Shown here: positions 1-64,000 of the stretch, one piece after another
Layout: every line of letters begins with the position of its first letter
Position numbering within the stretch: position 1 is the stretch's first letter
Source: Burkholderiales bacterium
GTDB taxonomy: Bacteria; Pseudomonadota; Gammaproteobacteria; Burkholderiales; SG8-41
Assembly (NCBI GenBank): GCA_022841375.1
Contig: JALHRQ010000016.1
Coordinates: 2,166 to 66,165, forward strand
Reading direction: 5' to 3'
DNA: 64,000 nt
The notes under the pieces: generated by a model
What the model was told of the DNA's origin: nothing
What the model saw: only the letters and a program-made list of their open reading frames with translations
The model's database searches: none
Program-made: the position numbers and the translations under genes

Positions 1-224
1 TGCTGGCCCCAGGCTGCTGCCAGTTTCTGTCCGACGGCACGCGCCAGCATGTCCGAGGTGCCGCCCGGCGTATAACCGACGATGTAGCGAATGGACCGCG
101 ACGGGTAATTGCTTGCAGCGTCCTGCGCCTGCGCTGCACTCGGCGACACGATCACCGTGCCAGCCACCAACATCGCTACAGCGGCATTATTCAAGTATTT
201 GTTTTTAATTGGTTTTTTAAACAT
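1..224 (-). CDS. Bug/TctC-family periplasmic solute-binding protein, N-terminal 74 codons (gene runs off the left edge)
   Basis: Not in the ORF track because no stop lies in the window. My translation from ATG 222-224 is MFKKPIKNKYLNNAAVAMLVAGTVIVSPSAAQAQDAASNYPSRSIRYIVGYTPGGTSDMLARAVGQKLAAAWGQ. That is a signal peptide plus the YPxRxIR.IV..PGG..D motif shared by the other Bug genes here. GGAGG (229-233) lies 4 nt upstream. Confidence 0.75.
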   Translation of the reverse strand, partial: MFKKPIKNKYLNNAAVAMLVAGTVIVSPSAAQAQDAASNYPSRSIRYIVGYTPGGTSDMLARAVGQKLAAAWGQ

Positions 225-266
225 TTTTCCTCCTGGTTACATCTACCGACGATAGCCGGCGAACCA

Positions 267-1241
267 TTAATCCACACGCGCACCCGACTCCTTCACCACG
301 CGCCCCCACTTCGCATAATCGGCACGAACCACGCGCTCGAAATCTTCAGCAGTGCCGCCGACGGCTTCAGCACCCTGTGCCTGCAGCATCTTGACCAGTT
401 CCGGTGCGCGCAGCGCCTCATTCAGTACCGCATTGATGCGGGTGGTCCGCGCTCTCGGTGTTCCAGCTGGCGCAAAAATGCCGAACCAGTTGATAACTTC
501 GTAGCCTTTCACCGTCTCAGCAATCGCCGGAATCGCCGGGAAGGCCGGTGAGCGTTTCGGGCCGGTCACACCGAGGCCGCGCAGTTTGCCCGAACGCACC
601 TGCGGCGCCAGGGGAACCGCGCTGGCGATGGTGAGGCCAATCTGCCCCGCGATCATGTCGGTGATCAACGGACCAGTGCCTTTATACGGGATGTGGTCCA
701 TGCGGATTTCGGCCATCGACTTGAACAGCTCCACCGCGAGGTGACTGGATGACCCGTTACCCGCCGATCCGTAGTTGAGCTTTCCGGGATTGGCCTTGGC
801 ATAAGCAATCAGATCCTTTACCGACTGCGCCGGTAACGCATTGCTCGAGGCCATCATCAGCGGCACCGCAACAAACTGCACGACAGGCGCAAAGTCCTTC
901 AGCGCGTCATACGATACTTTTTTGTAGAGGTGCGGATTGATCACATGCGGGATCGACGAAAACAGCAGTGTGTAACCATCGGCGTTCGCCTTGGCCGTTG
1001 TCTCGGTCGCGATCAGGCCACCGGCGCCGCCGCGATTGTCCACCACCACCTGCTGACCGAGGCGCTCCGACAGTTGTTGCGCCGACACGCGCGCGAGGAT
1101 GTCCGCGGCGCCGCCCGGCGGGAAGCCGACGATCAGGCGCACCGGCCGGTCGGGATAGGTTGAAGCCGCAATAACACCGGTCGCGGGCAAAACCGCAGCG
1201 ATGGCCGCTGCCGCGACAATGAGTGAGTAACGTTTGATCAT
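267..1241 (-). CDS. Bug/TctC-family tripartite tricarboxylate transporter substrate-binding protein
   Basis: ORF 267..1301. It has a signal peptide (MIKRYSLIVAAAAIAAVLPATGVIAA) followed by YPDRPVRLIVGFPPGGAADILAR. The start is trimmed to ATG 1241, which has GGAGA 6 nt upstream. The longer N-terminus is Arg-rich and looks non-coding. Confidence 0.85.
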   Translation of the reverse strand: MIKRYSLIVAAAAIAAVLPATGVIAASTYPDRPVRLIVGFPPGGAADILARVSAQQLSERLGQQVVVDNRGGAGGLIATETTAKANADGYTLLFSSIPHVINPHLYKKVSYDALKDFAPVVQFVAVPLMMASSNALPAQSVKDLIAYAKANPGKLNYGSAGNGSSSHLAVELFKSMAEIRMDHIPYKGTGPLITDMIAGQIGLTIASAVPLAPQVRSGKLRGLGVTGPKRSPAFPAIPAIAETVKGYEVINWFGIFAPAGTPRARTTRINAVLNEALRAPELVKMLQAQGAEAVGGTAEDFERVVRADYAKWGRVVKESGARVD

Positions 1242-1304
1242 GTGCATTCTCCAGTTCAGCCGGTTATTCCGGAACGGCTTCCGGAGCAGCAATCGTGCCA
1301 TTCA

Positions 1305-3023
1305 TCACCAGCCCAGCACATAAGCCGGCCGCCGCGGGTCGGCACCACCGTGCAGCACGCCCTGCTTGAAATCGTTGACAATGGTGCACACCGACCCGGC
1401 GAGCCAGGTCATGTCGCCCCACCAGTAAATCTTGTGCCCCATCGCCGCCAGCGCCTCGCCTGTTTTGGCATCGATGCGCGATTCCAGATACAGACGACCG
1501 GGGAAGTAGGCATGCGGCTCGAACGAGCCGGGATAGCTGTAACTGGCAAACCGCGGAGCCTCGACGGCATCCTGCACGCCCATGCCGAACACGTTGATAT
1601 TGAGGAACACCTGGATCATGGCCTGGATCTGCACATCGCCCCCGGGAGTACCGAACGGCATGTAGGCATGGCCGTTTTTCAGCGCCAGCGCCGGATTCGG
1701 CGTCAGCCGCGGGCGCTTGCCCGGCGCCACTGACGACGGATGGGAAGGATCGGCCCAGGATTGCGTGCCGCGGCCCGAGCAAAGAATACCCACGCCGGGA
1801 ATGATCGGCGTCTTGTCGGAACCGTCGGAAGGCGTCGCCGAAAAGGCATTGCCGTGGCGGTCGATGACACAAAGATAAGAGGTATCGCCCGGACCCGGCG
1901 CCTCGTCCTTCTGCGGCACCGGCATGCAGATGTTTTGCAGTGCCGTCAGCGTTTTCGGGTCGCCCGCCGGCGGCATTTCCGGCCACGCCTTGTCCAGGCG
2001 GATCAGTGATCGACGCCACGCCGAATATTTCTCCGACAGCAATCCATTCAGCGGCACTTTGACAAACTTCGGATCGCCGAAGTGATGGTGCCGGTCGGCG
2101 AAGGCCAGATTGATGGCCTCGGTCACGACGTGAATGTATTGCGGCGTGTTGTGGCCCATCGCCTTCAGGTCGTAACCCTTGAGGATGTTCAGCGCCATCG
2201 GCAATGCCGGCCCCTGTGACCACGCACCGCAGGCATGCACATCGATATTGCCGAACTTCGAGGTTACTGTCGGCTCGAAATTGACCTTGAATTTTGCAAA
2301 GTCATCGTATTGCATCAGGCCACCCTGCTGGCCGATCCATTTGGTGACGTCACGCGCAATGTCGCCCTTGTAGAACGCATCGCGCGCGGCCTGCAGCCCC
2401 GCCTTGCGGCCCTTGCGTTTGCCGCGCCGTTCTTCATCAACCATGTACTTCAGCGTGCGACCAAGGTCGGCCTGCACAAACACCTTGCCTGGCACCGGCG
2501 GTTTGCCGCCCGGCAGATACACTTTTTTGCTCGACGGCCAGCGCGAATAGTTATCGACATTGCTGCCGATGAAATCCGCCATTAACGGATACATCGGAAA
2601 ACCTTCGCTGGCAAAACGAATCGCCGCGCTGGCCACATCGCCAAAACTCATGGTGCCGAACCGCGACAGCGCGGTGATCCACGCATCCGGTGCTGCCGGC
2701 ACCACGCAGCGTTCGATACCCGGCGGAATCTTGCCGCCGTGTTTTTTCATGAAGTAATCCGGAGTAATCGCCTGCGGCCATACCCCGAGGCCGTCGATCG
2801 AATGCACCTTGCGGTCTTTCGCCGTAAAAATGATCTGGGGTGCAACCCCCCCGATATTGACCTTTTCGGTCTGCAGCACGCCGATCGCCAGACCGGCCGC
2901 AACGCCGGCGTCGATGGCATTGCCCCCTGCCTCGAGGATCTCGAATGCCGCGTGCGCGGCCAGATAATGGCCGGCGGCGACGACGTGCCGGGTGCCCATG
3001 ATGGTCATGCGTTTTGCAGTCAT
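1305..3023 (-). CDS. gamma-glutamyltransferase family protein (no signal peptide)
   Basis: 572 aa. It shows a GGT-like N-terminus (HVVAAGHYLAAHAAFEILEAGGNAIDAGVAAG) and the autoprocessing-site context GDTSYLCVIDRHGNAFSATPS. GGAGAG lies upstream of the ATG. Confidence 0.85.
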   Translation of the reverse strand: MTAKRMTIMGTRHVVAAGHYLAAHAAFEILEAGGNAIDAGVAAGLAIGVLQTEKVNIGGVAPQIIFTAKDRKVHSIDGLGVWPQAITPDYFMKKHGGKIPPGIERCVVPAAPDAWITALSRFGTMSFGDVASAAIRFASEGFPMYPLMADFIGSNVDNYSRWPSSKKVYLPGGKPPVPGKVFVQADLGRTLKYMVDEERRGKRKGRKAGLQAARDAFYKGDIARDVTKWIGQQGGLMQYDDFAKFKVNFEPTVTSKFGNIDVHACGAWSQGPALPMALNILKGYDLKAMGHNTPQYIHVVTEAINLAFADRHHHFGDPKFVKVPLNGLLSEKYSAWRRSLIRLDKAWPEMPPAGDPKTLTALQNICMPVPQKDEAPGPGDTSYLCVIDRHGNAFSATPSDGSDKTPIIPGVGILCSGRGTQSWADPSHPSSVAPGKRPRLTPNPALALKNGHAYMPFGTPGGDVQIQAMIQVFLNINVFGMGVQDAVEAPRFASYSYPGSFEPHAYFPGRLYLESRIDAKTGEALAAMGHKIYWWGDMTWLAGSVCTIVNDFKQGVLHGGADPRRPAYVLGW

Positions 3024-3225
3024 GCCTGTCTCTCCGGAAAGCAGCCGCAGACCCGCGGCATATAGACGCTGATTCTACCCCGCGCCGCCGGCGCCGCCCT
3101 GCGGATTGCCACGGATTGGACCTTGCGGAAGTGCTGCGCGACAGCCGCAGGACTTGGTAAACTGCGGGCAGATCAACTAACTGTCTGCGGCCTACCGGGC
3201 AAGCAGAGACACCGAGGAGATACCG

Positions 3226-4194
3226 ATGAAATTGAAACAATTGCGGATTGCCGCAGCCGTGGCCCTGATCGCCGCAAACTGTACGGCGCTGGCGCAAAAC
3301 TATCCTGCGCGGACGATCCGCATGGTGATTCCGTTCGCGCCCGGCGGCAATACCGACATCATCGGCCGCGTTTTCGTGCCGAAGATGGCTGAAATCATCG
3401 GTCAGCAGATCATCATCGACAACCGTGGTGGCGCCGGCAGCGTGATCGGCACCGAAATCGTGATGCGCTCGCCACCCGACGGCTACACCCTGTTGCTGGC
3501 CTCGGCCGCACACACCATCAACCCGGCGATGATCAAGAAACTGCCCTACGATTCAGTCAAGGATTTCACGCCTATCAGTGTCGTTGCCGATGTGCCGACG
3601 GCGTTTGTCATCCACCCCTCGCTGCCATCAAAAAACCTCAAGGAATTCATTGCACTGGCCAAGGCCCGCCCCAATGATATTTTCTACTCGACCGCCGGCA
3701 TCGGCACCGTGGGCCATCTCTCCGCGGAACTGCTGGTGTCCACGGCAAAAATCAAGCTGACCGGCGTGCATTACAAGGGCAGCGGCCCGTCGATGACCGA
3801 TCTCGTTGGCGGCCATATCCAGATGCAGTTTCCCAGCATGCCGGCCGCCGTGCCCTATGTCGCCTCCGGCAGAATGCGTATGATCGCGCAAACCGGCGAG
3901 AAACGCTCCCCGGCCGCACCGACGGTCCCGACCATGATCGAACAGGGCATGAAGGATTTCGTTGTATCCAGCGGCTTCTCGATGTTCGGGCCGGCCAACC
4001 TGCCCAAGCCCATCGTCGACCGCGTCCATGCCGCGCTGGTCCAGTCGCTCAAAGACCCCAAGGTCAACAAGACACTGCTCGACCAGGGCGCCGAACCCAA
4101 TGGCAATTCGCCCGAGGCACACGACAAGTTCAACCGCGCCGAAATCCAGAAATGGATCAAGGTTGCGCGCGCCGCCGGAATCGAAGCGCAGTAA
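3226..4194 (+). CDS. Bug/TctC-family substrate-binding protein
   Basis: 322 aa with a signal peptide followed by NYPARTIRMVIPFAPGGNTDIIGR. GAGGAG ribosome-binding site lies upstream. Confidence 0.88.
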   Translation: MKLKQLRIAAAVALIAANCTALAQNYPARTIRMVIPFAPGGNTDIIGRVFVPKMAEIIGQQIIIDNRGGAGSVIGTEIVMRSPPDGYTLLLASAAHTINPAMIKKLPYDSVKDFTPISVVADVPTAFVIHPSLPSKNLKEFIALAKARPNDIFYSTAGIGTVGHLSAELLVSTAKIKLTGVHYKGSGPSMTDLVGGHIQMQFPSMPAAVPYVASGRMRMIAQTGEKRSPAAPTVPTMIEQGMKDFVVSSGFSMFGPANLPKPIVDRVHAALVQSLKDPKVNKTLLDQGAEPNGNSPEAHDKFNRAEIQKWIKVARAAGIEAQ

Positions 4195-4225
4195 CGCGGC
4201 CGCAAGGCACCGCGTGCGTTAAAAT

Positions 4226-4253
4226 ACGGGGCCTTATCGCCCCGTAATTTTTT
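4226..4253 (+). terminator. Rho-independent terminator candidate after the Bug gene
   Basis: The stem ACGGGG/CCCCGT (4226-4231 / 4240-4245) encloses the loop CCTTATCG and is followed by AATTTTTT. It lies between stop 4194 and the next start at 4283. Confidence 0.6.
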
Positions 4254-4282
4254 CGTATTTTCTGACTACACCCGAGATTCCG

Positions 4283-5872
4283 ATGACCCACTTAGATTTC
4301 CAGTTTCCCTACACTTCCCAGCGCATGCCGGTATTGGCGCGCAACACCGTCGCCACCTCGCAGCCTCTCGCCGCGCAGGCCGGCCTGCGCATGCTGCTCA
4401 AGGGCGGCAATGCCGTCGACGCCATACTTGCCACGGCGATTTCGCTGACCGTGCTGGAGCCGACCAGCAACGGCATCGGCAGCGATGCCTTCTGCATACT
4501 CTGGGACGGCAAGAAACTGCATGGCCTCAATGCCTCGGGACGTTCACCGGCCGGCTGGACGCCGGATCGTTTCAAGGGCGCGCAGGCGATGCCGCAACGC
4601 GGCTGGGATGCGGTCACCGTGCCGGGCTGCGTGTCGGCATGGGCGGAAATGTCGCAGAAGTTCGGCAAGTTGCCGTTCGCCGACCTGTTCGAACCGGCAA
4701 TCAAATACGCCAGCGACGGCTATATGGTCACGCCGACCATCGCCCGCCTTTGGGCCAACCAGGTGCCGGAATTAAAAAACCAGCCCGGTTTCGCCGAAGC
4801 CTTCATGCCGCGCGGCCGCGCGCCGCTGCCCGGCGAAAAATTCTCTTTCCCGGCGCAGGCCAAGACGCTGGCGCGCATCGCCGAAACCAAAGGCGAAGCC
4901 TTCTACAAGGGCGACCTTGCCGAAAAAATCGTTGCCTGGTCCAAGCAGCACGGCGGTGCGATGACCATGGAGGACCTCGCCGCTCATACCCTGGACTGGG
5001 TGGAACCGATCGGCATTGATTACCGCGGCTACACGCTGCACGAGATTCCGCCGAATGGCCAGGGCATCGCTGCGCTGATCGCGCTGGGAATTCTGGAAAA
5101 TTTCGACGTCGCCAAACTGCCGGTCGACTCCCCGGACAGCATGCACCTGCAGATTGAAGCAATGAAGCTGGCCTTCGCCGACATCAACGAATACGTGTCC
5201 GATTCGACGACGATGCGCATCACGCCCGCTGAAATGCTCGACAAGACGTACCTGAAAAAACGCGCGCAGCTTATCGACATGAAGAAGGCACAGGCACCGG
5301 CCTTCGGCAATCCGGCAAAAGGCGGCACGGTCTACCTGACCGCGGCTGACGAGTCCGGCATGATGGTTTCGTATATCCAATCCAACTTTGCGGGATTCGG
5401 TTCCGGCGTCGTCGTTCCGGGCACCGGCATCAGCCTGCAGAACCGCGGATATGGCTTCAGCCTTAAACCCGGCCATGCCAACATCGTCGCGCCGCGCAAA
5501 CGTCCCTTCCACACCATCATCCCCGGTTTCCTGACCAAAAACGGCAAGCCGTTGATGAGTTTCGGCGTGATGGGCGGTTCGATGCAGGCACAGGGCCATA
5601 TGCAGGTGGTATCCCGCATGGTCGATTACGCACAGAACCCGCAAGCCGCCGCTGACGCGCCGCGCTGGCGCATTGATACCGGCCTGAAAGTCGGCATTGA
5701 ATACGGTGTCGCCGCCGAAACCATTGCCGAACTGCGTGCCCGCGGCCATGACATGCCGCAGGCCGACCGCTGGTCCACCGATTTCGGCCGCGCCCAGTTG
5801 ATTTACAAAATGGAAGACGGTTATTTCGCCGCGTCCGAACGCCGCACCGACGGTCAGGCTGTCGGCTACTGA
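4283..5872 (+). CDS. gamma-glutamyltransferase family protein (no obvious signal peptide)
   Basis: 529 aa. Motifs seen are [24 protein letters not shown] and [29 protein letters not shown] (Thr nucleophile context), plus PFHTIIPGF. Confidence 0.88.
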
Positions 5873-5886
5873 TTCTGGAACCGGCG

Positions 5887-6411
5887 ATGAAATACAGCCT
5901 CGGCGAACGCAAGGTGGTGTGCAAGGGCGATTACTGGATCGCCCCCTCGGCCACTGTCATCGGCAGCGTGGTTCTGGAAAACAACGCCAGCATCTGGTGG
6001 AACTGCGTGCTGCGCAGTGACAACGAAAACATCACCATCGGCGAGAATTCGCAGGTGCAGGACGGCTCGGTGCTGCATGCCGACCCCGGTTTCCCGCTGA
6101 CGCTGGAAAAAAACGTCAGCGTCGGCCACATGGCGATGCTGCACGGCTGCACCATTGGCGAAGGCAGTCTGGTCGGCATCGGCGCAGTCATCCTCAATGG
6201 TGCAAAGATCGGCAAGAACTGCCTGATCGGCGCCCGCGCCTTTATCGGTGAAGGCAAGGAAATCCCCGACGGCTCGATGGTGCTGGGCATGCCCGGCAAA
6301 GTTGTGCGTCCGCTTTCCGTGGAGGAAATCGCGCGCATCAACCGCATTGCCGACCATTATGTACAGAATTTCAAGCGGTTCCGCAGCGAGTTGAAGCCCG
6401 ATCCTTCTTGA
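5887..6411 (+). CDS. gamma-carbonic-anhydrase-like / hexapeptide-repeat (LbH) protein, YrdA/PaaY family
   Basis: 174 aa with left-handed beta-helix repeats ([14 protein letters not shown]..., [31 protein letters not shown]). Confidence 0.8.
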
Positions 6412-6434
6412 AACCCAGGCTCACGGGGGTGCGC

Positions 6435-6665
6435 ATGACCGGCATGACGAAATACGGATTCCGCATCAGAACCCGCGGCGGCATGACGGTGGAAAATCTG
6501 GTGGTCCAGGCCCGCACCCGGGAAGATGCCGAGGTACGTATCCGGCAGATTTACCAGCATTGCGAGATTCTGGAATGCAGCGAGATTGCCACGGGTAATC
6601 GTGGCGATGGTGTAGACCTCGAAAGCATGATTTCCCTGATCAGCAAGCAGGACGACAAAGGCTGA
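6435..6665 (+). CDS. small hypothetical protein (76 aa)
   Basis: This is ORF 6408..6665 trimmed to ATG 6435, which has GGGGG 6 nt upstream. The sequence is MTGMTKYGFRIRTRGGMTVENLVVQARTREDAEVRIRQIYQHCEILE... I recognise no family. Codon usage looks coding. Confidence 0.4.
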   Translation: MTGMTKYGFRIRTRGGMTVENLVVQARTREDAEVRIRQIYQHCEILECSEIATGNRGDGVDLESMISLISKQDDKG

Positions 6666-6699
6666 TCGCGCGGCAGCTGTGGCCGCATACCCCCGAAAA

Positions 6700-7599
6700 C
6701 TAGGCGCCGGTACGGCGGGTATGCACCAGCTTCAAATTAAAGGCGACCTGACGCTGCACGGCGGATTCCTGCTCTGCAGCCAATGCAGTACGCGCCCCCG
6801 GCGGTGCAGTGCGCAGGGACGGACGGGTTTTGCTCGCGGCCGCAGGCATGAATCCCGCAACCACCAGTTCCTCAAGCAGCTCCGTGTAATGCTGTGCGCC
6901 GCGACTGGACGGCGCGTGGTCAAACACATCCTGATTGCTGGCCGGGCTTTCGGCGAGGCTGACGTTTTCGGCGATGCGCGTGGCGCAGACCTCGTCGCCA
7001 TAACGTTCTCGCAACTGGCGCTCAATGTCCACCGCCATGCGCCGCCGTGAATCGTAACGGGTGATCAGGTATCGACGCGGCATCCGCCGCTTCAGCACAT
7101 GCTCCAGGGCCTTGAGCGTGCGTTCCATCTGCAACGCCCCCTTTAAAGCCAGATAGTCTGCGGAGATCGGTATCAACACGCCATCTGCGGCAAATACGCT
7201 GCTCAACGACAACACGCCCAGCATCGGGCAAGAATCCATCAATACCGGACGTTCTGCAGGTTCGCGCTCCAGTGCATTGGACAACCGGCTCAAGGCTGCA
7301 GGACCTTTGCCGAACTGGGTATCGACCTTGGACAACTCGAGATGCGACGGCACCAGTTTCCAGCCGTTGCGCGTGGTACATGTCAGCGCGGACAGCGGCG
7401 CGCCATGGGCATACAAACCATACAGGCTCACCTCGGGGCGCGGTACAGCCACGCCGCAAACGGTGGTCAGATGCGCCTGCGGATCCAGGTCGATGACCAG
7501 GGGGTCATCACCACGGCGCGTGAGCAAACCCGCGAGGTTCAACGTCGTCGTTGTTTTTCCAACGCCGCCTTTCTGATTGAACACCGCGATACGCGCCAC
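6700..7599 (-). CDS. ParA/MinD-superfamily P-loop ATPase (orphan ParA-like) with C-terminal extension
   Basis: 299 aa with the deviant Walker A motif in ARIAVFNQKGGVGKTTTTLNLAG. The start is GTG with AGGAGG 4 nt upstream. No ParB-like gene is adjacent. Confidence 0.8.
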   Translation of the reverse strand: MARIAVFNQKGGVGKTTTTLNLAGLLTRRGDDPLVIDLDPQAHLTTVCGVAVPRPEVSLYGLYAHGAPLSALTCTTRNGWKLVPSHLELSKVDTQFGKGPAALSRLSNALEREPAERPVLMDSCPMLGVLSLSSVFAADGVLIPISADYLALKGALQMERTLKALEHVLKRRMPRRYLITRYDSRRRMAVDIERQLRERYGDEVCATRIAENVSLAESPASNQDVFDHAPSSRGAQHYTELLEELVVAGFMPAAASKTRPSLRTAPPGARTALAAEQESAVQRQVAFNLKLVHTRRTGA

Positions 7600-7705
7600 A
7601 CGACCTCCTGCGAATCATGTATTGGCTACAGCTGGGGGAACCGGGATTTTGCGCTGATAATCAGTGAATTGGCAACATAACTTGCTACTGCTTCTGAGAT
7701 TTCTC

Positions 7706-7735
7706 GCGCAAGTGCTTATTCAGCACTCCTTGCGC
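7706..7735. repeat. Imperfect hairpin in the ParA-proximal intergenic region
   Basis: GCGCAAG-TGCT-tattc-AGCA-ctc-CTTGCGC. It is followed by the very AT-rich run ATTATAAAAATATTTTATATAAAAC (7738-7763). Confidence 0.4.
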
Positions 7736-8101
7736 GACATTATAAAAATATTTTATATAAAACAATAGGTTATAAGCATTTGCATTTACCATGAACATCG
7801 ATATCAGCACCCACGAGCTACAGGCGAGGTTTCATCCGCAAACGCCACTTATGCAAATTACTGCAAAATCCAGGAGCACTTGGCGCGCTGCCTGCGCATC
7901 CATGACAGTGCCTGCCGATGACCGCGGCGAGCAAGACTGGGCATTCGTCGCTTGCAATGCCATGCCCAAATCTCCATTGATGAACTTGCATTGCACCTGC
8001 CCAAATTCAGCCATCACGCCCCTTGGCAATTCCCACAATGCAATAGCGACTACGGTCGAATTCGGTTATCCTGCGCACAATTAATCAGGGGGGAACTGCA
8101 A

Positions 8102-8242
8102 ATGGCGTTTTACGCATTTTATGCAATCGCGATTGTTGTGCTGATTCTCCACTTTACCGGTTGGCTGAAACGAAAAAACCTGGAGTGGGTGGTTCTGGCG
8201 CTGGCGGTTTCGGTATTCCCGGTCGTCATTTTCCTGCGCTGA
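8102..8242 (+). CDS. small membrane protein candidate (46 aa, two hydrophobic helices)
   Basis: MAFYAFYAIAIVVLILHFTGWLKRKNLEWVVLALAVSVFPVVIFLR. GGGGGA lies about 8 nt upstream of the ATG. This is the internal start of ORF 7952..8242. Confidence 0.4.
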   Translation: MAFYAFYAIAIVVLILHFTGWLKRKNLEWVVLALAVSVFPVVIFLR

Positions 8243-8260
8243 ACGGCAGGCAGACCCGCA

Positions 8261-9004
8261 CTACTTTGCCAGCAGGCTGACTCCGCTGGCCAGCAGCATC
8301 ACCGCCAGGACTCTCGCGAACGTCTCACTGTCCACCTTGTTGCCAAGACGTTCGCCGACCACAGTTCCAGCCCACATCAGGGGCAACAGCATCACGAACA
8401 GCATCAGCACCGTGCTGCCGTAAAATCCGGACCAGGCATAACCGCCGATCCGGGCGATCATCTCGAAAAACCACAACGCAGCCACCGTCGCCCGGAATCC
8501 GGCACGGGTCACCCCTCGGGCGTTGACATAAATCACCACCAGCGTCCCGCCGCCTCCGCCGAACAGCGTGTCGAAAAAGCTGCCAAAAAATCCCGCCGGC
8601 CACGCCCAGCGCGATGAACAGCGCAGCTGCGGCAACCCCATTATGCTGACCGTCAGCATGTACAGTGAATACAACACCAGAAAACCGCCGAGCATGATCA
8701 CCAGCACCCGGTTGTCGAGCACGGCGAACAGCCACAGACCGAGCACTGCCCCGATGATGGTCGGCGGCACCAGCAGCCACAACTCGGGCCAAACCACCTG
8801 TCCATGATCGCGGATCAGCAGAATCACGAACAGTACAAAAACGAGCAGGCTGCACAAGGGCACCGCGAGCTGCAACGGTATCGCGAAAGCCAGCAACGGC
8901 ACCGCAATCATGCCGGCACCGAACCCCGACATGCCGCGCACCACAAAAGCGCTGAAAATGACCAGCGCCACCCATGCAAACTGTGCGTAACTCAGATCGG
9001 CCAT
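8261..9004 (-). CDS. TauE/SafE-family (DUF81) anion exporter membrane protein
   Basis: 247 aa and polytopic. It has the typical FVVRGMSGFGAGMIAVPLL N-terminal motif and the repeat GGGGGTLVVIY. Confidence 0.8.
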   Translation of the reverse strand: MADLSYAQFAWVALVIFSAFVVRGMSGFGAGMIAVPLLAFAIPLQLAVPLCSLLVFVLFVILLIRDHGQVVWPELWLLVPPTIIGAVLGLWLFAVLDNRVLVIMLGGFLVLYSLYMLTVSIMGLPQLRCSSRWAWPAGFFGSFFDTLFGGGGGTLVVIYVNARGVTRAGFRATVAALWFFEMIARIGGYAWSGFYGSTVLMLFVMLLPLMWAGTVVGERLGNKVDSETFARVLAVMLLASGVSLLAK

Positions 9005-9008
9005 TTTT

Positions 9009-9755
9009 TTATTTGATCAGCAAGGCGCCGCCGCTCGCCAGCAAAACCACGCCGATCGCACGGTTGAACCACGCCGCATTGAAGCGGCTAATCAGTCGCG
9101 CGCCCAGCCATGACCCGAGCAGCATGGTCGGCAGAGCCGCAGCCAGCAGCAGCAGGACGTTGCTGTCGTAAAGGCCCAGTACGGCGTAACCCACCATGCG
9201 TGTCACTCCCTGAAACAGCATGATGGATGTAATGGTCACGCGGAATGCATCGCGCCCGAGCCGCAATCCATTGAGATAGATCACGTACAACGGGCCCGCC
9301 GCCCCGCCGAACAAGGCGCCGATAAACCCGGCGGAGGTGCTGGTCAACACGGTCACCGCCGGCAGCCAGCGCTTTGGCACATGCACCTCACGCCCCGCCA
9401 ATATCATCATATACAGTGCATAAAGCACGACAAAAACACCGAGGGCACGGCCGAGCGGTTTGGCATCAAAAGTACCGAGAAAATATAGCCCGATCAACAC
9501 GCCGATCAGACTGCCCGGCATGACCTGCCAGATGGCGCGCCAGACGATGTGACGCCAAGCGGCAATGCCGTGTCCGATTGACGACAGCATGTTGAGCACA
9601 GTGACCACCGGCACCGTGACCTGCAACGGGAATACCAAAGCCAGCAAAGGCACTGCAATAGCCCCTCCGCCAAATCCGGTGCCGCCACGGACAGCAAAGG
9701 CCAGCGTCACCACAAAAGCACAAAACAGCAGTTGCCACCCGGAGAGGGATTCCAT
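9009..9755 (-). CDS. TauE/SafE-family (DUF81) anion exporter membrane protein, tandem paralogue
   Basis: This is ORF 9009..9803 trimmed to ATG 9755, which has AGGAGG 8 nt upstream. The sequence reads MESLSGWQLLFCAFVVTLAFAVRGGTGFGGGAIAVPLL... Confidence 0.8.
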   Translation of the reverse strand: MESLSGWQLLFCAFVVTLAFAVRGGTGFGGGAIAVPLLALVFPLQVTVPVVTVLNMLSSIGHGIAAWRHIVWRAIWQVMPGSLIGVLIGLYFLGTFDAKPLGRALGVFVVLYALYMMILAGREVHVPKRWLPAVTVLTSTSAGFIGALFGGAAGPLYVIYLNGLRLGRDAFRVTITSIMLFQGVTRMVGYAVLGLYDSNVLLLLAAALPTMLLGSWLGARLISRFNAAWFNRAIGVVLLASGGALLIK

Positions 9756-9759
9756 CGAT

Positions 9760-10977
9760 TCAGCCTCCTGCCTGCATCGCGCGTTTGCCCGCGTGCAGCG
9801 CAAAAAGGGTCAACACGGCAATCACGATCACCAGGCCGAATGTGGCTGTATAACTGCCGATGGCCTTGTAGACCAGCGTAAATGCCGACGGCCCGGTGAG
9901 GATGCCGGCAAAATTCCAAACCATCGCGCCACCCGTCACCAGACTCACCTGGCCCGGCGGACTGCGTCGAGCCACTTCGGCGGTATACAAGCCGTTCCAG
10001 CCAATCGCCGTCGCGCCAAATACGGCATACAGCAGCGCGGTCAGCCAAACCGGCCAGCCTGGCGCGAGAAAAAACACCGCCGCACAGCAGGCCACGGAAC
10101 CCAATGTCAGATACTGCAAAGCAGCCATGCAATTGCCACTGCGATCAGCCAGCCAGCCCCAGGCAATGCGGCCGAGCACGCCGAATATCTGCGCCACCGA
10201 CAGCATCAGCCCCGCCTCGATCAGTGTGTAACCACCTTCACCGACCAGCATCACCACGGTAAACGTGCTGACACATAACTGGATGAATGCCAGACAAAAA
10301 GCGGCAACACCGAGCCAGCGCAACGCCGGCATCCGCCACACCAGCAATACGCCGTCGAACACCCGGGCCTGCACCGGAAGGTCGGGACGCCGGTCGTCAT
10401 CCCAAAGCCGGCGTGACGGTTGTATCGCCAGCAGCGTGATCAGCGACGACACCAGCACCAGCACCAGCGCCCAGTGCCAGCCCCAGGTCAGGGTGACTGC
10501 CGGCGCGATCAGCGCCATCAACGCCCAGGCCAGCGGCACGCCGGTCTGCTTCAGTGAAAAGATGAAATTGCGGTGCTGCGGCGGGCTGAAGCGGAACAGC
10601 AGGTGTGCCGCAGCCGGCAGGTTGATGCTCATCGCCGCGCCGATAAAAACCGAAGCAACAACCAGCGACCACACACTGCCATGCAAGGCAACCGCCATGC
10701 CCAGCACGCAACAGGCCATGCCGAACTGCGTGGTACGGCATCCGCCGTAACGCGCGACCATCCAGGTGAATAACATCGACCCTATCATCGCCGCGCCATA
10801 GATCACGCTCATCTGATAACCGATCAGCGAAGCCTCGACGCCCAGATTGCGCGCAAGCTCCGGGGCGATCACCGGAAAAACGGCGGCACCCATGGCGCCA
10901 GCCACCTGTGCCGCAGTGGTGGCCGCGACTACAGCGGCAACCGTGCGCGCCGGATAAGCTTCCTGCTCAAGGCTCAT
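9760..10977 (-). CDS. MFS transporter, paralogue 3 of a tandem triplet
   Basis: This is ORF 9760..11298 trimmed to MSLEQEAY... Its ATG overlaps the upstream stop (ATGA at 10974-10977). It carries the shared motif LLFRFSPPQHRNFIFSLKQTGVPLAW. Confidence 0.8.
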   Translation of the reverse strand: MSLEQEAYPARTVAAVVAATTAAQVAGAMGAAVFPVIAPELARNLGVEASLIGYQMSVIYGAAMIGSMLFTWMVARYGGCRTTQFGMACCVLGMAVALHGSVWSLVVASVFIGAAMSINLPAAAHLLFRFSPPQHRNFIFSLKQTGVPLAWALMALIAPAVTLTWGWHWALVLVLVSSLITLLAIQPSRRLWDDDRRPDLPVQARVFDGVLLVWRMPALRWLGVAAFCLAFIQLCVSTFTVVMLVGEGGYTLIEAGLMLSVAQIFGVLGRIAWGWLADRSGNCMAALQYLTLGSVACCAAVFFLAPGWPVWLTALLYAVFGATAIGWNGLYTAEVARRSPPGQVSLVTGGAMVWNFAGILTGPSAFTLVYKAIGSYTATFGLVIVIAVLTLFALHAGKRAMQAGG

Positions 10978-12191
10978 GACGCCCGATCCGCGCGTACCGC
11001 GCATGCGGCCAGCGCGGCACTGAGCAGCGCGCCAATCGCCAGAAAGCCGAACATTGACGTGTAACTGCCAATACTGCGGTACGCCAGCGCAAACAGCGCG
11101 GGGCCCGCCAGAATGCCGGCAAAAATCCACACCATCACACCACCGGTCGCAACACTGACCATGCCGGGCGGACTGAGCCGCGCAATCTGCGCATGCATGA
11201 CGCCGTTCCAGCCATAAGCCACGACGCCGAAAAACATATAGAACAATGCCAGCGCAAACGCCGGCCACGTCGCCGAAATAAATACGCTGACGATGCAACC
11301 CGCAGCGGCGGCAACGCTGGTCAGAATCAGCACCGTGATCGCGTGGCTGCTGCGATCGGCAATCCAGCCGAACGCCAGCCTGCCCGCCATGCCGGCAATC
11401 TGCACCATGGACAGCATCACGCCGGCAGCAACCAGGCTGTAGCCGACGTCATGCACCAGCAGATTGACCGTAAAAGTGCCGATACACAGCTGCACCAGCG
11501 AAAAAAAGAAAGCGGCGAAACCCAGATAACGCAGCGTCGGATATCGCCACAGCAAAATCACGCCGCTCAGCAGATTGGTGAGCCCCGCCGCATGCGGATC
11601 ACGGTCATCGTCCCAGAACCGGCGCCACCGTTCGAGCTGCAGCGCAGTGACAACCGCGTACGCCAATATCAGCAGCAGCGGAACCCGCCAGCCCAAAGAC
11701 AGCGTCAATACGGGCGCCACCAGCGCAATAGCCGCCCAACCCAGCGGCACCCCCGTCTGCTTGATCGAAAAAATCAGATTGCGATGCTGCGGCGGTGCGA
11801 AGCGGAACAGCAGATGCGCGGCGCCGGCTGCTGCCAGCGCATTGCTGGTACCGATACATAATGCCGCCAGCGGCATCAGCCATAACTCTCCTGCCAATGC
11901 GGCAATCATCCCCGCGGCCGACAGCCACAACGCCCCCTGCATGGTCCGGCATGCCCCCCAGCGCAGGACTACGGTGCCGACAACCCCGGAGGCCAGCATC
12001 GCCGCGCCGAACAGCAGGCTGATCTGATAACCTACGTAGGAGGCATCAACATCAAGCATGCGCGCGAGGTGCGGCGCCATCACCGGAAATATGGCAATGC
12101 CCATGGCCGATGCGATCTGCGCCGCAGTTGTCGCCAGCACCACGACAGGAACCGAGGGCTGCAGTTCGGAAGCGGTTAGCGGCACATTCAT
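10974..12191 (-). CDS. MFS transporter, paralogue 2 of a tandem triplet
   Basis: 405 aa with the motif LLFRFAPPQHRNLIFSIKQTGVPLGW. Its start overlaps the upstream stop (ATGA at 12188-12191). Confidence 0.82.
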   Translation of the reverse strand: MNVPLTASELQPSVPVVVLATTAAQIASAMGIAIFPVMAPHLARMLDVDASYVGYQISLLFGAAMLASGVVGTVVLRWGACRTMQGALWLSAAGMIAALAGELWLMPLAALCIGTSNALAAAGAAHLLFRFAPPQHRNLIFSIKQTGVPLGWAAIALVAPVLTLSLGWRVPLLLILAYAVVTALQLERWRRFWDDDRDPHAAGLTNLLSGVILLWRYPTLRYLGFAAFFFSLVQLCIGTFTVNLLVHDVGYSLVAAGVMLSMVQIAGMAGRLAFGWIADRSSHAITVLILTSVAAAAGCIVSVFISATWPAFALALFYMFFGVVAYGWNGVMHAQIARLSPPGMVSVATGGVMVWIFAGILAGPALFALAYRSIGSYTSMFGFLAIGALLSAALAACAVRADRAS

Positions 12192-13402
12192 GCAGCACTC
12201 CGGCTATGTGCTGCGGCGCGCTGCGCCAGTCTCAGCAATCCGAGCGCGGCCAATGCAATACCCGGAACCAGCAAAAACGTCTGACTGTAACTGCCGATGC
12301 CGCCGTAGGCCGCGGCGAATGCCGCGGGGCCGATCAGCACGCCGGCGAATACAAAGAACGTGGTTCCAGCCGCCACCACACTGGCCATTCCTTGAGGACT
12401 GAGCCGCGCAGCTTCGGCATGAAACACACCGTTCCAACCCACTGCGCTGGCGCCGATGACAAAAAACAGCAGGTAAATCAGCACTCGATTCCAGCCGGGA
12501 TCGAAATAAACCAGGACCAGCGTCGAGGTCAATGTAACCACGCAGATGATCATCAGCACGGTCAGACTGCTGCCCAGGCGATCGGCCACCCACCCCCAGC
12601 AGATGCGTGACGCCGAACCGCCAACCTGCACCACCGAAAGCAATACGCCGGCTTCCACCAATCCCAATCCGCCCTCAGCCACCAGATAAATCACGGTAAA
12701 ACTCAGCACAATGCGCTGGATGCCGGAAAAAATCATCGCCACCAGGGAAATCCAGCGCAGGCTGCTCCGTCGCCACACCAGCGGCACGCCGCCAAATGCG
12801 GCTTTTTTGCCGCCGCCGTCACCGCGCAGGTCGCTGTCCCAGATTACGCGATGACGCTGAATGAAAACCAGCAGCACGACGATCAGCCCCCCGATCACCA
12901 CCAGCGACCAGCGATAACCGAAATGCACGGCAATGCCGGGCGCCGTCAGGGCGGTGATGACGCCGCCGACGGGCACGCCAGTCTGCTTGATCGAGAACAT
13001 GATGTTGCGTCGTTCCGGCGGCGTGTAAGTGACCAGCATATGGGCTGCTGCAGGGTTGATCATGCCCATCCCCATCCCGACCGCGGCTGAACCGAGCGCG
13101 ACGGCCGCGACGTTAGGCACCGCAAAAAGGGCCAGACCCAACCCGCAGCACAATATCGACAACTGGGTGGCGCGGGCCGCGCCACAACGCAGAACGACAT
13201 TGCCGCCAAACATGGTGGCCAGTGTTGCGACGCCAAAAGTCAGACTCACCTGATAACCGATCAAAATCGGGCTGACGCCCAGCGCTTCGGCCAGTTTGGG
13301 CGCAATCGTGGGCAGCAGGATGTTCGACATCGCCACAATCATCTGCGCGATGGTCGCAACGGCAAGAACCGTCCAGGGGCCGGGCATGGCAACAGCTTTC
13401 AT
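12188..13402 (-). CDS. MFS transporter, paralogue 1 of a tandem triplet
   Basis: This is ORF 12188..13492 with the motif MLVTYTPPERRNIMFSIKQTGVPVGG. The start is placed at ATG 13402 (MKAVAMPGPW...), which keeps TM1 aligned with the paralogues. There is no clear SD, so the start is uncertain. Confidence 0.75.
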   Translation of the reverse strand: MKAVAMPGPWTVLAVATIAQMIVAMSNILLPTIAPKLAEALGVSPILIGYQVSLTFGVATLATMFGGNVVLRCGAARATQLSILCCGLGLALFAVPNVAAVALGSAAVGMGMGMINPAAAHMLVTYTPPERRNIMFSIKQTGVPVGGVITALTAPGIAVHFGYRWSLVVIGGLIVVLLVFIQRHRVIWDSDLRGDGGGKKAAFGGVPLVWRRSSLRWISLVAMIFSGIQRIVLSFTVIYLVAEGGLGLVEAGVLLSVVQVGGSASRICWGWVADRLGSSLTVLMIICVVTLTSTLVLVYFDPGWNRVLIYLLFFVIGASAVGWNGVFHAEAARLSPQGMASVVAAGTTFFVFAGVLIGPAAFAAAYGGIGSYSQTFLLVPGIALAALGLLRLAQRAAAHSRSAA

Positions 13403-13577
13403 CACGACCGGTCTTTTAAGGGGAAAACTTGTATTCGGAGGAATACCGGCATTGTGGTGAGTGCCGCAGTCCGGCGCAAGCCGGGTTTTCACGATGCGGT
13501 CTTGCGGGACCGTCGACCAAAAATTGGCAACTTATTCCGCAACTCCGGAATGTCTGCGATAACACCCTGCCGCACCG

Positions 13578-13606
13578 TTGACATGTCAGATATCCGCTTC
13601 TAAGAT
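13578..13606 (+). promoter_or_regulatory. sigma70-type promoter candidate for the GntR gene, with a palindrome overlapping the -35
   Basis: TTGACA (13578-13583), a 17-nt spacer, then TAAGAT (13601-13606). The perfect 10-bp palindrome TGACATGTCA (13579-13588) overlaps the -35. The ATG at 13615 lies only 8 nt after the -10. Confidence 0.45.
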
Positions 13607-13614
13607 TTCACAAA

Positions 13615-14310
13615 ATGGTCGCCACCGTCAAAACCATTCCGCTGCTCAGCGAGCGCGCCTACGACCGCGTGAAACATGACATCATCTGCTGTCTGTTCAC
13701 GCCGGGAAGCGAAATCTCCGAAGCCCGGTTATGCGCCCAGTACAAACTGGGCAAAGCGCCTGTGCGCATGGCGCTGTCACGACTGGCTCATGACGGCCTG
13801 GTGCGCGCGATTCCTCGGCGCGGCTACATGGTCACCCCGGTCACGCTGAAAGACATCCAGGACGTTTTCGAATTGCGGTTGCTGCTCGAACCGCCCGCCG
13901 CCCGGCTGGCCGCAGGCCGTGTTGACGCCAAGCGGCTGCGCCTGCTCGATGAAATCTGCCGCGCCGGCTACCAGTCGGATGAGCCGAAAAGCATCGTACG
14001 TTTTCTCGAAGCCAACAAGGAATTCCATGTCGCGATTGCACAAGCTGCCGGCAATGCCCGCCTCGTGCACTCTATCGATCAACTGCTCGACGAAATGACC
14101 CGGCTGCTGCATCTGGGTCTCGGCGTACGCAACCGCTCCCAGGAAATGCAGCACGAACACCGCACGCTGCTGCGCGCACTGGTGCGCGGCGACGGCGCGA
14201 CAGCTGAACAGATCTGCCGCGAACAGATTGAAGCCGCCCGCGACATGGTGCTTAAAGCCATCATGAACAGCAACGCCGTGATGAATTTTGCGCTCACTGC
14301 CGACGCCTGA
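13615..14310 (+). CDS. GntR-family transcriptional regulator (FadR/FCD subfamily)
   Basis: 231 aa. The N-terminal wHTH region is YDRVKHDIICCLFTPGSEISEARLCAQYKLGKAPVRMALSRLAHDGLV. The C-terminus is all-helical and FCD-like. Confidence 0.85.
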   Translation: MVATVKTIPLLSERAYDRVKHDIICCLFTPGSEISEARLCAQYKLGKAPVRMALSRLAHDGLVRAIPRRGYMVTPVTLKDIQDVFELRLLLEPPAARLAAGRVDAKRLRLLDEICRAGYQSDEPKSIVRFLEANKEFHVAIAQAAGNARLVHSIDQLLDEMTRLLHLGLGVRNRSQEMQHEHRTLLRALVRGDGATAEQICREQIEAARDMVLKAIMNSNAVMNFALTADA

Positions 14311-14312
14311 TC

Positions 14313-14813
14313 ATGCAAGCACCGCTACAACGACTGGTTAATCGTCTTGACGCCGCAGTTGCCGCCCCGCATGAAGAATTGCCGGACGCCGTCACTACCG
14401 CGCTGGGTGAAGCGCTCGCCGCCGGTGCCTGGCTGTCACCCGAACAACAGCGAGCGAGCCATGACCGTTACGCCCGGCACTTGGTTTATGCCGACCCCGG
14501 GAACCGTTACACCATTGTCTCGATAGCCTGGGGCAGCGGCCAGCAAAGTCCCATTCACGGCCACCACACCTGGTGCGGCCTCGCGGTCTACAGCGGGACC
14601 GTGGTCGAAACCTTTTACGAATCAGCCGGAAACAATGCCCCGCCCCGCGCGTTGCGCAGCCTGGTGCGGCAGCCCGGCACTCTCAGCTTCGATGTAGACC
14701 TTACCGGCGCGCACCGCATCGCCAATGCCGCGCCCGAAGTGGCTGTTTCCATCCATGTTTACGGTGTCGGCGGAGCACGCATCGCCACCGACGTCAATCG
14801 CGTTTTGGGTTAG
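14313..14813 (+). CDS. cysteine-dioxygenase-type (CDO/Mdo-like) cupin thiol dioxygenase family protein
   Basis: 166 aa. The cupin metal motif SPIHGHHTWCGLAVYSGTVVETFY and a distal His (TGAHRI) resemble bacterial CDO / 3-mercaptopropionate dioxygenase homologues. The gene starts 2 nt after the GntR stop. Confidence 0.6.
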   Translation: MQAPLQRLVNRLDAAVAAPHEELPDAVTTALGEALAAGAWLSPEQQRASHDRYARHLVYADPGNRYTIVSIAWGSGQQSPIHGHHTWCGLAVYSGTVVETFYESAGNNAPPRALRSLVRQPGTLSFDVDLTGAHRIANAAPEVAVSIHVYGVGGARIATDVNRVLG

Positions 14814-14913
14814 GCGAATCGCGAAACAGGATTCATAATTACACAGTTGCCGAAGCGCACACCGCAGCTGCGTCCGGCACAGCATCACCATTATTATCCC
14901 ACGGAGAAATGCA

Positions 14914-15918
14914 ATGAAAGCAGTCGTCCTTCGCGAACACGGCGGTCTCGACAAACTGGAATACGTGACCAACTTCCCCGATCCCACGGTCTGCGAAGGC
15001 CATGTCGTCATCCGGGTTAAAGCCACTTCGTTCAACTACCACGATGTTTTCACGGTTCGCGGCATGCCCGGCATCAAGGTGCCGTTCCCGATGATCATCG
15101 GCCTTGATCTGGCCGGCGAAATCCTCGAAGTCGGCCCCGGCGTCTCCGGCTGGAAAGCCGGGGACCGGGTGCTGGTCAACCCGCTGAACAAGAAAAAGGG
15201 CCTGATGGGTGAAATGATGCACGGCGGGCTCGCCGAGAAATGTCTGGTTTCCGCTGATCAGCTGATCAAGATGCCCGCCAACGTCAGTTTTGAGCAGGCC
15301 GCCTCGCTGCCGGTCGCTTACGGCACTGCGCATCGCATGATCATCACCCACAACACCATCAAGAAGGGCGACAAGGTGCTGGTGCTCGGTGCCAGCGGCG
15401 GCGTCGGCACCGGCTGCGTGCTGCTCGCCAAGATGCTGGGTGCGGAAGTCATTGCCTGCGCCTCCAGCGCGGACAAGATCCAGCGCCTCAAGGACCTCGG
15501 TGCCGACCATGTGATCAACTACAAGGAAACCGACTTCTCGAAATGGGCTGTCGAAAAATTCGGCAAACCGCAGCGCCGCAACTACGAAGGCGGTGTCGAT
15601 GTGGTCATCAACTTCACCGGCGGCGACACCTGGGCGCCTTCGCTGAAATGCGTCAAGCGTGGCGGCAAGATCCTGGTCTGCGGCGCCACCGCGGGCTACG
15701 ACCCCAAGGAAGACCTGCGCTACATCTGGAGCTTCGAACTGCAGGTCGTCGGCTCGAACAGCTTCTATGACGACAACCTGAAAGCGCTGATGGACCTGAT
15801 CCAGGAAGGCAAGATGAAGCCGGTAATCGACGAAGTGCTGCCGCTGGAAAAGGCCGCACAGGGCCTGAAGCTGATCGAAGACCGCGAAGTCTTCGGCAAA
15901 GTCATCATCACCCCCTGA
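14914..15918 (+). CDS. zinc-type alcohol dehydrogenase / quinone oxidoreductase (MDR superfamily)
   Basis: 334 aa with a GroES-like N-terminal domain and the Rossmann motif VLVLGASGGVGTGCVLLAKMLGAEV. Confidence 0.85.
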   Translation: MKAVVLREHGGLDKLEYVTNFPDPTVCEGHVVIRVKATSFNYHDVFTVRGMPGIKVPFPMIIGLDLAGEILEVGPGVSGWKAGDRVLVNPLNKKKGLMGEMMHGGLAEKCLVSADQLIKMPANVSFEQAASLPVAYGTAHRMIITHNTIKKGDKVLVLGASGGVGTGCVLLAKMLGAEVIACASSADKIQRLKDLGADHVINYKETDFSKWAVEKFGKPQRRNYEGGVDVVINFTGGDTWAPSLKCVKRGGKILVCGATAGYDPKEDLRYIWSFELQVVGSNSFYDDNLKALMDLIQEGKMKPVIDEVLPLEKAAQGLKLIEDREVFGKVIITP

Positions 15919-15928
15919 TCGGAAAGCC

Positions 15929-17473
15929 ATGGCTGTTCCCCGTCCTGAACCACGGGGTTACCCGGGCAATCTGGGGGCCCCGTTCAGCGCGCATGCCGGA
16001 AGCACACGCACCGCGCTGGTCGACTTGCGTAACCCCGGGTCAGCGCGGGAGCACAGCTTTGCCGCTCTTGATGCGCAGGCTGATGCCGTTGCGCGGGGCC
16101 TGATCCGTCGCGGTCTGAAAGCCGGGGACCGCATCTGCATCCTGTCGTTGAATCGCATCGAGTTCGTCACCACACTGCTCGGCGCAATGCGCGCCGGTAT
16201 GATTCCGGTGCCGGTCAACATCAAGCTGGCCGCCGAAACCGTAGGCTATATCGCCGGCGATGCCGGTGCAAAACTGGCGTTTTGCGAACCGGCCTACCGT
16301 CACCTGCTGCCGCCGGATCTACCGTACGTCAGCTTTGACGGCAGCACTTCGTTCGCGGACTTCCTCGACGCAGGCCCGTTCACACCGGTCGAACCCGGTC
16401 CCGATACCGTCGCCATCCAGCCCTACACCTCGGGTTCGACCGGCAAACCCAAAGGCGTGCTGCTCAGTCACTACGGCCAGAACTGGAGCCGCCGGATACT
16501 GGCGCACACCCGCGGCACCAGCGATCAGGATGTCATCCTTGTGGCGGCGCCGCTTTATCACAAGAATGCGTTGAACGCGATCAAGCAGGGCCTGACCGCC
16601 GGCGCGACATTGGTGCTGATGCCGCAGTTCAATGTCGAACACTACATTGCCGCCATCGCACGTTTTCACTGCACGGTAATTTCGGGCGTGCCGACGATGA
16701 TCTCGATGCTGCTCGCGCGCAAGGATCTGCTCGCGCATACCGACACCACTTCGGTACGCACCGTGATGATGGGTTCTGCACCGTCCTCCCCGCAGTTGCT
16801 GTCCGACATCCGCATACATTTTCCCAATGCCGAACCGCTGGTGGTCTACGGCGTCACCGAAGGCGGCCCGGTGCCGCTGGGGCCGCATCCTGACCACAAA
16901 CCCCGTCCGACGGGCTCCATTGGCGTACCCTATCCCGGCACCGAAGCGAAGCTTATCAACGGACCGAATGCCGACGAGGGTGAACTGCTGCTCAAAAATC
17001 CCGGCATCCTGCTTGGCTACCACAACCTTCCGGACGAATCGGCAAAACGGCTGCAAGGCGGCTGGTATCACACCGGCGATGTGTGCCGTCGCGACGCCGA
17101 GGAGTTCTACTTTTTTGTCGGCCGCACCGACGACATGTTTGTTTGTGGCGGTGAAAACATCTTTCCCATCGAAGTGGAGCGCCTGCTGGAACGCCACCCG
17201 GCCGTGCATCAGGCCTGCGTGATGCCCTTCAGCCACGAGCTCAAAGGCCAGGTGCCGTATGCCTTCATCGTGCTGCGCAGCGGACACAACGCGACCGAGG
17301 ACGACATCCGCCAGTTCGCGCTGACCAATGGCCCGGTTTACCAGCACCCGCGGCGCGTGTTTTTCCTCGAACAGCTGCCGCTCGCCGGCACCAACAAGAT
17401 CGACCGTGAACGGCTGCGTGGCATTGTCGCAGCCGCCGGAAACAGTGTTGAGAAGAATTCATCAGCAGCCTGA
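15929..17473 (+). CDS. AMP-dependent synthetase/ligase (acyl-CoA or aryl-CoA ligase)
   Basis: 514 aa with the AMP-binding motif YTSGSTGKPKGV. Also present are YHTGD and the C-terminal GKIDRERL-type motif (NKIDRERL). Confidence 0.88.
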   Translation: MAVPRPEPRGYPGNLGAPFSAHAGSTRTALVDLRNPGSAREHSFAALDAQADAVARGLIRRGLKAGDRICILSLNRIEFVTTLLGAMRAGMIPVPVNIKLAAETVGYIAGDAGAKLAFCEPAYRHLLPPDLPYVSFDGSTSFADFLDAGPFTPVEPGPDTVAIQPYTSGSTGKPKGVLLSHYGQNWSRRILAHTRGTSDQDVILVAAPLYHKNALNAIKQGLTAGATLVLMPQFNVEHYIAAIARFHCTVISGVPTMISMLLARKDLLAHTDTTSVRTVMMGSAPSSPQLLSDIRIHFPNAEPLVVYGVTEGGPVPLGPHPDHKPRPTGSIGVPYPGTEAKLINGPNADEGELLLKNPGILLGYHNLPDESAKRLQGGWYHTGDVCRRDAEEFYFFVGRTDDMFVCGGENIFPIEVERLLERHPAVHQACVMPFSHELKGQVPYAFIVLRSGHNATEDDIRQFALTNGPVYQHPRRVFFLEQLPLAGTNKIDRERLRGIVAAAGNSVEKNSSAA

Positions 17474-17537
17474 TAATTTATAGGTTGCGCCCTGCCATCC
17501 AGTAGTCTTCAATCCAGAATCGAACCGGAGCCCCGTA

Positions 17538-17957
17538 ATGACCGACACCAAACTTTCCCTCGAACAACTGCAGAATCTGATCAGCCGCGGCCCGTTCAAT
17601 CAGTGGCTCAACTTCACCTTCCTTAAAGCCGATGACTCCGGCATCGAGGTCAAGGCGACCTGGCGCGAAGAATGGGTGGTCAACCCCGAGCGCAAATACA
17701 CCCATGGCGGCATCCTCGCGGCGATCGTCGACGTCGTTGCCGACTACGCGATTGCCGCGCAACTGGGCCGGCCGGTGCCAACCATCGACATCCGCGTCGA
17801 TTATCACAAAGCCGCCATGCCCGGCGACCTGACCGCCAAGGGCCGCGTCGTGCGCAGCGGCAGCCAGTATTCGACGGCGGAAGCCTATGTCTACGACAAA
17901 GACGGCGCGCTGGTCGCCAGCGGCCGTGGCACCTACTTCACCGCACCGCCGAAATAA
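17538..17957 (+). CDS. PaaI-family hotdog-fold thioesterase
   Basis: 139 aa. HGGILAAIVDVVADYA is the typical PaaI/4HBT class II catalytic region. GGAG ribosome-binding site lies upstream. Confidence 0.8.
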   Translation: MTDTKLSLEQLQNLISRGPFNQWLNFTFLKADDSGIEVKATWREEWVVNPERKYTHGGILAAIVDVVADYAIAAQLGRPVPTIDIRVDYHKAAMPGDLTAKGRVVRSGSQYSTAEAYVYDKDGALVASGRGTYFTAPPK

Positions 17958-17965
17958 GCCGATCA

Positions 17966-18778
17966 ATGCCCGAGGTTCTTGAAAACCGGATCCACGCCCG
18001 AGGCACCCCCCGCGCGCTGCGGCTCGACCTGCTGCTGCAGCGGGTCGCACTGGTCGGCATCATCCTTGGCGTGTGGTGGGTATTGGCGCTGGGGGTGCCG
18101 CACTACATCCTGCCCGGCCCGGTACGGGTATGGAATGCCTTGCAGCAGATTTCGTCCAATGGCGACCTGTGGAACAACCTCGGCATTACGCTCGGGCGCG
18201 TCGGCGCCGGTTTCATCCTCGCCACGGTGATCGGCCTGCCGCTGGGTATCCTGTTCGGCGCCAACCGCCGGCTCGGTGAATTCTTCGAGCCGATCATTCC
18301 CGTATTGAACACGGTGTCATCGGCGATCTGGGCGATTTTTGCAATCATCTGGTTCGGCGTTTCGAATGCCACCACGATCTTTGTCGTGTTCATGACCGCC
18401 ATGCCGCTGATCATCACCAACGTCTGGCAGGGCACGCGCACGGTCAACGCAGACTTCATTGAGCTGGCCCACGTGCTACGCATGCCGTCGTGGAAAGTGA
18501 TGGTCAAAATCTACCTGCCGACCATCCTGCCCTATTTCTTTTCGGGTGCGCGCCTCGCCTTCGGGTTTGGCTGGCGGGTGTCGCTGGTCGCCGAAACGCT
18601 GGGTTCCTCCAGCGGTGTAGGATACCGGCTGCGCCAGGCTGCCGATCTGATCCAGACCGATCAGGTGTTCGCCTGGACCCTGACCCTGGTGGTGATGATG
18701 GCCGCGCTCGAAATGGGCGTGCTGCGGCCGCTGGAAGACCACCTGTTCCGCTGGAAAAAGGAAGCCGAAAACCAATGA
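17966..18778 (+). CDS. ABC transporter permease, NitT/TauT (SsuC/TauC-like) family
   Basis: This is ORF 17672..18778 trimmed to ATG 17966 (MPEVLENR...). The upstream part overlaps the thioesterase gene and is Arg-rich junk. The BPD-transporter motif FGFGWRVSLVAE is present. Confidence 0.85.
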   Translation: MPEVLENRIHARGTPRALRLDLLLQRVALVGIILGVWWVLALGVPHYILPGPVRVWNALQQISSNGDLWNNLGITLGRVGAGFILATVIGLPLGILFGANRRLGEFFEPIIPVLNTVSSAIWAIFAIIWFGVSNATTIFVVFMTAMPLIITNVWQGTRTVNADFIELAHVLRMPSWKVMVKIYLPTILPYFFSGARLAFGFGWRVSLVAETLGSSSGVGYRLRQAADLIQTDQVFAWTLTLVVMMAALEMGVLRPLEDHLFRWKKEAENQ

Positions 18779-19404
18779 GCGCCTCCCGCAGCAGCAAGCC
18801 CCCCCGCCGCCTGATCGTGGCGATGACCGGCGCCTCCGGCTCGGTCTACGGCATCCGCATCCTCGAACGCCTGCGCGAGATCGGCGGCTGGGAAACCCAT
18901 CTCGTCGTGTCAGAAGCGGGTGTGCTCAACGCATTCCAGGAATACGGCATGGACCGCAAGGCGCTGCACAAACTCGCCGACGTCACCCACAACGTGCGCG
19001 ACATTGGCGCCACCATCGCCAGCGGCTCCTTCATCACCGCCGGCATGGTCATCGCGCCGTGCTCGATGAAAACCCTGGCCGGTGTCGCTCATGCTTTTGC
19101 CGACAACCTGATCACCCGCGCTGCAGATGTGATCCTCAAAGAAAGGCGCCGGCTGGTGCTGATCACCCGCGAGACGCCGCTGAACCTCGCCCACATCCGC
19201 AACATGGAAGTGGTGACGCTCATGGGCGGGGTGATTTTCCCGCCGGTACCGGCGTTTTACAGCGGCGGAAAAACCGTCGACGATCTGGTCAACCACTCCG
19301 TAGGCCGCGTGCTTGACCTGTTTGATGTCGAACACAACACCATCCCGCGCTGGACCGGCGTCACCGGCCCAGCCGAACTGAAAGACAAAAAGAAAAGCCA
19401 ATGA
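18775..19404 (+). CDS. ubiX: UbiX-family flavin prenyltransferase
   Basis: This is ORF 18490..19404 trimmed to ATG 18775, which overlaps the permease stop as ATGA. The sequence has RRLIVAMTGASGSVYGIRILERL and VIAPCSMKTLAGVAHAFADNLITRAADV. Confidence 0.88.
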   Translation: MSASRSSKPPRRLIVAMTGASGSVYGIRILERLREIGGWETHLVVSEAGVLNAFQEYGMDRKALHKLADVTHNVRDIGATIASGSFITAGMVIAPCSMKTLAGVAHAFADNLITRAADVILKERRRLVLITRETPLNLAHIRNMEVVTLMGGVIFPPVPAFYSGGKTVDDLVNHSVGRVLDLFDVEHNTIPRWTGVTGPAELKDKKKSQ

Positions 19405-21023
19405 AAGCCCTGCCTTACGCCAACGAAAACTTTCGCGGTTTCCTCGACCGCTTGCGCGGCGAAAAAGAACTCGTCGACATCAAACAGCCGGTGGACAGCC
19501 GGCATATCGCCACGCTCGTCGACCAGGCCGACAAGGCGCTGCTGTTCCACAACGTCATCGGTTACAAGATGCCGGTGGTTTCGGGCATCATCCGCTCGCA
19601 GAAACGCGCCATCATGTCGATGGGCTGCGAAACCTATCCGGAAATCGAATTCCGGCTGGAGCGCGGCATTGAAAATCCGATCCCGCCGCGTTACGTCGAG
19701 AACACACCGCTGAAACAGGTCATCAAAACCGGCAAGGACGTCGACCTGTTCAGCCTGCCGATCCCCATGTTCTCGATTTACGACGGCGGCCCGATGATCA
19801 CCGCCGGCATCACCATCGCCCGTGACCCCGAATACGGCCTGAACTCCGGTATCTATCGCTTCATGGTCAAGGAAAAAAACCTGACCGGCATCGACATCGT
19901 CACCCCGAATAACATGCGCCTGTTTGCGCAGCGCGCCTTCGAAGCCGGCAAACCGCTGCCGATCTCGATCTCCATCGGCAACCATCCCTTTGAAAACCTC
20001 GGCTCCGGATTCCGCGCGCCGCTGGGCACCGATGAAATGGGTATCGCCGGCGGCATCCGCGGCGCAGCGATCGAACTGGCGCAGTGCGAAACCATAGATC
20101 TGCCGTGCATCGCCGACTCCGAAATTGTCCTTGAAGGCGAAATCCTGCCGACCGGCTGGACCCAGCCCGAAGGCCGTTTCGGCGAATTCACCCGGCTGAT
20201 GGGCGGCCTGCACTGGAACCCCGTGGTACGCATTAATGCCATCACCATGCGCCGCGATGCGATCTACTACGCGCTGCACATGCCCTGGGAAAACACCTGG
20301 CTGATGGCGCCGACGCGTTACACGCAGATTCGCCGTGCATTAAAAACAGCGGGGGTGCAGGTCAAGGACATCAACGTCACGCTCGGCGGCTGCGGCATGT
20401 GGCACGCAGTGATCTCGATCAAGAAGCAGGCCGGCGAAGGCAAAAACGCACTGCTCGCCGCGCTGTCGGTGATGGATCTGAAACATGTGGTGGTGGTTGA
20501 CGACGACATCGACGTGTTCAATGCGATGGATGTCGAATGGGCCATCGCCACCCGCGTGCAGGGTGACAAGGACATCATGATCATCCCCGGCAGCCGCGCC
20601 AAGCCGCTGGACCCCAGCCTCGCGGTAATGCCGCCTGGCGTGGTGCCCACCGGCGCCAAGGTCGGCATCGACGCGACGATCTCCGAAGGCATTCCGCGCG
20701 AGCGTTTCGAACGCATTGCCTACGCCTATACCGACCGCGCGAAAATCAGTGATTACTACGCCGGCAAGGCCGATGATGTGCAGCAGGCCGTATCGGGTGA
20801 TGCCGCGGTCGACGAACTGGCGGCAAAAATCATCGTCGTCATTGAAAAAGTGCCGAAATATTATTCGGAGCTCGCCGAACAGTTCGCCGAATATGATTTC
20901 CAGACTGTTGCGCGCACGCTGGGCAAGCTGCATGAAGACGGCAAGCTTTGGCAAGACCCGCGCGGCCGCATGTGCCTGCGCAACTCCGCATTCGCCGCCA
21001 AACCGCCGGTCAAGGGCCCTTGA
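19401..21023 (+). CDS. UbiD-family (prFMN-dependent) decarboxylase with a roughly 70-aa C-terminal extension
   Basis: 540 aa. The UbiD-like core is recognisable (NFRGFLDRLRGEKELVDIKQPVD..., GPMITAGITIARDPE..., FGEFTRLMGG). The start overlaps the ubiX stop (ATGA at 19401-19404). Confidence 0.85.
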   Translation: MKALPYANENFRGFLDRLRGEKELVDIKQPVDSRHIATLVDQADKALLFHNVIGYKMPVVSGIIRSQKRAIMSMGCETYPEIEFRLERGIENPIPPRYVENTPLKQVIKTGKDVDLFSLPIPMFSIYDGGPMITAGITIARDPEYGLNSGIYRFMVKEKNLTGIDIVTPNNMRLFAQRAFEAGKPLPISISIGNHPFENLGSGFRAPLGTDEMGIAGGIRGAAIELAQCETIDLPCIADSEIVLEGEILPTGWTQPEGRFGEFTRLMGGLHWNPVVRINAITMRRDAIYYALHMPWENTWLMAPTRYTQIRRALKTAGVQVKDINVTLGGCGMWHAVISIKKQAGEGKNALLAALSVMDLKHVVVVDDDIDVFNAMDVEWAIATRVQGDKDIMIIPGSRAKPLDPSLAVMPPGVVPTGAKVGIDATISEGIPRERFERIAYAYTDRAKISDYYAGKADDVQQAVSGDAAVDELAAKIIVVIEKVPKYYSELAEQFAEYDFQTVARTLGKLHEDGKLWQDPRGRMCLRNSAFAAKPPVKGP

Positions 21024-21024
21024 G

Positions 21025-21810
21025 ATGAACACCGCGGTCGCGTCACAGACTGTTCCGGTGGAAACCGGCGCCATTGCGGTTCGCGGCGTCAGCAAGTGGT
21101 TCAAAACCGCCGACGGTTCGCCGCTGCAGGTGCTGGCCGACATCGAGCTGACGATACCGGCACATTCGATGGTCGCCATCCTCGGGGCCTCCGGCTGCGG
21201 CAAATCGACGCTGCTTAATATCATCTCCGGACTGGTCACGCCTGAACAGGGTGAAGTGCTGATCAATGGCACGCCCTCACGGCAATTCAGCGACTGGCGC
21301 AGCGTCAGCTACATGTTCCAGGAAGACCGCCTGCTGCCGTGGCGCACCACGTTGCACAATGTCGAGTTCGCACTGGAAGCCGGATCCATTCCGCACTCCG
21401 AGCGTCAGGCACGCGCGCGTGAAGCCTTGCGACTGGTCGGGCTTGAAACTTTTGAGGATGCATTTCCGTACCAACTGTCCGGCGGCATGCGCAGCCGCGT
21501 CGCCCTCGCCCGCAGCCTGGTACTGGAGCCGTGCATCCTGTTGATGGATGAACCGTTCTCGCGACTCGATGCACTGACCCGCGCGCAAATGCATGATGAA
21601 CTGCTGCGCATCCAGCAACTCAAGCACATGACCATCGTTTTTGTCACCCACGACGTCGAAGAGGCCGTGGTGCTGGCCGATACCGTGGTGGTCATGGCGC
21701 CGCGTCCCGGACGCATCCGCGATCAGGTACCGATCGCCTTGTCTCGGCCGCGCGATGCCACTGAAGCCGCCACCGCACGCCTGGCACATCAGCTTAAGTC
21801 ATTGATTTAA
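21025..21810 (+). CDS. ABC transporter ATP-binding protein (NitT/TauT family)
   Basis: This is ORF 20716..21810 trimmed to ATG 21025, which lies 1 nt after the UbiD stop. Motifs are Walker A GASGCGKST, signature LSGGMRSRVALAR and Walker B ILLMDEPF. Confidence 0.88.
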   Translation: MNTAVASQTVPVETGAIAVRGVSKWFKTADGSPLQVLADIELTIPAHSMVAILGASGCGKSTLLNIISGLVTPEQGEVLINGTPSRQFSDWRSVSYMFQEDRLLPWRTTLHNVEFALEAGSIPHSERQARAREALRLVGLETFEDAFPYQLSGGMRSRVALARSLVLEPCILLMDEPFSRLDALTRAQMHDELLRIQQLKHMTIVFVTHDVEEAVVLADTVVVMAPRPGRIRDQVPIALSRPRDATEAATARLAHQLKSLI

Positions 21811-21832
21811 TAATATTTAAAAAGGAGCTGCG

Positions 21833-22816
21833 ATGAAACCGATGCACCTGTTCAAGGCCTTTGCTCTCGCCCTGCTGCTCGTCACCGCACCGGCACAGGC
21901 ACAGAAAATCAAGGTCGGTTACTGGACCAGCGGCTTCAGCCTCGGCTTCGGCGCGGTGATGGAACAGATGAAATTCGCCGAAAAGGAAGGACTCGATGTC
22001 GAATGGGTGAAATTCGCTGAAGTGAACGGCCCGACCCGCGCCATCGTGCCGCAAACCATCGACCTCGCCTTCGGCGCGCCCTCCACCGCTTCGATGAGCA
22101 TCGCCGCCGACGGCGTGCCCGTAAAAATCGTGCTGGCCTCGCAGATCGCCGAAGCACAGATCGTCGTGCCCGCCGGTTCCCCGATCAAAAGCATTGCCGA
22201 CCTCAAAGGCAAAAAAATCGGCATGTCGCCGCCGGGCAGCGCGACGCACGCCATCGCCACATCAATACTGCAGGGCGTCTACGGCCTGAAAACCGGCGAC
22301 TACAGCGTCGTGCCCGGCAACGAAGGCCGCCTCGCCCAGTTCTTGCTGCAGAAAGAAGTCGATGCCGCGGTCATCCGCTCGGTGACCATCGCCCAGATGA
22401 GCGATGACCTCAAACTGACTTACCTCGGCAGCGTTGTCGACGACTGGAAAAAACTCACCAAGGTCAACGCAGCGCCGATACTCGCGGTCACCATCGTGCA
22501 CAGCGATTACGTGGCCAAAAACGCCGAGTCGGTCGCCAAATTCATCGCCGCGATGCGCAAGACGCTGGAATACGGATCGAAGAACAAGGACCGCGTCGCC
22601 GAAATGCTGCAAAAAGCAGCCAATATGAATGCCGTCGACGCCAAGGCTTACGCCGCGCAGTGGGACGGCGCCTATATGGCCAGTTTCGAGGCCTCCGATG
22701 TGTCGTCGCTGAAACGCATGCAGGAAATCGTCAAAGCCGCCGGTGCCGCCAAAAGCGATCCGCCAGAAGCCACCTTCCTGACCGGACCGTACCAGCGCGC
22801 CAAGCAGATCAAATAA
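21833..22816 (+). CDS. ABC transporter periplasmic substrate-binding protein (NMT1/SsuA/TauA-like)
   Basis: 327 aa with a signal peptide (MKPMHLFKAFALALLLVTAPAQA) followed by QKIKVGYWTSG... AGGAG ribosome-binding site lies upstream. Confidence 0.8.
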   Translation: MKPMHLFKAFALALLLVTAPAQAQKIKVGYWTSGFSLGFGAVMEQMKFAEKEGLDVEWVKFAEVNGPTRAIVPQTIDLAFGAPSTASMSIAADGVPVKIVLASQIAEAQIVVPAGSPIKSIADLKGKKIGMSPPGSATHAIATSILQGVYGLKTGDYSVVPGNEGRLAQFLLQKEVDAAVIRSVTIAQMSDDLKLTYLGSVVDDWKKLTKVNAAPILAVTIVHSDYVAKNAESVAKFIAAMRKTLEYGSKNKDRVAEMLQKAANMNAVDAKAYAAQWDGAYMASFEASDVSSLKRMQEIVKAAGAAKSDPPEATFLTGPYQRAKQIK

Positions 22817-22841
22817 TCCGCTGCGTGATATCGATCAAAAG

Positions 22842-23837
22842 ATGTCGATCAAAAAACTGCATCTGCATATCGAGAATACGCGCAACAAGGCGAGCATATT
22901 TCACACGCTGCCCGCGCACTGGGCAGCCGCCTGCGCGCGCCACCGCGCGCTGGCGCGCAAGATCGACGTCAGCTTCGGCTGGGATGGCGACGTACTGGAA
23001 ACCGCGCTGACCAATGCCGACCTGCTGATCGGCGTACCCGCCAAACTCGATAACCTCGCCGCCCGCGCGCCGCGGCTGAAATGGATGCACGCCACTTCCG
23101 CGGGTGTCGACGCCGTGCTGCCGCTGGACTGGCTGCCGCGCGGTGTGTTCTTCACCAACAACAGCGGCGCGCACGGGCACAAAACCGGGCAATACATGAC
23201 CATGGCCTACAACCTGCTCAACTCGCGCATGCCGGCGATCATGGCCAACCAGCACCGGCATCGCTGGGAAGCGCTGTTCTCGCCGAGCATCACCGGCAAG
23301 ACCGCGGTCGTCATAGGACTCGGTGATCTCGGCGAAGCCGCCGCACGTGCCGCAAAAAAAATCGGTCTCAAGGTCATTGGCGTTCGGCGCAGCCCACAGA
23401 AGAACCGTTACGCCGACAAGGTCGTCAGCTACAAAAAACTCGACAAGATGCTGCCGCTCGCTGATTTTGTCGTACTAGCCGTGCCACTGACCGCGGAAAC
23501 ACGCGGTCTGCTCAACAGCAAACGCATGGACCTGATGAAACCCACTGCCGGCGTGATCAATATCGCCCGCGGTCCGGTTGCCGACTACAAGGCACTTGAA
23601 GCGCGCCTGCGCGCCGGGAAACTCGGGGGCGCGATTCTGGATGTGGTTGACCCTGAACCCTTGCCCGCCAATGCCTCGTTGTGGACAACACCCAATCTGA
23701 TCATCACGCCGCATATTTCCTGTGACGACGGCGAACATTACATCGACATTTCACTTGACCTCTGGTTTGAGAATCTGCAACGTTTCCTCGCCGGCAAAAC
23801 GCTGAAACGGCGCATCGACCCGAAGCTGGGTTACTGA
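22842..23837 (+). CDS. D-isomer-specific 2-hydroxyacid dehydrogenase family protein
   Basis: 331 aa. The NAD-binding motif is GKTAVVIGLGDLGEAAARAAKKIGLKV. The catalytic region is NIARGPV...TPHIS. Confidence 0.82.
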   Translation: MSIKKLHLHIENTRNKASIFHTLPAHWAAACARHRALARKIDVSFGWDGDVLETALTNADLLIGVPAKLDNLAARAPRLKWMHATSAGVDAVLPLDWLPRGVFFTNNSGAHGHKTGQYMTMAYNLLNSRMPAIMANQHRHRWEALFSPSITGKTAVVIGLGDLGEAAARAAKKIGLKVIGVRRSPQKNRYADKVVSYKKLDKMLPLADFVVLAVPLTAETRGLLNSKRMDLMKPTAGVINIARGPVADYKALEARLRAGKLGGAILDVVDPEPLPANASLWTTPNLIITPHISCDDGEHYIDISLDLWFENLQRFLAGKTLKRRIDPKLGY

Positions 23838-23840
23838 GCC

Positions 23841-24818
23841 ATGACCGCCGCCGGCCCGATCTCCGCTTCGCAACCCCCATCCACGGGCAAGCTCAACATC
23901 GATCATCTGGCGCACTTCGTGCCGCATATCGATGCTGCGAGTTCCGCCCTCGACCAGGCTGGCTTCACGCTGACGCCGTTCTCCGCGCAATCGCATCGCC
24001 TGGAATCAGGCGGCCCGCTGGTACCCGCGGGCAGCGGCAACCGCTGCGTGATGCTGCGCGAAGGTTATCTGGAATTCCTCACCCCGACTGCGGACACCCC
24101 CATCGCCCAACAGTTGCGTACGGCGATCCAGCGTTACACCGGTCTGCATCTGATCGCCTTCGGCACCGCCGATGCGGAAGCCGATCATGCACGCCTCGAA
24201 AAAAACGGCTTCAATCCGCTGCCAACCGTTGCGTTGCAACGTGAAATCGGCACCGAGCATGGCGATGAAACTGCGCGCTTCTCCGTTGTTCGGGTACCAC
24301 CGGGCACGATGGCCGAAGGCCGCATCCAGTATTGCCAGCAGCACACCCCGCAATGGCTGTGGCAGGAGCGCTGGACCCGGCATGCCAACGGTGCACGCGG
24401 CCTTGCCGCGGTAATTCTTTGTGTCGCCGATCCCCAGGAAGCCGCACAGCGCTACGCACGATTCTCCGGCCTGCTCGCACAACTGGCGCACGGTCAATGG
24501 CGCATCGACACCCAGCGTGGCGCGCTGCTGTTCGTAACAACGGATCAACTGCGGCAGGCACTGGATGTCACCGTACCGGCACTGCCGTGGATTGCGGGTT
24601 ATGTATTGACCGTCGACAACATCGCGACAACCCGCACCCGGATTGTTGCCGGAAATTGCAGCGTACGTGAAATTGAAGGCGGGCGATTGCTGCTCGAATG
24701 GCCCAATGCAGTCGGTGGCTTCATCGTGTTTCAGGCGGCCGGGGCAGCGCTGCCCGCCTTTGCGTACATACAACCATTTGTTTTTATTGAGAAAAATGAA
24801 ATACACGGAAACCGTTGA
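23841..24818 (+). CDS. glyoxalase-like (VOC-superfamily) domain protein
   Basis: 325 aa. LNIDHLAHFVPHIDAASSALDQAGFTLTPFS...GSGNRCVMLREGYLEFLTP resembles the Glyoxalase-like domain family. Confidence 0.55.
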   Translation: MTAAGPISASQPPSTGKLNIDHLAHFVPHIDAASSALDQAGFTLTPFSAQSHRLESGGPLVPAGSGNRCVMLREGYLEFLTPTADTPIAQQLRTAIQRYTGLHLIAFGTADAEADHARLEKNGFNPLPTVALQREIGTEHGDETARFSVVRVPPGTMAEGRIQYCQQHTPQWLWQERWTRHANGARGLAAVILCVADPQEAAQRYARFSGLLAQLAHGQWRIDTQRGALLFVTTDQLRQALDVTVPALPWIAGYVLTVDNIATTRTRIVAGNCSVREIEGGRLLLEWPNAVGGFIVFQAAGAALPAFAYIQPFVFIEKNEIHGNR

Positions 24819-26361
24819 TGTCGTGGTGCTGGGTTTTGGTCTGGGTGGCGGCATCGCCGCGCTGAACGCCGCACAAGCCGGCGCCAAAACCCTGCTGCTG
24901 GAAAAATCCACGGTCCCCGGCGGATTGTCGATCTGCTCCTATGGCGCGGTGCGCAGTGCACATGATCCCGAACAGGCTTTCGCCTACCTGCAGACAAGCA
25001 ATGGCGGGCGCACACCGAACGATGTGATCCGCACACTGGCCAATGGCATGTGCGAGCTCGAAAGCTATGTCCGTGAGCTGGCGCAGATCAACGACGCCCG
25101 CGTCATTACTTCCGTGGAAGAAAACGCTGAACGTGAAAAAGCCGGAGATCCCTATCGCCGTCAGATCCGCGGCAACTACCCGCTCCCCGGCACCGACACC
25201 TTCTATCACACGTCCGTTGTCGACGTGCCCGGCTTTGATGCGCGCAAAGACTATCCCTGGGCTAATGGCGCGCCCAACGGCCCGAAACTGTTCAAGGTCG
25301 TTCACGACAACGTCGTCGCTGCCGGCGTCGACATCCGCCTGGGTGTCGGCGCGCAGCGCCTGATCACCGATCCATTAACCCGCGAAGTCATCGGCGTCAC
25401 CGTATTGCAGGACGGCGAGGAGCGCCACATTGCCGCGCGACGCGGCGTGATCATCGCCACCGGCGGCTTCGAAGGCAATGCCGACATGAAAGCGCAGTTC
25501 CTCGAAACACACCCGGTGTTCAACGCCGCCGCACGCCACAATACCGGCGACGGCATCCGCATGGCGCAGGATCTTGGCGCAGCGTTATGGCATATGTGGC
25601 ACATCCATGGCGCCTACGGTTTCCGCCATACCGATCCAGCTTATCCCTACGGCATCCGTGCCAAACGCTTTCCCGACTGGTTTCCCGGGGATGCTGACAA
25701 GGTCAACCTGAAAATGGCGTGGATCCTGCTGGATCACGGCGGCCAGCGCTTCATGTCCGAATACCAGCCCTACACCCAGGACACCGGCGTGCGCCCTTTG
25801 TCGCACTTCGATCCGATCACGCAAAAAGCCTCACGCAACCCGGCCTACCTGATCTGCGACGAAATCGGCCGCCAGATGTATCCGCTGGGCAAGGCCACCT
25901 CCAACGACGAGGGCCTGCGCTATGACTGGAGCGACAACAATTTGCGGGAAGTGGAAAACGGCATCATCAAACGCGCCGACACGCTGGGCGAACTGGCAAA
26001 AAAGCTGGGGCTCGATGCGAGCGCGGTAAAAACTTCGGTCGCACGCTGGAATGCATTGTGTGCCGCGGGCAAGGATACCGATTTCGAACGCCCCGCAGGC
26101 AGCATGCTGCCCATTGTCAAACCACCGTTCTACGGCTCAACGATGTGGGCAGTGATTTCCAATACCCAGGGTGGCCCGGTGCACGATGTGCAGTCGCGCA
26201 TAATCGATGTTTACGGCAAACCGGTTCCGCGGCTTTACGCCGCCGGCGAATGCGGCAGCTCCTTCGGCCACCTGTATCTGTCGGGTGGCAATATTGCGGA
26301 GTGCGTGGTCACCGGGCGCATTGCAGGACGCGGCGCGGCGGCACAGACCCCGCTGAACTGA
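24796..26361 (+). CDS. FAD-dependent oxidoreductase (fumarate-reductase/KstD-like flavoprotein)
   Basis: This is ORF 24643..26361 trimmed to ATG 24796 (MKYTETVDVVVLGFGLGGGIAALNAAQAG, a dinucleotide-binding motif). The C-terminal motif is RLYAAGECGSSFGHLYLSGGNIAECVVTGRIAG. It overlaps the previous CDS by 23 nt. Confidence 0.82.
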   Translation: MKYTETVDVVVLGFGLGGGIAALNAAQAGAKTLLLEKSTVPGGLSICSYGAVRSAHDPEQAFAYLQTSNGGRTPNDVIRTLANGMCELESYVRELAQINDARVITSVEENAEREKAGDPYRRQIRGNYPLPGTDTFYHTSVVDVPGFDARKDYPWANGAPNGPKLFKVVHDNVVAAGVDIRLGVGAQRLITDPLTREVIGVTVLQDGEERHIAARRGVIIATGGFEGNADMKAQFLETHPVFNAAARHNTGDGIRMAQDLGAALWHMWHIHGAYGFRHTDPAYPYGIRAKRFPDWFPGDADKVNLKMAWILLDHGGQRFMSEYQPYTQDTGVRPLSHFDPITQKASRNPAYLICDEIGRQMYPLGKATSNDEGLRYDWSDNNLREVENGIIKRADTLGELAKKLGLDASAVKTSVARWNALCAAGKDTDFERPAGSMLPIVKPPFYGSTMWAVISNTQGGPVHDVQSRIIDVYGKPVPRLYAAGECGSSFGHLYLSGGNIAECVVTGRIAGRGAAAQTPLN

Positions 26362-26373
26362 AGCGCAACGCCG

Positions 26374-26919
26374 TCAGCCGGCGGCGTCGTGCAAGGAAAA
26401 AGCGATGGTGCAGGGCGCGTCAGAACGGTTGCTCCAGGCATGATTGGTGCCACGCTGCACGACGGTATCACCTGCTTTCAGGCTGACCTCCTGCGTATCC
26501 AGCACCAGCGTGATCTCCCCTTCCAGCACCAGACAGAAATCCAAGGTGCGTGTTCTCTGCATATACGGATGCGGAGCGCCTGAACCCCCGGTTGAAGCCT
26601 GCGGAGATCCCATAGACTCAAAAAAAGCCTGCACCTCGCGCGCACCGACTCTGGGGGCGCCACGTTCGGGCGGGAACGTCACCACGCGGCACACCGAACC
26701 GCCGGGCGGCGGCTCCAGCGTATGCGGTAGATGCACAGTCTCGGTAATTGACCCGATGCGCGCCGGGGTACGGTCAGTAACCCAGATCCGTGTCGCCCGG
26801 TATCCGGGCCGGGCCGGATCGCTGCGCACATCGGGGGATGGGCCATCGGCGATTTTTTTCGATTGGCCGTTCCCGTCATCCACAGTGATCAGGCGCCGTA
26901 CGGGTTTTGCTGTTTGCAT
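26374..26919 (-). CDS. cupin domain protein
   Basis: 181 aa with C-terminal GDTVVQRGTNHAWSNRSDAPCTIAF. The N-terminus KPVRRLITVDDGNGQS is paralogous to the neighbouring gene. Confidence 0.75.
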   Translation of the reverse strand: MQTAKPVRRLITVDDGNGQSKKIADGPSPDVRSDPARPGYRATRIWVTDRTPARIGSITETVHLPHTLEPPPGGSVCRVVTFPPERGAPRVGAREVQAFFESMGSPQASTGGSGAPHPYMQRTRTLDFCLVLEGEITLVLDTQEVSLKAGDTVVQRGTNHAWSNRSDAPCTIAFSLHDAAG

Positions 26920-26930
26920 GCGCGTTACCT

Positions 26931-27491
26931 TCAGTCCTTGTAGCGTGCACCCATCATGACGAAAGCCATCAGGCTGCCGTCGCGAGGATTGGTCCAGCCA
27001 TGCCAGTTGCCGAGCTGCACCACCACGTCTCCGGGATGCATCACATGTTCGCCGTCATCGAGCAACAGCACGCGTTCGCCCTGCAGCATGATGCCGTAGT
27101 CGACCGTTTCGGATTTATGCACCGGGGATGAATAGGCATTGGCGCCGCCCTTGTCCCAGGTGCCGCCATGGCGCTGTTTCGGTTCATGCAGCGGAATCGC
27201 GGTTTTGTCATCCTCGGGCTTGTAACCGGCGGGTTTTCCCGGCGACTGCACGATTCGCAGATGACCGCCTGCTTCAGGAGGCTCGAAGCTGAATGGCAGA
27301 TTGCCATCGTCGCGTTCGCCGGAAATCGGCGCCGGACACTGCTGATACACCCAGACATCGGTCATGCAGGTGCCGGGTCGGATGGCTCCGGGATTGACGT
27401 TGGGCGAATCACTGTCATAAAGCACACGCGAGCGGCCCTGCGCATCATTGCCGGTAACCACCCGGCGTATCGGTTTGATCCGGTTAGTCAT
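26931..27491 (-). CDS. cupin domain protein (tandem paralogue)
   Basis: This is ORF 26931..27512 trimmed to ATG 27491, which has AGGAG 7 nt upstream. Sequence features are KPIRRVVTGNDAQGRS... and PGDVVVQLGNWHGWTNPRDGSLMAFV. Confidence 0.75.
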   Translation of the reverse strand: MTNRIKPIRRVVTGNDAQGRSRVLYDSDSPNVNPGAIRPGTCMTDVWVYQQCPAPISGERDDGNLPFSFEPPEAGGHLRIVQSPGKPAGYKPEDDKTAIPLHEPKQRHGGTWDKGGANAYSSPVHKSETVDYGIMLQGERVLLLDDGEHVMHPGDVVVQLGNWHGWTNPRDGSLMAFVMMGARYKD

Positions 27492-27504
27492 TGCCTCACT
27501 CCTG

Positions 27505-28482
27505 TCATGCACCCTCCGCCTGCAGCCCCAGTTGCTTGATCAGTTTGCCCATGCGCTCGATCTCGGAGCGCACGATGGCGGCCGACTGCTCCGGCGTGGT
27601 GCCGAAAATCTCGGCACCTTCACCCTCCAGACGCGCTTTCACGTCGGCTTGCTGCAGCACCTTGACCAGTTCCTGATGCAGGCGTGCAACGATTGCCGGC
27701 GGGGTCGCGCCCGGCACCAGAATCATGTGGCCGCCGACCTCATCGAGCCCGGACACGCCCGATTCGGCAATCGTCGGCACATCGGGCCAGATACGCGACC
27801 GCTTCGATCCGCTGATGGCAAGGGCGCGCAAGCGGGCGGCTTTGATCAGCGGCACGCTGGCGATCATGTTGGCGAGCTGGAATTGCACCTGCCCCGCCAC
27901 GAGATCGGCCATCGCCGGACCCGCGCCTTTGTACGCAATGTGCACCGCGGTCATGCCGGTAGCTGCCTTCAGTACTTCGGTTGCCAGATGCGGCCCCGTG
28001 CCGGCGCCTCCCGAGGAATAGTTAAGCTGACCAGGCCTTCTCTTGTCGAGCGCAACCAGATCCTTCAGGTTGCGCACCGGCAGCGCCGGGTGCACCACCA
28101 GGGCATATGGCGCGCCAGCCAGAATGGATACTGGCCTCAGGTCTTTCAGGGCATCGTAAGGCAGCTTGGAGTAACGGCCGGCATTGATCGTGTAAGTCGC
28201 CACTGCCACCAGCAACATGTTGTAACCGTCCGCCGACGACTTGGCGGCGATATCGGTGCCGATGACCCCGCCAGCTCCGGCGCGATTTTCGACAAACACG
28301 GTCTGCTTCATGCTTTCCGTCAGCTGTTGCGCCATGCTGCGCGCAAGAATATCGCTGGGCCCGCCGGGCGCCAGCGGCACAATCAACCGGATCGGCCGTG
28401 CCGGGTAACCCTGTTGCGCCTGCGCGGGAGCCCATACGCCTGCAACTATCAGTGTTGCGAGGATAGCGAAGATGCGTTGCAT
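27505..28482 (-). CDS. Bug/TctC-family substrate-binding protein
   Basis: 325 aa with a signal peptide followed by GYPARPIRLIVPLAPGGPSDILAR. Confidence 0.88.
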   Translation of the reverse strand: MQRIFAILATLIVAGVWAPAQAQQGYPARPIRLIVPLAPGGPSDILARSMAQQLTESMKQTVFVENRAGAGGVIGTDIAAKSSADGYNMLLVAVATYTINAGRYSKLPYDALKDLRPVSILAGAPYALVVHPALPVRNLKDLVALDKRRPGQLNYSSGGAGTGPHLATEVLKAATGMTAVHIAYKGAGPAMADLVAGQVQFQLANMIASVPLIKAARLRALAISGSKRSRIWPDVPTIAESGVSGLDEVGGHMILVPGATPPAIVARLHQELVKVLQQADVKARLEGEGAEIFGTTPEQSAAIVRSEIERMGKLIKQLGLQAEGA

Positions 28483-28520
28483 GATTGTTACTCCTCCAGG
28501 TTGAACTGCTTTTTTCTTGC

Positions 28521-29606
28521 TTAGAGTTTTCCGCCAAGCAAATCCATCGCCGTGTCATGGCAAATCTGCTCGCGCTCTTTTTTGGTAAGTCCTTTTACGC
28601 GATCCAGCATCTTTAGCGGCGCTTCCTCGCCCATATCAAAAGGCGCATCAGTGCCCAGCGTGACGCGATCCGCACCGACCTGATCGATCAGGTAACGCAG
28701 CGCCTTGGGGTCATGGATCAGCGCGTCGTAGTAAAACCGGCGCATCAGGTTGTAAGGCGAAGTCCTGGTCAAAGCACGCGTTTCCTTGCGCACCTTGTGG
28801 CCATGGACAAACCGGCCGATCTGATAGGGAATGTAACCGCCGCCGTGGGCCAGGCAGATTTTCAGTTTTTTCAATTCATCCAGCGCGCCGCTGTACATCA
28901 GATTGGCCGCCATGATCGTCGATTGCAGCGGATTGCCGATCAGGTTGCGCAGATAGTAGTTTTCAAGACCGCAGGACGCATCAAAGGAATACGGGTGAGC
29001 GAAAATGAACACCTTCAGATCCTGCGCCCGGCGCAGCACCTTGCGGAAACGAGGATCGGCCAGCGCGGCCTCTTCCACCGAGGTCCCCAGTTCAATCGAA
29101 CGAAAACCCTGATCGCGCACGATGCGCTCCAGTTCGGCTATTGCCGCGTCCGGATCCTGCATCGGGATGGTGCCCATCGGCCGCAGGCGGTCCGGATAGG
29201 CCGCGGCCATTTTGGCAATACCGTCATTGATCAGCCGTGAGGCTGCAAGCGCGGTATCGGCATCCAGCCAGTAGAAAAACACCATCGGCGCCGGAGAAAT
29301 GAATGACACGTCGATGCCCTTGCGGTCCATGCCGCGCACCTTGACCGCCGGATCATAAAACTCGTCGAACACGGGAAAGGTATGCCCGCCCTCACGGACG
29401 ATACGGCGCTTGCCGTCAATTTCCTTGACGCGCATCTGGTAACGGTCCGGGTCGCGCTCGATGGCCTGCAGCATGTCCAGCGGAATGACATGACTGTGCA
29501 CATCAATGCGCGGACGCGCTGCAGGTTTGGTTCTTTTTGCAGGCTCCGCTTTTTTTACAGCACCGGATTTTTTTGCCGTTGTTTTTTTCTTCGCCTTGAC
29601 TGCCAT
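28521..29606 (-). CDS. amidohydrolase-2 (ACMSD/LigW-type decarboxylase/hydratase) family protein with a Lys/Ala-rich N-terminal tail
   Basis: This is ORF 28521..29714 trimmed to ATG 29606, which has GGAGGA 5 nt upstream. The metal motif is RIDVHSHVIP. Also present are AHGGGYIP and TLGTDAPFD. The first 33 residues, MAVKAKKKTTAKKSGAVKKAEPAKRTKPAARPR, are highly basic. Confidence 0.8.
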   Translation of the reverse strand: MAVKAKKKTTAKKSGAVKKAEPAKRTKPAARPRIDVHSHVIPLDMLQAIERDPDRYQMRVKEIDGKRRIVREGGHTFPVFDEFYDPAVKVRGMDRKGIDVSFISPAPMVFFYWLDADTALAASRLINDGIAKMAAAYPDRLRPMGTIPMQDPDAAIAELERIVRDQGFRSIELGTSVEEAALADPRFRKVLRRAQDLKVFIFAHPYSFDASCGLENYYLRNLIGNPLQSTIMAANLMYSGALDELKKLKICLAHGGGYIPYQIGRFVHGHKVRKETRALTRTSPYNLMRRFYYDALIHDPKALRYLIDQVGADRVTLGTDAPFDMGEEAPLKMLDRVKGLTKKEREQICHDTAMDLLGGKL

Positions 29607-29779
29607 GATGCTCCTCCGTTTCCCGGACACCCCGGGGTTGATCAATCGATCCCGATTCCGGCCTCCCGGATCACCCGGGCCTGGCACTTGTTGTTCTTGC
29701 GCATAAATTTCCAAATGCCGCCGGCGAGTTGCCTGCCGGTATCGCTACCGCACTCTGATGAATCCCCGCAGGCATTGAT

Positions 29780-30742
29780 TCAGTCCGGCTGCGCATTGGA
29801 ATCCTTGACCGCCTTGCCCCACTTGCGGATTTCACTCTGGATAAATGCGGCAAACGCAGACGCTGTCATCGGCTGCGGTTCGCTGCCCAGCGCCAGCAGG
29901 CGTTCGGTGACGTCCGGCTGGGCGATGGCCAGTTGCGTTTCCTGGTGCAGGCGCGACAACACCGCAGGCGGCGTGCTTGCGGGCGCCAGCAAACCGTACC
30001 AGCCGATAACTTCAAAATCACGCACGGTTTCACCGATCGCCGGCAATCCAGGCGCCAGCTTAGACCGGGTGGCGCTGGTCATGCCGAGTGCACGCAAACG
30101 CCCCGACTGCACCAGCGGCATCGCAACTGGCGTCACGGCAGTGGTGAAATGCACATGGCCGCCGATCAGGTCATTGATTGCCAGCATGATGCCTTTGTAG
30201 GGGACATGCACAAAATCAATGCCGGCCGCGGACTTCAGCATCTGTGAAGCCAGATGCGGCGGCGTGCCCGAGCCGCCGCTGGCAAACAGCAGTTCGCCGC
30301 GCCGCGACTTCGCCAGCGTGATCAGCTCGCGCACAGAACGCACCGGCAGGCTCGGATGTACGGCGAGCACAAAAGGCGCCGTCGCCACCATCGCCACCGG
30401 TGCAAGATCGCGGGTCAGGTCATAACCCAGCTTGGGAAAAAGCGTCATGCTGATGGCCTGGCTGGCCGACCCCAGCAGCAAGGTATGGCCGTCAGGCGCC
30501 GCGCGTGCAACCAGCTCTGCGCCGAGATTGCCGCCGGCTCCGGGACGATTCTCGACGTAAAACTGCTGTACCATGCGTTCCGCGAACTTCGCCGCCACCA
30601 TGCGCGCGATCAGGTCAGGGCCGCCGCCCGCAGCGACGGCGATCATACGCACCGGCCGTTGCGGATAGTTTTGCGCGGCAGCCGTCGCGGCGATCAGCAG
30701 CATTGCCGCAGCAACACAGAAATGAGCACGCTGTCCAGTCAT
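29780..30742 (-). CDS. Bug/TctC-family substrate-binding protein
   Basis: This is ORF 29780..30994 trimmed to ATG 30742 (MTGQRAHFCVAAAMLLIAATAAAQNYPQRPVRMIAVAAGGGPDLIAR). The upstream part overlaps the preceding gene. Confidence 0.82.
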   Translation of the reverse strand: MTGQRAHFCVAAAMLLIAATAAAQNYPQRPVRMIAVAAGGGPDLIARMVAAKFAERMVQQFYVENRPGAGGNLGAELVARAAPDGHTLLLGSASQAISMTLFPKLGYDLTRDLAPVAMVATAPFVLAVHPSLPVRSVRELITLAKSRRGELLFASGGSGTPPHLASQMLKSAAGIDFVHVPYKGIMLAINDLIGGHVHFTTAVTPVAMPLVQSGRLRALGMTSATRSKLAPGLPAIGETVRDFEVIGWYGLLAPASTPPAVLSRLHQETQLAIAQPDVTERLLALGSEPQPMTASAFAAFIQSEIRKWGKAVKDSNAQPD

Positions 30743-30750
30743 GCCGGCAG

Positions 30751-31653
30751 TCAGGCGGACCGCGGGTGACCGCGCCGGCCGCATTGGCGTGCACGCAGCA
30801 GCTCGCCATTGGCAGTCGTCACATACAGACTGTCGAGCCCGGTGTCGCCGAACGCGCAACGCATCGGCAGATCGACCGGCAGCGCATGGGTTTCCAGCAC
30901 TGCGCCGGACGGACTGAATACATAAACCAGCGCCCCTGCACCGGCACCCCGGGCGCCGCCGCAGGCAACGATATTGCCTTCCGCATCCAGACACAGGCCT
31001 TCGATGCCGCGATGCGTTCCGCGATGGTCACTGCCAAAGGTGTGCAGCACCGCGTACGGACCGAGACTGCCGTCCTCCCGGACCGGATAGGCCCGCAGTT
31101 CCCGCACCGCAGACTGCACATCGCCTTCCGCGACGTACAAGGTTTTTTCATCAGCGGACAACAACACCGCGCGCGGCGCGCGGTTGTCGTAGGTCATCCG
31201 CCGCAGCGCCCAGGACTTGCGGTCGTCGCGTTCGACGCGCAATACCGAGGCATGGTCCAGCGGCGGAAAAATCTTCGGGCCAAAGGCCGGTGTACCGCTG
31301 TGCGGATCGGAAAACCAGATGCGTCCGTCACGATCAACCGCCAGATCGCAGGGATGATTATGCACCCGCCCCTGAAGACGCAGCGCAGTCACCGTGGCAG
31401 AACCATCTGCGAGAAACTGCACAACACGGCGTCCGCCCTCCTGACAGCCGTAGAGGGAACCGCGGGGCCCCGCGGCGATGCCGTTGGTACGCCCGGTGTA
31501 TTGACGAAACTCCGTCGTTGTGTTTTTTGCCGGATCAAAACGCAGGATGCGTTCCTCGTTGATCAGGCTGAACAGCATGCCGCTGCCGTCCCATACCAGG
31601 CCGCCGGCCGGTCCGTTATACGGGCCCGCCACCTTTTCAAATGTCCATGCCAT
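30751..31653 (-). CDS. SMP-30/gluconolactonase/LRE-family beta-propeller protein
   Basis: This is ORF 30751..31683 trimmed to ATG 31653, which has GGAGAG 7 nt upstream. Sequence features are MAWTFEKVAGPYNGPAGGLVWDGSG... and NHPCDLAVDRDGRIWFSDP. Confidence 0.8.
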   Translation of the reverse strand: MAWTFEKVAGPYNGPAGGLVWDGSGMLFSLINEERILRFDPAKNTTTEFRQYTGRTNGIAAGPRGSLYGCQEGGRRVVQFLADGSATVTALRLQGRVHNHPCDLAVDRDGRIWFSDPHSGTPAFGPKIFPPLDHASVLRVERDDRKSWALRRMTYDNRAPRAVLLSADEKTLYVAEGDVQSAVRELRAYPVREDGSLGPYAVLHTFGSDHRGTHRGIEGLCLDAEGNIVACGGARGAGAGALVYVFSPSGAVLETHALPVDLPMRCAFGDTGLDSLYVTTANGELLRARQCGRRGHPRSA

Positions 31654-31666
31654 CGGCGACTCTCCG

Positions 31667-32560
31667 TTACCAGACCGCGACACCGGGAACCTTCACCCGG
31701 GTGCGATAAATCGAATCGTAGGTGGTGACATACAAGGACTTCCAGTCGTCATCACCCCACGCCATATTGGTGCTGTGTCCGGGAATCTTCAGTCGGCCAA
31801 GCACGCCGCCCTTCGGGTCAAATACGTAAACCCCGCCCGGGCCGGTGCAATACACATTGCCCTCGATGTCCACTTTCATCCCGTCCGCGACGCCCGGTTC
31901 GGGTTCGGTAAATTTGTGGAACAAGCGGCCCGCGCTAACCGTGCCGTCGGCCTTGACGTCATGAACATTGATCAGGCCCAGCCGGCTGTCATTCACATAC
32001 AGCAATTTTTCGTCCGGCGAAAACACCAGCCCGTTGGGATAGGTGCAGTCGGCAATCGCCAGACTGACCGTCTTGCCGTCCGGAGACAACCGGAACACGC
32101 CCATTACATCGAGGTAGCGCTGGGTGTCCTGCGCGACCATGCCGGGAATCACCAGACCACCGGCGGAATCGGTCCACCAGATCGAACCGTCGGATTTCAC
32201 GACAATGTCGTTGGGGCTGTTGAATTTCTTGCCTTCATACCGATCCGCAATCACCCGGGTCGAGCCATCCTTCTCGAACCGCCAGATCGTGCGGTTCGAC
32301 CAGCCCGCGACAACAATGCGCCCTTCGAGATCACAGGTCATGCCGTTGGCATGACCTGAGGGCCGCATCACCACCTCCTGGCTGCCGCCGGGTTTCCACT
32401 TCCAGATGGTGTTGCCGATGATATCCGCCCAATACAGATGACCGCTGCGACGGTCCCACACCGGGCCTTCACCAAAAGTCAGTCCATGGGCAATGCGATC
32501 CATCGGCGCATTGCGGCCGATGATGTGCGCCAAAGCCGGGGCTTCGAGATCAATATCCAC
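31667..32560 (-). CDS. SMP-30/gluconolactonase/LRE-family beta-propeller protein (tandem paralogue)
   Basis: This is ORF 31667..32611. Sequence features are GLTFGEGPVWDRRSGHLYWADI... and NSPNDIVVKSDGSIWWTD. The start is placed at GTG 32560, which has AAGGAG 5 nt upstream. ATG 32611 would overlap the upstream gene by 62 nt. Confidence 0.78.
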   Translation of the reverse strand: MDIDLEAPALAHIIGRNAPMDRIAHGLTFGEGPVWDRRSGHLYWADIIGNTIWKWKPGGSQEVVMRPSGHANGMTCDLEGRIVVAGWSNRTIWRFEKDGSTRVIADRYEGKKFNSPNDIVVKSDGSIWWTDSAGGLVIPGMVAQDTQRYLDVMGVFRLSPDGKTVSLAIADCTYPNGLVFSPDEKLLYVNDSRLGLINVHDVKADGTVSAGRLFHKFTEPEPGVADGMKVDIEGNVYCTGPGGVYVFDPKGGVLGRLKIPGHSTNMAWGDDDWKSLYVTTYDSIYRTRVKVPGVAVW

Positions 32561-34247
32561 CGGCCGCTCCTTCCGGGGTCCACCCCTTTTTGGCGAATGC
32601 CTTGACATCACTGGCCGCGTCGATGACCACCGGACGGTTCAGCGTATAGGCCTTTTGCAGGGCGGCACGCAACTCAGCCGGCGTTTTAGCCCGCATCCCC
32701 ACGCAACCGAAGGACTCCGCCACCTGCGCGAAATCCGTGGTGCGGAACTTCCACAGGTCTTCCGGATTCGCCTGCGTTACGCCGTCAAACGCCTTGTCCC
32801 ACAACGGGATTTCCTGGTTCAGTGCATTGTTGTTGTTGACCACCACCACCAGATTGATGCCGAAGCGCGCAGCGGTTTCCAGTTCTCCGATGTGATAATA
32901 AAACGCACCGTCACCGGTAAAACACACCACCGGTTGATCGGGCAATGCGCACTTCACGCCCATCGCCCCGGGAAATCCCCAGCCCATCGAACCGGCGCAG
33001 CGGATGTAGCGTTGCGATGGATGGCGCAGCTCGATCATCACACCGCTCCACATTCCCGAATGCCCGGTGTCCGATACCACGACACCGTTTTCGGGCAAGG
33101 TTTCCGAAATCTCCTTGCAGATGCGTTCCGGTCGCATCGGCACCGCGTCGGAATCCCGCAGCGGCTCACTTTCGGCACGCCAGTCAGCGACCAGCTTTTG
33201 CACCCGTGCCACCCAGGTCGCCATCGCCGCTGATGGTTGCGCGGGAATGACTGCCAGCAGTTGCTGAAGAGTCGCCTTCGCATCGCCGGCCAGTGACACG
33301 CTGTTCGGATAATTACGGCCGAGTTCCAGCGGTTCGATGTCGAGCTGGATAACCCGCGTGCCGGTGCCCGGAATTTTCCAGTTGACCGTGGTCTGGCCGC
33401 CGGTGCGGCTGCCGATAAAAAACACCAGGTCGGCTTCATGCACCGCACGATTGGCGCAGGCGCGGGAATAAGTGCCGACCACACCCACCGCCAACGGATG
33501 CTGGTCGACGATGGCCGCCTTGGCATTCAGTGTAGTCGCCACCGGAATCGACAGGCGTTCAGCCAGTGCCAGCACTTCGGCCTGCGCGCCCGACGACATC
33601 ACGCCGCCTCCGGCAACAATAATCGGTTTCTGCGCAGCAGCCAGTTGCGTCGCGACTTCACGAATCGCCGCAGCATCAGCTACCGGCCGGAACGCCGGGA
33701 CCCGCGAAAACGCCGGTTCCGTGGCCGATGACAGATCTGCCTCGCCGTCAGCCACCTGGCCGTGCAGTCCGCGCAACTGCAAATGCACCGGGCGCGGCGC
33801 GCCCGAGGTTGCGGCGCGGAATGCCTGCCGCAGCAAATCGGGCAGACGCGCCAGATCATCGACGCGGGCGTTGAACTTGGTCACCGCGTCGAACTGCGAC
33901 ATGTCCTCGACTTCCTGGTACGCATTGCGGTAACGCCCGGAAGGCACATGGCCGCCGGTAATTGCAATCAGCGGTGCCGAGGCCATATAGGCGTCGCGCA
34001 GACCGGCAGCAAGATTGGACGCGCCGATCTGCTGTGACATGCAGATGCCGGGCTTGCCGCTGGCACGGGCGTAACCGTCAGCCATATACACCGCGGACTT
34101 TTCGCCGTGTGTCATCACGCGGCGGATGTTCATGCCCTCCATCTCCGCCATGCCTTTGAGCAGAATCGCCGGCACATAAAAAAGGTGACTGACCCCGTAG
34201 CCGCGCAACATCTCCGCGACCAGGCGCGAACCCGTCATTCTTGGCAT
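32550..34247 (-). CDS. thiamine-diphosphate-dependent enzyme (acetolactate-synthase-like family)
   Basis: This is ORF 32550..34262 trimmed to ATG 34247, which has GAGGGG 7 nt upstream. Sequence features are GSRLVAEMLRGYGVSHLFYVP... and the ThDP motif GDGAFYYHIGELETAARFGINLVVVVNNN. Confidence 0.85.
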   Translation of the reverse strand: MPRMTGSRLVAEMLRGYGVSHLFYVPAILLKGMAEMEGMNIRRVMTHGEKSAVYMADGYARASGKPGICMSQQIGASNLAAGLRDAYMASAPLIAITGGHVPSGRYRNAYQEVEDMSQFDAVTKFNARVDDLARLPDLLRQAFRAATSGAPRPVHLQLRGLHGQVADGEADLSSATEPAFSRVPAFRPVADAAAIREVATQLAAAQKPIIVAGGGVMSSGAQAEVLALAERLSIPVATTLNAKAAIVDQHPLAVGVVGTYSRACANRAVHEADLVFFIGSRTGGQTTVNWKIPGTGTRVIQLDIEPLELGRNYPNSVSLAGDAKATLQQLLAVIPAQPSAAMATWVARVQKLVADWRAESEPLRDSDAVPMRPERICKEISETLPENGVVVSDTGHSGMWSGVMIELRHPSQRYIRCAGSMGWGFPGAMGVKCALPDQPVVCFTGDGAFYYHIGELETAARFGINLVVVVNNNNALNQEIPLWDKAFDGVTQANPEDLWKFRTTDFAQVAESFGCVGMRAKTPAELRAALQKAYTLNRPVVIDAASDVKAFAKKGWTPEGAAGGY

Positions 34248-34350
34248 TCCTGTTCCCCTCACTGTTGGAGACTGCAGTTTAAGACCGCTTGGTTATCCAA
34301 TAAAAGAATATTTGAGTATTGTTCGATGCCTGTTTGATATAGTTGGCGGC

Positions 34351-35280
34351 ATGAACCTCCGCCAGCTCCGTTACCTGCAGGGCATCGCCGAATCCGGATT
34401 CAACATTTCCCGCGCGGCAGAACATCTGCATACCGCACAGCCCGGGATCAGCCGCCAGATCCAGCTGCTGGAACAGGAACTCGGGGTCAGTCTGCTGCTG
34501 CGCAGGGGCAATCGGATTGTCGGCCTCACCGAGGCCGGTGGCGCGGTGCTGGAAGTGGCCCAGCGCATGCTCCGCGACGCCGACAACCTGCGGCATATCG
34601 GCGCCGAGTTCACGCAGCAGAGCTCAGGTCGACTGGTGATCGCCACCACCCACATCCATGCCCGTTATGTGCTGCAGCGCGTGATCAAGACCTTCATGGT
34701 CACCCACCCGCGCGTGCAACTGGTGCTGCGCCAGGGCGGGCCGGCGCAGATTGCGCAGCTGGTTGCAGCCGGCGAAGCCGATCTCGGCATCAGCAGCGAG
34801 CCGCCGGAGCCCGTGCATGAACTGGTGATGCTGCCCTGCTCCAAACTGGACCGCAGTGTGATCACCCGAAAACGTCATCCGCTGTTGAAGGAAAAACGGC
34901 TGACTCTGAAAATGCTCGCCGCCTATCCGCTGATCACGCTCGATCAGAGTTATATCGGCGGTTCCGCAGTATTGCGGGCATTTGAAAAAGCGAAGATTAC
35001 GCCGAACATCGTGCTGTCCGCGATTGATGCCGACGTCATCAAAACCTACGTCGAACTCGGGTTGGGGATCGCCATCCTGCCCACGGTGGCCTATGAACCC
35101 GAGCGCGACCGCAACCTGCAGGTGCGTGACGCCAGCGGGCTATTCGAACCCACCATTGCGCGCATCGAAATCCGTCGCAGCAGTTTCCTGCGCGACTACA
35201 TGTACGATTTCATCCGGCTGGTGGCGCCCGCATGGAATCGCGAAATGATCGATCAGATCATGCGTTCAGGCCCGCGCTGA
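34351..35280 (+). CDS. LysR-family transcriptional regulator, CysB/Cbl-like
   Basis: This is ORF 34312..35280 trimmed to MNLRQLRYLQGIAESGFNISRAAEHLHTAQPGISRQIQLLEQELG. The HTH pattern closely parallels my recollection of the CysB N-terminus. It is divergent from the ThDP-enzyme operon. Confidence 0.8.
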   Translation: MNLRQLRYLQGIAESGFNISRAAEHLHTAQPGISRQIQLLEQELGVSLLLRRGNRIVGLTEAGGAVLEVAQRMLRDADNLRHIGAEFTQQSSGRLVIATTHIHARYVLQRVIKTFMVTHPRVQLVLRQGGPAQIAQLVAAGEADLGISSEPPEPVHELVMLPCSKLDRSVITRKRHPLLKEKRLTLKMLAAYPLITLDQSYIGGSAVLRAFEKAKITPNIVLSAIDADVIKTYVELGLGIAILPTVAYEPERDRNLQVRDASGLFEPTIARIEIRRSSFLRDYMYDFIRLVAPAWNREMIDQIMRSGPR

Positions 35281-35293
35281 AACAAAGCGTCAT

Positions 35294-36274
35294 CTACAGA
35301 TCGGCCTTGATGCCGGCCGTCTTGACGATTTTTGCGTATTTGCCGATATCCGACTTGATGGTCGCGGTGAATTGCTCCGGACTGCCGCCAATCGGCTCAT
35401 AACCGAGCGCTCCCAGCCGCTGAATCACATCTGCTGACTTGAGGCTGCTGGCAATCGCCGCATTCAGCCTTGTCACCACGGCTTTCGGTACACCTTCCGG
35501 CGCCACCACGCCAAACCAGGGTGAAATGTCGTAACCGGGCAAACCGGATTCCGCGATCGTTGGAATTTCCGGCGACGATACCACCCGCTTTGCACTGGTG
35601 ACGCCAACGGTGCGCAATTTGCCCACTGCGGCATGCGGCTTGATCAGGGACAGATCGGCAAACATCATGTCAATCTGACCGCTGACAACATCCGTCAACG
35701 CAGGTGCCGTGCCTTTGTAGGGCACATGCAGGACGTCGGATTTGGCCATTGCGTTGAACAATTCAGCAGCCAGACTGGACATGCTGCCCATGCCCGACGA
35801 TCCGTAACTCAAATAGCCGGCTTTTTTAGCGGCGATCGGAACCAACTCCCTCACCGACTTGGCCGGCACCGTGGGATTCACGGCCAGTGCGTAAGGCACC
35901 AGCGCCACGTTGATCACCGGCGTGAAATCCTTGACGGGATCGTAGGACAGTTTTTCATACAAACTGGGAGCGACGGCGAGATTGCTGGTGCCGCCCATGG
36001 CGATGCCATAACCGTCTTTGGGCAGTCGTGCCGCGGCCTCAAGACCAATGGTGCCGCCGGCGCCACCGCGATTTTCCACGATTACCTGCTGGCCCCATTG
36101 CTCAGTCAGTTTCTGACCTACCAGGCGGCCGAGAATGTCATTGGGACCGCCGGGGGCAAAGGGCACGATCAGCTTCATCGGCTTCGCCGGAAACTGCTGA
36201 GCCTGCGCCAATCCGCAGGAAGCCCATATCAACATCGAAAAACCCAAATACACCGTAGATGCAAACGTTTTCAT
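35294..36274 (-). CDS. Bug/TctC-family substrate-binding protein
   Basis: This is ORF 35294..36334 trimmed to ATG 36274 (MKTFASTVYLGFSMLIWASCGLAQAQQFPAKPMKLIVPFAPGGPNDILGR). Confidence 0.85.
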   Translation of the reverse strand: MKTFASTVYLGFSMLIWASCGLAQAQQFPAKPMKLIVPFAPGGPNDILGRLVGQKLTEQWGQQVIVENRGGAGGTIGLEAAARLPKDGYGIAMGGTSNLAVAPSLYEKLSYDPVKDFTPVINVALVPYALAVNPTVPAKSVRELVPIAAKKAGYLSYGSSGMGSMSSLAAELFNAMAKSDVLHVPYKGTAPALTDVVSGQIDMMFADLSLIKPHAAVGKLRTVGVTSAKRVVSSPEIPTIAESGLPGYDISPWFGVVAPEGVPKAVVTRLNAAIASSLKSADVIQRLGALGYEPIGGSPEQFTATIKSDIGKYAKIVKTAGIKADL

Positions 36275-36443
36275 TAAATACCCCTGATTAAAATCCTCAA
36301 CGGGATAAAAGCAAGCATCGTGCCCATGGTTCATGCGCTGTGATGACGGTCAAAAGGCAAAAGCGCATTCACATCGTGCATGACCCCGTGGAGCCGCCCC
36401 AAGGAGGTGCGGCTTCCTTGCGCGGCTTGTTCAGGACAGCGCG

Positions 36444-37667
36444 TCAGCGATGGATTTCGAGACTGCGGTGTGCCGACCAGATGTACCACAATCCAATGGC
36501 CGCCGGAACGGACAATAACGCAAACGTCAGCGTGTAATCACCGGTCAGCAGAAAAACGTTGGCGCAGGCGATGGGACCGATAGCCTTGCCGGTATTGACA
36601 TACACCAGCGCGCCGCCGGTCAAAGGGCTGATTTGTTCGCGCGGCGCGATGCGCGCGATTTCCGCCAGGAAGGCACCGTTCCAGCCGCTGGCGGTGGAAC
36701 CCATTACAAAAAACAGCGCGCATGCCCCCACCATCGGCCATTGCGGCGTCAATGCAATGCATACCAGCGAAGAGACCACCATCACCACGCCGAGGATGAC
36801 CATGGATGCGAATGCATTGCCAAGACGATCCGCCATCCATCCCCAGAACAGGCGCCCGGCGACGCCACCGACCTGCGCCGCCGTCAGCACAAATCCCGCT
36901 GCAATCAGATCCCAGCCCAGTTCTTCGTTGAACAGGATTACGGTAAATGTGGAAATGCCGAACTGCACGACCACAAAGCAGCCGCCGCAGATCGACAACC
37001 CGCGCAACGCCGGATGGCGCCAGATGGCCACGACCCCGCTGAAGGGATTGCCGCCGATCGGCGCCTTGGGATCGCGGTCTGCATCCCAGTACGGTCGGGC
37101 TCGCCCCATGATCATCACCAGAATGAGCAGCGCCAGAGAATTTCCGGCAATTGCCCACTGCCAGCCGAAGTGCACCGCAACCGCAGGCGTGATCAGCGCG
37201 GCGCCAATGCCGCCGATCGGGACGCCGGTCTGCTTCAGTGAAAAAATCAGGTTGCGGCGGTCCGCCGGCGTGAAGCGCAGCAGCAGGTTTGAAGCCGAAG
37301 GGGTCAGTGCGCCATAGCCGAGGCCCAGCGCAATCGACGCGAGAAAGAAAAACGCAACATGCGGCAGGATCGCGATCAACCCACCGGCGGCCACCAGCGA
37401 CAGGCCGATCTGCTGCATACGGGTCGAGCCCCAGCGGCTGTTGAATTTGCTGCCGAAGGCCAGCGAAACAATCATCGCGCAGGCCAGCATGCTGATCTGA
37501 TAACCGACCAGCGCCGAGGAAATGCCGTAAGTCTGCGCAACCTTGGGCGCGACAGCGGGAATCATTGTCGTGCCCATGGTGCCGATGCTCTGCCCGGCGA
37601 GCAGAACACTCATCAGAAATGTGAACGACGGCTGGCTTTTATCGCCGACAGGCGCGCTGACGCTCAC
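36444..37667 (-). CDS. MFS transporter, fourth member of the same paralogue family as 9760-13402
   Basis: This is ORF 36444..37715 with the motif LLLRFTPADRRNLIFSLKQTGVPIGG. The start is proposed at GTG 37667, which overlaps the upstream stop as GTGA (37664-37667). ATG 37715 is the alternative. Confidence 0.78.
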   Translation of the reverse strand: MSVSAPVGDKSQPSFTFLMSVLLAGQSIGTMGTTMIPAVAPKVAQTYGISSALVGYQISMLACAMIVSLAFGSKFNSRWGSTRMQQIGLSLVAAGGLIAILPHVAFFFLASIALGLGYGALTPSASNLLLRFTPADRRNLIFSLKQTGVPIGGIGAALITPAVAVHFGWQWAIAGNSLALLILVMIMGRARPYWDADRDPKAPIGGNPFSGVVAIWRHPALRGLSICGGCFVVVQFGISTFTVILFNEELGWDLIAAGFVLTAAQVGGVAGRLFWGWMADRLGNAFASMVILGVVMVVSSLVCIALTPQWPMVGACALFFVMGSTASGWNGAFLAEIARIAPREQISPLTGGALVYVNTGKAIGPIACANVFLLTGDYTLTFALLSVPAAIGLWYIWSAHRSLEIHR

Positions 37668-38257
37668 CGGGCGACCGCTTGCGGAACCGTCCACAGATAG
37701 ATGATCGAAGACCAAGTACCGGTGATGTCGTATTTCTCGTTCAACTCCAGACTGACGCTTCGATCCGGCTTCCAGTTGCCGAAATCGAAATCGTGGGAGA
37801 CGATGCGCGTACCCGGTTTCAGTTCGCGCAGCAGTTTGGCGCGCAACTCTTGCATCATCGCCGGCAGCAGGTACAGGGTAACCACCGTGGCCTCGCGCAC
37901 ATCCGCCTTGAGCACGTCTTGTTCAACAAAACTGACCTGCTGATCCAGCCCGAGTTTGCGTGCGGCCGCATTGCTGCGGGCGACCAGTTCACGATCGATG
38001 TCATAGCCGCGACCGCGCGCGCCATGCTTCTGTGCCGCAGTGATGACAATGCGGCCGTCACCGGAACCCAGATCAATGACGAAATCACTGCTGGTGACGC
38101 CGGCCACGCGCAGCATTTCCTCGACCACGCGCGGGGGCGTCGGCACATACGGTCCGCCGGTCAGTGCGACGTCCGCCGCCTGCGCCACTGCCGCACTGGC
38201 GATCAGCGCCGCCAGTCCGCTGCGAAGGGCAAACAAAAATACTTTAAAATCAATCAC
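37664..38257 (-). CDS. class I SAM-dependent methyltransferase with N-terminal signal/anchor sequence
   Basis: 197 aa with a GTG start. The hydrophobic N-terminus is FLFALRSGLAALIASAAVAQA. It is followed by YVPTPPRVVEEMLRVAGVTSSDFVIDLGSGDGRIVITAA (SAM motif I) and RIVSHDFDFGNWKP. Confidence 0.75.
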   Translation of the reverse strand: MIDFKVFLFALRSGLAALIASAAVAQAADVALTGGPYVPTPPRVVEEMLRVAGVTSSDFVIDLGSGDGRIVITAAQKHGARGRGYDIDRELVARSNAAARKLGLDQQVSFVEQDVLKADVREATVVTLYLLPAMMQELRAKLLRELKPGTRIVSHDFDFGNWKPDRSVSLELNEKYDITGTWSSIIYLWTVPQAVAR

Positions 38258-38263
38258 TTATAT

Positions 38264-39787
38264 CTAGTCTATGGTTTTATCCAGACCCACGCTGGAACGC
38301 CAGTCTTTACTCTTGAAAATCAGCGGCTTCAGCGCCAGACCCAGCAGGATCAGACCCATCACCAACATCGTCACCGCAATCGGCCGTTGCACAAATATGG
38401 CGTAATCGCCTCCGCTCATCGCCAGTGACTGGCGCAGCGACAACTCAAGCATCGGCCCGAGCACCAGACCCAGCGCCACCGGCGCGAGGTCGTAACCGAA
38501 TTTGCGCAGCACATAACCGACGCCGCCCATCACCAGCATGATCCACACGTCCATCGTGCTGTTGCTGACTGAATAGCAGCCGAGAATGCAGAACGCCAGG
38601 ATGCAGGGGTAGAGATAAGCATACGGAATCCGCAGCAAATTCACGAACAGGCCGACCATCGGCAGATTCAGCACCAGCAGCACGACGTTGCCGACGTACA
38701 TGCTGGCAACAAAGCCCCAGAACAGGTCGGGCTGCTGCTGAATCAGCATCGGACCCGGCAGGATGCCGTGCACCATGATCGCCGCAAGCATCACCGCGGT
38801 AACCGGGCCGGTCGGTATGCCCAGCGCCAGCATCGGCACAAACGCGCCCGTGGCCGCAGCGTTATTGGCCGACTCCGGACCCGCAACACCTTCAATCGCG
38901 CCGTTGCCGAAACGCTCCGGATGTTTCGACAACCGGCGTTCAATGCCGTACGACACGAACGACGAAATGATATGCGCCGAACCCGGAATGATGCCGATCA
39001 TGAAACCGAGCAGGCTGCCGCGCATGATCGGACCAACCGACAGTTTGAGATCGGCTTTCGTCGGTATCAGCTGGCGCAGTGTCGGCTGCTGCACTTTGGG
39101 CGGATCAACCTGTCCCGCGGTCAGCAGGATTTCAGAGATGCCGAAAAGGCCCACCGCCACCGGCACGATGCCGACGCCGTCGCCGAGCTCGACGATATCG
39201 AAACTGAAGCGCGTGTAGCCGCTCATCACGTCAATGCCGATCATGCCCAGCAGCAGGCCCAGCACGGCCATCGCCAGCGTCTTCAGCATCGAGCCGCCGC
39301 TCATATAGGCCAGCACGAACAACCCCATCAGCAGCAGCGCGGTGTATTCCGGCGGACCGAAGCGCAGCGCAAACGACGCCAGCGTCGGCGCCATCAGCAT
39401 CAGACCGATGACACCGAAAGTACCGGCAAAAAACGAACCGATCGCGGCAATCGCCAAGGCCGGGCCGGCGCGCCCCTGCTGGGTCATCGCATAACCGTCG
39501 ACGCAGGTCATCACCGAAGCCGCTTCGCCGGGGATACGCATCAGAATCGATGTCGTGGAGCCGCCGTACATCGCGCCGTAATAAACACCGGCGAGCAGCA
39601 CGATGGCGATGATCGGATTGAGCCCGAACGTCGCCGGCAGCAGCAGGCTGATCCCCGCCAGCGGCCCCAGTCCCGGCATCATGCCGACCAGCGTGCCGAT
39701 GATGCAGCCAAAAAAAGCGTACATCAGCACTTCCGGCTGGAACGCCACCGAAAAACCCATCATCAGGCTGTTGAACGTTTCACCCAT
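38264..39787 (-). CDS. tctA: tripartite tricarboxylate transporter large permease TctA
   Basis: 507 aa and polytopic. The TctA-like N-terminus is [31 protein letters not shown]. It sits in a tctC-tctB-tctA arrangement. Confidence 0.88.
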
Positions 39788-40269
39788 CAGAAGCCCCAGG
39801 GACCGCGTGGCAGCGGTACTTTCAACAAAACGCCGATGACATAAAACGAGGCCAGGCTGAAACCGGCGGATACCATCACCACCGTCAGCGGATGCTTGCG
39901 CTCGATGACACCGAGGAAAAACACCAGGAATGCGGCGGTGGTCAGCCGGTAACCAATACGCTCCAGCGCAAAGGTGGCGGCCACACAGGCCCCCATGATG
40001 ATCAGTGCGCGGGTCGCCTCCGGCCAGGCGGTATCGGCTAACGACTGCGAGCGAGCCCCCATTACCGCCACCAGCAGCCCGATGCCGCCCAAAGTGCAGG
40101 CCAGCAGCAGCGGCACATAACCCGGCCCCGGATCGGCCAGTGTGCCGACCGGAAATTCGCGATTGAACCAGACCACCACCAGCGCGATGGCGATCAGCAC
40201 AACGCCCGAAATCTGGTCGCTGCGCAAACCGCCCTTCACCTGCACATCTGCATCCTTTGCTTCAATCAT
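39787..40269 (-). CDS. tctB: tripartite tricarboxylate transporter small permease TctB
   Basis: 160 aa with 4 predicted TM helices. It lies between tctC and tctA and shares 1 nt with the tctA start. Confidence 0.75.
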   Translation of the reverse strand: MIEAKDADVQVKGGLRSDQISGVVLIAIALVVVWFNREFPVGTLADPGPGYVPLLLACTLGGIGLLVAVMGARSQSLADTAWPEATRALIIMGACVAATFALERIGYRLTTAAFLVFFLGVIERKHPLTVVMVSAGFSLASFYVIGVLLKVPLPRGPWGF

Positions 40270-40272
40270 GAA

Positions 40273-41250
40273 TTACGGTCCCACCTTGCCAACCACTTTG
40301 ACCACTGCTGCCAGACGTTTGGCGTCGGCATCGACGTATTTCGCGAAGTCCGGCGCGTCTAGATAGTTGATCGGGGAATTCACCTTCGCCATCTGGTTCT
40401 TGAATTCGGGATCATTCACCGCCTGGCGCACACCGTCACGTAAAACCTTGATTACAGATTCGGGTGTGGCCACCGGCGCAAACAGCCCGGCCCAGATGTA
40501 ATAAACGATATCGTAGCCCTGCTCCTTGAAAGTCGGCACCTCTTTGTAATTCGGGTGCCGCTCCGCACCCCAGGTCACGATGGGGCGCAGCTTGCCGGCC
40601 TTGACATGGGAAGTAATTGCCGCCGGGCCACCCGCGCTCATGGTGACATGGCCGCCGAGCAATTGCGTCAGCGCCGGGCCGCCGCCGGTAGTCGGCACAT
40701 GGCGCATTTTCAGTTGGGCGGCATGCAAAAACATTTCCATCGGCATGTGCAGCGCACCGTAAACACCGGAAGTTGAATACGACAGTTCACCGGGCTGCTT
40801 GCGTGACAGCGCAATGACTTCCTTCAGGGTTTTCACCGGTAGCGACGGATGCACGACCAGGATCACCGGATCTGCGGAGATCAGCGCAATCGGCGCCAGC
40901 TGATCCAGCGTGTAGGCCGGCTTGCGGTTGAACAGCTTGTCAGCCTCGGGAATCACAGTAATGCTCGACAGCGCCATCAGCAGCGTATATCCATCGGGCT
41001 TGGCATTGGCTACCGCGGCATTGCCAATCGCACCGCCCGCGCCGGGGCGATTCGAAATCGACACCGGCTGCTTGAATACTTTTTCCAGCGCAATCGCCGT
41101 CGGGCGGCCGGTAACGTCGGCCACGCCGCCCGGCGGAAACGGCACCACCATTGATATCGCACGGCCCGGAAAAGTTTCCTGAGCCTGTACGGCAACACAT
41201 GCCACTGCGGCCATGACTGCAAACACGCTGCGTTTCACGATGTTTTTCAT
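40273..41250 (-). CDS. tctC: Bug/TctC substrate-binding protein of the only complete tctCBA set in the window
   Basis: This is ORF 40273..41337 trimmed to ATG 41250 (MKNIVKRSVFAVMAAVACVAVQAQETFPGRAISMVVPFPPGGVADVTGR). Confidence 0.85.
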   Translation of the reverse strand: MKNIVKRSVFAVMAAVACVAVQAQETFPGRAISMVVPFPPGGVADVTGRPTAIALEKVFKQPVSISNRPGAGGAIGNAAVANAKPDGYTLLMALSSITVIPEADKLFNRKPAYTLDQLAPIALISADPVILVVHPSLPVKTLKEVIALSRKQPGELSYSTSGVYGALHMPMEMFLHAAQLKMRHVPTTGGGPALTQLLGGHVTMSAGGPAAITSHVKAGKLRPIVTWGAERHPNYKEVPTFKEQGYDIVYYIWAGLFAPVATPESVIKVLRDGVRQAVNDPEFKNQMAKVNSPINYLDAPDFAKYVDADAKRLAAVVKVVGKVGP

Positions 41251-41285
41251 ATTGTCATCCTCCTCGTCATTGAACCTGCAACGGA

Positions 41286-42236
41286 TCAGGCAGCGATCAC
41301 CCGATTGACCAGACGTCCCACACCCTTGATTTCGCAAACCACTTCGTCGCCCGGCTGCAGATAACCTGTAGCCGTCACCACGTCCTTGCGCATCGGCTTC
41401 CTGCCGCCGAGCTCCGTATCACTGCCCCAGGCGGTGCCGCCGGGCGTGCCGGTCGAAATGATCACACCGGGCTGCAGTGTGACAAATGTCGAAAAAAATT
41501 CGACCAGCTGTGCGCAGGTCCAGATCATCTTGCCGGTGGTATTGCTCTGGCGCAGCTCACCGTTCACATAAGTGCGCAGTTCCAGCGCCTGCGGATCACG
41601 GATTTCGTCGGCAGTGACAATCGCCGGACCGATCGGCGCGCAGGTGTCGAAATTTTTTCCAGGGCCGAGGTTGTAAACCGATGAACCGTCCGGACGCAGC
41701 GTGACCTGGCGGTCGCGCGCGGTGACGTCGTTCATCACCGAATAACCGTAGATATGCTGATGCGCGCGAGCCGCCGGGATATGCCGGCCGGGCTTGCCGA
41801 TGATGATCAGCATTTCGGTTTCGTAATCGAGCTTGTTGGTCACCCGTTCATCACGCACGATATCGTCACCGTGGCCGATGACCCCCAGCCCGGTTTTCAG
41901 GAAAAACTCCGGATCCTTGCGCGTGACTTCGGGTTTTTCTTCGCGATGATCCCAGTAGTTCTCACCGCTGCACAGGATCAGCGACGGTGCGATCGGCGCG
42001 CGCAGCCGGGTTTTGGCCAGCGGCGTGCGCGCTGCAGTCCCAGCGCCCATCACCGCAGCGCGGGTTGCAGCCAGCCCGGCATCCCCCGCCGCGATCAACA
42101 GGGTCATGTCGGAAAAAGCCGCCAGCATGCCGGGGGCGGTGCCGTAGGGCGCCGCATCCAGCAAATCAACCACATCGTTGCCATCCAGCGCGCCGAGCCG
42201 CAGCGCGCCATTGCGTTCGTAACGGACGAATTGCAT
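41286..42236 (-). CDS. fumarylacetoacetate hydrolase (FAH) family protein
   Basis: 316 aa with the motif YETEMLIIIGKPGRHIPAARAHQHIYGYSVMNDVTARD. The start shares 1 nt with the upstream stop (TGATG). Confidence 0.85.
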   Translation of the reverse strand: MQFVRYERNGALRLGALDGNDVVDLLDAAPYGTAPGMLAAFSDMTLLIAAGDAGLAATRAAVMGAGTAARTPLAKTRLRAPIAPSLILCSGENYWDHREEKPEVTRKDPEFFLKTGLGVIGHGDDIVRDERVTNKLDYETEMLIIIGKPGRHIPAARAHQHIYGYSVMNDVTARDRQVTLRPDGSSVYNLGPGKNFDTCAPIGPAIVTADEIRDPQALELRTYVNGELRQSNTTGKMIWTCAQLVEFFSTFVTLQPGVIISTGTPGGTAWGSDTELGGRKPMRKDVVTATGYLQPGDEVVCEIKGVGRLVNRVIAA

Positions 42237-43132
42237 CAGGACACCGGATTTTCCAGCGTGCCGATCGGCTCGATGGTGATGGCGACATGGTCGCCGGGTT
42301 TGAGGTATTTCGGCGGATTGAAGCCGATGCCGACGCCGGCGCAGGTGCCAGTGGCGATCAGGTCGCCCGGCTCCAGCGTCATCACCCGCGACAGATCCTC
42401 GATCAGTCGCGGAATATCGAAAATCAACTGACTGACAAAGGCGCTCTGCCGCACCTCGCCATTAACCTTGGTGATCAGCTTGAGCTGGGTCACATCCTTG
42501 ATTTCGTCGGAGGTGACGATGCACGGTCCCATAGGGCAAAAACCGTCAAGGCTCTTGCCCAGGAACCACTGCTTGTGGCGGTTCTGCAGCGTGCGCGCGG
42601 TGACGTCGTTGATGATGGTGTAACCGTAGACATGTTTGTAGGCGTTTTTCTGAGAGATATTGCGGCCGCCCTCGCCGATGACCACCGTCAGTTCGCCTTC
42701 GTAGTCGACAGAATTGGTGTAGTCGTTGGCGCTGGGGATGGGTTCACCGGTCGCAATCACCGAATTCGGCCATTTGGTGAACATGATCGGCACGTCCGGA
42801 ATCGCATCCTTGCCGGCGCTCGCGTCAAAGCCACTGTTGTGAAACTCCCTGGCGTGGTCGTGATAATTCTTGCCGACGCAGAGGATGTTTTTTGCCGGGC
42901 GGGGAAACGGCGCCAGCAGCTTTACGCTGCCTGCAGGAATCCGGCCCTCGCCGCTTTTCACTGCCTTGCGCGCACGCGACAGGCCTTTTTTGCCCAGCGC
43001 AACAAACGCCGTCATTTCCTTGGGCAGCCGCGTCGATGCCGACAGATCGATGATGGTGTTCGATTCCTGATCATGCACGCCGATACGCGCTCCCCGGGCA
43101 TCGGAAAAAGTAACCAAACGCATTCCGTTCAC
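42236..43132 (-). CDS. fumarylacetoacetate hydrolase (FAH) family protein (tandem paralogue)
   Basis: 298 aa with the motif YEGELTVVIGEGGRNISQKNAYKHVYGYTIINDVTART. Confidence 0.85.
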   Translation of the reverse strand: MNGMRLVTFSDARGARIGVHDQESNTIIDLSASTRLPKEMTAFVALGKKGLSRARKAVKSGEGRIPAGSVKLLAPFPRPAKNILCVGKNYHDHAREFHNSGFDASAGKDAIPDVPIMFTKWPNSVIATGEPIPSANDYTNSVDYEGELTVVIGEGGRNISQKNAYKHVYGYTIINDVTARTLQNRHKQWFLGKSLDGFCPMGPCIVTSDEIKDVTQLKLITKVNGEVRQSAFVSQLIFDIPRLIEDLSRVMTLEPGDLIATGTCAGVGIGFNPPKYLKPGDHVAITIEPIGTLENPVS

Positions 43133-43188
43133 TCCTCGTTTGAAAAAATAAAATCCGCCATCGCCGGGACGGCGGAATCAGCTCACCG

Positions 43189-44163
43189 TCAGTCGGGCTT
43201 GGCGCCGGAGACTTTGACCACATGCGCCCACTTGGCGATGTCCTGGTTCAGATACTTTTCAAACTCCGCCACTGACATCACCATCGCCTCGGCGCCCTGC
43301 TTTTGCCAGTTGGCGGCGGTATCTGCGCGCGTGGTGATTTTGCCGATCTCCCCGTTCAGGCGATCGAGGATGGGCCGCGGGGTCTGCGCCGGCGCCATCA
43401 CACCGAGCCAGATCGTCGCCTCATAACCTTTGACGCCCGCCTCCGCAACCGTCGGCAGTTCCGGTGTGACCTTGGAGCGTTTCTGCCCCGTCGTGGCCAG
43501 CGCGCGCACCTTGCCTGCGCGGGCATGCGTGGTCATTGTCGTCACCGCATCGAACATCATTTCGACCTGGCCGCTCAGTACACTGGTACGCGCCTCGCCG
43601 CTGCCTTTGTGCGGCACATGCACGATATCGGCCTTGATCAACGATTTGAAATATTCGCCGGCCATGTGATACGGCGTGCCGTTGCCCGAGGACGCATAGT
43701 TGAGCCCCTTGTCCTTGGCTTTGGCGAGTTTGACCAGTTCGCCGACGCTGCGCACCGGAAGCGAGGGGTGGACAACCAGGATCAGGTCGGAATAATTGAT
43801 CGGTGCCACCGGCGCAAAATCCTTCATCAGCGTGAAGGGCTTTTTAGGGATCAGCGATTCGTTGACGGTGTGCGTGTTCGACATCAGCAGCAGCGTGTAG
43901 CCGTCGGCCGGCGACTTGGCGACAACATCGGTGCCGATGATCGAACCGGCGCCGGGACGGTTTTCGATGATGACGTTCTGCCCCAGCGGCTGCTGCAGTT
44001 GCTGGGCGAGGAACCGCGCGTAAACGTCTGCAGGACCGCCTGCACCGAAAGGCACGATGACACGCACCGGTTTCACCGGGTAACTTTGGGCCTGCACCAG
44101 GCCGGCCAGGGCCGCCACAACTGTCAATGCAACACCACGCCACGCCATTTGCAGGACACGCAT
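43189..44163 (-). CDS. Bug/TctC-family substrate-binding protein
   Basis: This is ORF 43189..44385 trimmed to ATG 44163, which has GAGGAG 6 nt upstream. The sequence is MRVLQMAWRGVALTVVAALAGLVQAQSYPVKPVRVIVPFGAGGPADVYAR. Confidence 0.85.
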   Translation of the reverse strand: MRVLQMAWRGVALTVVAALAGLVQAQSYPVKPVRVIVPFGAGGPADVYARFLAQQLQQPLGQNVIIENRPGAGSIIGTDVVAKSPADGYTLLLMSNTHTVNESLIPKKPFTLMKDFAPVAPINYSDLILVVHPSLPVRSVGELVKLAKAKDKGLNYASSGNGTPYHMAGEYFKSLIKADIVHVPHKGSGEARTSVLSGQVEMMFDAVTTMTTHARAGKVRALATTGQKRSKVTPELPTVAEAGVKGYEATIWLGVMAPAQTPRPILDRLNGEIGKITTRADTAANWQKQGAEAMVMSVAEFEKYLNQDIAKWAHVVKVSGAKPD

Positions 44164-44434
44164 AATCATCTCCTCACGGGTTCGAACAGGACCTGGAATG
44201 CACGCGCTGCGGCAAGCGCCGGCGATGCACGATTTATTGCACATATTGTAACCCAGCAGATGCCTGGCACCCCGATCCCAAAAGGGTTTAAAACGACATT
44301 TGGCGGCGGCCCGGCGTTGCCGGACGACCCTTCTGCTAGACTCGAATGCGAACCACGGAAAATCGGATTTCCGCAGTGAATTCAAACCTTGTCAGCGCTA
44401 CCCGCCGCAACCGGTGCAGCGCGGTGGCGAAAAC

Positions 44435-45751
44435 ATGAGCGTGCCTGCTCCCCATCCGCACTGGCTAACCCGGATCGTTGCTGTGCGGCCCGAAGAAGTT
44501 CGCGCGCTGCTGTGGTCTTTCGCCTATTTTTTCTTTCTGCTGGCGGCTTATTACGTACTGCGCCCGGTGCGCGACGAAATGGGCATCGCCGGCGGCGTCA
44601 AAAATCTGCCCTGGCTGTTCACCGCCACTTTCATCGTCATGCTCGCCGTGGTGCCGGTGTTTGGCGCCATGGTCGCACGCATCCCGCGCCGCCGTTTCAT
44701 TCCACTGGTCTATCATTTTTTTGTCGCCAACATCCTGATCTTCTGGCTGCTGCTGACTTTCAAAGTGGCGATGGCGGATACCGCAAAAATGTTTTTTGTG
44801 TGGATCAGCGTATTCAATCTGTTTGCGGTATCGGTATTCTGGTCGTTCATGTCCGACCTCTATGCGTCGGAACAGGGTAAACGCCTGTTCGGCTTCATCG
44901 CCGCCGGCGGCTCCGCCGGCGCGCTGCTCGGCCCCTCCATCGCGGTATGGCTGGCTGAACCCATCGGCCGCGCCAATTTGCTGCTGATCGCGGCGCTGCT
45001 GCTGGAATTTGCGGTGATATGCGCAATGCGCCTCGAATCCGCCGCGACCACGCTGAAAGACGGCAGCGCCGTGGCTGCAGCAAGCGTCGGCCAGTGCGAA
45101 TCCGTGCTCGGCGGCAGTTGGATCGCCGGACTGGCGATGGTGGCGCGCTCCCCCTATCTCGCGGGCATCGCGCTTTGGGTGGCCCTGTTGTCGCTGTCCG
45201 GAACCTTCCTGTATTTCCAGCAGGCCAACATCGTCGCCGCCCTGACCGACGACCCCAACAAACGCACCGCGCTGTTTGCGCAAATCGATCTTGCGGTGAG
45301 CCTGCTCACCATCGTCGTGCAGTTCCTCGCCACCGGCAAGCTGATCCGCCGTTTCGGCGCCGGCCCTGCCGCCGCGTTCCTGCCGTTGGTGTTTGCGCTG
45401 GGTTTTCTGACGCTGGCGCTGACGCCGATGCTGTGGGTGGTCATTGCCTTCCAGGCGACGCAGCGCGCCGCCAACTTCGCCATCTCCAACCCGGCGCGCG
45501 AAGTGCTGTTCACCGTGGTCGATCGCGAAGAAAAATACAAGGCCAAATACGTGATCGATAACGTGGTATTCCGCGGCGGCGATGCCGCCAGCGGCTGGCT
45601 GTTCCATGCGCTGCGCGGCCTCGGCATGGAACTCCATGCGATCGCGGCAGCCACAGTGCCGGTGGCCATCGGCTGGCTGGTACTGGCGCTGACGCTGGGC
45701 CGCAGCCACGAAAAACGTACAGCTGACACTCCACAACACAAATCACAATAA
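44435..45751 (+). CDS. MFS-fold transporter resembling the ATP/ADP (nucleotide) translocase Tlc/NTT family
   Basis: This is ORF 44300..45751 trimmed to ATG 44435. The N-terminal pattern FFFLLAAYYVLRPVRDEMGIAGGVKNLPWLFTATFIVMLAVVPVFG matches the Tlc-type L..Y..LR..KD signature as I remember it. It has about 12 TM helices. Confidence 0.5.
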   Translation: MSVPAPHPHWLTRIVAVRPEEVRALLWSFAYFFFLLAAYYVLRPVRDEMGIAGGVKNLPWLFTATFIVMLAVVPVFGAMVARIPRRRFIPLVYHFFVANILIFWLLLTFKVAMADTAKMFFVWISVFNLFAVSVFWSFMSDLYASEQGKRLFGFIAAGGSAGALLGPSIAVWLAEPIGRANLLLIAALLLEFAVICAMRLESAATTLKDGSAVAAASVGQCESVLGGSWIAGLAMVARSPYLAGIALWVALLSLSGTFLYFQQANIVAALTDDPNKRTALFAQIDLAVSLLTIVVQFLATGKLIRRFGAGPAAAFLPLVFALGFLTLALTPMLWVVIAFQATQRAANFAISNPAREVLFTVVDREEKYKAKYVIDNVVFRGGDAASGWLFHALRGLGMELHAIAAATVPVAIGWLVLALTLGRSHEKRTADTPQHKSQ

Positions 45752-45760
45752 GATAAAATA

Positions 45761-46720
45761 ATGAATAAAATCAATGGCTTATTCACAAGACGCGAGATGT
45801 TGGCGCTGTGCGGAGGTCTGGCCATGGGCACACTGCCCGGCATGACGCTGGCGCAAGCAGCCTCCAAACCGCTGATCGCCCGTGCAATACCAAAGACCAA
45901 AGAAATGCTGCCGGTGATCGGCCTCGGCACCGCGATCATTTTTGATATTCACAACGACGCCGCGCAACGCGCCGAGCGCGCCAAGGTCATCAACTCGTTT
46001 CTCGCCGGCGGCGCGCGATTGATTGACACGGCGCCATCCTACGGTTCTGCCGAGTCTGTGGTCGGTGATCTGCTCGCCGAACTGAAAATACGCGACCAGT
46101 TGTTCCTCGCCACCAAGGTACGTTCCAACGACAACGCCGCATTCGTCGCGCAGATGAAGGAATCGCAACAGCGGCTGCGCACACCGAAGTTTGATTTAAT
46201 GCAGATGCACAACGTCGGCTTCCTCGACCGCGCGATGGTGGCCTCGCAGATCGCCATCGTGCGCGAGTGGAAGCAGCAAGGCGTGTTCCGCTACATCGGC
46301 GTTACCCACTCCCAGGATCAGGAACGCGCCAATGACCGGCTGGTCGAGATCATGCAGCAGGAAAAAATCGATTTCATCCAGGTGAACTATTCACTGGCTG
46401 AACGCAGCGTCGAACAACGCCTGCTCGCCGCCGCAAGCGACACCGGCACCGCTGTGCTGTGCAATCTGCCGTTCGCGCGCAACCGCCTGTTCGGCGCCGT
46501 GCGCGGCAAAACGCTGCCCGACTGGGCCAAAGAATTCGGCGCCGTGACCTGGGGCCAGTTTTTCCTGAAGTATTTGCTGGGCCACACCGCCGTCAATGCG
46601 GTGATTCCCGGCACCGACAAGGTCGAATACATGCTCGACAATCTCGACGCCGGGCGCGGGCAGCTGCCGGATGCGGCAATGCGTAAGCGCATGGCGGCGC
46701 ATATCGATGCGTTGCTCTGA
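45761..46720 (+). CDS. aldo/keto reductase with twin-arginine (Tat) signal peptide
   Basis: 319 aa. FTRREMLALCGGLAMGTLPGMTLAQA is a Tat-type leader. It is followed by LPVIGLGT and an AKR core (DTAPSYGSAE, LFLATK, MQMHN). Confidence 0.82.
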   Translation: MNKINGLFTRREMLALCGGLAMGTLPGMTLAQAASKPLIARAIPKTKEMLPVIGLGTAIIFDIHNDAAQRAERAKVINSFLAGGARLIDTAPSYGSAESVVGDLLAELKIRDQLFLATKVRSNDNAAFVAQMKESQQRLRTPKFDLMQMHNVGFLDRAMVASQIAIVREWKQQGVFRYIGVTHSQDQERANDRLVEIMQQEKIDFIQVNYSLAERSVEQRLLAAASDTGTAVLCNLPFARNRLFGAVRGKTLPDWAKEFGAVTWGQFFLKYLLGHTAVNAVIPGTDKVEYMLDNLDAGRGQLPDAAMRKRMAAHIDALL

Positions 46721-46799
46721 TGGATCGTGAGGGGTCAGGAGGCAGGGGTTAAAAGCGCCGGCACGACGTCACCCATTTCTCACTCCAACCCGTGACGCC

Positions 46800-46841
46800 T
46801 AACTCCTGACCCCTAACTTCTGCCCCCTAACTCCTGCCCCC
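46800..46841. repeat. 3 x 14-bp tandem repeat at a convergent gene junction
   Basis: The three units are TAACTCCTGACCCC, TAACTTCTGCCCCC and TAACTCCTGCCCCC, ending directly at stop 46842-46844. Upstream GGGGTCAGGAG (46731-46741) is the inverted complement of CTCCTGACCCC (46803-46813). Confidence 0.7.
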
Positions 46842-47858
46842 TCACCCCAACCTCACCGGCCGGATCGCCACGCCGTCATCAGTAATGCGGCGGTTCAGCA
46901 GATTGACGCAGGCGGCAACCACCGCCAATGACGGCGTTGGCACCCCGGTCATCTGACCGAGTTCAAGCACTGCATTGATGATGGCATCCATCTCCAGCGT
47001 ACGACCGGCGCGCACGTCCTGCAGCGTCGAAGTCGGCAATGACGCACGCTTGGCCGCATCGGCCACCCGTGCCTCGACGTCGACATCGATTTTGGTGCCC
47101 ACGGCATTGGCCACCGCCATCACTTCGCGCATCATTGCCAACGCCAGCGGCTGCGAGCCGGAAAACTCCGCCACTTCGCGAGCGGTCGACTGCGTAATCG
47201 CGCCCAGCGGGTTCCATACCGCGTTCGACAGCAGCTTGGTCCATTTGACCAGGCGCACATCATTCGACACCTTGCCGGTCCACCCGGCGCGGGTTGCAAC
47301 GTCGGCAATCGCCTGAACGCGCGGCGTCACCGAGTTGTCGATTTCACCGATGACCAGCGCATCGGTTTCGGCATCGGGCAGACGGATATGGCCGGGCGCA
47401 ACGAGGTCCGCCGGTTTCAGCGCGGTGCCGCCGATGATCATCTGCGGCTCGAAAGTACGCATCAGCACGCCATCGGGATCCAGCGTTTTTAATTGCGCGT
47501 CCTTGAATTTCGACGGCACACCCTGGAAATACCACCAGGGAATGCCGTTCTGCGGAAATACCAGCACGCCATCCTTGGCCACAAGGCCGCGCAGATGCTG
47601 CGCGACCGGCGCGATCTGCTGCGATTTCAATGTCACAAAGATGACGTCGTACGGCCCCTTCTCCTCGCCCGGCTTGCACACACGCACCTTGATCGGATCC
47701 GGCATGCCGCTGCGCGGGCCTTCGAGGATCAGACCGCTTGTCGCCATGGCGTCGTACTGCGCGCCCCGCGCCACCAGCGTCACATCCTCGCCGGTGACCG
47801 TCAGCCTGCCGCCAAAAAAACCGCCAATGGCGCCAGCGCCATAAACCAGAATCTTCAT
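46842..47858 (-). CDS. 2-dehydropantoate 2-reductase (ApbA/PanE) family NAD(P)H oxidoreductase
   Basis: This is ORF 46842..47903 trimmed to ATG 47858 (MKILVYGAGAIGGFFGGRLTVTGEDVTLVARG). The family-typical C-terminal domain is present. Confidence 0.8.
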   Translation of the reverse strand: MKILVYGAGAIGGFFGGRLTVTGEDVTLVARGAQYDAMATSGLILEGPRSGMPDPIKVRVCKPGEEKGPYDVIFVTLKSQQIAPVAQHLRGLVAKDGVLVFPQNGIPWWYFQGVPSKFKDAQLKTLDPDGVLMRTFEPQMIIGGTALKPADLVAPGHIRLPDAETDALVIGEIDNSVTPRVQAIADVATRAGWTGKVSNDVRLVKWTKLLSNAVWNPLGAITQSTAREVAEFSGSQPLALAMMREVMAVANAVGTKIDVDVEARVADAAKRASLPTSTLQDVRAGRTLEMDAIINAVLELGQMTGVPTPSLAVVAACVNLLNRRITDDGVAIRPVRLG

Positions 47859-47932
47859 TGTTGTTCCCGTGTTGAATTGCAGAAGCCAATGGCAGATGGC
47901 CATCGACGGTTTATCGTAACCAATTGTTTTTA

Positions 47933-48469
47933 TTAATTAATTTTGTTGCCTGCAGTCAGGCATGCCAGTGCCTTGTCGATGATTGCATCCGCGACTGCAG
48001 CCAGTTCATCCGCGGTACGGTTCTGCACCGGGTGCGGAACATACACCACCGCCGGCTCGAAACCCAGCGCCCGGCTCTGCACCGCCACGGCATCACGAAA
48101 TTCGGTGGTCACGATCGACACCCCGGGAAGTCCGCGCTGATCGAAGGTCATCAGGTCGTGCAGACTGCACGACGTGCATGACCCTCAATCCGACAAGCCG
48201 ATCAATACGACATCGGCTTCATCGACAACCTTGTCGACAATTTCACGCGAGGCGACCTTGGCATTGGTCGGCTTGCCGAAGCGCTTTGATTTGATGCCGC
48301 GTTCGGTCAGGCGCTTTTCGACCTGGTTCAGGAATTCATCGCTGCGCGTCTTGCCGATGTCGAACAGTCCTACAGTCAGTCCGTCGAGCGACTGCGGCGG
48401 CGCGCGCCGCGCGCGCATCACCGCTTCGGTTTCCGCGGTCGGATCTCGCAGCCAGTTCATCGTATTCAT
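47933..48469 (-). CDS. candidate selenoprotein, 178 codons, U-G-S-C-T-S-C motif ('UGSC'-type); in-frame UGA at 48185-48187
   Basis: ORFs 48185..48469 and 47933..48151 are in the same frame. They are separated only by TGA plus 11 sense codons (GSCTSCSLHDL). A SECIS-like hairpin starts 11 nt after the UGA. The downstream fragment has no SD. The start ATG overlaps the upstream stop (ATGA at 48466-48469). Confidence 0.7.
48146..48183 (-). promoter_or_regulatory. bacterial SECIS-like stem-loop downstream of UGA 48185-48187
   Basis: The minus-strand RNA reads UGA-G-GGUCAU-GCAC-GUCGUGCAGUCUGCACGAC-CUG-AUGACC. There is a perfect inverted repeat GUCGUGCA/UGCACGAC around GUC (48155-48173) plus an outer GGUCAU/AUGACC pairing. 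The loop begins about 19-20 nt after the UGA. Confidence 0.6.
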
Positions 48470-49548
48470 TCGGTGATCTCCTTGGTCACGGGTTGCAGTT
48501 CGGTGCGGCTGCGGCCGGCCAGCCAGCCCGGCAGGATCGCCGAGAACAGGCCGGCAGCGCCGCCCGCACGCACCACCATCAGTGCATCTTCATGAAACTT
48601 CGGCACCTGCTCGCCGGCACGGCTCGCGGGTATGCCCTCGCCGACGCCATCCGCACCCGCCACCAGTTCGGCACCGGGGCGTATGGTCGCCTCATACAGC
48701 GCGCGCTCGATGCGTGCGCGATCCCAGCCGGCGTCGCGATAAATTCCGTAATGCTCCGGCGACAGCACGACGATCGCCCGCGCCGACTGCACCAGTTTCG
48801 GGTGGCCGATTTTTACCAGCGACATCGCAAACGATTTGGTCAGCGCTTCCGGCGTGCGTGATTTCTGGTCGACAAACGCTTCCGGGCCATGGCCCTGGAA
48901 CAGCGTGACCGCGGAAGCCCCCGGTTTGATGCCGCGCGCCTGCGCCAGCGGCTGCCACGCAGAATCCGACTCATCTTCGGCAAAACACAGCGTGTATTTG
49001 CTCGGCGCGCCCAGCGTTGATCGATCCACTTCACCGGGGCGGCCGCCGCCGACATTGCGCACAATCAGGTTCAGTGCGCGGCCGATGGTGGCATTGGCGC
49101 GATTGCCCTGGCCCAGCGCATTGATGCCACTGTTCATGCCGATGCGTTTGGCCACAGGGCCATTAACGATAATCACCGGCGACGAGAAATAGGTCGTCGC
49201 CAGCACACCGTGCAGGGTGAACAGCGGCTCCAGCGCCGCCTCAATTGCCGCCAGCAGCACCGGCATGTATTCCGGTTTGCAGCCGGCCATCACCGCATTG
49301 ATAGCGACTTTTTCAATGGTGCATTCGGCGAGATTGGGCGGGATGCGGCCGACGATGTCATCGGGTTTCCACTTCGTGCCTTTCAGCATCGCCATCACCC
49401 GCTGGTCGGTCGGCGGCGTCACCGGCAGGCCGTCGGTCCAGCCGCGCTCGTAGCAGACCTCGACGGGATCGACGTACTCCCCGTATTCCACCTTGCGCGC
49501 CGCCAGCCAGGTCTCGCCTTTATGTTTTGCTTCCAGCCGCTCGGCCAC
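48466..49548 (-). CDS. conserved-looking protein of unknown function (360 aa); possibly the C-terminal part of a Sec-containing fusion with the upstream thioredoxin-fold ORF
   Basis: This is ORF 48466..49548. The only available starts are GTG codons without an SD. It is in frame with ORF 49573..49908 across TGA plus 8 codons. Distinctive segments are CYERGWTDGLPVTPPT and EKVAINAVMAGCKPEYMPV. I recognise no family. Confidence 0.6.
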   Translation of the reverse strand: MAERLEAKHKGETWLAARKVEYGEYVDPVEVCYERGWTDGLPVTPPTDQRVMAMLKGTKWKPDDIVGRIPPNLAECTIEKVAINAVMAGCKPEYMPVLLAAIEAALEPLFTLHGVLATTYFSSPVIIVNGPVAKRIGMNSGINALGQGNRANATIGRALNLIVRNVGGGRPGEVDRSTLGAPSKYTLCFAEDESDSAWQPLAQARGIKPGASAVTLFQGHGPEAFVDQKSRTPEALTKSFAMSLVKIGHPKLVQSARAIVVLSPEHYGIYRDAGWDRARIERALYEATIRPGAELVAGADGVGEGIPASRAGEQVPKFHEDALMVVRAGGAAGLFSAILPGWLAGRSRTELQPVTKEITE

Positions 49549-49560
49549 CCCGGGCTCGAG
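49540..49560 (-). promoter_or_regulatory. hairpin downstream of UGA 49573-49575 (possible second SECIS)
   Basis: The minus-strand RNA reads CUCG-A-GCC-CGGGGU-GGC-CGAG. That is a 7-bp stem with one bulged A and a G-rich 6-nt loop. The stem starts 12 nt after the UGA and the loop about 20 nt after it. An alternative outer pairing is GGUCAC/GUGGCC. Confidence 0.35.
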
Positions 49561-49572
49561 TGAGAGTGACCC

Positions 49573-49908
49573 TCATCCCGGCCGCAGGATGGGCAGATGC
49601 GCACCGAGATCGGCGATGCCGGTCAGCCGCTGCCAGCCGGCACGGTCCCAGCCGACCACACGCTCCACTTCGCGCCCACCCTGGTAGCGGATCAGCGTCG
49701 GCATGGATTCAATATTGTTCGTCCATGACAAATCAAGATTACGGTCATCGACGACACCGGCCACACCCGCAGGAAACTGCGGATCATCCTGTGAAACGAT
49801 ACGGAAATCAGGCCGCTCGCCGGCAACGCGCCGCATTTCATTTTCAATCAGTACACAGGTTTCGCAGGCGCGCTTGGCAAACACCACCAGTCCGTCTTTC
49901 TTCAACAT
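49573..49908 (-). CDS. thioredoxin-fold protein with CxxC (CETC) motif; terminates at, or reads through, UGA 49573-49575
   Basis: 111 aa. LVVFAKRACETCVLIENEM gives the CxxC at the helix N-terminus. MPTLIRY is the cis-Pro region. GGAAGG ribosome-binding site lies upstream of ATG 49908. Confidence 0.65.
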   Translation of the reverse strand: MLKKDGLVVFAKRACETCVLIENEMRRVAGERPDFRIVSQDDPQFPAGVAGVVDDRNLDLSWTNNIESMPTLIRYQGGREVERVVGWDRAGWQRLTGIADLGAHLPILRPG

Positions 49909-49938
49909 GCCTTCCCTTTCCGCTGCGTCCGCTGGTTG

Positions 49939-50886
49939 TCACTGCCTGAATATGCCCGAGGCGACACGCTTGTAATGGGCCGCTGCCTTCCTGAAGTCGC
50001 CCGCGGTTTCAGCAACTTCACCGAGCCAGAACTCCTGCTGCACATTGGTCGCCTGCATCTTCAGCAGCCCTGACACATCATGCCATGGTGAAAGCCGCAG
50101 ATAATCCAGGTACTTGTCTCGGTGTGGCGCCGAGAACCATGCATGCCAGGGTTTTGTTGCGCCGGTGTAATGCAGGATTTTAGGTGAACTGATGCCGCCG
50201 AGTGCGATATCGAGATCACGCTGGTATTCGGTTTTAAGCCGGTCGTAAACCATGTAGTTGTACTCAAGGCTTAGCCAAAGTATCGATTCAACAGGGACGA
50301 TTGCATTCAGGGCGTCCTGTTCGCACAATTTCAAGTCATTACGCGTCGCTGCGTAGGCCAGCACTTTGCCCGCAATATCTTGCTCACGCCAATGCGGCAG
50401 GTTGATCAGCATCAGGCCGGAGTTGAAGTATCCGGGTTTGCCGTTGAACCTGCGCCCGACCGGGTCTGGGCACACTCCGAGCGCCTTGCCAGCCACGGCG
50501 CTCTCAAACAGTCCAGAAACATCACCGTCTATAATCATGTCGGCGTCCAGATACAACGCGACCTGCGCAGTCGCCGGAGTCACTCGTGGGATCAGCAGCC
50601 GGAAATAATTGGCGATGGTAAATCGCCCCTGAACGTCGGCGCCCTCGAGATCCTGCCGATCTTGCGCGGATATCTGGTAAATCGTCACCGGCACGGCAAA
50701 ATTGTCGGACAGCGCATCGAAGCGTTGCCGGTTCTGCTGATCGACTTCGTCGGTAATGACAGTGATCGCCAGACCAGGGGCGCGATTGTTGGCCAGCAGC
50801 GAATAGGCGGTGACGCCCAAATACGGCAGGTAATTCCTGTCCGCGCAAAAAACCACATGGTATCTGGCGTTATTCGCGTTTTGCAT
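49939..50886 (-). CDS. glycosyltransferase family 8 (LPS/lipooligosaccharide glycosyltransferase-like)
   Basis: This is ORF 49939..51000 trimmed to ATG 50886. Sequence features are YHVVFCADRNYLPYLGVTAYSLLANN, the DxD motif in LYLDADMII, and FNSGLMLINL. Its GC content is visibly lower than that of the neighbours. Confidence 0.82.
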   Translation of the reverse strand: MQNANNARYHVVFCADRNYLPYLGVTAYSLLANNRAPGLAITVITDEVDQQNRQRFDALSDNFAVPVTIYQISAQDRQDLEGADVQGRFTIANYFRLLIPRVTPATAQVALYLDADMIIDGDVSGLFESAVAGKALGVCPDPVGRRFNGKPGYFNSGLMLINLPHWREQDIAGKVLAYAATRNDLKLCEQDALNAIVPVESILWLSLEYNYMVYDRLKTEYQRDLDIALGGISSPKILHYTGATKPWHAWFSAPHRDKYLDYLRLSPWHDVSGLLKMQATNVQQEFWLGEVAETAGDFRKAAAHYKRVASGIFRQ

Positions 50887-50963
50887 GGCCAATGTATTCC
50901 GGATCAGCGCTAGGCGAGGATGGCTATGGTGCCATGCAAAGCCGTTGCAGGTAACATAAAGGC

Positions 50964-51311
50964 ATGCAAAAAGATCCGGTGCCCCGGATGGAACCCCCAC
51001 TGCTGTGGACCTGTGTAGGCATGGCCCTGCTCTTTGGCTGCGCGCCGCTGCAATGGTACAAGGCCGGGACAGCGCAGGAAGACATCACCCGCGATCAAAC
51101 GAGCTGCACGGCCACGGCCCGCAACGAAGCCGCCCTGCAACGCGCGCCGATCCGCGCGCCGGCACAGGTCGTCAGCGACCCGCAAGGCCGAATTGTGGCC
51201 ATCAGACCGGCTGCGGCGGACTCGGAACGATTTGCCCTGGAACAGGATCTGATACGTCGCTGCATGCAAAATCTTGGCTACGTCCTGCAACCCCGAACTT
51301 CACCTCCATGA
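50964..51311 (+). CDS. small lipoprotein candidate
   Basis: 115 aa with a lipobox in VGMALLFGCAP. I recognise no family. Confidence 0.45.
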   Translation: MQKDPVPRMEPPLLWTCVGMALLFGCAPLQWYKAGTAQEDITRDQTSCTATARNEAALQRAPIRAPAQVVSDPQGRIVAIRPAAADSERFALEQDLIRRCMQNLGYVLQPRTSPP

Positions 51312-51336
51312 TTCACCCCCATGAGCGCACACCTTC

Positions 51337-52260
51337 ATGACCGAACATTCGCCAAAACGCCGTACCCTTTTACAGGCTGGCGGCGCCGCCGCCGTGCTTT
51401 CATCCATGACTGAATTAAAAGCGGCCCCCGCCAATCTGATCACCCGCGCCATTCCACGCAGCGGGGAACGGCTGCCGGCCATCGGCCTCGGCACCTACCA
51501 GGTATTTGACGTGTCTGGAGCGCAGCTGGCCGGAACGGAACTGCCGGCCGTATTGCGTCGATTCGTCGAACTGGGCGGCGCCGTCATCGACTCCTCACCG
51601 ATGTATGGCAACGCCGAGGCCGCAACCGGCACGCTGTCCGCGTCACTGAAGGTCCGGTCATCGCTGTTCCTTGCCACCAAGGTCTGGACCTCCGGTCGCG
51701 ACGCCGGCATTCGCCAGATGGAAGATTCGCTGCGGCTGCTGCAGACCAAAACCATAGACCTGATGCAGGTGCACAACCTGCTCGACCTCAAAACCCATTT
51801 GCCGGTGCTGCGGGAATGGAAAAAAACCGGGCGCATCCGCTATCTCGGCATCACCCATTATCATGCCGGCGCCCATGCCGAGGTCGAAAAACTGGTCAAA
51901 ACCGGCGACTTCGATTTTCTGCAAATCAACTACTCACTGGACGAACCCGAAGCGGAAGCACGCCTGCTGCCGGCCTGCGCCGCTTCCGGCACCGCGACAT
52001 TGATCAATCGGCCGTTTTCCCAAGCCGGTCTGTTCGGCAAAGTGCGCGGCAAACCGCTGCCGCCGTGGTGCAGCGAACTGGATTGCACCAGCTGGGCGCA
52101 GTTTTTCCTGAAATGGATCATCAGTAACCCTGCAGTCACTTGCGCCATCCCCGGAACCGGTCGGGTCGCGCATATCGAAGACAACATGGCCGCCTGCACC
52201 GGACGGCTGCCGGACGCAGCGCTGCGTAAAAAAATGACCGCTTATTTTTCCGCCCTGTAA
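51337..52260 (+). CDS. aldo/keto reductase with twin-arginine (Tat) signal peptide (paralogue of 45761..46720)
   Basis: 307 aa with the Tat-type leader SPKRRTLLQAGGAAAVLSSMTELKAAPA. It is followed by LPAIGLGT, DSSPMYGNAE, LFLATK and MQVHN. Confidence 0.82.
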   Translation: MTEHSPKRRTLLQAGGAAAVLSSMTELKAAPANLITRAIPRSGERLPAIGLGTYQVFDVSGAQLAGTELPAVLRRFVELGGAVIDSSPMYGNAEAATGTLSASLKVRSSLFLATKVWTSGRDAGIRQMEDSLRLLQTKTIDLMQVHNLLDLKTHLPVLREWKKTGRIRYLGITHYHAGAHAEVEKLVKTGDFDFLQINYSLDEPEAEARLLPACAASGTATLINRPFSQAGLFGKVRGKPLPPWCSELDCTSWAQFFLKWIISNPAVTCAIPGTGRVAHIEDNMAACTGRLPDAALRKKMTAYFSAL

Positions 52261-52349
52261 CGATGGGTGGAAAAGATGCTTCTTCCAGCGCATCTCCTTA
52301 AACTGAAAACAGACTCCGATTACCCGTTTTTTTCCGCACCCCCGCCGAC

Positions 52350-53243
52350 ATGCCCGCATCCGCACCGCCCCGTACGTTCCGCACACTGCTCTGCATAATT
52401 GCCTTGATACTGTGTTCAGGCTGCAGCATGGTTCGTGTGGGTTACGGCCAGGTCGACACCCTTGCCGGTTGGATGGCACACGAATACTTCGATCTGGAGC
52501 CGCCGCAGCGCGACGACTTCTCGCGACGCTTTGAACGGCTGCACGCCTGGCACCGGCGCGAACAGTTGCCTGAATACGCCCGGTTCCTCGCCGAGACCAA
52601 AACCCGTGCGCAGCGTGGCATGGCGGCCGGCGACCTGTTGTGGCTGGTCGACGGCATGAAATCGCGTTATGCGGTGATTGCCACCCGCGCAGCCCCCGAT
52701 GCCGCCGAACTGCTGGCGGGACTGAGCCCTGCGCAAATCGACCACCTGCGGCGCGAATTCGATCGCATGAACCAGAAATTCCTCAAAGAGAACCGCAGCC
52801 AGGAATCAGTGTCTGCCAGGCGGCAGCACCAGCAACGAAACGCAATGAAGCAGATTCGCGATTGGGTGGGCCCACTGTCGGACAGCCAGGAAACCCGCGT
52901 CATCGCGCTGTTGCAGCAGGTGCCGCTGACCGACCTGCTGCGCCACGAAGACCGCCTGCGCCGCCAGCGCGAATTTCTCTCACTGCTGGAAACACGCCAT
53001 ATCGAGCGTGCGGCATACATGGAACGCGTGCGCGACTGGCTGGTGAATTGGGAGCGCAACCGCCCGCCGGATCTGGCCCGCAGCTTTGAGGATTCGTGGA
53101 AACGGCGCGCCGAGTTTTACGCCGCTGTCGACAAAATGCTCACCGCCGAACAGCGCACGCACCTGACGCACCGGCTGCAGGATTACATCGACGATTTGCG
53201 TTATCTGGCCGCGCAGAAGACGGCGATTGCACGAAACGACTGA
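52350..53243 (+). CDS. lipoprotein of unknown function
   Basis: 297 aa with the lipobox ALILCSGCS. The body is helical and Arg/Glu-rich. Confidence 0.6.
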   Translation: MPASAPPRTFRTLLCIIALILCSGCSMVRVGYGQVDTLAGWMAHEYFDLEPPQRDDFSRRFERLHAWHRREQLPEYARFLAETKTRAQRGMAAGDLLWLVDGMKSRYAVIATRAAPDAAELLAGLSPAQIDHLRREFDRMNQKFLKENRSQESVSARRQHQQRNAMKQIRDWVGPLSDSQETRVIALLQQVPLTDLLRHEDRLRRQREFLSLLETRHIERAAYMERVRDWLVNWERNRPPDLARSFEDSWKRRAEFYAAVDKMLTAEQRTHLTHRLQDYIDDLRYLAAQKTAIARND

Positions 53244-53279
53244 GCTAAAATGCACCCTCTGAATGACTGAAATCCGTTG

Positions 53280-54437
53280 ATGCCCACCTACCCCGGCCCT
53301 ATCGATTCCAAACTGCCCCGCGTCGGCACCACCATTTTTACGGTGATGTCGAGACTCGCCGCCGAACACAACGCAATCAACCTGTCGCAGGGATTTCCGG
53401 ATTTCGACTGTGCGCCGGAACTGCGCGCACTGGTCACCAAATACATTAACGCCGGGCTCAACCAGTATCCGCCGATGGCCGGTGTCGCACCGCTGCGCGA
53501 GGCCATCGCCGCCAAAATCGAATCGCTGTACAACATCAACTACGACGTCGAACAGGAAATCACCGTGGTGCCCGGTGCCACCTACGGCATTTACACCGCG
53601 GTGGCGGCGATGATCCGCCCCGGCGACGAAGTCATCCTGTTCGAGCCAACTTACGACAGCTACGCGCCCGCCGTCGAAGTGCATGGCGGTGTACCGGTCT
53701 ATGTGCAATTGCGCTACCCGGACTACAGCATCGACTGGCAGGCGGTGCAGAACGCCATCACTCCGCGCACCAGACTGCTGATCATCAACACCCCGAACAA
53801 TCCGACCGCGACCGTGATGTCCGCCGAAGACATGCGCCTGCTCGAAGGCCTGCTGCATGGCACCGACATTGCAGTGATCAGCGACGAAGTCTATGAACAC
53901 ATCGTGTTTGATGGGTACAAACACCAGAGCGTCAGCCTTTTTCCCGGGCTGGCCGAACGCAGCTTCCTGGTGTCGTCGTTCGGCAAGACCTACAGCGTCA
54001 CCGGCTGGAAAATGGGCTACGTCGCTGCACCGCGCGAACTGATGGCGGAATTCCGCAAAGTGCACCAATTCAATGCCTTCGTCGCCAACGGCCCGTTCCA
54101 GTATGCCTTTGCCGAATACATGAAAAACCCCGACGCCTATCTGCAGCTCGCGGCGTTTTATCAGAAAAAACGGGATTTTTTTCTGGCAGGATTAAAAGGC
54201 TCTCGCTTCAAGCCGCTGCCCTCACGCGGCACCTTTTTCCAGAACCTCGCCTACGATGCGATCAGCGATGAGAAGGATACCGATCTGGCGGTGCGTCTGA
54301 CCAGGGAGCACGGCGTTGCGTCGATTCCGGTGTCGGTGTTTTACCGGCAACCGCCGGCGCATCGGGTTCTGCGCTTCTGTTTTGCGAAGTCGGAAGCCAC
54401 ACTGGCGAAAGGCGCGGAAATCCTCAGCCGCCTTTAG
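53280..54437 (+). CDS. class I/II pyridoxal-phosphate aminotransferase (YbdL/methionine-aminotransferase-like)
   Basis: This is ORF 53277..54437 with the ATG at 53280. Sequence features are INLSQGFPDF, NTPNNPT, and the PLP-Lys region SSFGKTYSVTGWKMGY. Confidence 0.85.
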   Translation: MPTYPGPIDSKLPRVGTTIFTVMSRLAAEHNAINLSQGFPDFDCAPELRALVTKYINAGLNQYPPMAGVAPLREAIAAKIESLYNINYDVEQEITVVPGATYGIYTAVAAMIRPGDEVILFEPTYDSYAPAVEVHGGVPVYVQLRYPDYSIDWQAVQNAITPRTRLLIINTPNNPTATVMSAEDMRLLEGLLHGTDIAVISDEVYEHIVFDGYKHQSVSLFPGLAERSFLVSSFGKTYSVTGWKMGYVAAPRELMAEFRKVHQFNAFVANGPFQYAFAEYMKNPDAYLQLAAFYQKKRDFFLAGLKGSRFKPLPSRGTFFQNLAYDAISDEKDTDLAVRLTREHGVASIPVSVFYRQPPAHRVLRFCFAKSEATLAKGAEILSRL

Positions 54438-55749
54438 CCGTCCACGCACCACCGGTCAATGCGGCGTAGATGTAGATCACCGCAATACAAATCGCCGTCA
54501 TCTTGATACTGAACCGCCGGTTCATGCCCAACAGTTGCGCAAACGGCAAACCGTAACGCCCCGCCATCGCCAGCATGGTGTTCGACATCGGGCAGGCCGT
54601 CAGCCCGACACCCCAGCTCATCAGGAACACCATCGCCAGCAGCGTCTGATCCGGCTGCAGCGGCAAAATCCACGGCCCCAGCACCGACACCAGGATGATC
54701 GGATGCAGGCCCAGCCAGGCGCAGACATTCATCACAATCAGCACCAGGCTGGCTTCGAATGCGCCGAACCGCGAGAACGGCAGTCCGAGGTCCAGCACAT
54801 CAATCGCGCCGGTCATCCCCGCCGAGAGGATGCCGGCCGCCAGAAACAGCGTCAGCTCGCCGTGCATCCCGGGCAAGCGATTGTGGATATGGCGCAACAG
54901 CGTGGCGCCTGTGTTGCGGCCGCTGCGCACCAGCAGCGTCAACACGGTCACCAGAGAAGCCATCGCGGCAATGATCGCCAGCACCGACCACGCCGGTTGC
55001 CACTCATGAATGGCCAGTACGCTGATCGCCAGCACCGCCGGCACCCACAAGGCTTCGAGGTGCAGCGGATAACCGACAAAGTCGCGCGCACCGCCGTGAC
55101 GGGCCGAGGTCAGCGTAAACCAGGTGACGGTAATACCCGCCACGGCCACGGGTATGCCCCAGAAAATCAGCTGCGTCAGGCTGGCGCCGGGCGCTGCGGT
55201 CAATGCCGCAGCCATCGCGCCGTAAAACGGCGACCACGCCGCACCGACGATAAAGGCCTGCGACAGACCCATCGCCTGCTCCATCGTCAGTTTGCTGCGC
55301 GCGCTGAGACGGTCGGCAAAAATCGCCACCGCGGAAAAATTGATCACCGCGCCGAACAGATGCACGCCGATCATGGTCTTGAACAGCGCGCCGCGGCCGC
55401 GCTGCAAAGGCTCGGCGTCCGCGTCGTGGCTGACGGCGATCAGTTGCAGGAAAGAAACCGCAATCAGCATGCCGGACAGCGGCACGTTCTGCGTCAGCGC
55501 CATTTCGATCAGGCCGCTGCCGCCGCGCGTCATGCTCCAGGCAATACCCAGCGCACCGAGACCGGCCAGCGCGAGTACCATGTAGAGCTGGTGCGAAGGC
55601 AGGCGCGGCAGCAATAACAGGCAGGCCGCCCAGGCGATGACGCCGGTAATCCATGCCGGATAGCCGGGCAGCCAGACGGCTGCCACGACCAGAATGACAA
55701 CAGCTAAATAAAACCACGCGGCGACAGTGTCGCGAAGATTATTGAACAC
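54424..55749 (-). CDS. polytopic integral membrane protein, putative transporter (family not recognised)
   Basis: 441 aa with roughly 12 hydrophobic segments throughout. It is convergent with the aminotransferase gene and overlaps its end by 14 nt. Confidence 0.6.
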   Translation of the reverse strand: MFNNLRDTVAAWFYLAVVILVVAAVWLPGYPAWITGVIAWAACLLLLPRLPSHQLYMVLALAGLGALGIAWSMTRGGSGLIEMALTQNVPLSGMLIAVSFLQLIAVSHDADAEPLQRGRGALFKTMIGVHLFGAVINFSAVAIFADRLSARSKLTMEQAMGLSQAFIVGAAWSPFYGAMAAALTAAPGASLTQLIFWGIPVAVAGITVTWFTLTSARHGGARDFVGYPLHLEALWVPAVLAISVLAIHEWQPAWSVLAIIAAMASLVTVLTLLVRSGRNTGATLLRHIHNRLPGMHGELTLFLAAGILSAGMTGAIDVLDLGLPFSRFGAFEASLVLIVMNVCAWLGLHPIILVSVLGPWILPLQPDQTLLAMVFLMSWGVGLTACPMSNTMLAMAGRYGLPFAQLLGMNRRFSIKMTAICIAVIYIYAALTGGAWTAKGG

Positions 55750-55784
55750 CAGGAAAAACCGCCAGGATTGGATCAGTGCATGGA

Positions 55785-55830
55785 ATAACGCCCTTCGACA
55801 AGCTCAGGGCGAACGGTTGTGGAAGGTCAG
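55785..55830. repeat. copy of the intergenic repeat that translates as 'FDKLRANG' / 'LSLSKG'
   Basis: CCCTTCGACAAGCTCAGGGCGAACGG (55791-55816) gives PFDKLRANG on one strand and ALSLSKG on the other. This is the hallmark of a REP-like element seen in many proteobacterial intergenic regions, as I recollect. It is intergenic here. Confidence 0.4.
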
Positions 55831-55916
55831 GATCCGAAAACACGCGTAATCGTGTGCCCAAGACCTGTTTCGGCATGCAGGCGGAATTGTGCCGCCGGCA
55901 TGCCATCACAATCCGC

Positions 55917-56690
55917 TTACAGCACGCCCGACAAACCACCGTCGACGTTTATGCAGCAACCGGTGACATAACTCGCGGCATCGGATGCGAGGAATGCAAT
56001 CACGTTGGCGACTTCTTCGGATTCGCCCATGCGTTTGAGCGGTACGGTCTTGCCGGTATCCGCATAATGCTGTTCGACCGTCTTGTTGTTGCGTGCCGCG
56101 CCGCGCTCCTGCTGCTTGGACTTGATTTTGCCGACCGCAACGACGTTGACGAGGATGTTGTCGGGCGCGAGTTCTTTCGACAGGCCCTTGGCCAGCGCCA
56201 GACCGGCGGCACGGCTGACGGTGGTCGGAAACATTCCGGCGCCCGGCTGCTTGGCGCCAACCATGTTCAGATTGATGATGCGGCCGCCGCCGGCTTTTTT
56301 CATGTGCGGGATAGCCGCGCGGGTGGTGCGCACTTGAGCCATGACCTTGATTTCGATGTCGTTTTCCCAGACCTTGTCTTCGACCTTGTCAAAAGCGATC
56401 TGCCCGGAGCCGCCGGCATTGTTGACGACAATATCGAGACGGCCGAAATGTTTCGCAGCCTCTTCGATGAAGCGCTCCATGTCGCCTTCCTTGGAGGCAT
56501 CGGCGACGATCCCCAGCACATCCCCGCCCTGTTTTTTCAGTTCTTCGGCAAACGCCTTGACCAGTTCGGCACGTCGCGCGCAGAACGCGACCTTCGTACC
56601 TTCGGCGACCAGACGTTCAACAGTCGATTTGCCGATGCCTTCGGTGCCGCCGGTGACGGCAGCTACTTTGCCACGCAGTCCGAGTTCCAT
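55917..56690 (-). CDS. short-chain dehydrogenase/reductase (SDR)
   Basis: This is ORF 55917..56741 trimmed to ATG 56690, which has AAAGGA upstream. The sequence begins MELGLRGKVAAVTGGTEGIGKS (TGxxxGIG). NNAG is also present. Confidence 0.85.
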   Translation of the reverse strand: MELGLRGKVAAVTGGTEGIGKSTVERLVAEGTKVAFCARRAELVKAFAEELKKQGGDVLGIVADASKEGDMERFIEEAAKHFGRLDIVVNNAGGSGQIAFDKVEDKVWENDIEIKVMAQVRTTRAAIPHMKKAGGGRIINLNMVGAKQPGAGMFPTTVSRAAGLALAKGLSKELAPDNILVNVVAVGKIKSKQQERGAARNNKTVEQHYADTGKTVPLKRMGESEEVANVIAFLASDAASYVTGCCINVDGGLSGVL

Positions 56691-56793
56691 AAAGTGATCC
56701 TTTGTCGCAAATAACGGTAGGGGGTGCAGATTGTGACACATCCGCCGCGCCGGACTTTATCAGAGCGGCACAGTCACGTTAGACTCCAGCCCC

Positions 56794-57762
56794 ATGATTA
56801 TTGCGATCCCCGACGACTATCACAACCTTGTCCGCACGCTGGACTGCATGCGGCTGCTGCAAGGCCATGAGGTGCGCATCTACAACGATACCGCACCACC
56901 GGACGCCGACCTGGTGCGCAACCTGCAAGACGCCGAAATCATCGTGCCGATCCGCGAGCGCACCCGCTTTACGCGCGACATCATCAAGCAGCTGCCGCAA
57001 CTGAAACTGTTCAGCCAGACCGGCCGCAGCTGCCACCATATTGATCTCGAAGCCTGCAATGAACAGGGCATCGCCGTCGCCGCGGGCAGCCACGCATCGC
57101 CCTACACCGTCGCGGAACAGACCTGGGCAATGATCCTCGGCAGCCTGCGCGAAATTCCCGTTGAAACCGCATTGATGAAACGCGGCGGCTGGCGCAACCG
57201 TTTCAGCACCGGCCTGAAGGGCCGCACGTTGGGCGTATTTGGTCTCGGCACCATCGGCGCACTGGTCGCTGCTACTGGCTCGAGTTTCGGCATGCGCGTG
57301 CTGGTGTGGGGGCGGGAATCCTCGCTGGATGCCGCACGCGCCGCCGGTTATGACACCGCAAACAGCCAGAATGAATTGTTCGAGCAGTCGGATGTGCTGA
57401 CGCTGATGGTACGACTGACCAAAGACACGCGCGGCATCGTCAATGCCGGCCATCTGGCGCTGATGAAACCGACCGCCCTGCTGGTCAACACCGCGCGCGC
57501 CGAGCTGATCGCCCCCGGTGTGCTGGAAAACGCACTGCAAAAAGGCCGCCCCGGATATGCCGCGGTCGATGTCTACGAAAACGAACCGGTGCTCAACGGC
57601 AATCACCCGCTGCTGGAACTGGACAATGCGCTGTGCACCGCGCACAGCGCCTGGCTGGAACGCGATACCTACGAATTGTATTTTGGCGAGGCCTTCGCCA
57701 ATGCCGCAGCCTTTGCTTCAGGACAACCGCTGCGGCTGGTGAATACGCCGCGCAGCCGTTAA
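56794..57762 (+). CDS. D-isomer-specific 2-hydroxyacid dehydrogenase family protein
   Basis: 322 aa with GRTLGVFGLGTIGALVAATGSSFGMRV and NTARAELI...TAHSAW. Confidence 0.82.
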   Translation: MIIAIPDDYHNLVRTLDCMRLLQGHEVRIYNDTAPPDADLVRNLQDAEIIVPIRERTRFTRDIIKQLPQLKLFSQTGRSCHHIDLEACNEQGIAVAAGSHASPYTVAEQTWAMILGSLREIPVETALMKRGGWRNRFSTGLKGRTLGVFGLGTIGALVAATGSSFGMRVLVWGRESSLDAARAAGYDTANSQNELFEQSDVLTLMVRLTKDTRGIVNAGHLALMKPTALLVNTARAELIAPGVLENALQKGRPGYAAVDVYENEPVLNGNHPLLELDNALCTAHSAWLERDTYELYFGEAFANAAAFASGQPLRLVNTPRSR

Positions 57763-57789
57763 CGGCCGATCCCGGACATCGCCATGATG

Positions 57790-58632
57790 TCAGCGCACCC
57801 GCCACACGCCACCGGCGTTGGCAGCAAGGCCTTTGCTTTCCAGCCGGATCAATGACGCGTGCAGTGAACGCAGGGCGACATGATGGATGCGCGGCGGCAC
57901 ATCATCGTAGGCGTGGATGACCAGCTGCTCGAGGGTCGCCGGCCCCACCCGTTGCAGCGTAGCGTGCACTTTTTCCTCGCGCCTCATGCGGTGCGCAATC
58001 AGCCGGCGCACCTCTTCCTGCGGGGTTTCGATGACGTGACCGTGACCGGGCGCCAACGCCCCGACAGGCAGCGTCAGCAGGCGCTGCAATGAATCGAGAT
58101 AAGCCTGCATGTCGCCATCGGGCGGCGAAATGACCACGGTCGACCCCTGCATCACATGATCGCCGGTAAACAGCACCCCGCGGTCTTCCAGCAGATAACA
58201 CAGATGGTTGGAGGCATGGCCGGGGGTATGCACGGCGCGCAGCCGGTATTCACCGCAAGTGACGATGTCGCCATCGTGCAGCGCCTGGTCCGGCGCAAAC
58301 TGCTCATCTTGACGGCCATCGTCCGGCGTCACGCCATAACCGTATACCCGCGCACCGGTCGCCGCGCGCAATACGCGGGCCAGCGGCGAGTGATCGCGAT
58401 GGGTGTGCGTGCAGAATATCCAGCGCAGCCGATCGCCGACCGCCGTCAGAATCGCCTCCCGATGCGCCTCAAGTTCGGGACCGGGATCAATCAGCGCCAG
58501 TTCGTCATGCCCGAGCAGGTAGGTATTGGTGCCGGGGCCGGTCATCACACCGGGATTCGGCGCGGTCAGGCGCCGCACGCCGGGGGCGATCTCGACAATC
58601 TCGCCCGCAACAATGGGAATCAGTTCTGCCAC
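57790..58632 (-). CDS. MBL-fold metallo-hydrolase
   Basis: 280 aa with the metal motif CTHTHRDHSPLA (HxHxDH). Confidence 0.82.
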   Translation of the reverse strand: MAELIPIVAGEIVEIAPGVRRLTAPNPGVMTGPGTNTYLLGHDELALIDPGPELEAHREAILTAVGDRLRWIFCTHTHRDHSPLARVLRAATGARVYGYGVTPDDGRQDEQFAPDQALHDGDIVTCGEYRLRAVHTPGHASNHLCYLLEDRGVLFTGDHVMQGSTVVISPPDGDMQAYLDSLQRLLTLPVGALAPGHGHVIETPQEEVRRLIAHRMRREEKVHATLQRVGPATLEQLVIHAYDDVPPRIHHVALRSLHASLIRLESKGLAANAGGVWRVR

Positions 58633-59474
58633 TGCCCAGCACCTTCTTTAGTGCCCGCCTCTTCATATCCCGGCTCGCCCGGTAGATAACGACGTCCGTC
58701 CTTGCCGATTCTGGGCATCAGCGGACGCACATTGCCCTGTATTGAATCGAGACTGCGGCGCAGGCCGGCAACAGTGCTGCAGTCGGCAAACGTTTCCAGC
58801 GTGCGCACCGTCGGCGTGCGCATCTCGAACTCGCCGCGCTTGTGCAGCGTCAACGCTTCGGCAGGGCTGATCCAGGTTGCTGCGATGGTCTCGTGATCGT
58901 CATGGAAAGGCTCCTGCTCCGGCGGGGCTTCGGCCATGAAAAATCGGGTGTCGTAACGCCGCGGCGCGGTGACCGGCGTGATCCAGTGTGCGAAATAAGT
59001 GAGTTGATCGGCGGCAAGCTGCAATTTTTCGGCCGCAATCAATGCGGCAAAATCAATTTCACCGGCATTCAACTGGCGGCGTTGCGCATCGAAGCGCGCC
59101 GCGACCTGCACATCGGTCAACGTCACCAGTCTGCCGGCGTGGTGGCGCGCCAGCAGCAAACCCGATTCCTCGAAGGCTTCACGAATGGCTGCCGCCCAGT
59201 ACGCCAGCCCGTCCGCCGCCACACCGAGTACGCCGCTGGCCGAAGCATCATCGAGGCAATCACATAAGCCATTGTTTTTAAACAATAAATCTGCGTCATC
59301 CAGTCCGCCGCCGGGAAACACATACATTCCCGGCACAAAACCCGACTTGAGATTGCGGCGCATCATCAGCACTTCAATGCCATCACGCGCATCTCGCACA
59401 ATGGTGACCGTGGCCGCAGGCATCGCCGGCGCAGCTCCGGCGTCCGCGGTCATACCTTCTTTTTTTACGTTCAC
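58620..59474 (-). CDS. NUDIX hydrolase
   Basis: 284 aa with the Nudix box FPGGGLDDADL...AAIREAFEESGLLLA. The start is uncertain (GTG 59474 or ATG 59453). Confidence 0.75.
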   Translation of the reverse strand: MNVKKEGMTADAGAAPAMPAATVTIVRDARDGIEVLMMRRNLKSGFVPGMYVFPGGGLDDADLLFKNNGLCDCLDDASASGVLGVAADGLAYWAAAIREAFEESGLLLARHHAGRLVTLTDVQVAARFDAQRRQLNAGEIDFAALIAAEKLQLAADQLTYFAHWITPVTAPRRYDTRFFMAEAPPEQEPFHDDHETIAATWISPAEALTLHKRGEFEMRTPTVRTLETFADCSTVAGLRRSLDSIQGNVRPLMPRIGKDGRRYLPGEPGYEEAGTKEGAGQWQN

Positions 59475-59484
59475 TCCCGACCCT

Positions 59485-60348
59485 TCATTTTTGCACCAGC
59501 AGTTTGATCAGACTCGATGTATCGAGCTTACCACCGCCCTGTTTCTGCACTCCCGCGTAAAACTGGTCAATCAACGCTGTCGCCGGAAGCTGGGCGCCGT
59601 TGCTGCGCGCCGCCTCCATCGCGATGCGCAAATCCTTGCGCATCAGGTCAACAGCAAAACCGAAATCAAACTTTCCATCGATCATGGTTTTGCCGCGGTT
59701 TTCCATCTGCCAAGAGCTCGCGGCTCCTTTGGAGATGACGTCCACGACCCGCTTGCCGTCGAGCCCGGCCTGTATTGCAAACGCCAGTCCCTCGGCCAGG
59801 CCCTGAACCACGCCGGCGACGCAGATCTGGTTGACCATCTTGGTTTGCTGACCCGCACCGGCGTCGCCCATCAGGGTCACCGCCCGCGCGTAATGCGCAA
59901 TCACCGGTTCGGCACGCGCGTATGCCGCCGCATCGCCGCCGACCATCACCGTGAGGATGCCCTGCTCGGCGCCGGACTGGCCGCCGGACACCGGCGCATC
60001 GAGAAAATGCAGTCCGCGTGCCTGCGCCGCGGCATGCAATTCCTGCGCGACACGGGCCGAGGTCGTGGTGTGATCGACAAAAATCGCGTCTGGAGTCATG
60101 GCCTGGAATGCGCCGTCCGCGCCGACGGTAATTTCACGCAGATCGTCGTCATTTCCGACGCAGCTGAACACCAGTGCCGCGTCACGAACTGCGGCGGCCG
60201 GCGTCTCCGCCACCTGACCGCCATGTTTTGAAGCCCAGGCCAGCGCCTTGGCCTTGCTGCGGTTGTAGACCGTGACCGCGTGACCGGCCTTGGCCAGATG
60301 CCCGGCCATGGGTCCGCCCATCACCCCCGTACCGATAAATGCGAGTTT
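59485..60348 (-). CDS. NAD(P)-dependent 3-hydroxyisobutyrate/6-phosphogluconate-dehydrogenase-like oxidoreductase
   Basis: This is ORF 59485..60369 trimmed to MKLAFIGTGVMGGPMAGHLAKAGHAVTVYNRS. Confidence 0.82.
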   Translation of the reverse strand, partial: KLAFIGTGVMGGPMAGHLAKAGHAVTVYNRSKAKALAWASKHGGQVAETPAAAVRDAALVFSCVGNDDDLREITVGADGAFQAMTPDAIFVDHTTTSARVAQELHAAAQARGLHFLDAPVSGGQSGAEQGILTVMVGGDAAAYARAEPVIAHYARAVTLMGDAGAGQQTKMVNQICVAGVVQGLAEGLAFAIQAGLDGKRVVDVISKGAASSWQMENRGKTMIDGKFDFGFAVDLMRKDLRIAMEAARSNGAQLPATALIDQFYAGVQKQGGGKLDTSSLIKLLVQK

Positions 60349-60487
60349 CATCAGATCAATTCCTGCCAAAAAGAAAAATCAGAACAAAGCGGGTGCAAAC
60401 CCAAAAATGAACGTAAATTCGCAGCAGACCACATACACTGTTTCATACCACTTCCTGTGAAATTACCATCATCAGATTCCTCCGAAC

Positions 60488-61492
60488 ATGCCTATGACGC
60501 ATAACGCCAACAATTCGATGAAACGCCCGCCCGCGCTCCGGTGGCTCTGGTGCATATGGTTAGGTTACACCGTAATGACAGTACCCCTGACCTGGTCTCA
60601 GGTCATACCGGGAAACACAGCGCATTCACTGATCGGACAGATCTGGGACACAAAAAGCGGGCGCAACATATCAAAGTCTGACTTTGAAAACCAGCTGCTC
60701 AAGGCCCACTACGTGCTCCTCGGCGAAGTCCATGACAACAGCGCCCATCACCGCATGCGCCGTGATCTGATTGCGGCGCTGATCCGGGCCGGCCGCCGTC
60801 CGGCGATTGCGATGGAACAATTTGACCGGGAGCAGCAATCCGCCATCGACCGGGCCATTACCGCAGCGCCGCGGGATGCTGAACAGTTGCGCGTTGCAAG
60901 CGGGTTCAATGAACAAGGCTGGAGTTGGCCCGACTATGCACCCATCATCAGCCTTGCCCTTGACGCCGGGCTGCCGCTGCTGGCGGCCAATCTGTCACGC
61001 GACGAGGCCTTCCGTATTGCCACTTCAAACGCCGCCGCTGTTTTCGGTGAGCAGGCCGTTGCAACGCTGGGACTGAATCGGCCTTTACCCCAGACTGCAC
61101 AACGCAAGCTGGAACGCGCGATCGATGAAGGACACTGCGGCAAGGCGCCGGCGAAAATCCTGCCCGGCATGGTCGCTGCGCAACGCGCACGCGATGCGGT
61201 GATGGCACAGATTGTCGCGCGGCACGCCACAAGCGGCACAGTGCTGGTGGCCGGCAACGGGCATGTGCGGCGTGATTTCGGGGTGCCGCACTATCTGCTG
61301 GCTGGAACGGCTCCAGCCGCCATTGTTGCGGTGGGATTTATCGAGGTGCAGGACCGTTACCAGAAGCCTGCCGATTATTTCGACAATGCCGATCCTGAAT
61401 ATGATTACATCGTATTCACCGAACGCATGGCACGGGAGGATCCCTGCGCCGGCATCAACTTCAAGCCGCGTCAGCCGATGGCGCAGCCCTGA
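60488..61492 (+). CDS. ChaN-family (haem-binding uptake/Tiki-like) protein
   Basis: 334 aa. YVLLGEVHDNSAHHRMRRDLIAAL and GNGHVRRDFGVPHYL are typical ChaN/DUF399 signatures. The start may instead be at MKRPPALRWL (60518). Confidence 0.65.
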   Translation: MPMTHNANNSMKRPPALRWLWCIWLGYTVMTVPLTWSQVIPGNTAHSLIGQIWDTKSGRNISKSDFENQLLKAHYVLLGEVHDNSAHHRMRRDLIAALIRAGRRPAIAMEQFDREQQSAIDRAITAAPRDAEQLRVASGFNEQGWSWPDYAPIISLALDAGLPLLAANLSRDEAFRIATSNAAAVFGEQAVATLGLNRPLPQTAQRKLERAIDEGHCGKAPAKILPGMVAAQRARDAVMAQIVARHATSGTVLVAGNGHVRRDFGVPHYLLAGTAPAAIVAVGFIEVQDRYQKPADYFDNADPEYDYIVFTERMAREDPCAGINFKPRQPMAQP

Positions 61493-62469
61493 GTCGTCGC
61501 CTTGGGCGGTTCGGCAAAGGTGGCGACATCAACGCCATTTCGAATGGCGGTCATCTCCGCCAGAATCGCCACTGCTATCTCCGGCGGCGTCTTGCTGCCG
61601 ATCTTCAGACCCACCGGACCATGCAGCCGCGCGATCTCCTGCTGCGACAAATCGAAATCCGCAAGCCGCTCACGCCGAGCGTCATTGTTTTTCCGCGAAC
61701 CGATGGCGCCCACGTAAAAGGCCGGCGATTTCAGGGCTTCCAGCAGCGCCATGTCATCGAGCTTGGGATCGTGGGTCAGCGTCACCACTGCGCTGTGACC
61801 ATCGAGGTTCATCTCGGTCACCACATCGTCGGGCATGCCGCGCTTCAGGTCGACGCCGGAGACATCGAAAGTGGTGTTGTATTCCTCGCGCGGATCACAG
61901 ATGGTGACCGAATAATCCAGCGCCTGCGCCATTTGCGCGAGATAAGTCGATAGCTGACCGGCGCCGATAATCAGCAGTCGCCAGCGCGGTCCGAAAACAG
62001 TCGTCAGCGTTGCGCCGTCAAACACCAGTTGATCCTGCCATTTTGCAGCAGTAGTGCTGGCGCGGCCGGTTTTCATGTCCAGGCGGCGCAATACCAGTTC
62101 ATGACGCTCAATACGCGCCAGCAGATCGTCGAGGCCGCTGGCAGCGGAAAGCGGCTCCAGCACCAGCTCCAGTGTGCCGCCGCAGGGCAGACCGAAACGC
62201 TGCGCCTCCTCGGCAGATACGCCGTATTTGGTCGTTGTCGGTGTATTTTCGGCAAGCCTGCCGGCCTTGACACGGTCGATCATGTCGTCTTCCACGCAAC
62301 CGCCGGACACCGATCCGACCACCATGCCGTCGCCACGTATTGCCGACAACGCACCGATCGGACGCGGCGCGGAACCCCAGGTCCTGATGACCGTGGCGAG
62401 CACCACGCGATGGCCACCGCCGACCCATTCGCGGGCGGTGCGGATCACCTGTAAATCAACGCTGTCCAT
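61471..62469 (-). CDS. XdhC/CoxI-family molybdoenzyme maturation accessory protein
   Basis: This is ORF 61471..62520 trimmed to ATG 62469, which has AAGGAA upstream. Sequence features are ATVIRTWGSAPRPIGA, GSVSGGCVE and LLIIGAGQLS. Confidence 0.8.
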   Translation of the reverse strand: MDSVDLQVIRTAREWVGGGHRVVLATVIRTWGSAPRPIGALSAIRGDGMVVGSVSGGCVEDDMIDRVKAGRLAENTPTTTKYGVSAEEAQRFGLPCGGTLELVLEPLSAASGLDDLLARIERHELVLRRLDMKTGRASTTAAKWQDQLVFDGATLTTVFGPRWRLLIIGAGQLSTYLAQMAQALDYSVTICDPREEYNTTFDVSGVDLKRGMPDDVVTEMNLDGHSAVVTLTHDPKLDDMALLEALKSPAFYVGAIGSRKNNDARRERLADFDLSQQEIARLHGPVGLKIGSKTPPEIAVAILAEMTAIRNGVDVATFAEPPKATTQGCAIG

Positions 62470-62561
62470 AAACCGTTCCTTAAGCAACCGAAGGCAAGGC
62501 AATATTGTAGCGTGCCGCATGGGTTAACATCGGGCCTCGGCAACAATGGAGTGTTAATGCA

Positions 62562-63014
62562 ATGGAAATGACCGGCGAACAGCTGATCGCCCTGCCCCAC
62601 CAGGCCACCTGGGATGCACTGAACGATACCGCTGTCCTGATGGACTGCATCCCCGGCTGCGACTCGATGGAAAAGCAGTCGGATAACGAATACCTGCTAA
62701 CGATGACCGCCAGGGTCGGTCCGGTCAGCGCCAAGTTCAAGGGCAAGATGACGCTGAGCGAAGTCCAGCCGCCCGATTCCTACAGTCTGCATTTCGAAGG
62801 CCAGGGCGGCGTTGCCGGCTTCGCCAAAGGCGAGGCGCATGTGCAACTGGCGCCGGAAGGCGATTCGACCAAGCTGACTTACAGCGTCAAGGCCAGCATC
62901 GGCGGCAAGCTGGCACAGGTCGGTGCGCGACTGATCGACGGTGTCGCCAAAAAAATGGCCGAACAGTTTTTTACGGCATTCAACAAACGCGCCAGCGGCA
63001 CAAACGCAGGTTAA
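62562..63014 (+). CDS. CoxG/SRPBCC-family carbon-monoxide-dehydrogenase subunit G-like protein
   Basis: 150 aa with VGPVSAKFKGKMTLSEVQPPDSYSLHFEGQGGVAGFAKGEAHVQL and IGGKLAQVGARLIDGVAKKMAEQFF. Confidence 0.8.
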   Translation: MEMTGEQLIALPHQATWDALNDTAVLMDCIPGCDSMEKQSDNEYLLTMTARVGPVSAKFKGKMTLSEVQPPDSYSLHFEGQGGVAGFAKGEAHVQLAPEGDSTKLTYSVKASIGGKLAQVGARLIDGVAKKMAEQFFTAFNKRASGTNAG

Positions 63015-63023
63015 TTACTGCAC

Positions 63024-63059
63024 AAATGACAACGCCGGCTAAGGCCGGCGTTGTCATTT
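63024..63059. terminator. bidirectional terminator-type hairpin between convergent genes
   Basis: A perfect 16-bp inverted repeat, AAATGACAACGCCGGC / GCCGGCGTTGTCATTT, encloses the loop TAAG. The A/T tracts sit at both stem ends. Confidence 0.65.
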
Positions 63060-63076
63060 AAACCCGGATGTGAATT

Positions 63077-63745
63077 TCAGCCAACATGCTTGCGCAAAAA
63101 CGCCAGTGTGCGTTCGCGCGCCAGTTTGGCACTGGCCGCATCGAATGATCCGCGCTGATCGCAATTAAAGCCGTGACCGGCGGAATAAAAGTGGTGCTCC
63201 CACTGCGGTTGCGCCGCCTTGACCTTTTGCGCGGCCTCGAGGGTGATCGATTGGTCCTTCTCGCCCCAGTGGAACATCACCGGACATTTCGCCTGCAGTG
63301 ACGCGTGATTCGGAATACCGCCACCGTAATGCGGCGATGAGCACGCCAGCCCTGCGACTTCTGCCGCCGCTTTCCAGGCCACGGTACCGCCCCAGCAATA
63401 ACCAACGATGCCCACCTTGCCCGCAGACGCAACCGCTTTGATTGCCGCCGTGACATCCTTGATGGCGTCGTCGAGGCTGGCTTTCTGCATCAATCCACGG
63501 CTGACTTCTATTTCCGGCGGCGTATAACCGCACTCGTAATTGCGTTGCACACGGTCGAACATCGCAGGTGCAATGGCGAGGTAGCCGTCTGCGGCATAAC
63601 CGTCGGCGACGGCACGGATGTGACTGTTGACACCGAAAATCTCCATCACCACCACCACGGCGCCGCGCGGCTTGCCGGCAGGCTCCGCTTTGTAGGCGCC
63701 GAATTTGTGACCGTCAGCGGCCGTCAGTTCAATCATGCTGCCCAT
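63077..63745 (-). CDS. dienelactone hydrolase family protein
   Basis: 222 aa with VVVMEIFGVNSHIRAVADGYA and the nucleophile region GIVGYCWGG. Confidence 0.85.
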   Translation of the reverse strand: MGSMIELTAADGHKFGAYKAEPAGKPRGAVVVVMEIFGVNSHIRAVADGYAADGYLAIAPAMFDRVQRNYECGYTPPEIEVSRGLMQKASLDDAIKDVTAAIKAVASAGKVGIVGYCWGGTVAWKAAAEVAGLACSSPHYGGGIPNHASLQAKCPVMFHWGEKDQSITLEAAQKVKAAQPQWEHHFYSAGHGFNCDQRGSFDAASAKLARERTLAFLRKHVG

Positions 63746-63868
63746 GCTTATTCCTCCGCGCTGTAAGAAGTAAAAAACCTAAAACATTATAGCCTGCGGC
63801 CACGACCGCTCCACGGTCCTTAATGTAGACTGTCCGCCAATCTGAATGACCGCGACAGGGGCCGGGGC

Positions 63869-64000
63869 ATGCTGAAAATCTGGGGGCGCACCAACTCGAT
63901 CAACGTGCAGAAAGTGCTGTGGACCTGCGCCGAACTGGGCCTGCCGTACGAACGCATCGACGCCGGCATGCAGTTTGGCGTCAATAACACGCCTGAATAC
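63869..64000 (+). CDS. glutathione S-transferase, N-terminal part (gene runs off the right edge)
   Basis: My translation from ATG 63869 is MLKIWGRTNSINVQKVLWTCAELGLPYERIDAGMQFGVNNTPEY. This is a typical GST N-terminal thioredoxin-like domain. Confidence 0.7.
   Translation, partial: MLKIWGRTNSINVQKVLWTCAELGLPYERIDAGMQFGVNNTPEY

Follow-up and report, generated by a model that had tools for sequence, protein, structure and literature searches.

A conserved 13-gene cluster joining an HmfF-related UbiD decarboxylase to an ABC importer and a CoA module in uncultured Burkholderiales, with a most likely role in aromatic acid breakdown

The 64-kb stretch of DNA analysed here (the window) carries an array of 13 co-directional genes in which every intergenic gap is ≤100 nt. 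Gene identities were taken from an open reading frame listing together with Pfam and NCBIfam scans, which confirmed all gene calls and the plus-strand gene order of a preliminary description of the region. Sequence comparison shows that this 13-gene operon, so far uncharacterised, is conserved among uncultured Burkholderiales of freshwater and soil. Its genes and their upstream neighbours are as follows:

9760–10971, 10974–12191 and 12188–13492, minus strand: three tandem MFS transporter genes (Pfam MFS_1)
13615–14310, plus strand: GntR/FCD-family regulator, first gene of the array (Pfam GntR, FCD)
14313–14813, plus strand: small cupin with weak CDO_I (cysteine-dioxygenase-type) similarity (Pfam CDO_I, E 3e-7, 30.6 bits against a cut-off of 23)
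14914–15918, plus strand: MDR-superfamily NAD(P)H oxidoreductase (Pfam ADH_N, ADH_zinc_N)
15929–17473, plus strand: AMP-forming acyl/aryl-CoA ligase (Pfam AMP-binding, AMP-binding_C)
17538–17957, plus strand: hotdog-fold (PaaI-type) thioesterase (Pfam 4HBT; NCBIfam TIGR00369, 72 bits against a cut-off of 36.6)
17966–18778, plus strand: ABC importer permease, NitT/TauT type (Pfam BPD_transp_1)
18775–19404, plus strand: UbiX flavin prenyltransferase, which makes prFMN (Pfam Flavoprotein; NCBIfam NF004685, 269.5 bits against a cut-off of 188)
19401–21023, plus strand: UbiD-family prFMN decarboxylase, 540 aa (Pfam UbiD_N, UbiD, UbiD_C; TIGR00148, 311 bits against a cut-off of 245)
20763–21020, plus strand: predicted winged-helix-like C-terminal extension of UbiD, residues about 455–540 (family alignment, AF2 model)
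21025–21810, plus strand: ABC importer ATPase (Pfam ABC_tran)
21833–22816, plus strand: periplasmic substrate-binding protein (SBP), NMT1/SsuA fold (Pfam NMT1, Phosphonate-bd; solved relatives all distant)
22842–23837, plus strand: D-isomer-specific 2-hydroxyacid dehydrogenase family protein (Pfam 2-Hacid_dh_C; PDB 3hg7, 5mh5)
23841–24818, plus strand: two-domain VOC protein (Pfam Glyoxalase_3)
24796–26361, plus strand: FAD_binding_2 flavoprotein of the fumarate reductase/KstD/urocanate reductase type (Pfam FAD_binding_2; PDB 1d4c, 7p18, 6t85)

The cluster had been delimited previously as 14914–26361; the genes within those limits stand but the start does not, as the array begins at 13615 with the GntR/FCD regulator and the cupin. 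The permease gene starts 8 nt past the thioesterase stop and shares an ATGA overlap with ubiX (18775–18778), ubiX shares another with the UbiD gene (19401–19404) and a single nucleotide separates the UbiD stop (TGA, 21021–21023) from the ATPase ATG at 21025, so that both overlaps and the 1-nt gap reported earlier were borne out by direct reading of the sequence. A scan for promoters and terminators returned no more sites than in shuffled sequence. The MFS trio is transcribed divergently from the cluster and is syntenic with it in close relatives (for example, L006–L018 and L055), while synteny of the regulator, the cupin and the flavoprotein is kept in many relatives. The cupin had no NCBIfam match and every NCBIfam match to the flavoprotein fell under its cut-off.

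UbiD looks catalytically active, because R153, E257 and E262 align with the catalytic R/E/E network of the family. The NCBIfam UbiD equivalog scored 150 bits, short of its cut-off (788), and ubiquinone-biosynthesis UbiD was rejected. The top PDB match was HmfF, a free-acid enzyme from Pelotomaculum thermopropionicum (6h6v, E 6e-80), which at 39% identity over 433 aligned residues is the closest homologue of known function, followed by AroY (6e-53) and AnInD (7e-50). Phthaloyl-CoA decarboxylase (PCD) matched weakly (E 1.7e-21, 80 bits) compared with the 150–270 bits of free-acid decarboxylases; the preliminary description had offered PCD and IPCD as the precedent, which is not the nearest available. 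On such scores the protein is closest to free-acid (hetero)aromatic decarboxylases; it belongs to a distinct HmfF-related clade. Its C-terminal extension (about 90 aa) is kept across the window-type UbiD family and also in numerous long-form UbiDs that are less closely related, with only weak HxlR/Crp matches in Pfam; in the AF2 full-length model, residues 455–535 (pLDDT 71–92) are predicted to form three helices and a beta-hairpin.

In our view, the enzyme is very unlikely to be a standard furan-2,5-dicarboxylate decarboxylase (HmfF/HmfG) that supplies a furoyl-CoA pathway. HmfF is the top solved relative, many family members bear the JGI automatic name ‘2,5-furandicarboxylate decarboxylase 1’, and the window shares with HmfF/HmfG (including the Cupriavidus basilensis hmf cluster) the same three UbiD domains and R/E/E network, a dedicated UbiX gene next door, a catabolic setting and a nearby CoA ligase; furthermore, ligase and thioesterase could replace HmfD and HmfE, and tauABC-type transporters are noted beside some hmf clusters (PMC8091172). 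However, identity is only 39% to PtHmfF and 33–35% to the UbiD homologues on Paraburkholderia and Cupriavidus plasmids, the C-terminal extension is missing from HmfF, and the furan-specificity His (H296/H297) is replaced by N298, an Asn that is invariant in the window-type family. HmfF R331 (counted on the HmfF alignment) aligns with Met, and binding of a second carboxylate may therefore differ from that in HmfF, a point that also weighs against the diacid reading preferred below. Moreover, the window lacks hmfABCDE, with no furoyl-CoA dehydrogenase (hmfABC) in or near the cluster, and the partners of UbiD are instead MDR, VOC, 2-hydroxyacid dehydrogenase and flavoprotein genes.

The cluster occurs in 80 species-level genomes, all of them MAGs from uncultured Burkholderiales or Betaproteobacteria, with the recurring order GntR–cupin–MDR–ligase–thioesterase–(permease)–(UbiX)–UbiD–(ATPase–SBP)–2-hydroxyacid dehydrogenase–VOC–FAD. 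UbiX adjoins UbiD in 51 of 69 relatives; among the 58 with sufficient downstream sequence, the 2-hydroxyacid dehydrogenase is present in 57 and the VOC protein in 49. Both flanks could be read in 62 distinct related loci; half of these (31, all from uncultured Burkholderiales MAGs) showed the split order permease–(ubiX)–ubiD–ATPase–SBP and the remaining 31 lacked all three ABC genes. Since so many loci share the split order and none of the 62 holds a partial ABC gene set, this arrangement is beyond chance. Permease remnants lie directly upstream of ubiX in several ABC-less loci (L004/L047, L040, L014 and L023), either as a permease 3′ end or as an in-frame, internally deleted permease ORF, which in L004 retains the same 4-nt overlap with ubiX. 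Because of these remnants, and because split-order loci are spread over several UbiD clades, comparison of the loci indicates that the split order is ancestral and that the pump was lost secondarily. The earlier proposal that ubiX and UbiD are translationally locked to the transporter thus gains independent support as to permease–ubiX coupling, given the remnants and the retained overlap, but not as to overlaps as a family-wide trait: in more distant relatives, spacers at these junctions reach about 100–180 nt.

Cultured bacteria shed light on where the importer came from. Methylobacterium radiotolerans JCM 2831 (pMRAD01) and Caballeronia sp. SBC1 (pSBC1_1) carry a GntR–ATPase–permease–SBP–MDR–thioesterase–VOC–ligase block, eight genes orthologous to those in the window, with identities of 70–72% for MDR, 66–68% for permease, 57–59% for ATPase, 56–58% for thioesterase, 49–52% for SBP, 44–52% for ligase, 41–45% for GntR and 28% for VOC. 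There, the three ABC genes are contiguous, whereas in the window they are split around ubiX–ubiD; genes for UbiX, UbiD, 2-hydroxyacid dehydrogenase and FAD_binding_2 proteins are absent, and nearby genes encode xanthine-dehydrogenase-family, amidohydrolase and 5-oxoprolinase-like proteins. A literature search found no report of a function for this module. Sodalis, Tistrella and Paenibacillus combine MDR, ligase, VOC and thioesterase with other transporters. Because cultured bacteria carry importer and CoA module as one block without UbiD, gene order indicates that the ABC system ancestrally went with the MDR/thioesterase/VOC/ligase module and not with UbiD, to which it is no novel addition. 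Nor are neighbouring pathways devoid of such transporters, as had been supposed: besides the tauABC-type systems near hmf clusters, o-phthalate uptake by a one-permease ABC importer is on record in Burkholderia (PMC13040137).

SBP, permease and ATPase are closest to the SsuA/TauABC families, which invites the proposal that a sulfonated carboxylate, aromatic or aliphatic, is imported by a sulfonate-type ABC system as the substrate while TauE/SafE permeases export the sulfite. Two TauE/SafE genes lie just upstream of the cluster, a TauE gene is found near it in nine related loci and the cupin is CDO-like. Nevertheless, every transporter score, including that of SBP against SsuA_fam, is under its NCBIfam family cut-off, TauE/SafE is a broad anion permease family and no desulfonating enzyme was identified; a nearby TPP enzyme is acetolactate-synthase-like, with Xsc absent from its best 25 NCBIfam matches. 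We consider this proposal extremely improbable.

UbiD and ligase prove separable across genomes. Among the 48 relatives with sufficient upstream sequence, about nine keep UbiD without a ligase while still holding MDR and thioesterase, and in cultured bacteria the orthologous ligase module occurs with no UbiD at its side; decarboxylation of a free acid is favoured on both counts. In the reading that we prefer, with a probability of roughly 40%, the array would be a GntR-controlled operon for the catabolism of a carboxylic acid, aromatic or heteroaromatic, that the cell imports; UbiD would decarboxylate the free acid before the ligase module acts. Aromatic acid breakdown is the most likely function of the operon.

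We agree with the preliminary description that the substrate is not deducible from sequence, although related loci offer a pointer. In 22 of them, a Rieske alpha/beta pair directly follows UbiD or SBP. Its alpha subunit resembles that of terephthalate 1,2-dioxygenase (TPADO; E 1e-131), and the genes are 47–50% identical to RHA1 TpaAa-type genes, although at <50% identity a shared substrate with TPADO is not implied. A further similarity to the known terephthalate genes (TphA2A3/TpaAaAb, with TTT-type uptake through TphC) is that TctC-family binding proteins lie beside many related clusters, but no TphB-type dehydrogenase was seen here. As there is no Rieske dioxygenase in the window's 64 kb, the terephthalate-like link is indirect. 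FDCA, the substrate of HmfF, is described in PMC12064950 as the furan analogue of terephthalate. The substrate is probably a dicarboxylate of para type, possibly a terephthalate-like one.

The same evidence bears on a PCD/IPCD-like route, in which the ligase makes a dicarboxylate mono-CoA thioester, UbiD decarboxylates the aryl-CoA, and the product passes to thioesterase or MDR. The genes for ligase, UbiX, UbiD and thioesterase neighbour one another, with the thioesterase always beside UbiD. The known systems (PDB 8pmk/8oz5; Thauera, Aromatoleum, Syntrophorhabdus) also combine UbiD and UbiX with a CoA-activating enzyme and share a diacid as the likely substrate class. Furthermore, a 2026 review presumes a terephthalate route of CoA activation and decarboxylation, with none elucidated yet (PMC13040137), and the TPADO-like genes of related loci point to para-diacids; for the para isomer, the enzyme would then be the presumed terephthalyl-CoA decarboxylase. 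Still, the PCD and IPCD pathways are anaerobic, feed benzoyl-CoA reduction and use TAXI-TRAP or other transporters (PMC13040137); benzoyl-CoA pathway genes were not seen in the window. Given also the distance to PCD and the separability of UbiD and ligase, we regard this route as rather unlikely.

The enzymes around UbiD lend themselves to another order of steps. Among solved structures, the ligase comes closest to 4-coumarate-CoA ligase and to feruloyl-CoA synthetase (E about 1e-61 to 1e-57); MDR, whose sequence is the best conserved in the cluster (79–99% identity across relatives), has 2eih and crotonyl-CoA reductases as PDB neighbours and is probably an enoyl/ene reductase. With a cinnamate-type ligase and an enoyl-CoA-reductase-like MDR, an acrylic side chain fits better than a simple benzoate, which counts against our preferred reading. 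The top PDB match of the thioesterase is a Bordetella protein that is itself uncharacterised (3e29, E 3e-41). The thioesterase is found upstream of UbiD wherever that flank could be read in a relative, a constancy that also fits a CoA-ester route. UbiD might act last, with the imported acid being activated, its side chain reduced or rearranged on CoA and a (hetero)aromatic or acrylic acid freed by the thioesterase for decarboxylation, leaving the product to flavoprotein, 2-hydroxyacid dehydrogenase and VOC protein. Thioesterase–UbiD adjacency is the most constant feature of the cluster (gap of 23–118 nt in minimal variants), and the flavoprotein is weakly similar, far under cut-off, to vinylphenol reductase, which in lactobacilli acts after a decarboxylase. 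However, all such similarity is generic, the module of cultured organisms finishes its job without UbiD, and ligase-less variants still hold thioesterase and UbiD, so that we find this sequence of events distinctly improbable. The VOC protein yields only a marginal PDB match to methylmalonyl-CoA epimerase and shares invariant DH, YLE and H-x-N motifs with its counterpart from cultured organisms; the roles of VOC, 2-hydroxyacid dehydrogenase, cupin and flavoprotein are not accounted for by free-acid decarboxylation.

Under the preferred reading of free-acid decarboxylation ahead of the ligase module, the operon would comprise two pieces: an old, widespread CoA module and a set of genes gained within a lineage of uncultured Burkholderiales. 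The first (NitT/TauT-type ABC importer, acyl-CoA ligase, MDR reductase, VOC protein and hotdog thioesterase) would take up an acid, convert it to a CoA thioester and reduce or rearrange it on CoA, with the thioesterase serving product release or CoA rescue. The second would consist of UbiX, the HmfF-related UbiD, the D-2-hydroxyacid dehydrogenase and the fumarate-reductase-like flavoprotein. An acid, most likely a para-type dicarboxylate analogous to terephthalate, furan-2,5-dicarboxylate or pyridine-2,5-dicarboxylate, would enter through ABC, MFS or TTT transporters; UbiX would make prFMN, UbiD would remove one carboxyl group from the free acid and the mono-acid product would become the substrate of the ligase/MDR/VOC/thioesterase module. 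With ubiX–ubiD lodged between permease and ATPase/SBP, and with stop and start codons overlapping, synthesis of the decarboxylase would be tied to synthesis of the transporter.

The cluster is an array of 13 co-directional genes in which every intergenic gap is ≤100 nt. The preliminary description placed the unit at 14914-26361; the order that it gave, from the MDR dehydrogenase to the FAD oxidoreductase on the plus strand, was confirmed by the ORF list and by Pfam and NCBIfam scans, and its start was moved upstream, since a co-directional GntR/FCD regulator and a cupin gene begin the array at 13615.

Genes of the array (window coordinates, strand, assignment)
13615-14310, +, GntR/FCD regulator, first gene of the array
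14313-14813, +, small CDO_I-like cupin
14914-15918, +, MDR dehydrogenase (ORF list, Pfam/NCBIfam scans)
15929-17473, +, AMP-forming ligase (ORF list, Pfam/NCBIfam scans)
17538-17957, +, hotdog thioesterase (ORF list, Pfam/NCBIfam scans)
17966-18778, +, ABC permease (Pfam BPD_transp_1)
18775-19404, +, UbiX (NF004685, 269.5 bits against a cut-off of 188)
19401-21023, +, UbiD (UbiD_N, UbiD, UbiD_C)
21025-21810, +, ABC ATPase (Pfam ABC_tran)
21833-22816, +, NMT1/SsuA-type binding protein (Pfam NMT1)
22842-23837, +, D-2-hydroxyacid dehydrogenase (ORF list, Pfam/NCBIfam scans)
23841-24818, +, Glyoxalase_3 VOC protein (ORF list, Pfam/NCBIfam scans)
24796-26361, +, FAD_binding_2 flavoprotein (ORF list, Pfam/NCBIfam scans)

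Both ATGA overlaps proposed earlier, permease/ubiX at 18775-18778 and ubiX/UbiD at 19401-19404, can be read in the sequence, as can the single nucleotide between the UbiD stop (21021-21023) and the ATPase ATG (21025). UbiX adjoins UbiD, its stop overlapping the UbiD start, as a dedicated source of prFMN. A scan for consensus promoters and terminators returned sites no more numerous than in shuffled sequence and so offers nothing against one or two long transcripts.

Upstream of the cluster and divergent from it lie two TauE/SafE permease genes (8261-9803, minus strand) and three tandem MFS genes (9760-13492, minus strand); a TauE gene also occurs near the cluster in nine related loci (for example, L061 546-1376). 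Convergent with the array are four genes at 26374-29714 (minus strand)—two Cupin_2 genes, a TctC binding protein and an Amidohydro_2 member of the ACMSD/LigW-type decarboxylase family—all of which stand beside the cluster in related locus L019 (83-93% identity), and of which the two cupins alone do so in L055 (87-88%). Elsewhere in the window are gamma-glutamyltranspeptidase paralogues at 1305-3023 (minus) and 4283-5872 (plus), each with a TctC binding protein (267-5872 overall), and a complete TctC-TctB-TctA tripartite transporter directly 3′ of two fumarylacetoacetate-hydrolase-family genes (38264-43132, minus). XdhC and CoxG accessory genes, with a dienelactone hydrolase, occupy the window edge (61471-63745) and may point to a molybdenum hydroxylase operon right past it.

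The window UbiD has thousands of homologues, the best 120 of which are 77-96% identical to it. When a single genome was scanned for each species, at least 549 relatives were recovered; we analysed the 80 best loci, all of which came from metagenome-assembled genomes of uncultured Burkholderiales/Betaproteobacteria from lakes, groundwater and soil, many belonging to the Lake Mendota and Swedish lake series, with no cultured isolate among them. Searching these 80 loci with the window proteins (tblastn) revealed a kept order of GntR, cupin, MDR, ligase, thioesterase, [permease], [UbiX], UbiD, [ATPase, binding protein], 2-hydroxyacid dehydrogenase, VOC and flavoprotein, where brackets mark genes that may be missing. 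Both flanks could be read in 62 distinct loci; all three ABC genes were present in 31 of these, in the split order every time, and wholly absent in the other 31, and a partial set was never seen (0/62). A neighbour-joining UbiD tree scatters the ABC-less loci among the ABC-containing ones, and several of the ABC-less loci retain a piece of the permease immediately 5′ of ubiX.

Permease remnants in ABC-less related loci
L004 8854-9360, and the same in L047: in-frame fusion of residues 1-98 and 197-269, a 168-aa ORF overlapping ubiX by 4 nt
L040 9080-9346: residues 181-269, 80% identity
L014 9179-9385: last ~70 residues
L023 1668-1849: last ~70 residues

Because ABC-less loci are interspersed with the others and carry permease remnants upstream of ubiX, the split order is ancestral and the pump has been lost repeatedly. 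No ATPase or binding-protein remnants were found in the relatives with permease remnants. That the permease 3′ end has survived points to constraint on the permease/ubiX junction itself, which supports the earlier proposal that ubiX is translationally coupled to the permease; not every relative has the overlaps, however, and in more distant ones the spacers at these junctions reach 100-180 nt. As the permease remnants illustrate, a translationally coupled junction can outlast the transporter from which it came. In L004 the cluster is also broken between MDR and ligase (3083-6660) by two toxin-antitoxin pairs (PIN/PhdYeFM and HigB/HTH_3), a TctC gene and a LysR gene, so that MDR is separable from the rest.

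The importer has the make-up of the NitT/TauT family: a single permease (Pfam BPD_transp_1), a single ATPase (ABC_tran) and a single binding protein of the NMT1/SsuA fold (NMT1). In NCBIfam it comes closest to TauB/C, SsuA/C and NtrB, all scoring under their equivalog cut-offs, so the family is supported and the substrate is not; comparison of the binding protein with solved structures gave no useful substrate hint. A sulfonated substrate is scarcely plausible, given these sub-threshold transporter scores and a nearby TPP enzyme that is acetolactate-synthase-like, with Xsc outside its 25 best NCBIfam matches. Near related pathways, transporters of this type have precedents in a one-permease ABC system for o-phthalate in Burkholderia (PMC13040137) and in tauABC-type genes near some hmf clusters (PMC8091172).

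MDR, the most conserved protein of the cluster, has plasmid-borne homologues 70-73% identical to it in cultured Methylobacterium and Caballeronia. Annotation of these plasmids gives the order GntR, ABC ATPase, permease, binding protein, MDR, PaaI thioesterase, VOC and adenylate-forming enzyme, and all eight proteins match window proteins.

Identity of Methylobacterium/Caballeronia module proteins to window proteins
MDR: 70-72%
Permease: 66-68%
ATPase: 57-59%
Thioesterase: 56-58%
Binding protein: 49-52%
Ligase: 44-52%
GntR: 41-45%
VOC: 28%

MDR, ligase, VOC and thioesterase genes also occur together in Sodalis, Tistrella and Paenibacillus, with different transporters and often with an M20-type hydrolase nearby. 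The orthologous ABC and CoA genes in cultured Methylobacterium and Caballeronia show the importer to be the old partner of this four-enzyme CoA module, to which the uncultured Burkholderiales lineage has added UbiX/UbiD, the 2-hydroxyacid dehydrogenase and the flavoprotein. Our literature search found no description of the CoA module. On plasmid pMRAD01 of M. radiotolerans JCM 2831 (L088, record 56.8-70.5 kb, with the module at about 56.8-64 kb), its neighbours encode a xanthine-dehydrogenase-family hydroxylase, an alpha/beta hydrolase, an amidohydrolase, a MarR regulator, PxpABC-like proteins and a Zn-dependent hydrolase, a set reminiscent of N-heterocycle (nicotinate-type) catabolism.

The decarboxylase itself scores over the Pfam cut-offs for UbiD_N, UbiD and UbiD_C (40.5, 178.1 and 104 bits) and over that of the generic UbiD model TIGR00148 (310.9 bits against 244.85). 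Its catalytic R153 (YRF) and E257-G-R-F-G-E262 align with 'HRL' and 'EGPFGE' of the FDCA decarboxylase HmfF, and this R153/Glu-x4-Glu network is invariant or ≥90% conserved in the window UbiD family. Measured against the curated model for canonical ubiquinone UbiD, it reaches 150 bits where 788 are required (NF008175), and E. coli UbiD (PDB) matches it only over residues 94-427 (E 1.7e-42); on these comparisons, a role in ubiquinone biosynthesis is excluded, in keeping with the preliminary description. A VdcC/AroY type was likewise rejected (NF041204, 254 bits against 650, no D subunit), and no VdcD-like small ORF was found among the annotated ORFs of the array.

Ranking against the PDB placed HmfF first (E 6e-80), then AroY (6e-53), AnInD (7e-50), VdcC and UbiD (~1e-42), Fdc1 (~1e-33 to 1e-35) and, far lower, phthaloyl-CoA decarboxylase (PCD; structures 8pmk and 8oz5, 79.7 bits, E 1.7e-21), with ~36 distinct chains scoring higher than PCD; PCD and isophthalyl-CoA decarboxylase (IPCD), offered earlier as a precedent, are therefore less near than HmfF. 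The window UbiD shares 39% identity (169/433 aligned residues) with P. thermopropionicum HmfF and 33-35% with UbiD homologues on Paraburkholderia and Cupriavidus plasmids; in the plasmid collection, no UbiD >39% identical was found on any cultured organism's plasmid.

His296/297 is reported to be key to the furan-type specificity of HmfF (PMC7976604). That residue aligns to N298 here, in an invariant 'PWENTW' motif, and, counted on the alignment, R304 of HmfF is retained as R306, while R331 is replaced by Met. The pyrrole-2-carboxylate decarboxylase HudA likewise has Asn at the position of this His. Neither hmfABCDE nor xanthine-dehydrogenase-type subunits were found in or adjoining the cluster; the window has just the accessory genes XdhC and CoxG, ~35-40 kb away. 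HmfF orthology was accordingly rejected, and a true HmfF role, although HmfF is the nearest structure, is very improbable given the Asn for the specificity His, the missing hmfABCDE and the low identity. The cluster works like the known UbiX/UbiD catabolic systems (hmfFG, PCD/IPCD and vdcBCD), yet it differs from HmfF in specificity residue and pathway partners, from PCD by sequence distance, and from VdcC and canonical UbiD by falling under their curated cut-offs.

The window UbiD also bears a C-terminal extension of ~90 residues, conserved in its family and lacking in HmfF:
20763-21020 (residues 455-540), +, winged-helix-like C-terminal extension of UbiD

Its motif, GPxYFxELL...YRxxxxALxxLxxxGxLxxDxxGR, recurs in many distant long-form UbiDs of 505-541 aa that are 31-57% identical to the window UbiD (including homologues P0121, P0124, P0132, P0133, P0137, P0139, P0149, P0152, P0158, P0160, P0175, P0179, P0238 and P0247). 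The full-length AF2 model is poor (mean pLDDT 62) except in the N-terminal part and this domain, where residues 455-535 (pLDDT 71-92) form a long helix, helices 488-494 and 500-512 and a beta-hairpin; the domain is thus predicted to be winged-helix-like. A single-sequence model of it was unreliable (pLDDT 62), Pfam returned only sub-threshold HxlR/Crp matches, and we met no description of such a UbiD module among the papers that we consulted.

As to substrate, 22 related loci carry a Rieske oxygenase alpha/beta pair between UbiD (or the binding protein) and the 2-hydroxyacid dehydrogenase:
L055 13483-15276, Rieske alpha/beta pair
L052 11715-13997, Rieske alpha/beta pair with a RidA/YjgF gene 5′ of it (one sub-type)

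For the alpha subunit, the match to terephthalate 1,2-dioxygenase (TPADO) has E 1e-131 and that to salicylate 5-hydroxylase E 1e-88; its identity to the tpa genes of R. jostii RHA1 (TpaAa) and to Burkholderiales homologues is 47-50%. No Rieske gene was found anywhere in the 64-kb window. Many related loci are bordered by binding proteins of the TctC family, to which the terephthalate receptor TphC belongs (PMC13040137), and the HmfF substrate is the furan analogue of terephthalate (PMC12064950). These circumstantial strands make a para-type aromatic or heteroaromatic dicarboxylate our best guess. The other enzymes show generic similarity: the ligase is closest to 4-coumarate and feruloyl-CoA ligases, MDR to Thermus 'ADH' and crotonyl-CoA reductases, the flavoprotein to soluble fumarate reductases, KstD and urocanate reductase, and the 2-hydroxyacid dehydrogenase to generic D-2-hydroxyacid and glyoxylate reductases. 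Among solved structures, the VOC protein had a sole, marginal match to methylmalonyl-CoA epimerase, with nothing useful on substrate, and its conserved residues, aligned for an extradiol dioxygenase reading, favoured neither side.

We propose that the diacid would be taken up and decarboxylated as the free acid by the prFMN-dependent UbiD, that the product would then be activated with CoA and reduced or rearranged at the CoA level by the older module, and that the thioesterase would serve as a release or rescue step; to this sequence as a whole we assign a probability of about 0.4. Decarboxylation of the free acid is favoured because the nearest characterised relatives all use free acids, because the ligase module exists without UbiD in cultured bacteria and because UbiD persists without a cluster-encoded ligase in ~9/48 relatives (the ligase is present in the window cluster and in 39/48 relatives' clusters, a count that covers clusters only). 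A PCD-like order, with the ligase first and UbiD acting on a CoA ester, is attractive because the terephthalate decarboxylation pathway has so far not been elucidated (PMC13040137); set against these same observations, it is rather unlikely. That UbiD acts last, on an acid released by the thioesterase, is a doubtful third ordering.

We came across no account of the cluster when searching the literature for UbiD in combination with terephthalate or with a PaaI protein, a CoA ligase and an ABC importer. New here are a UbiD clade with an extra domain, its joining to a widespread, unstudied CoA module and its conserved interleaving with importer genes; the presence of NitT/TauT-type transporters near related pathways was already known. 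UbiD enzymes are sought as reversible carboxylases, and a new clade near HmfF, with its repeated link to a TPADO-like enzyme, could reasonably be searched for activity on plastic-monomer-type diacids. It is a long shot that the winged-helix UbiD clade is the missing decarboxylase for terephthalate-type para-dicarboxylates, whether on the free acid or the CoA ester. If it were, the uncultured Burkholderiales that abound in fresh water and soil could take the first step on terephthalate, or on analogues (pyridine-2,5-dicarboxylate or benzene polycarboxylates, for instance), independently of oxygen, and the enzyme run in reverse would offer a biocatalytic route from mono-acid and CO2 to polyester monomer. 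The CoA module and the same importer in cultured Methylobacterium and Caballeronia make part of the pathway open to genetics now. The commonness and conservation of this uncharacterised pathway of 10-13 genes suggest that it probably serves a widespread class of dissolved aromatic acids.
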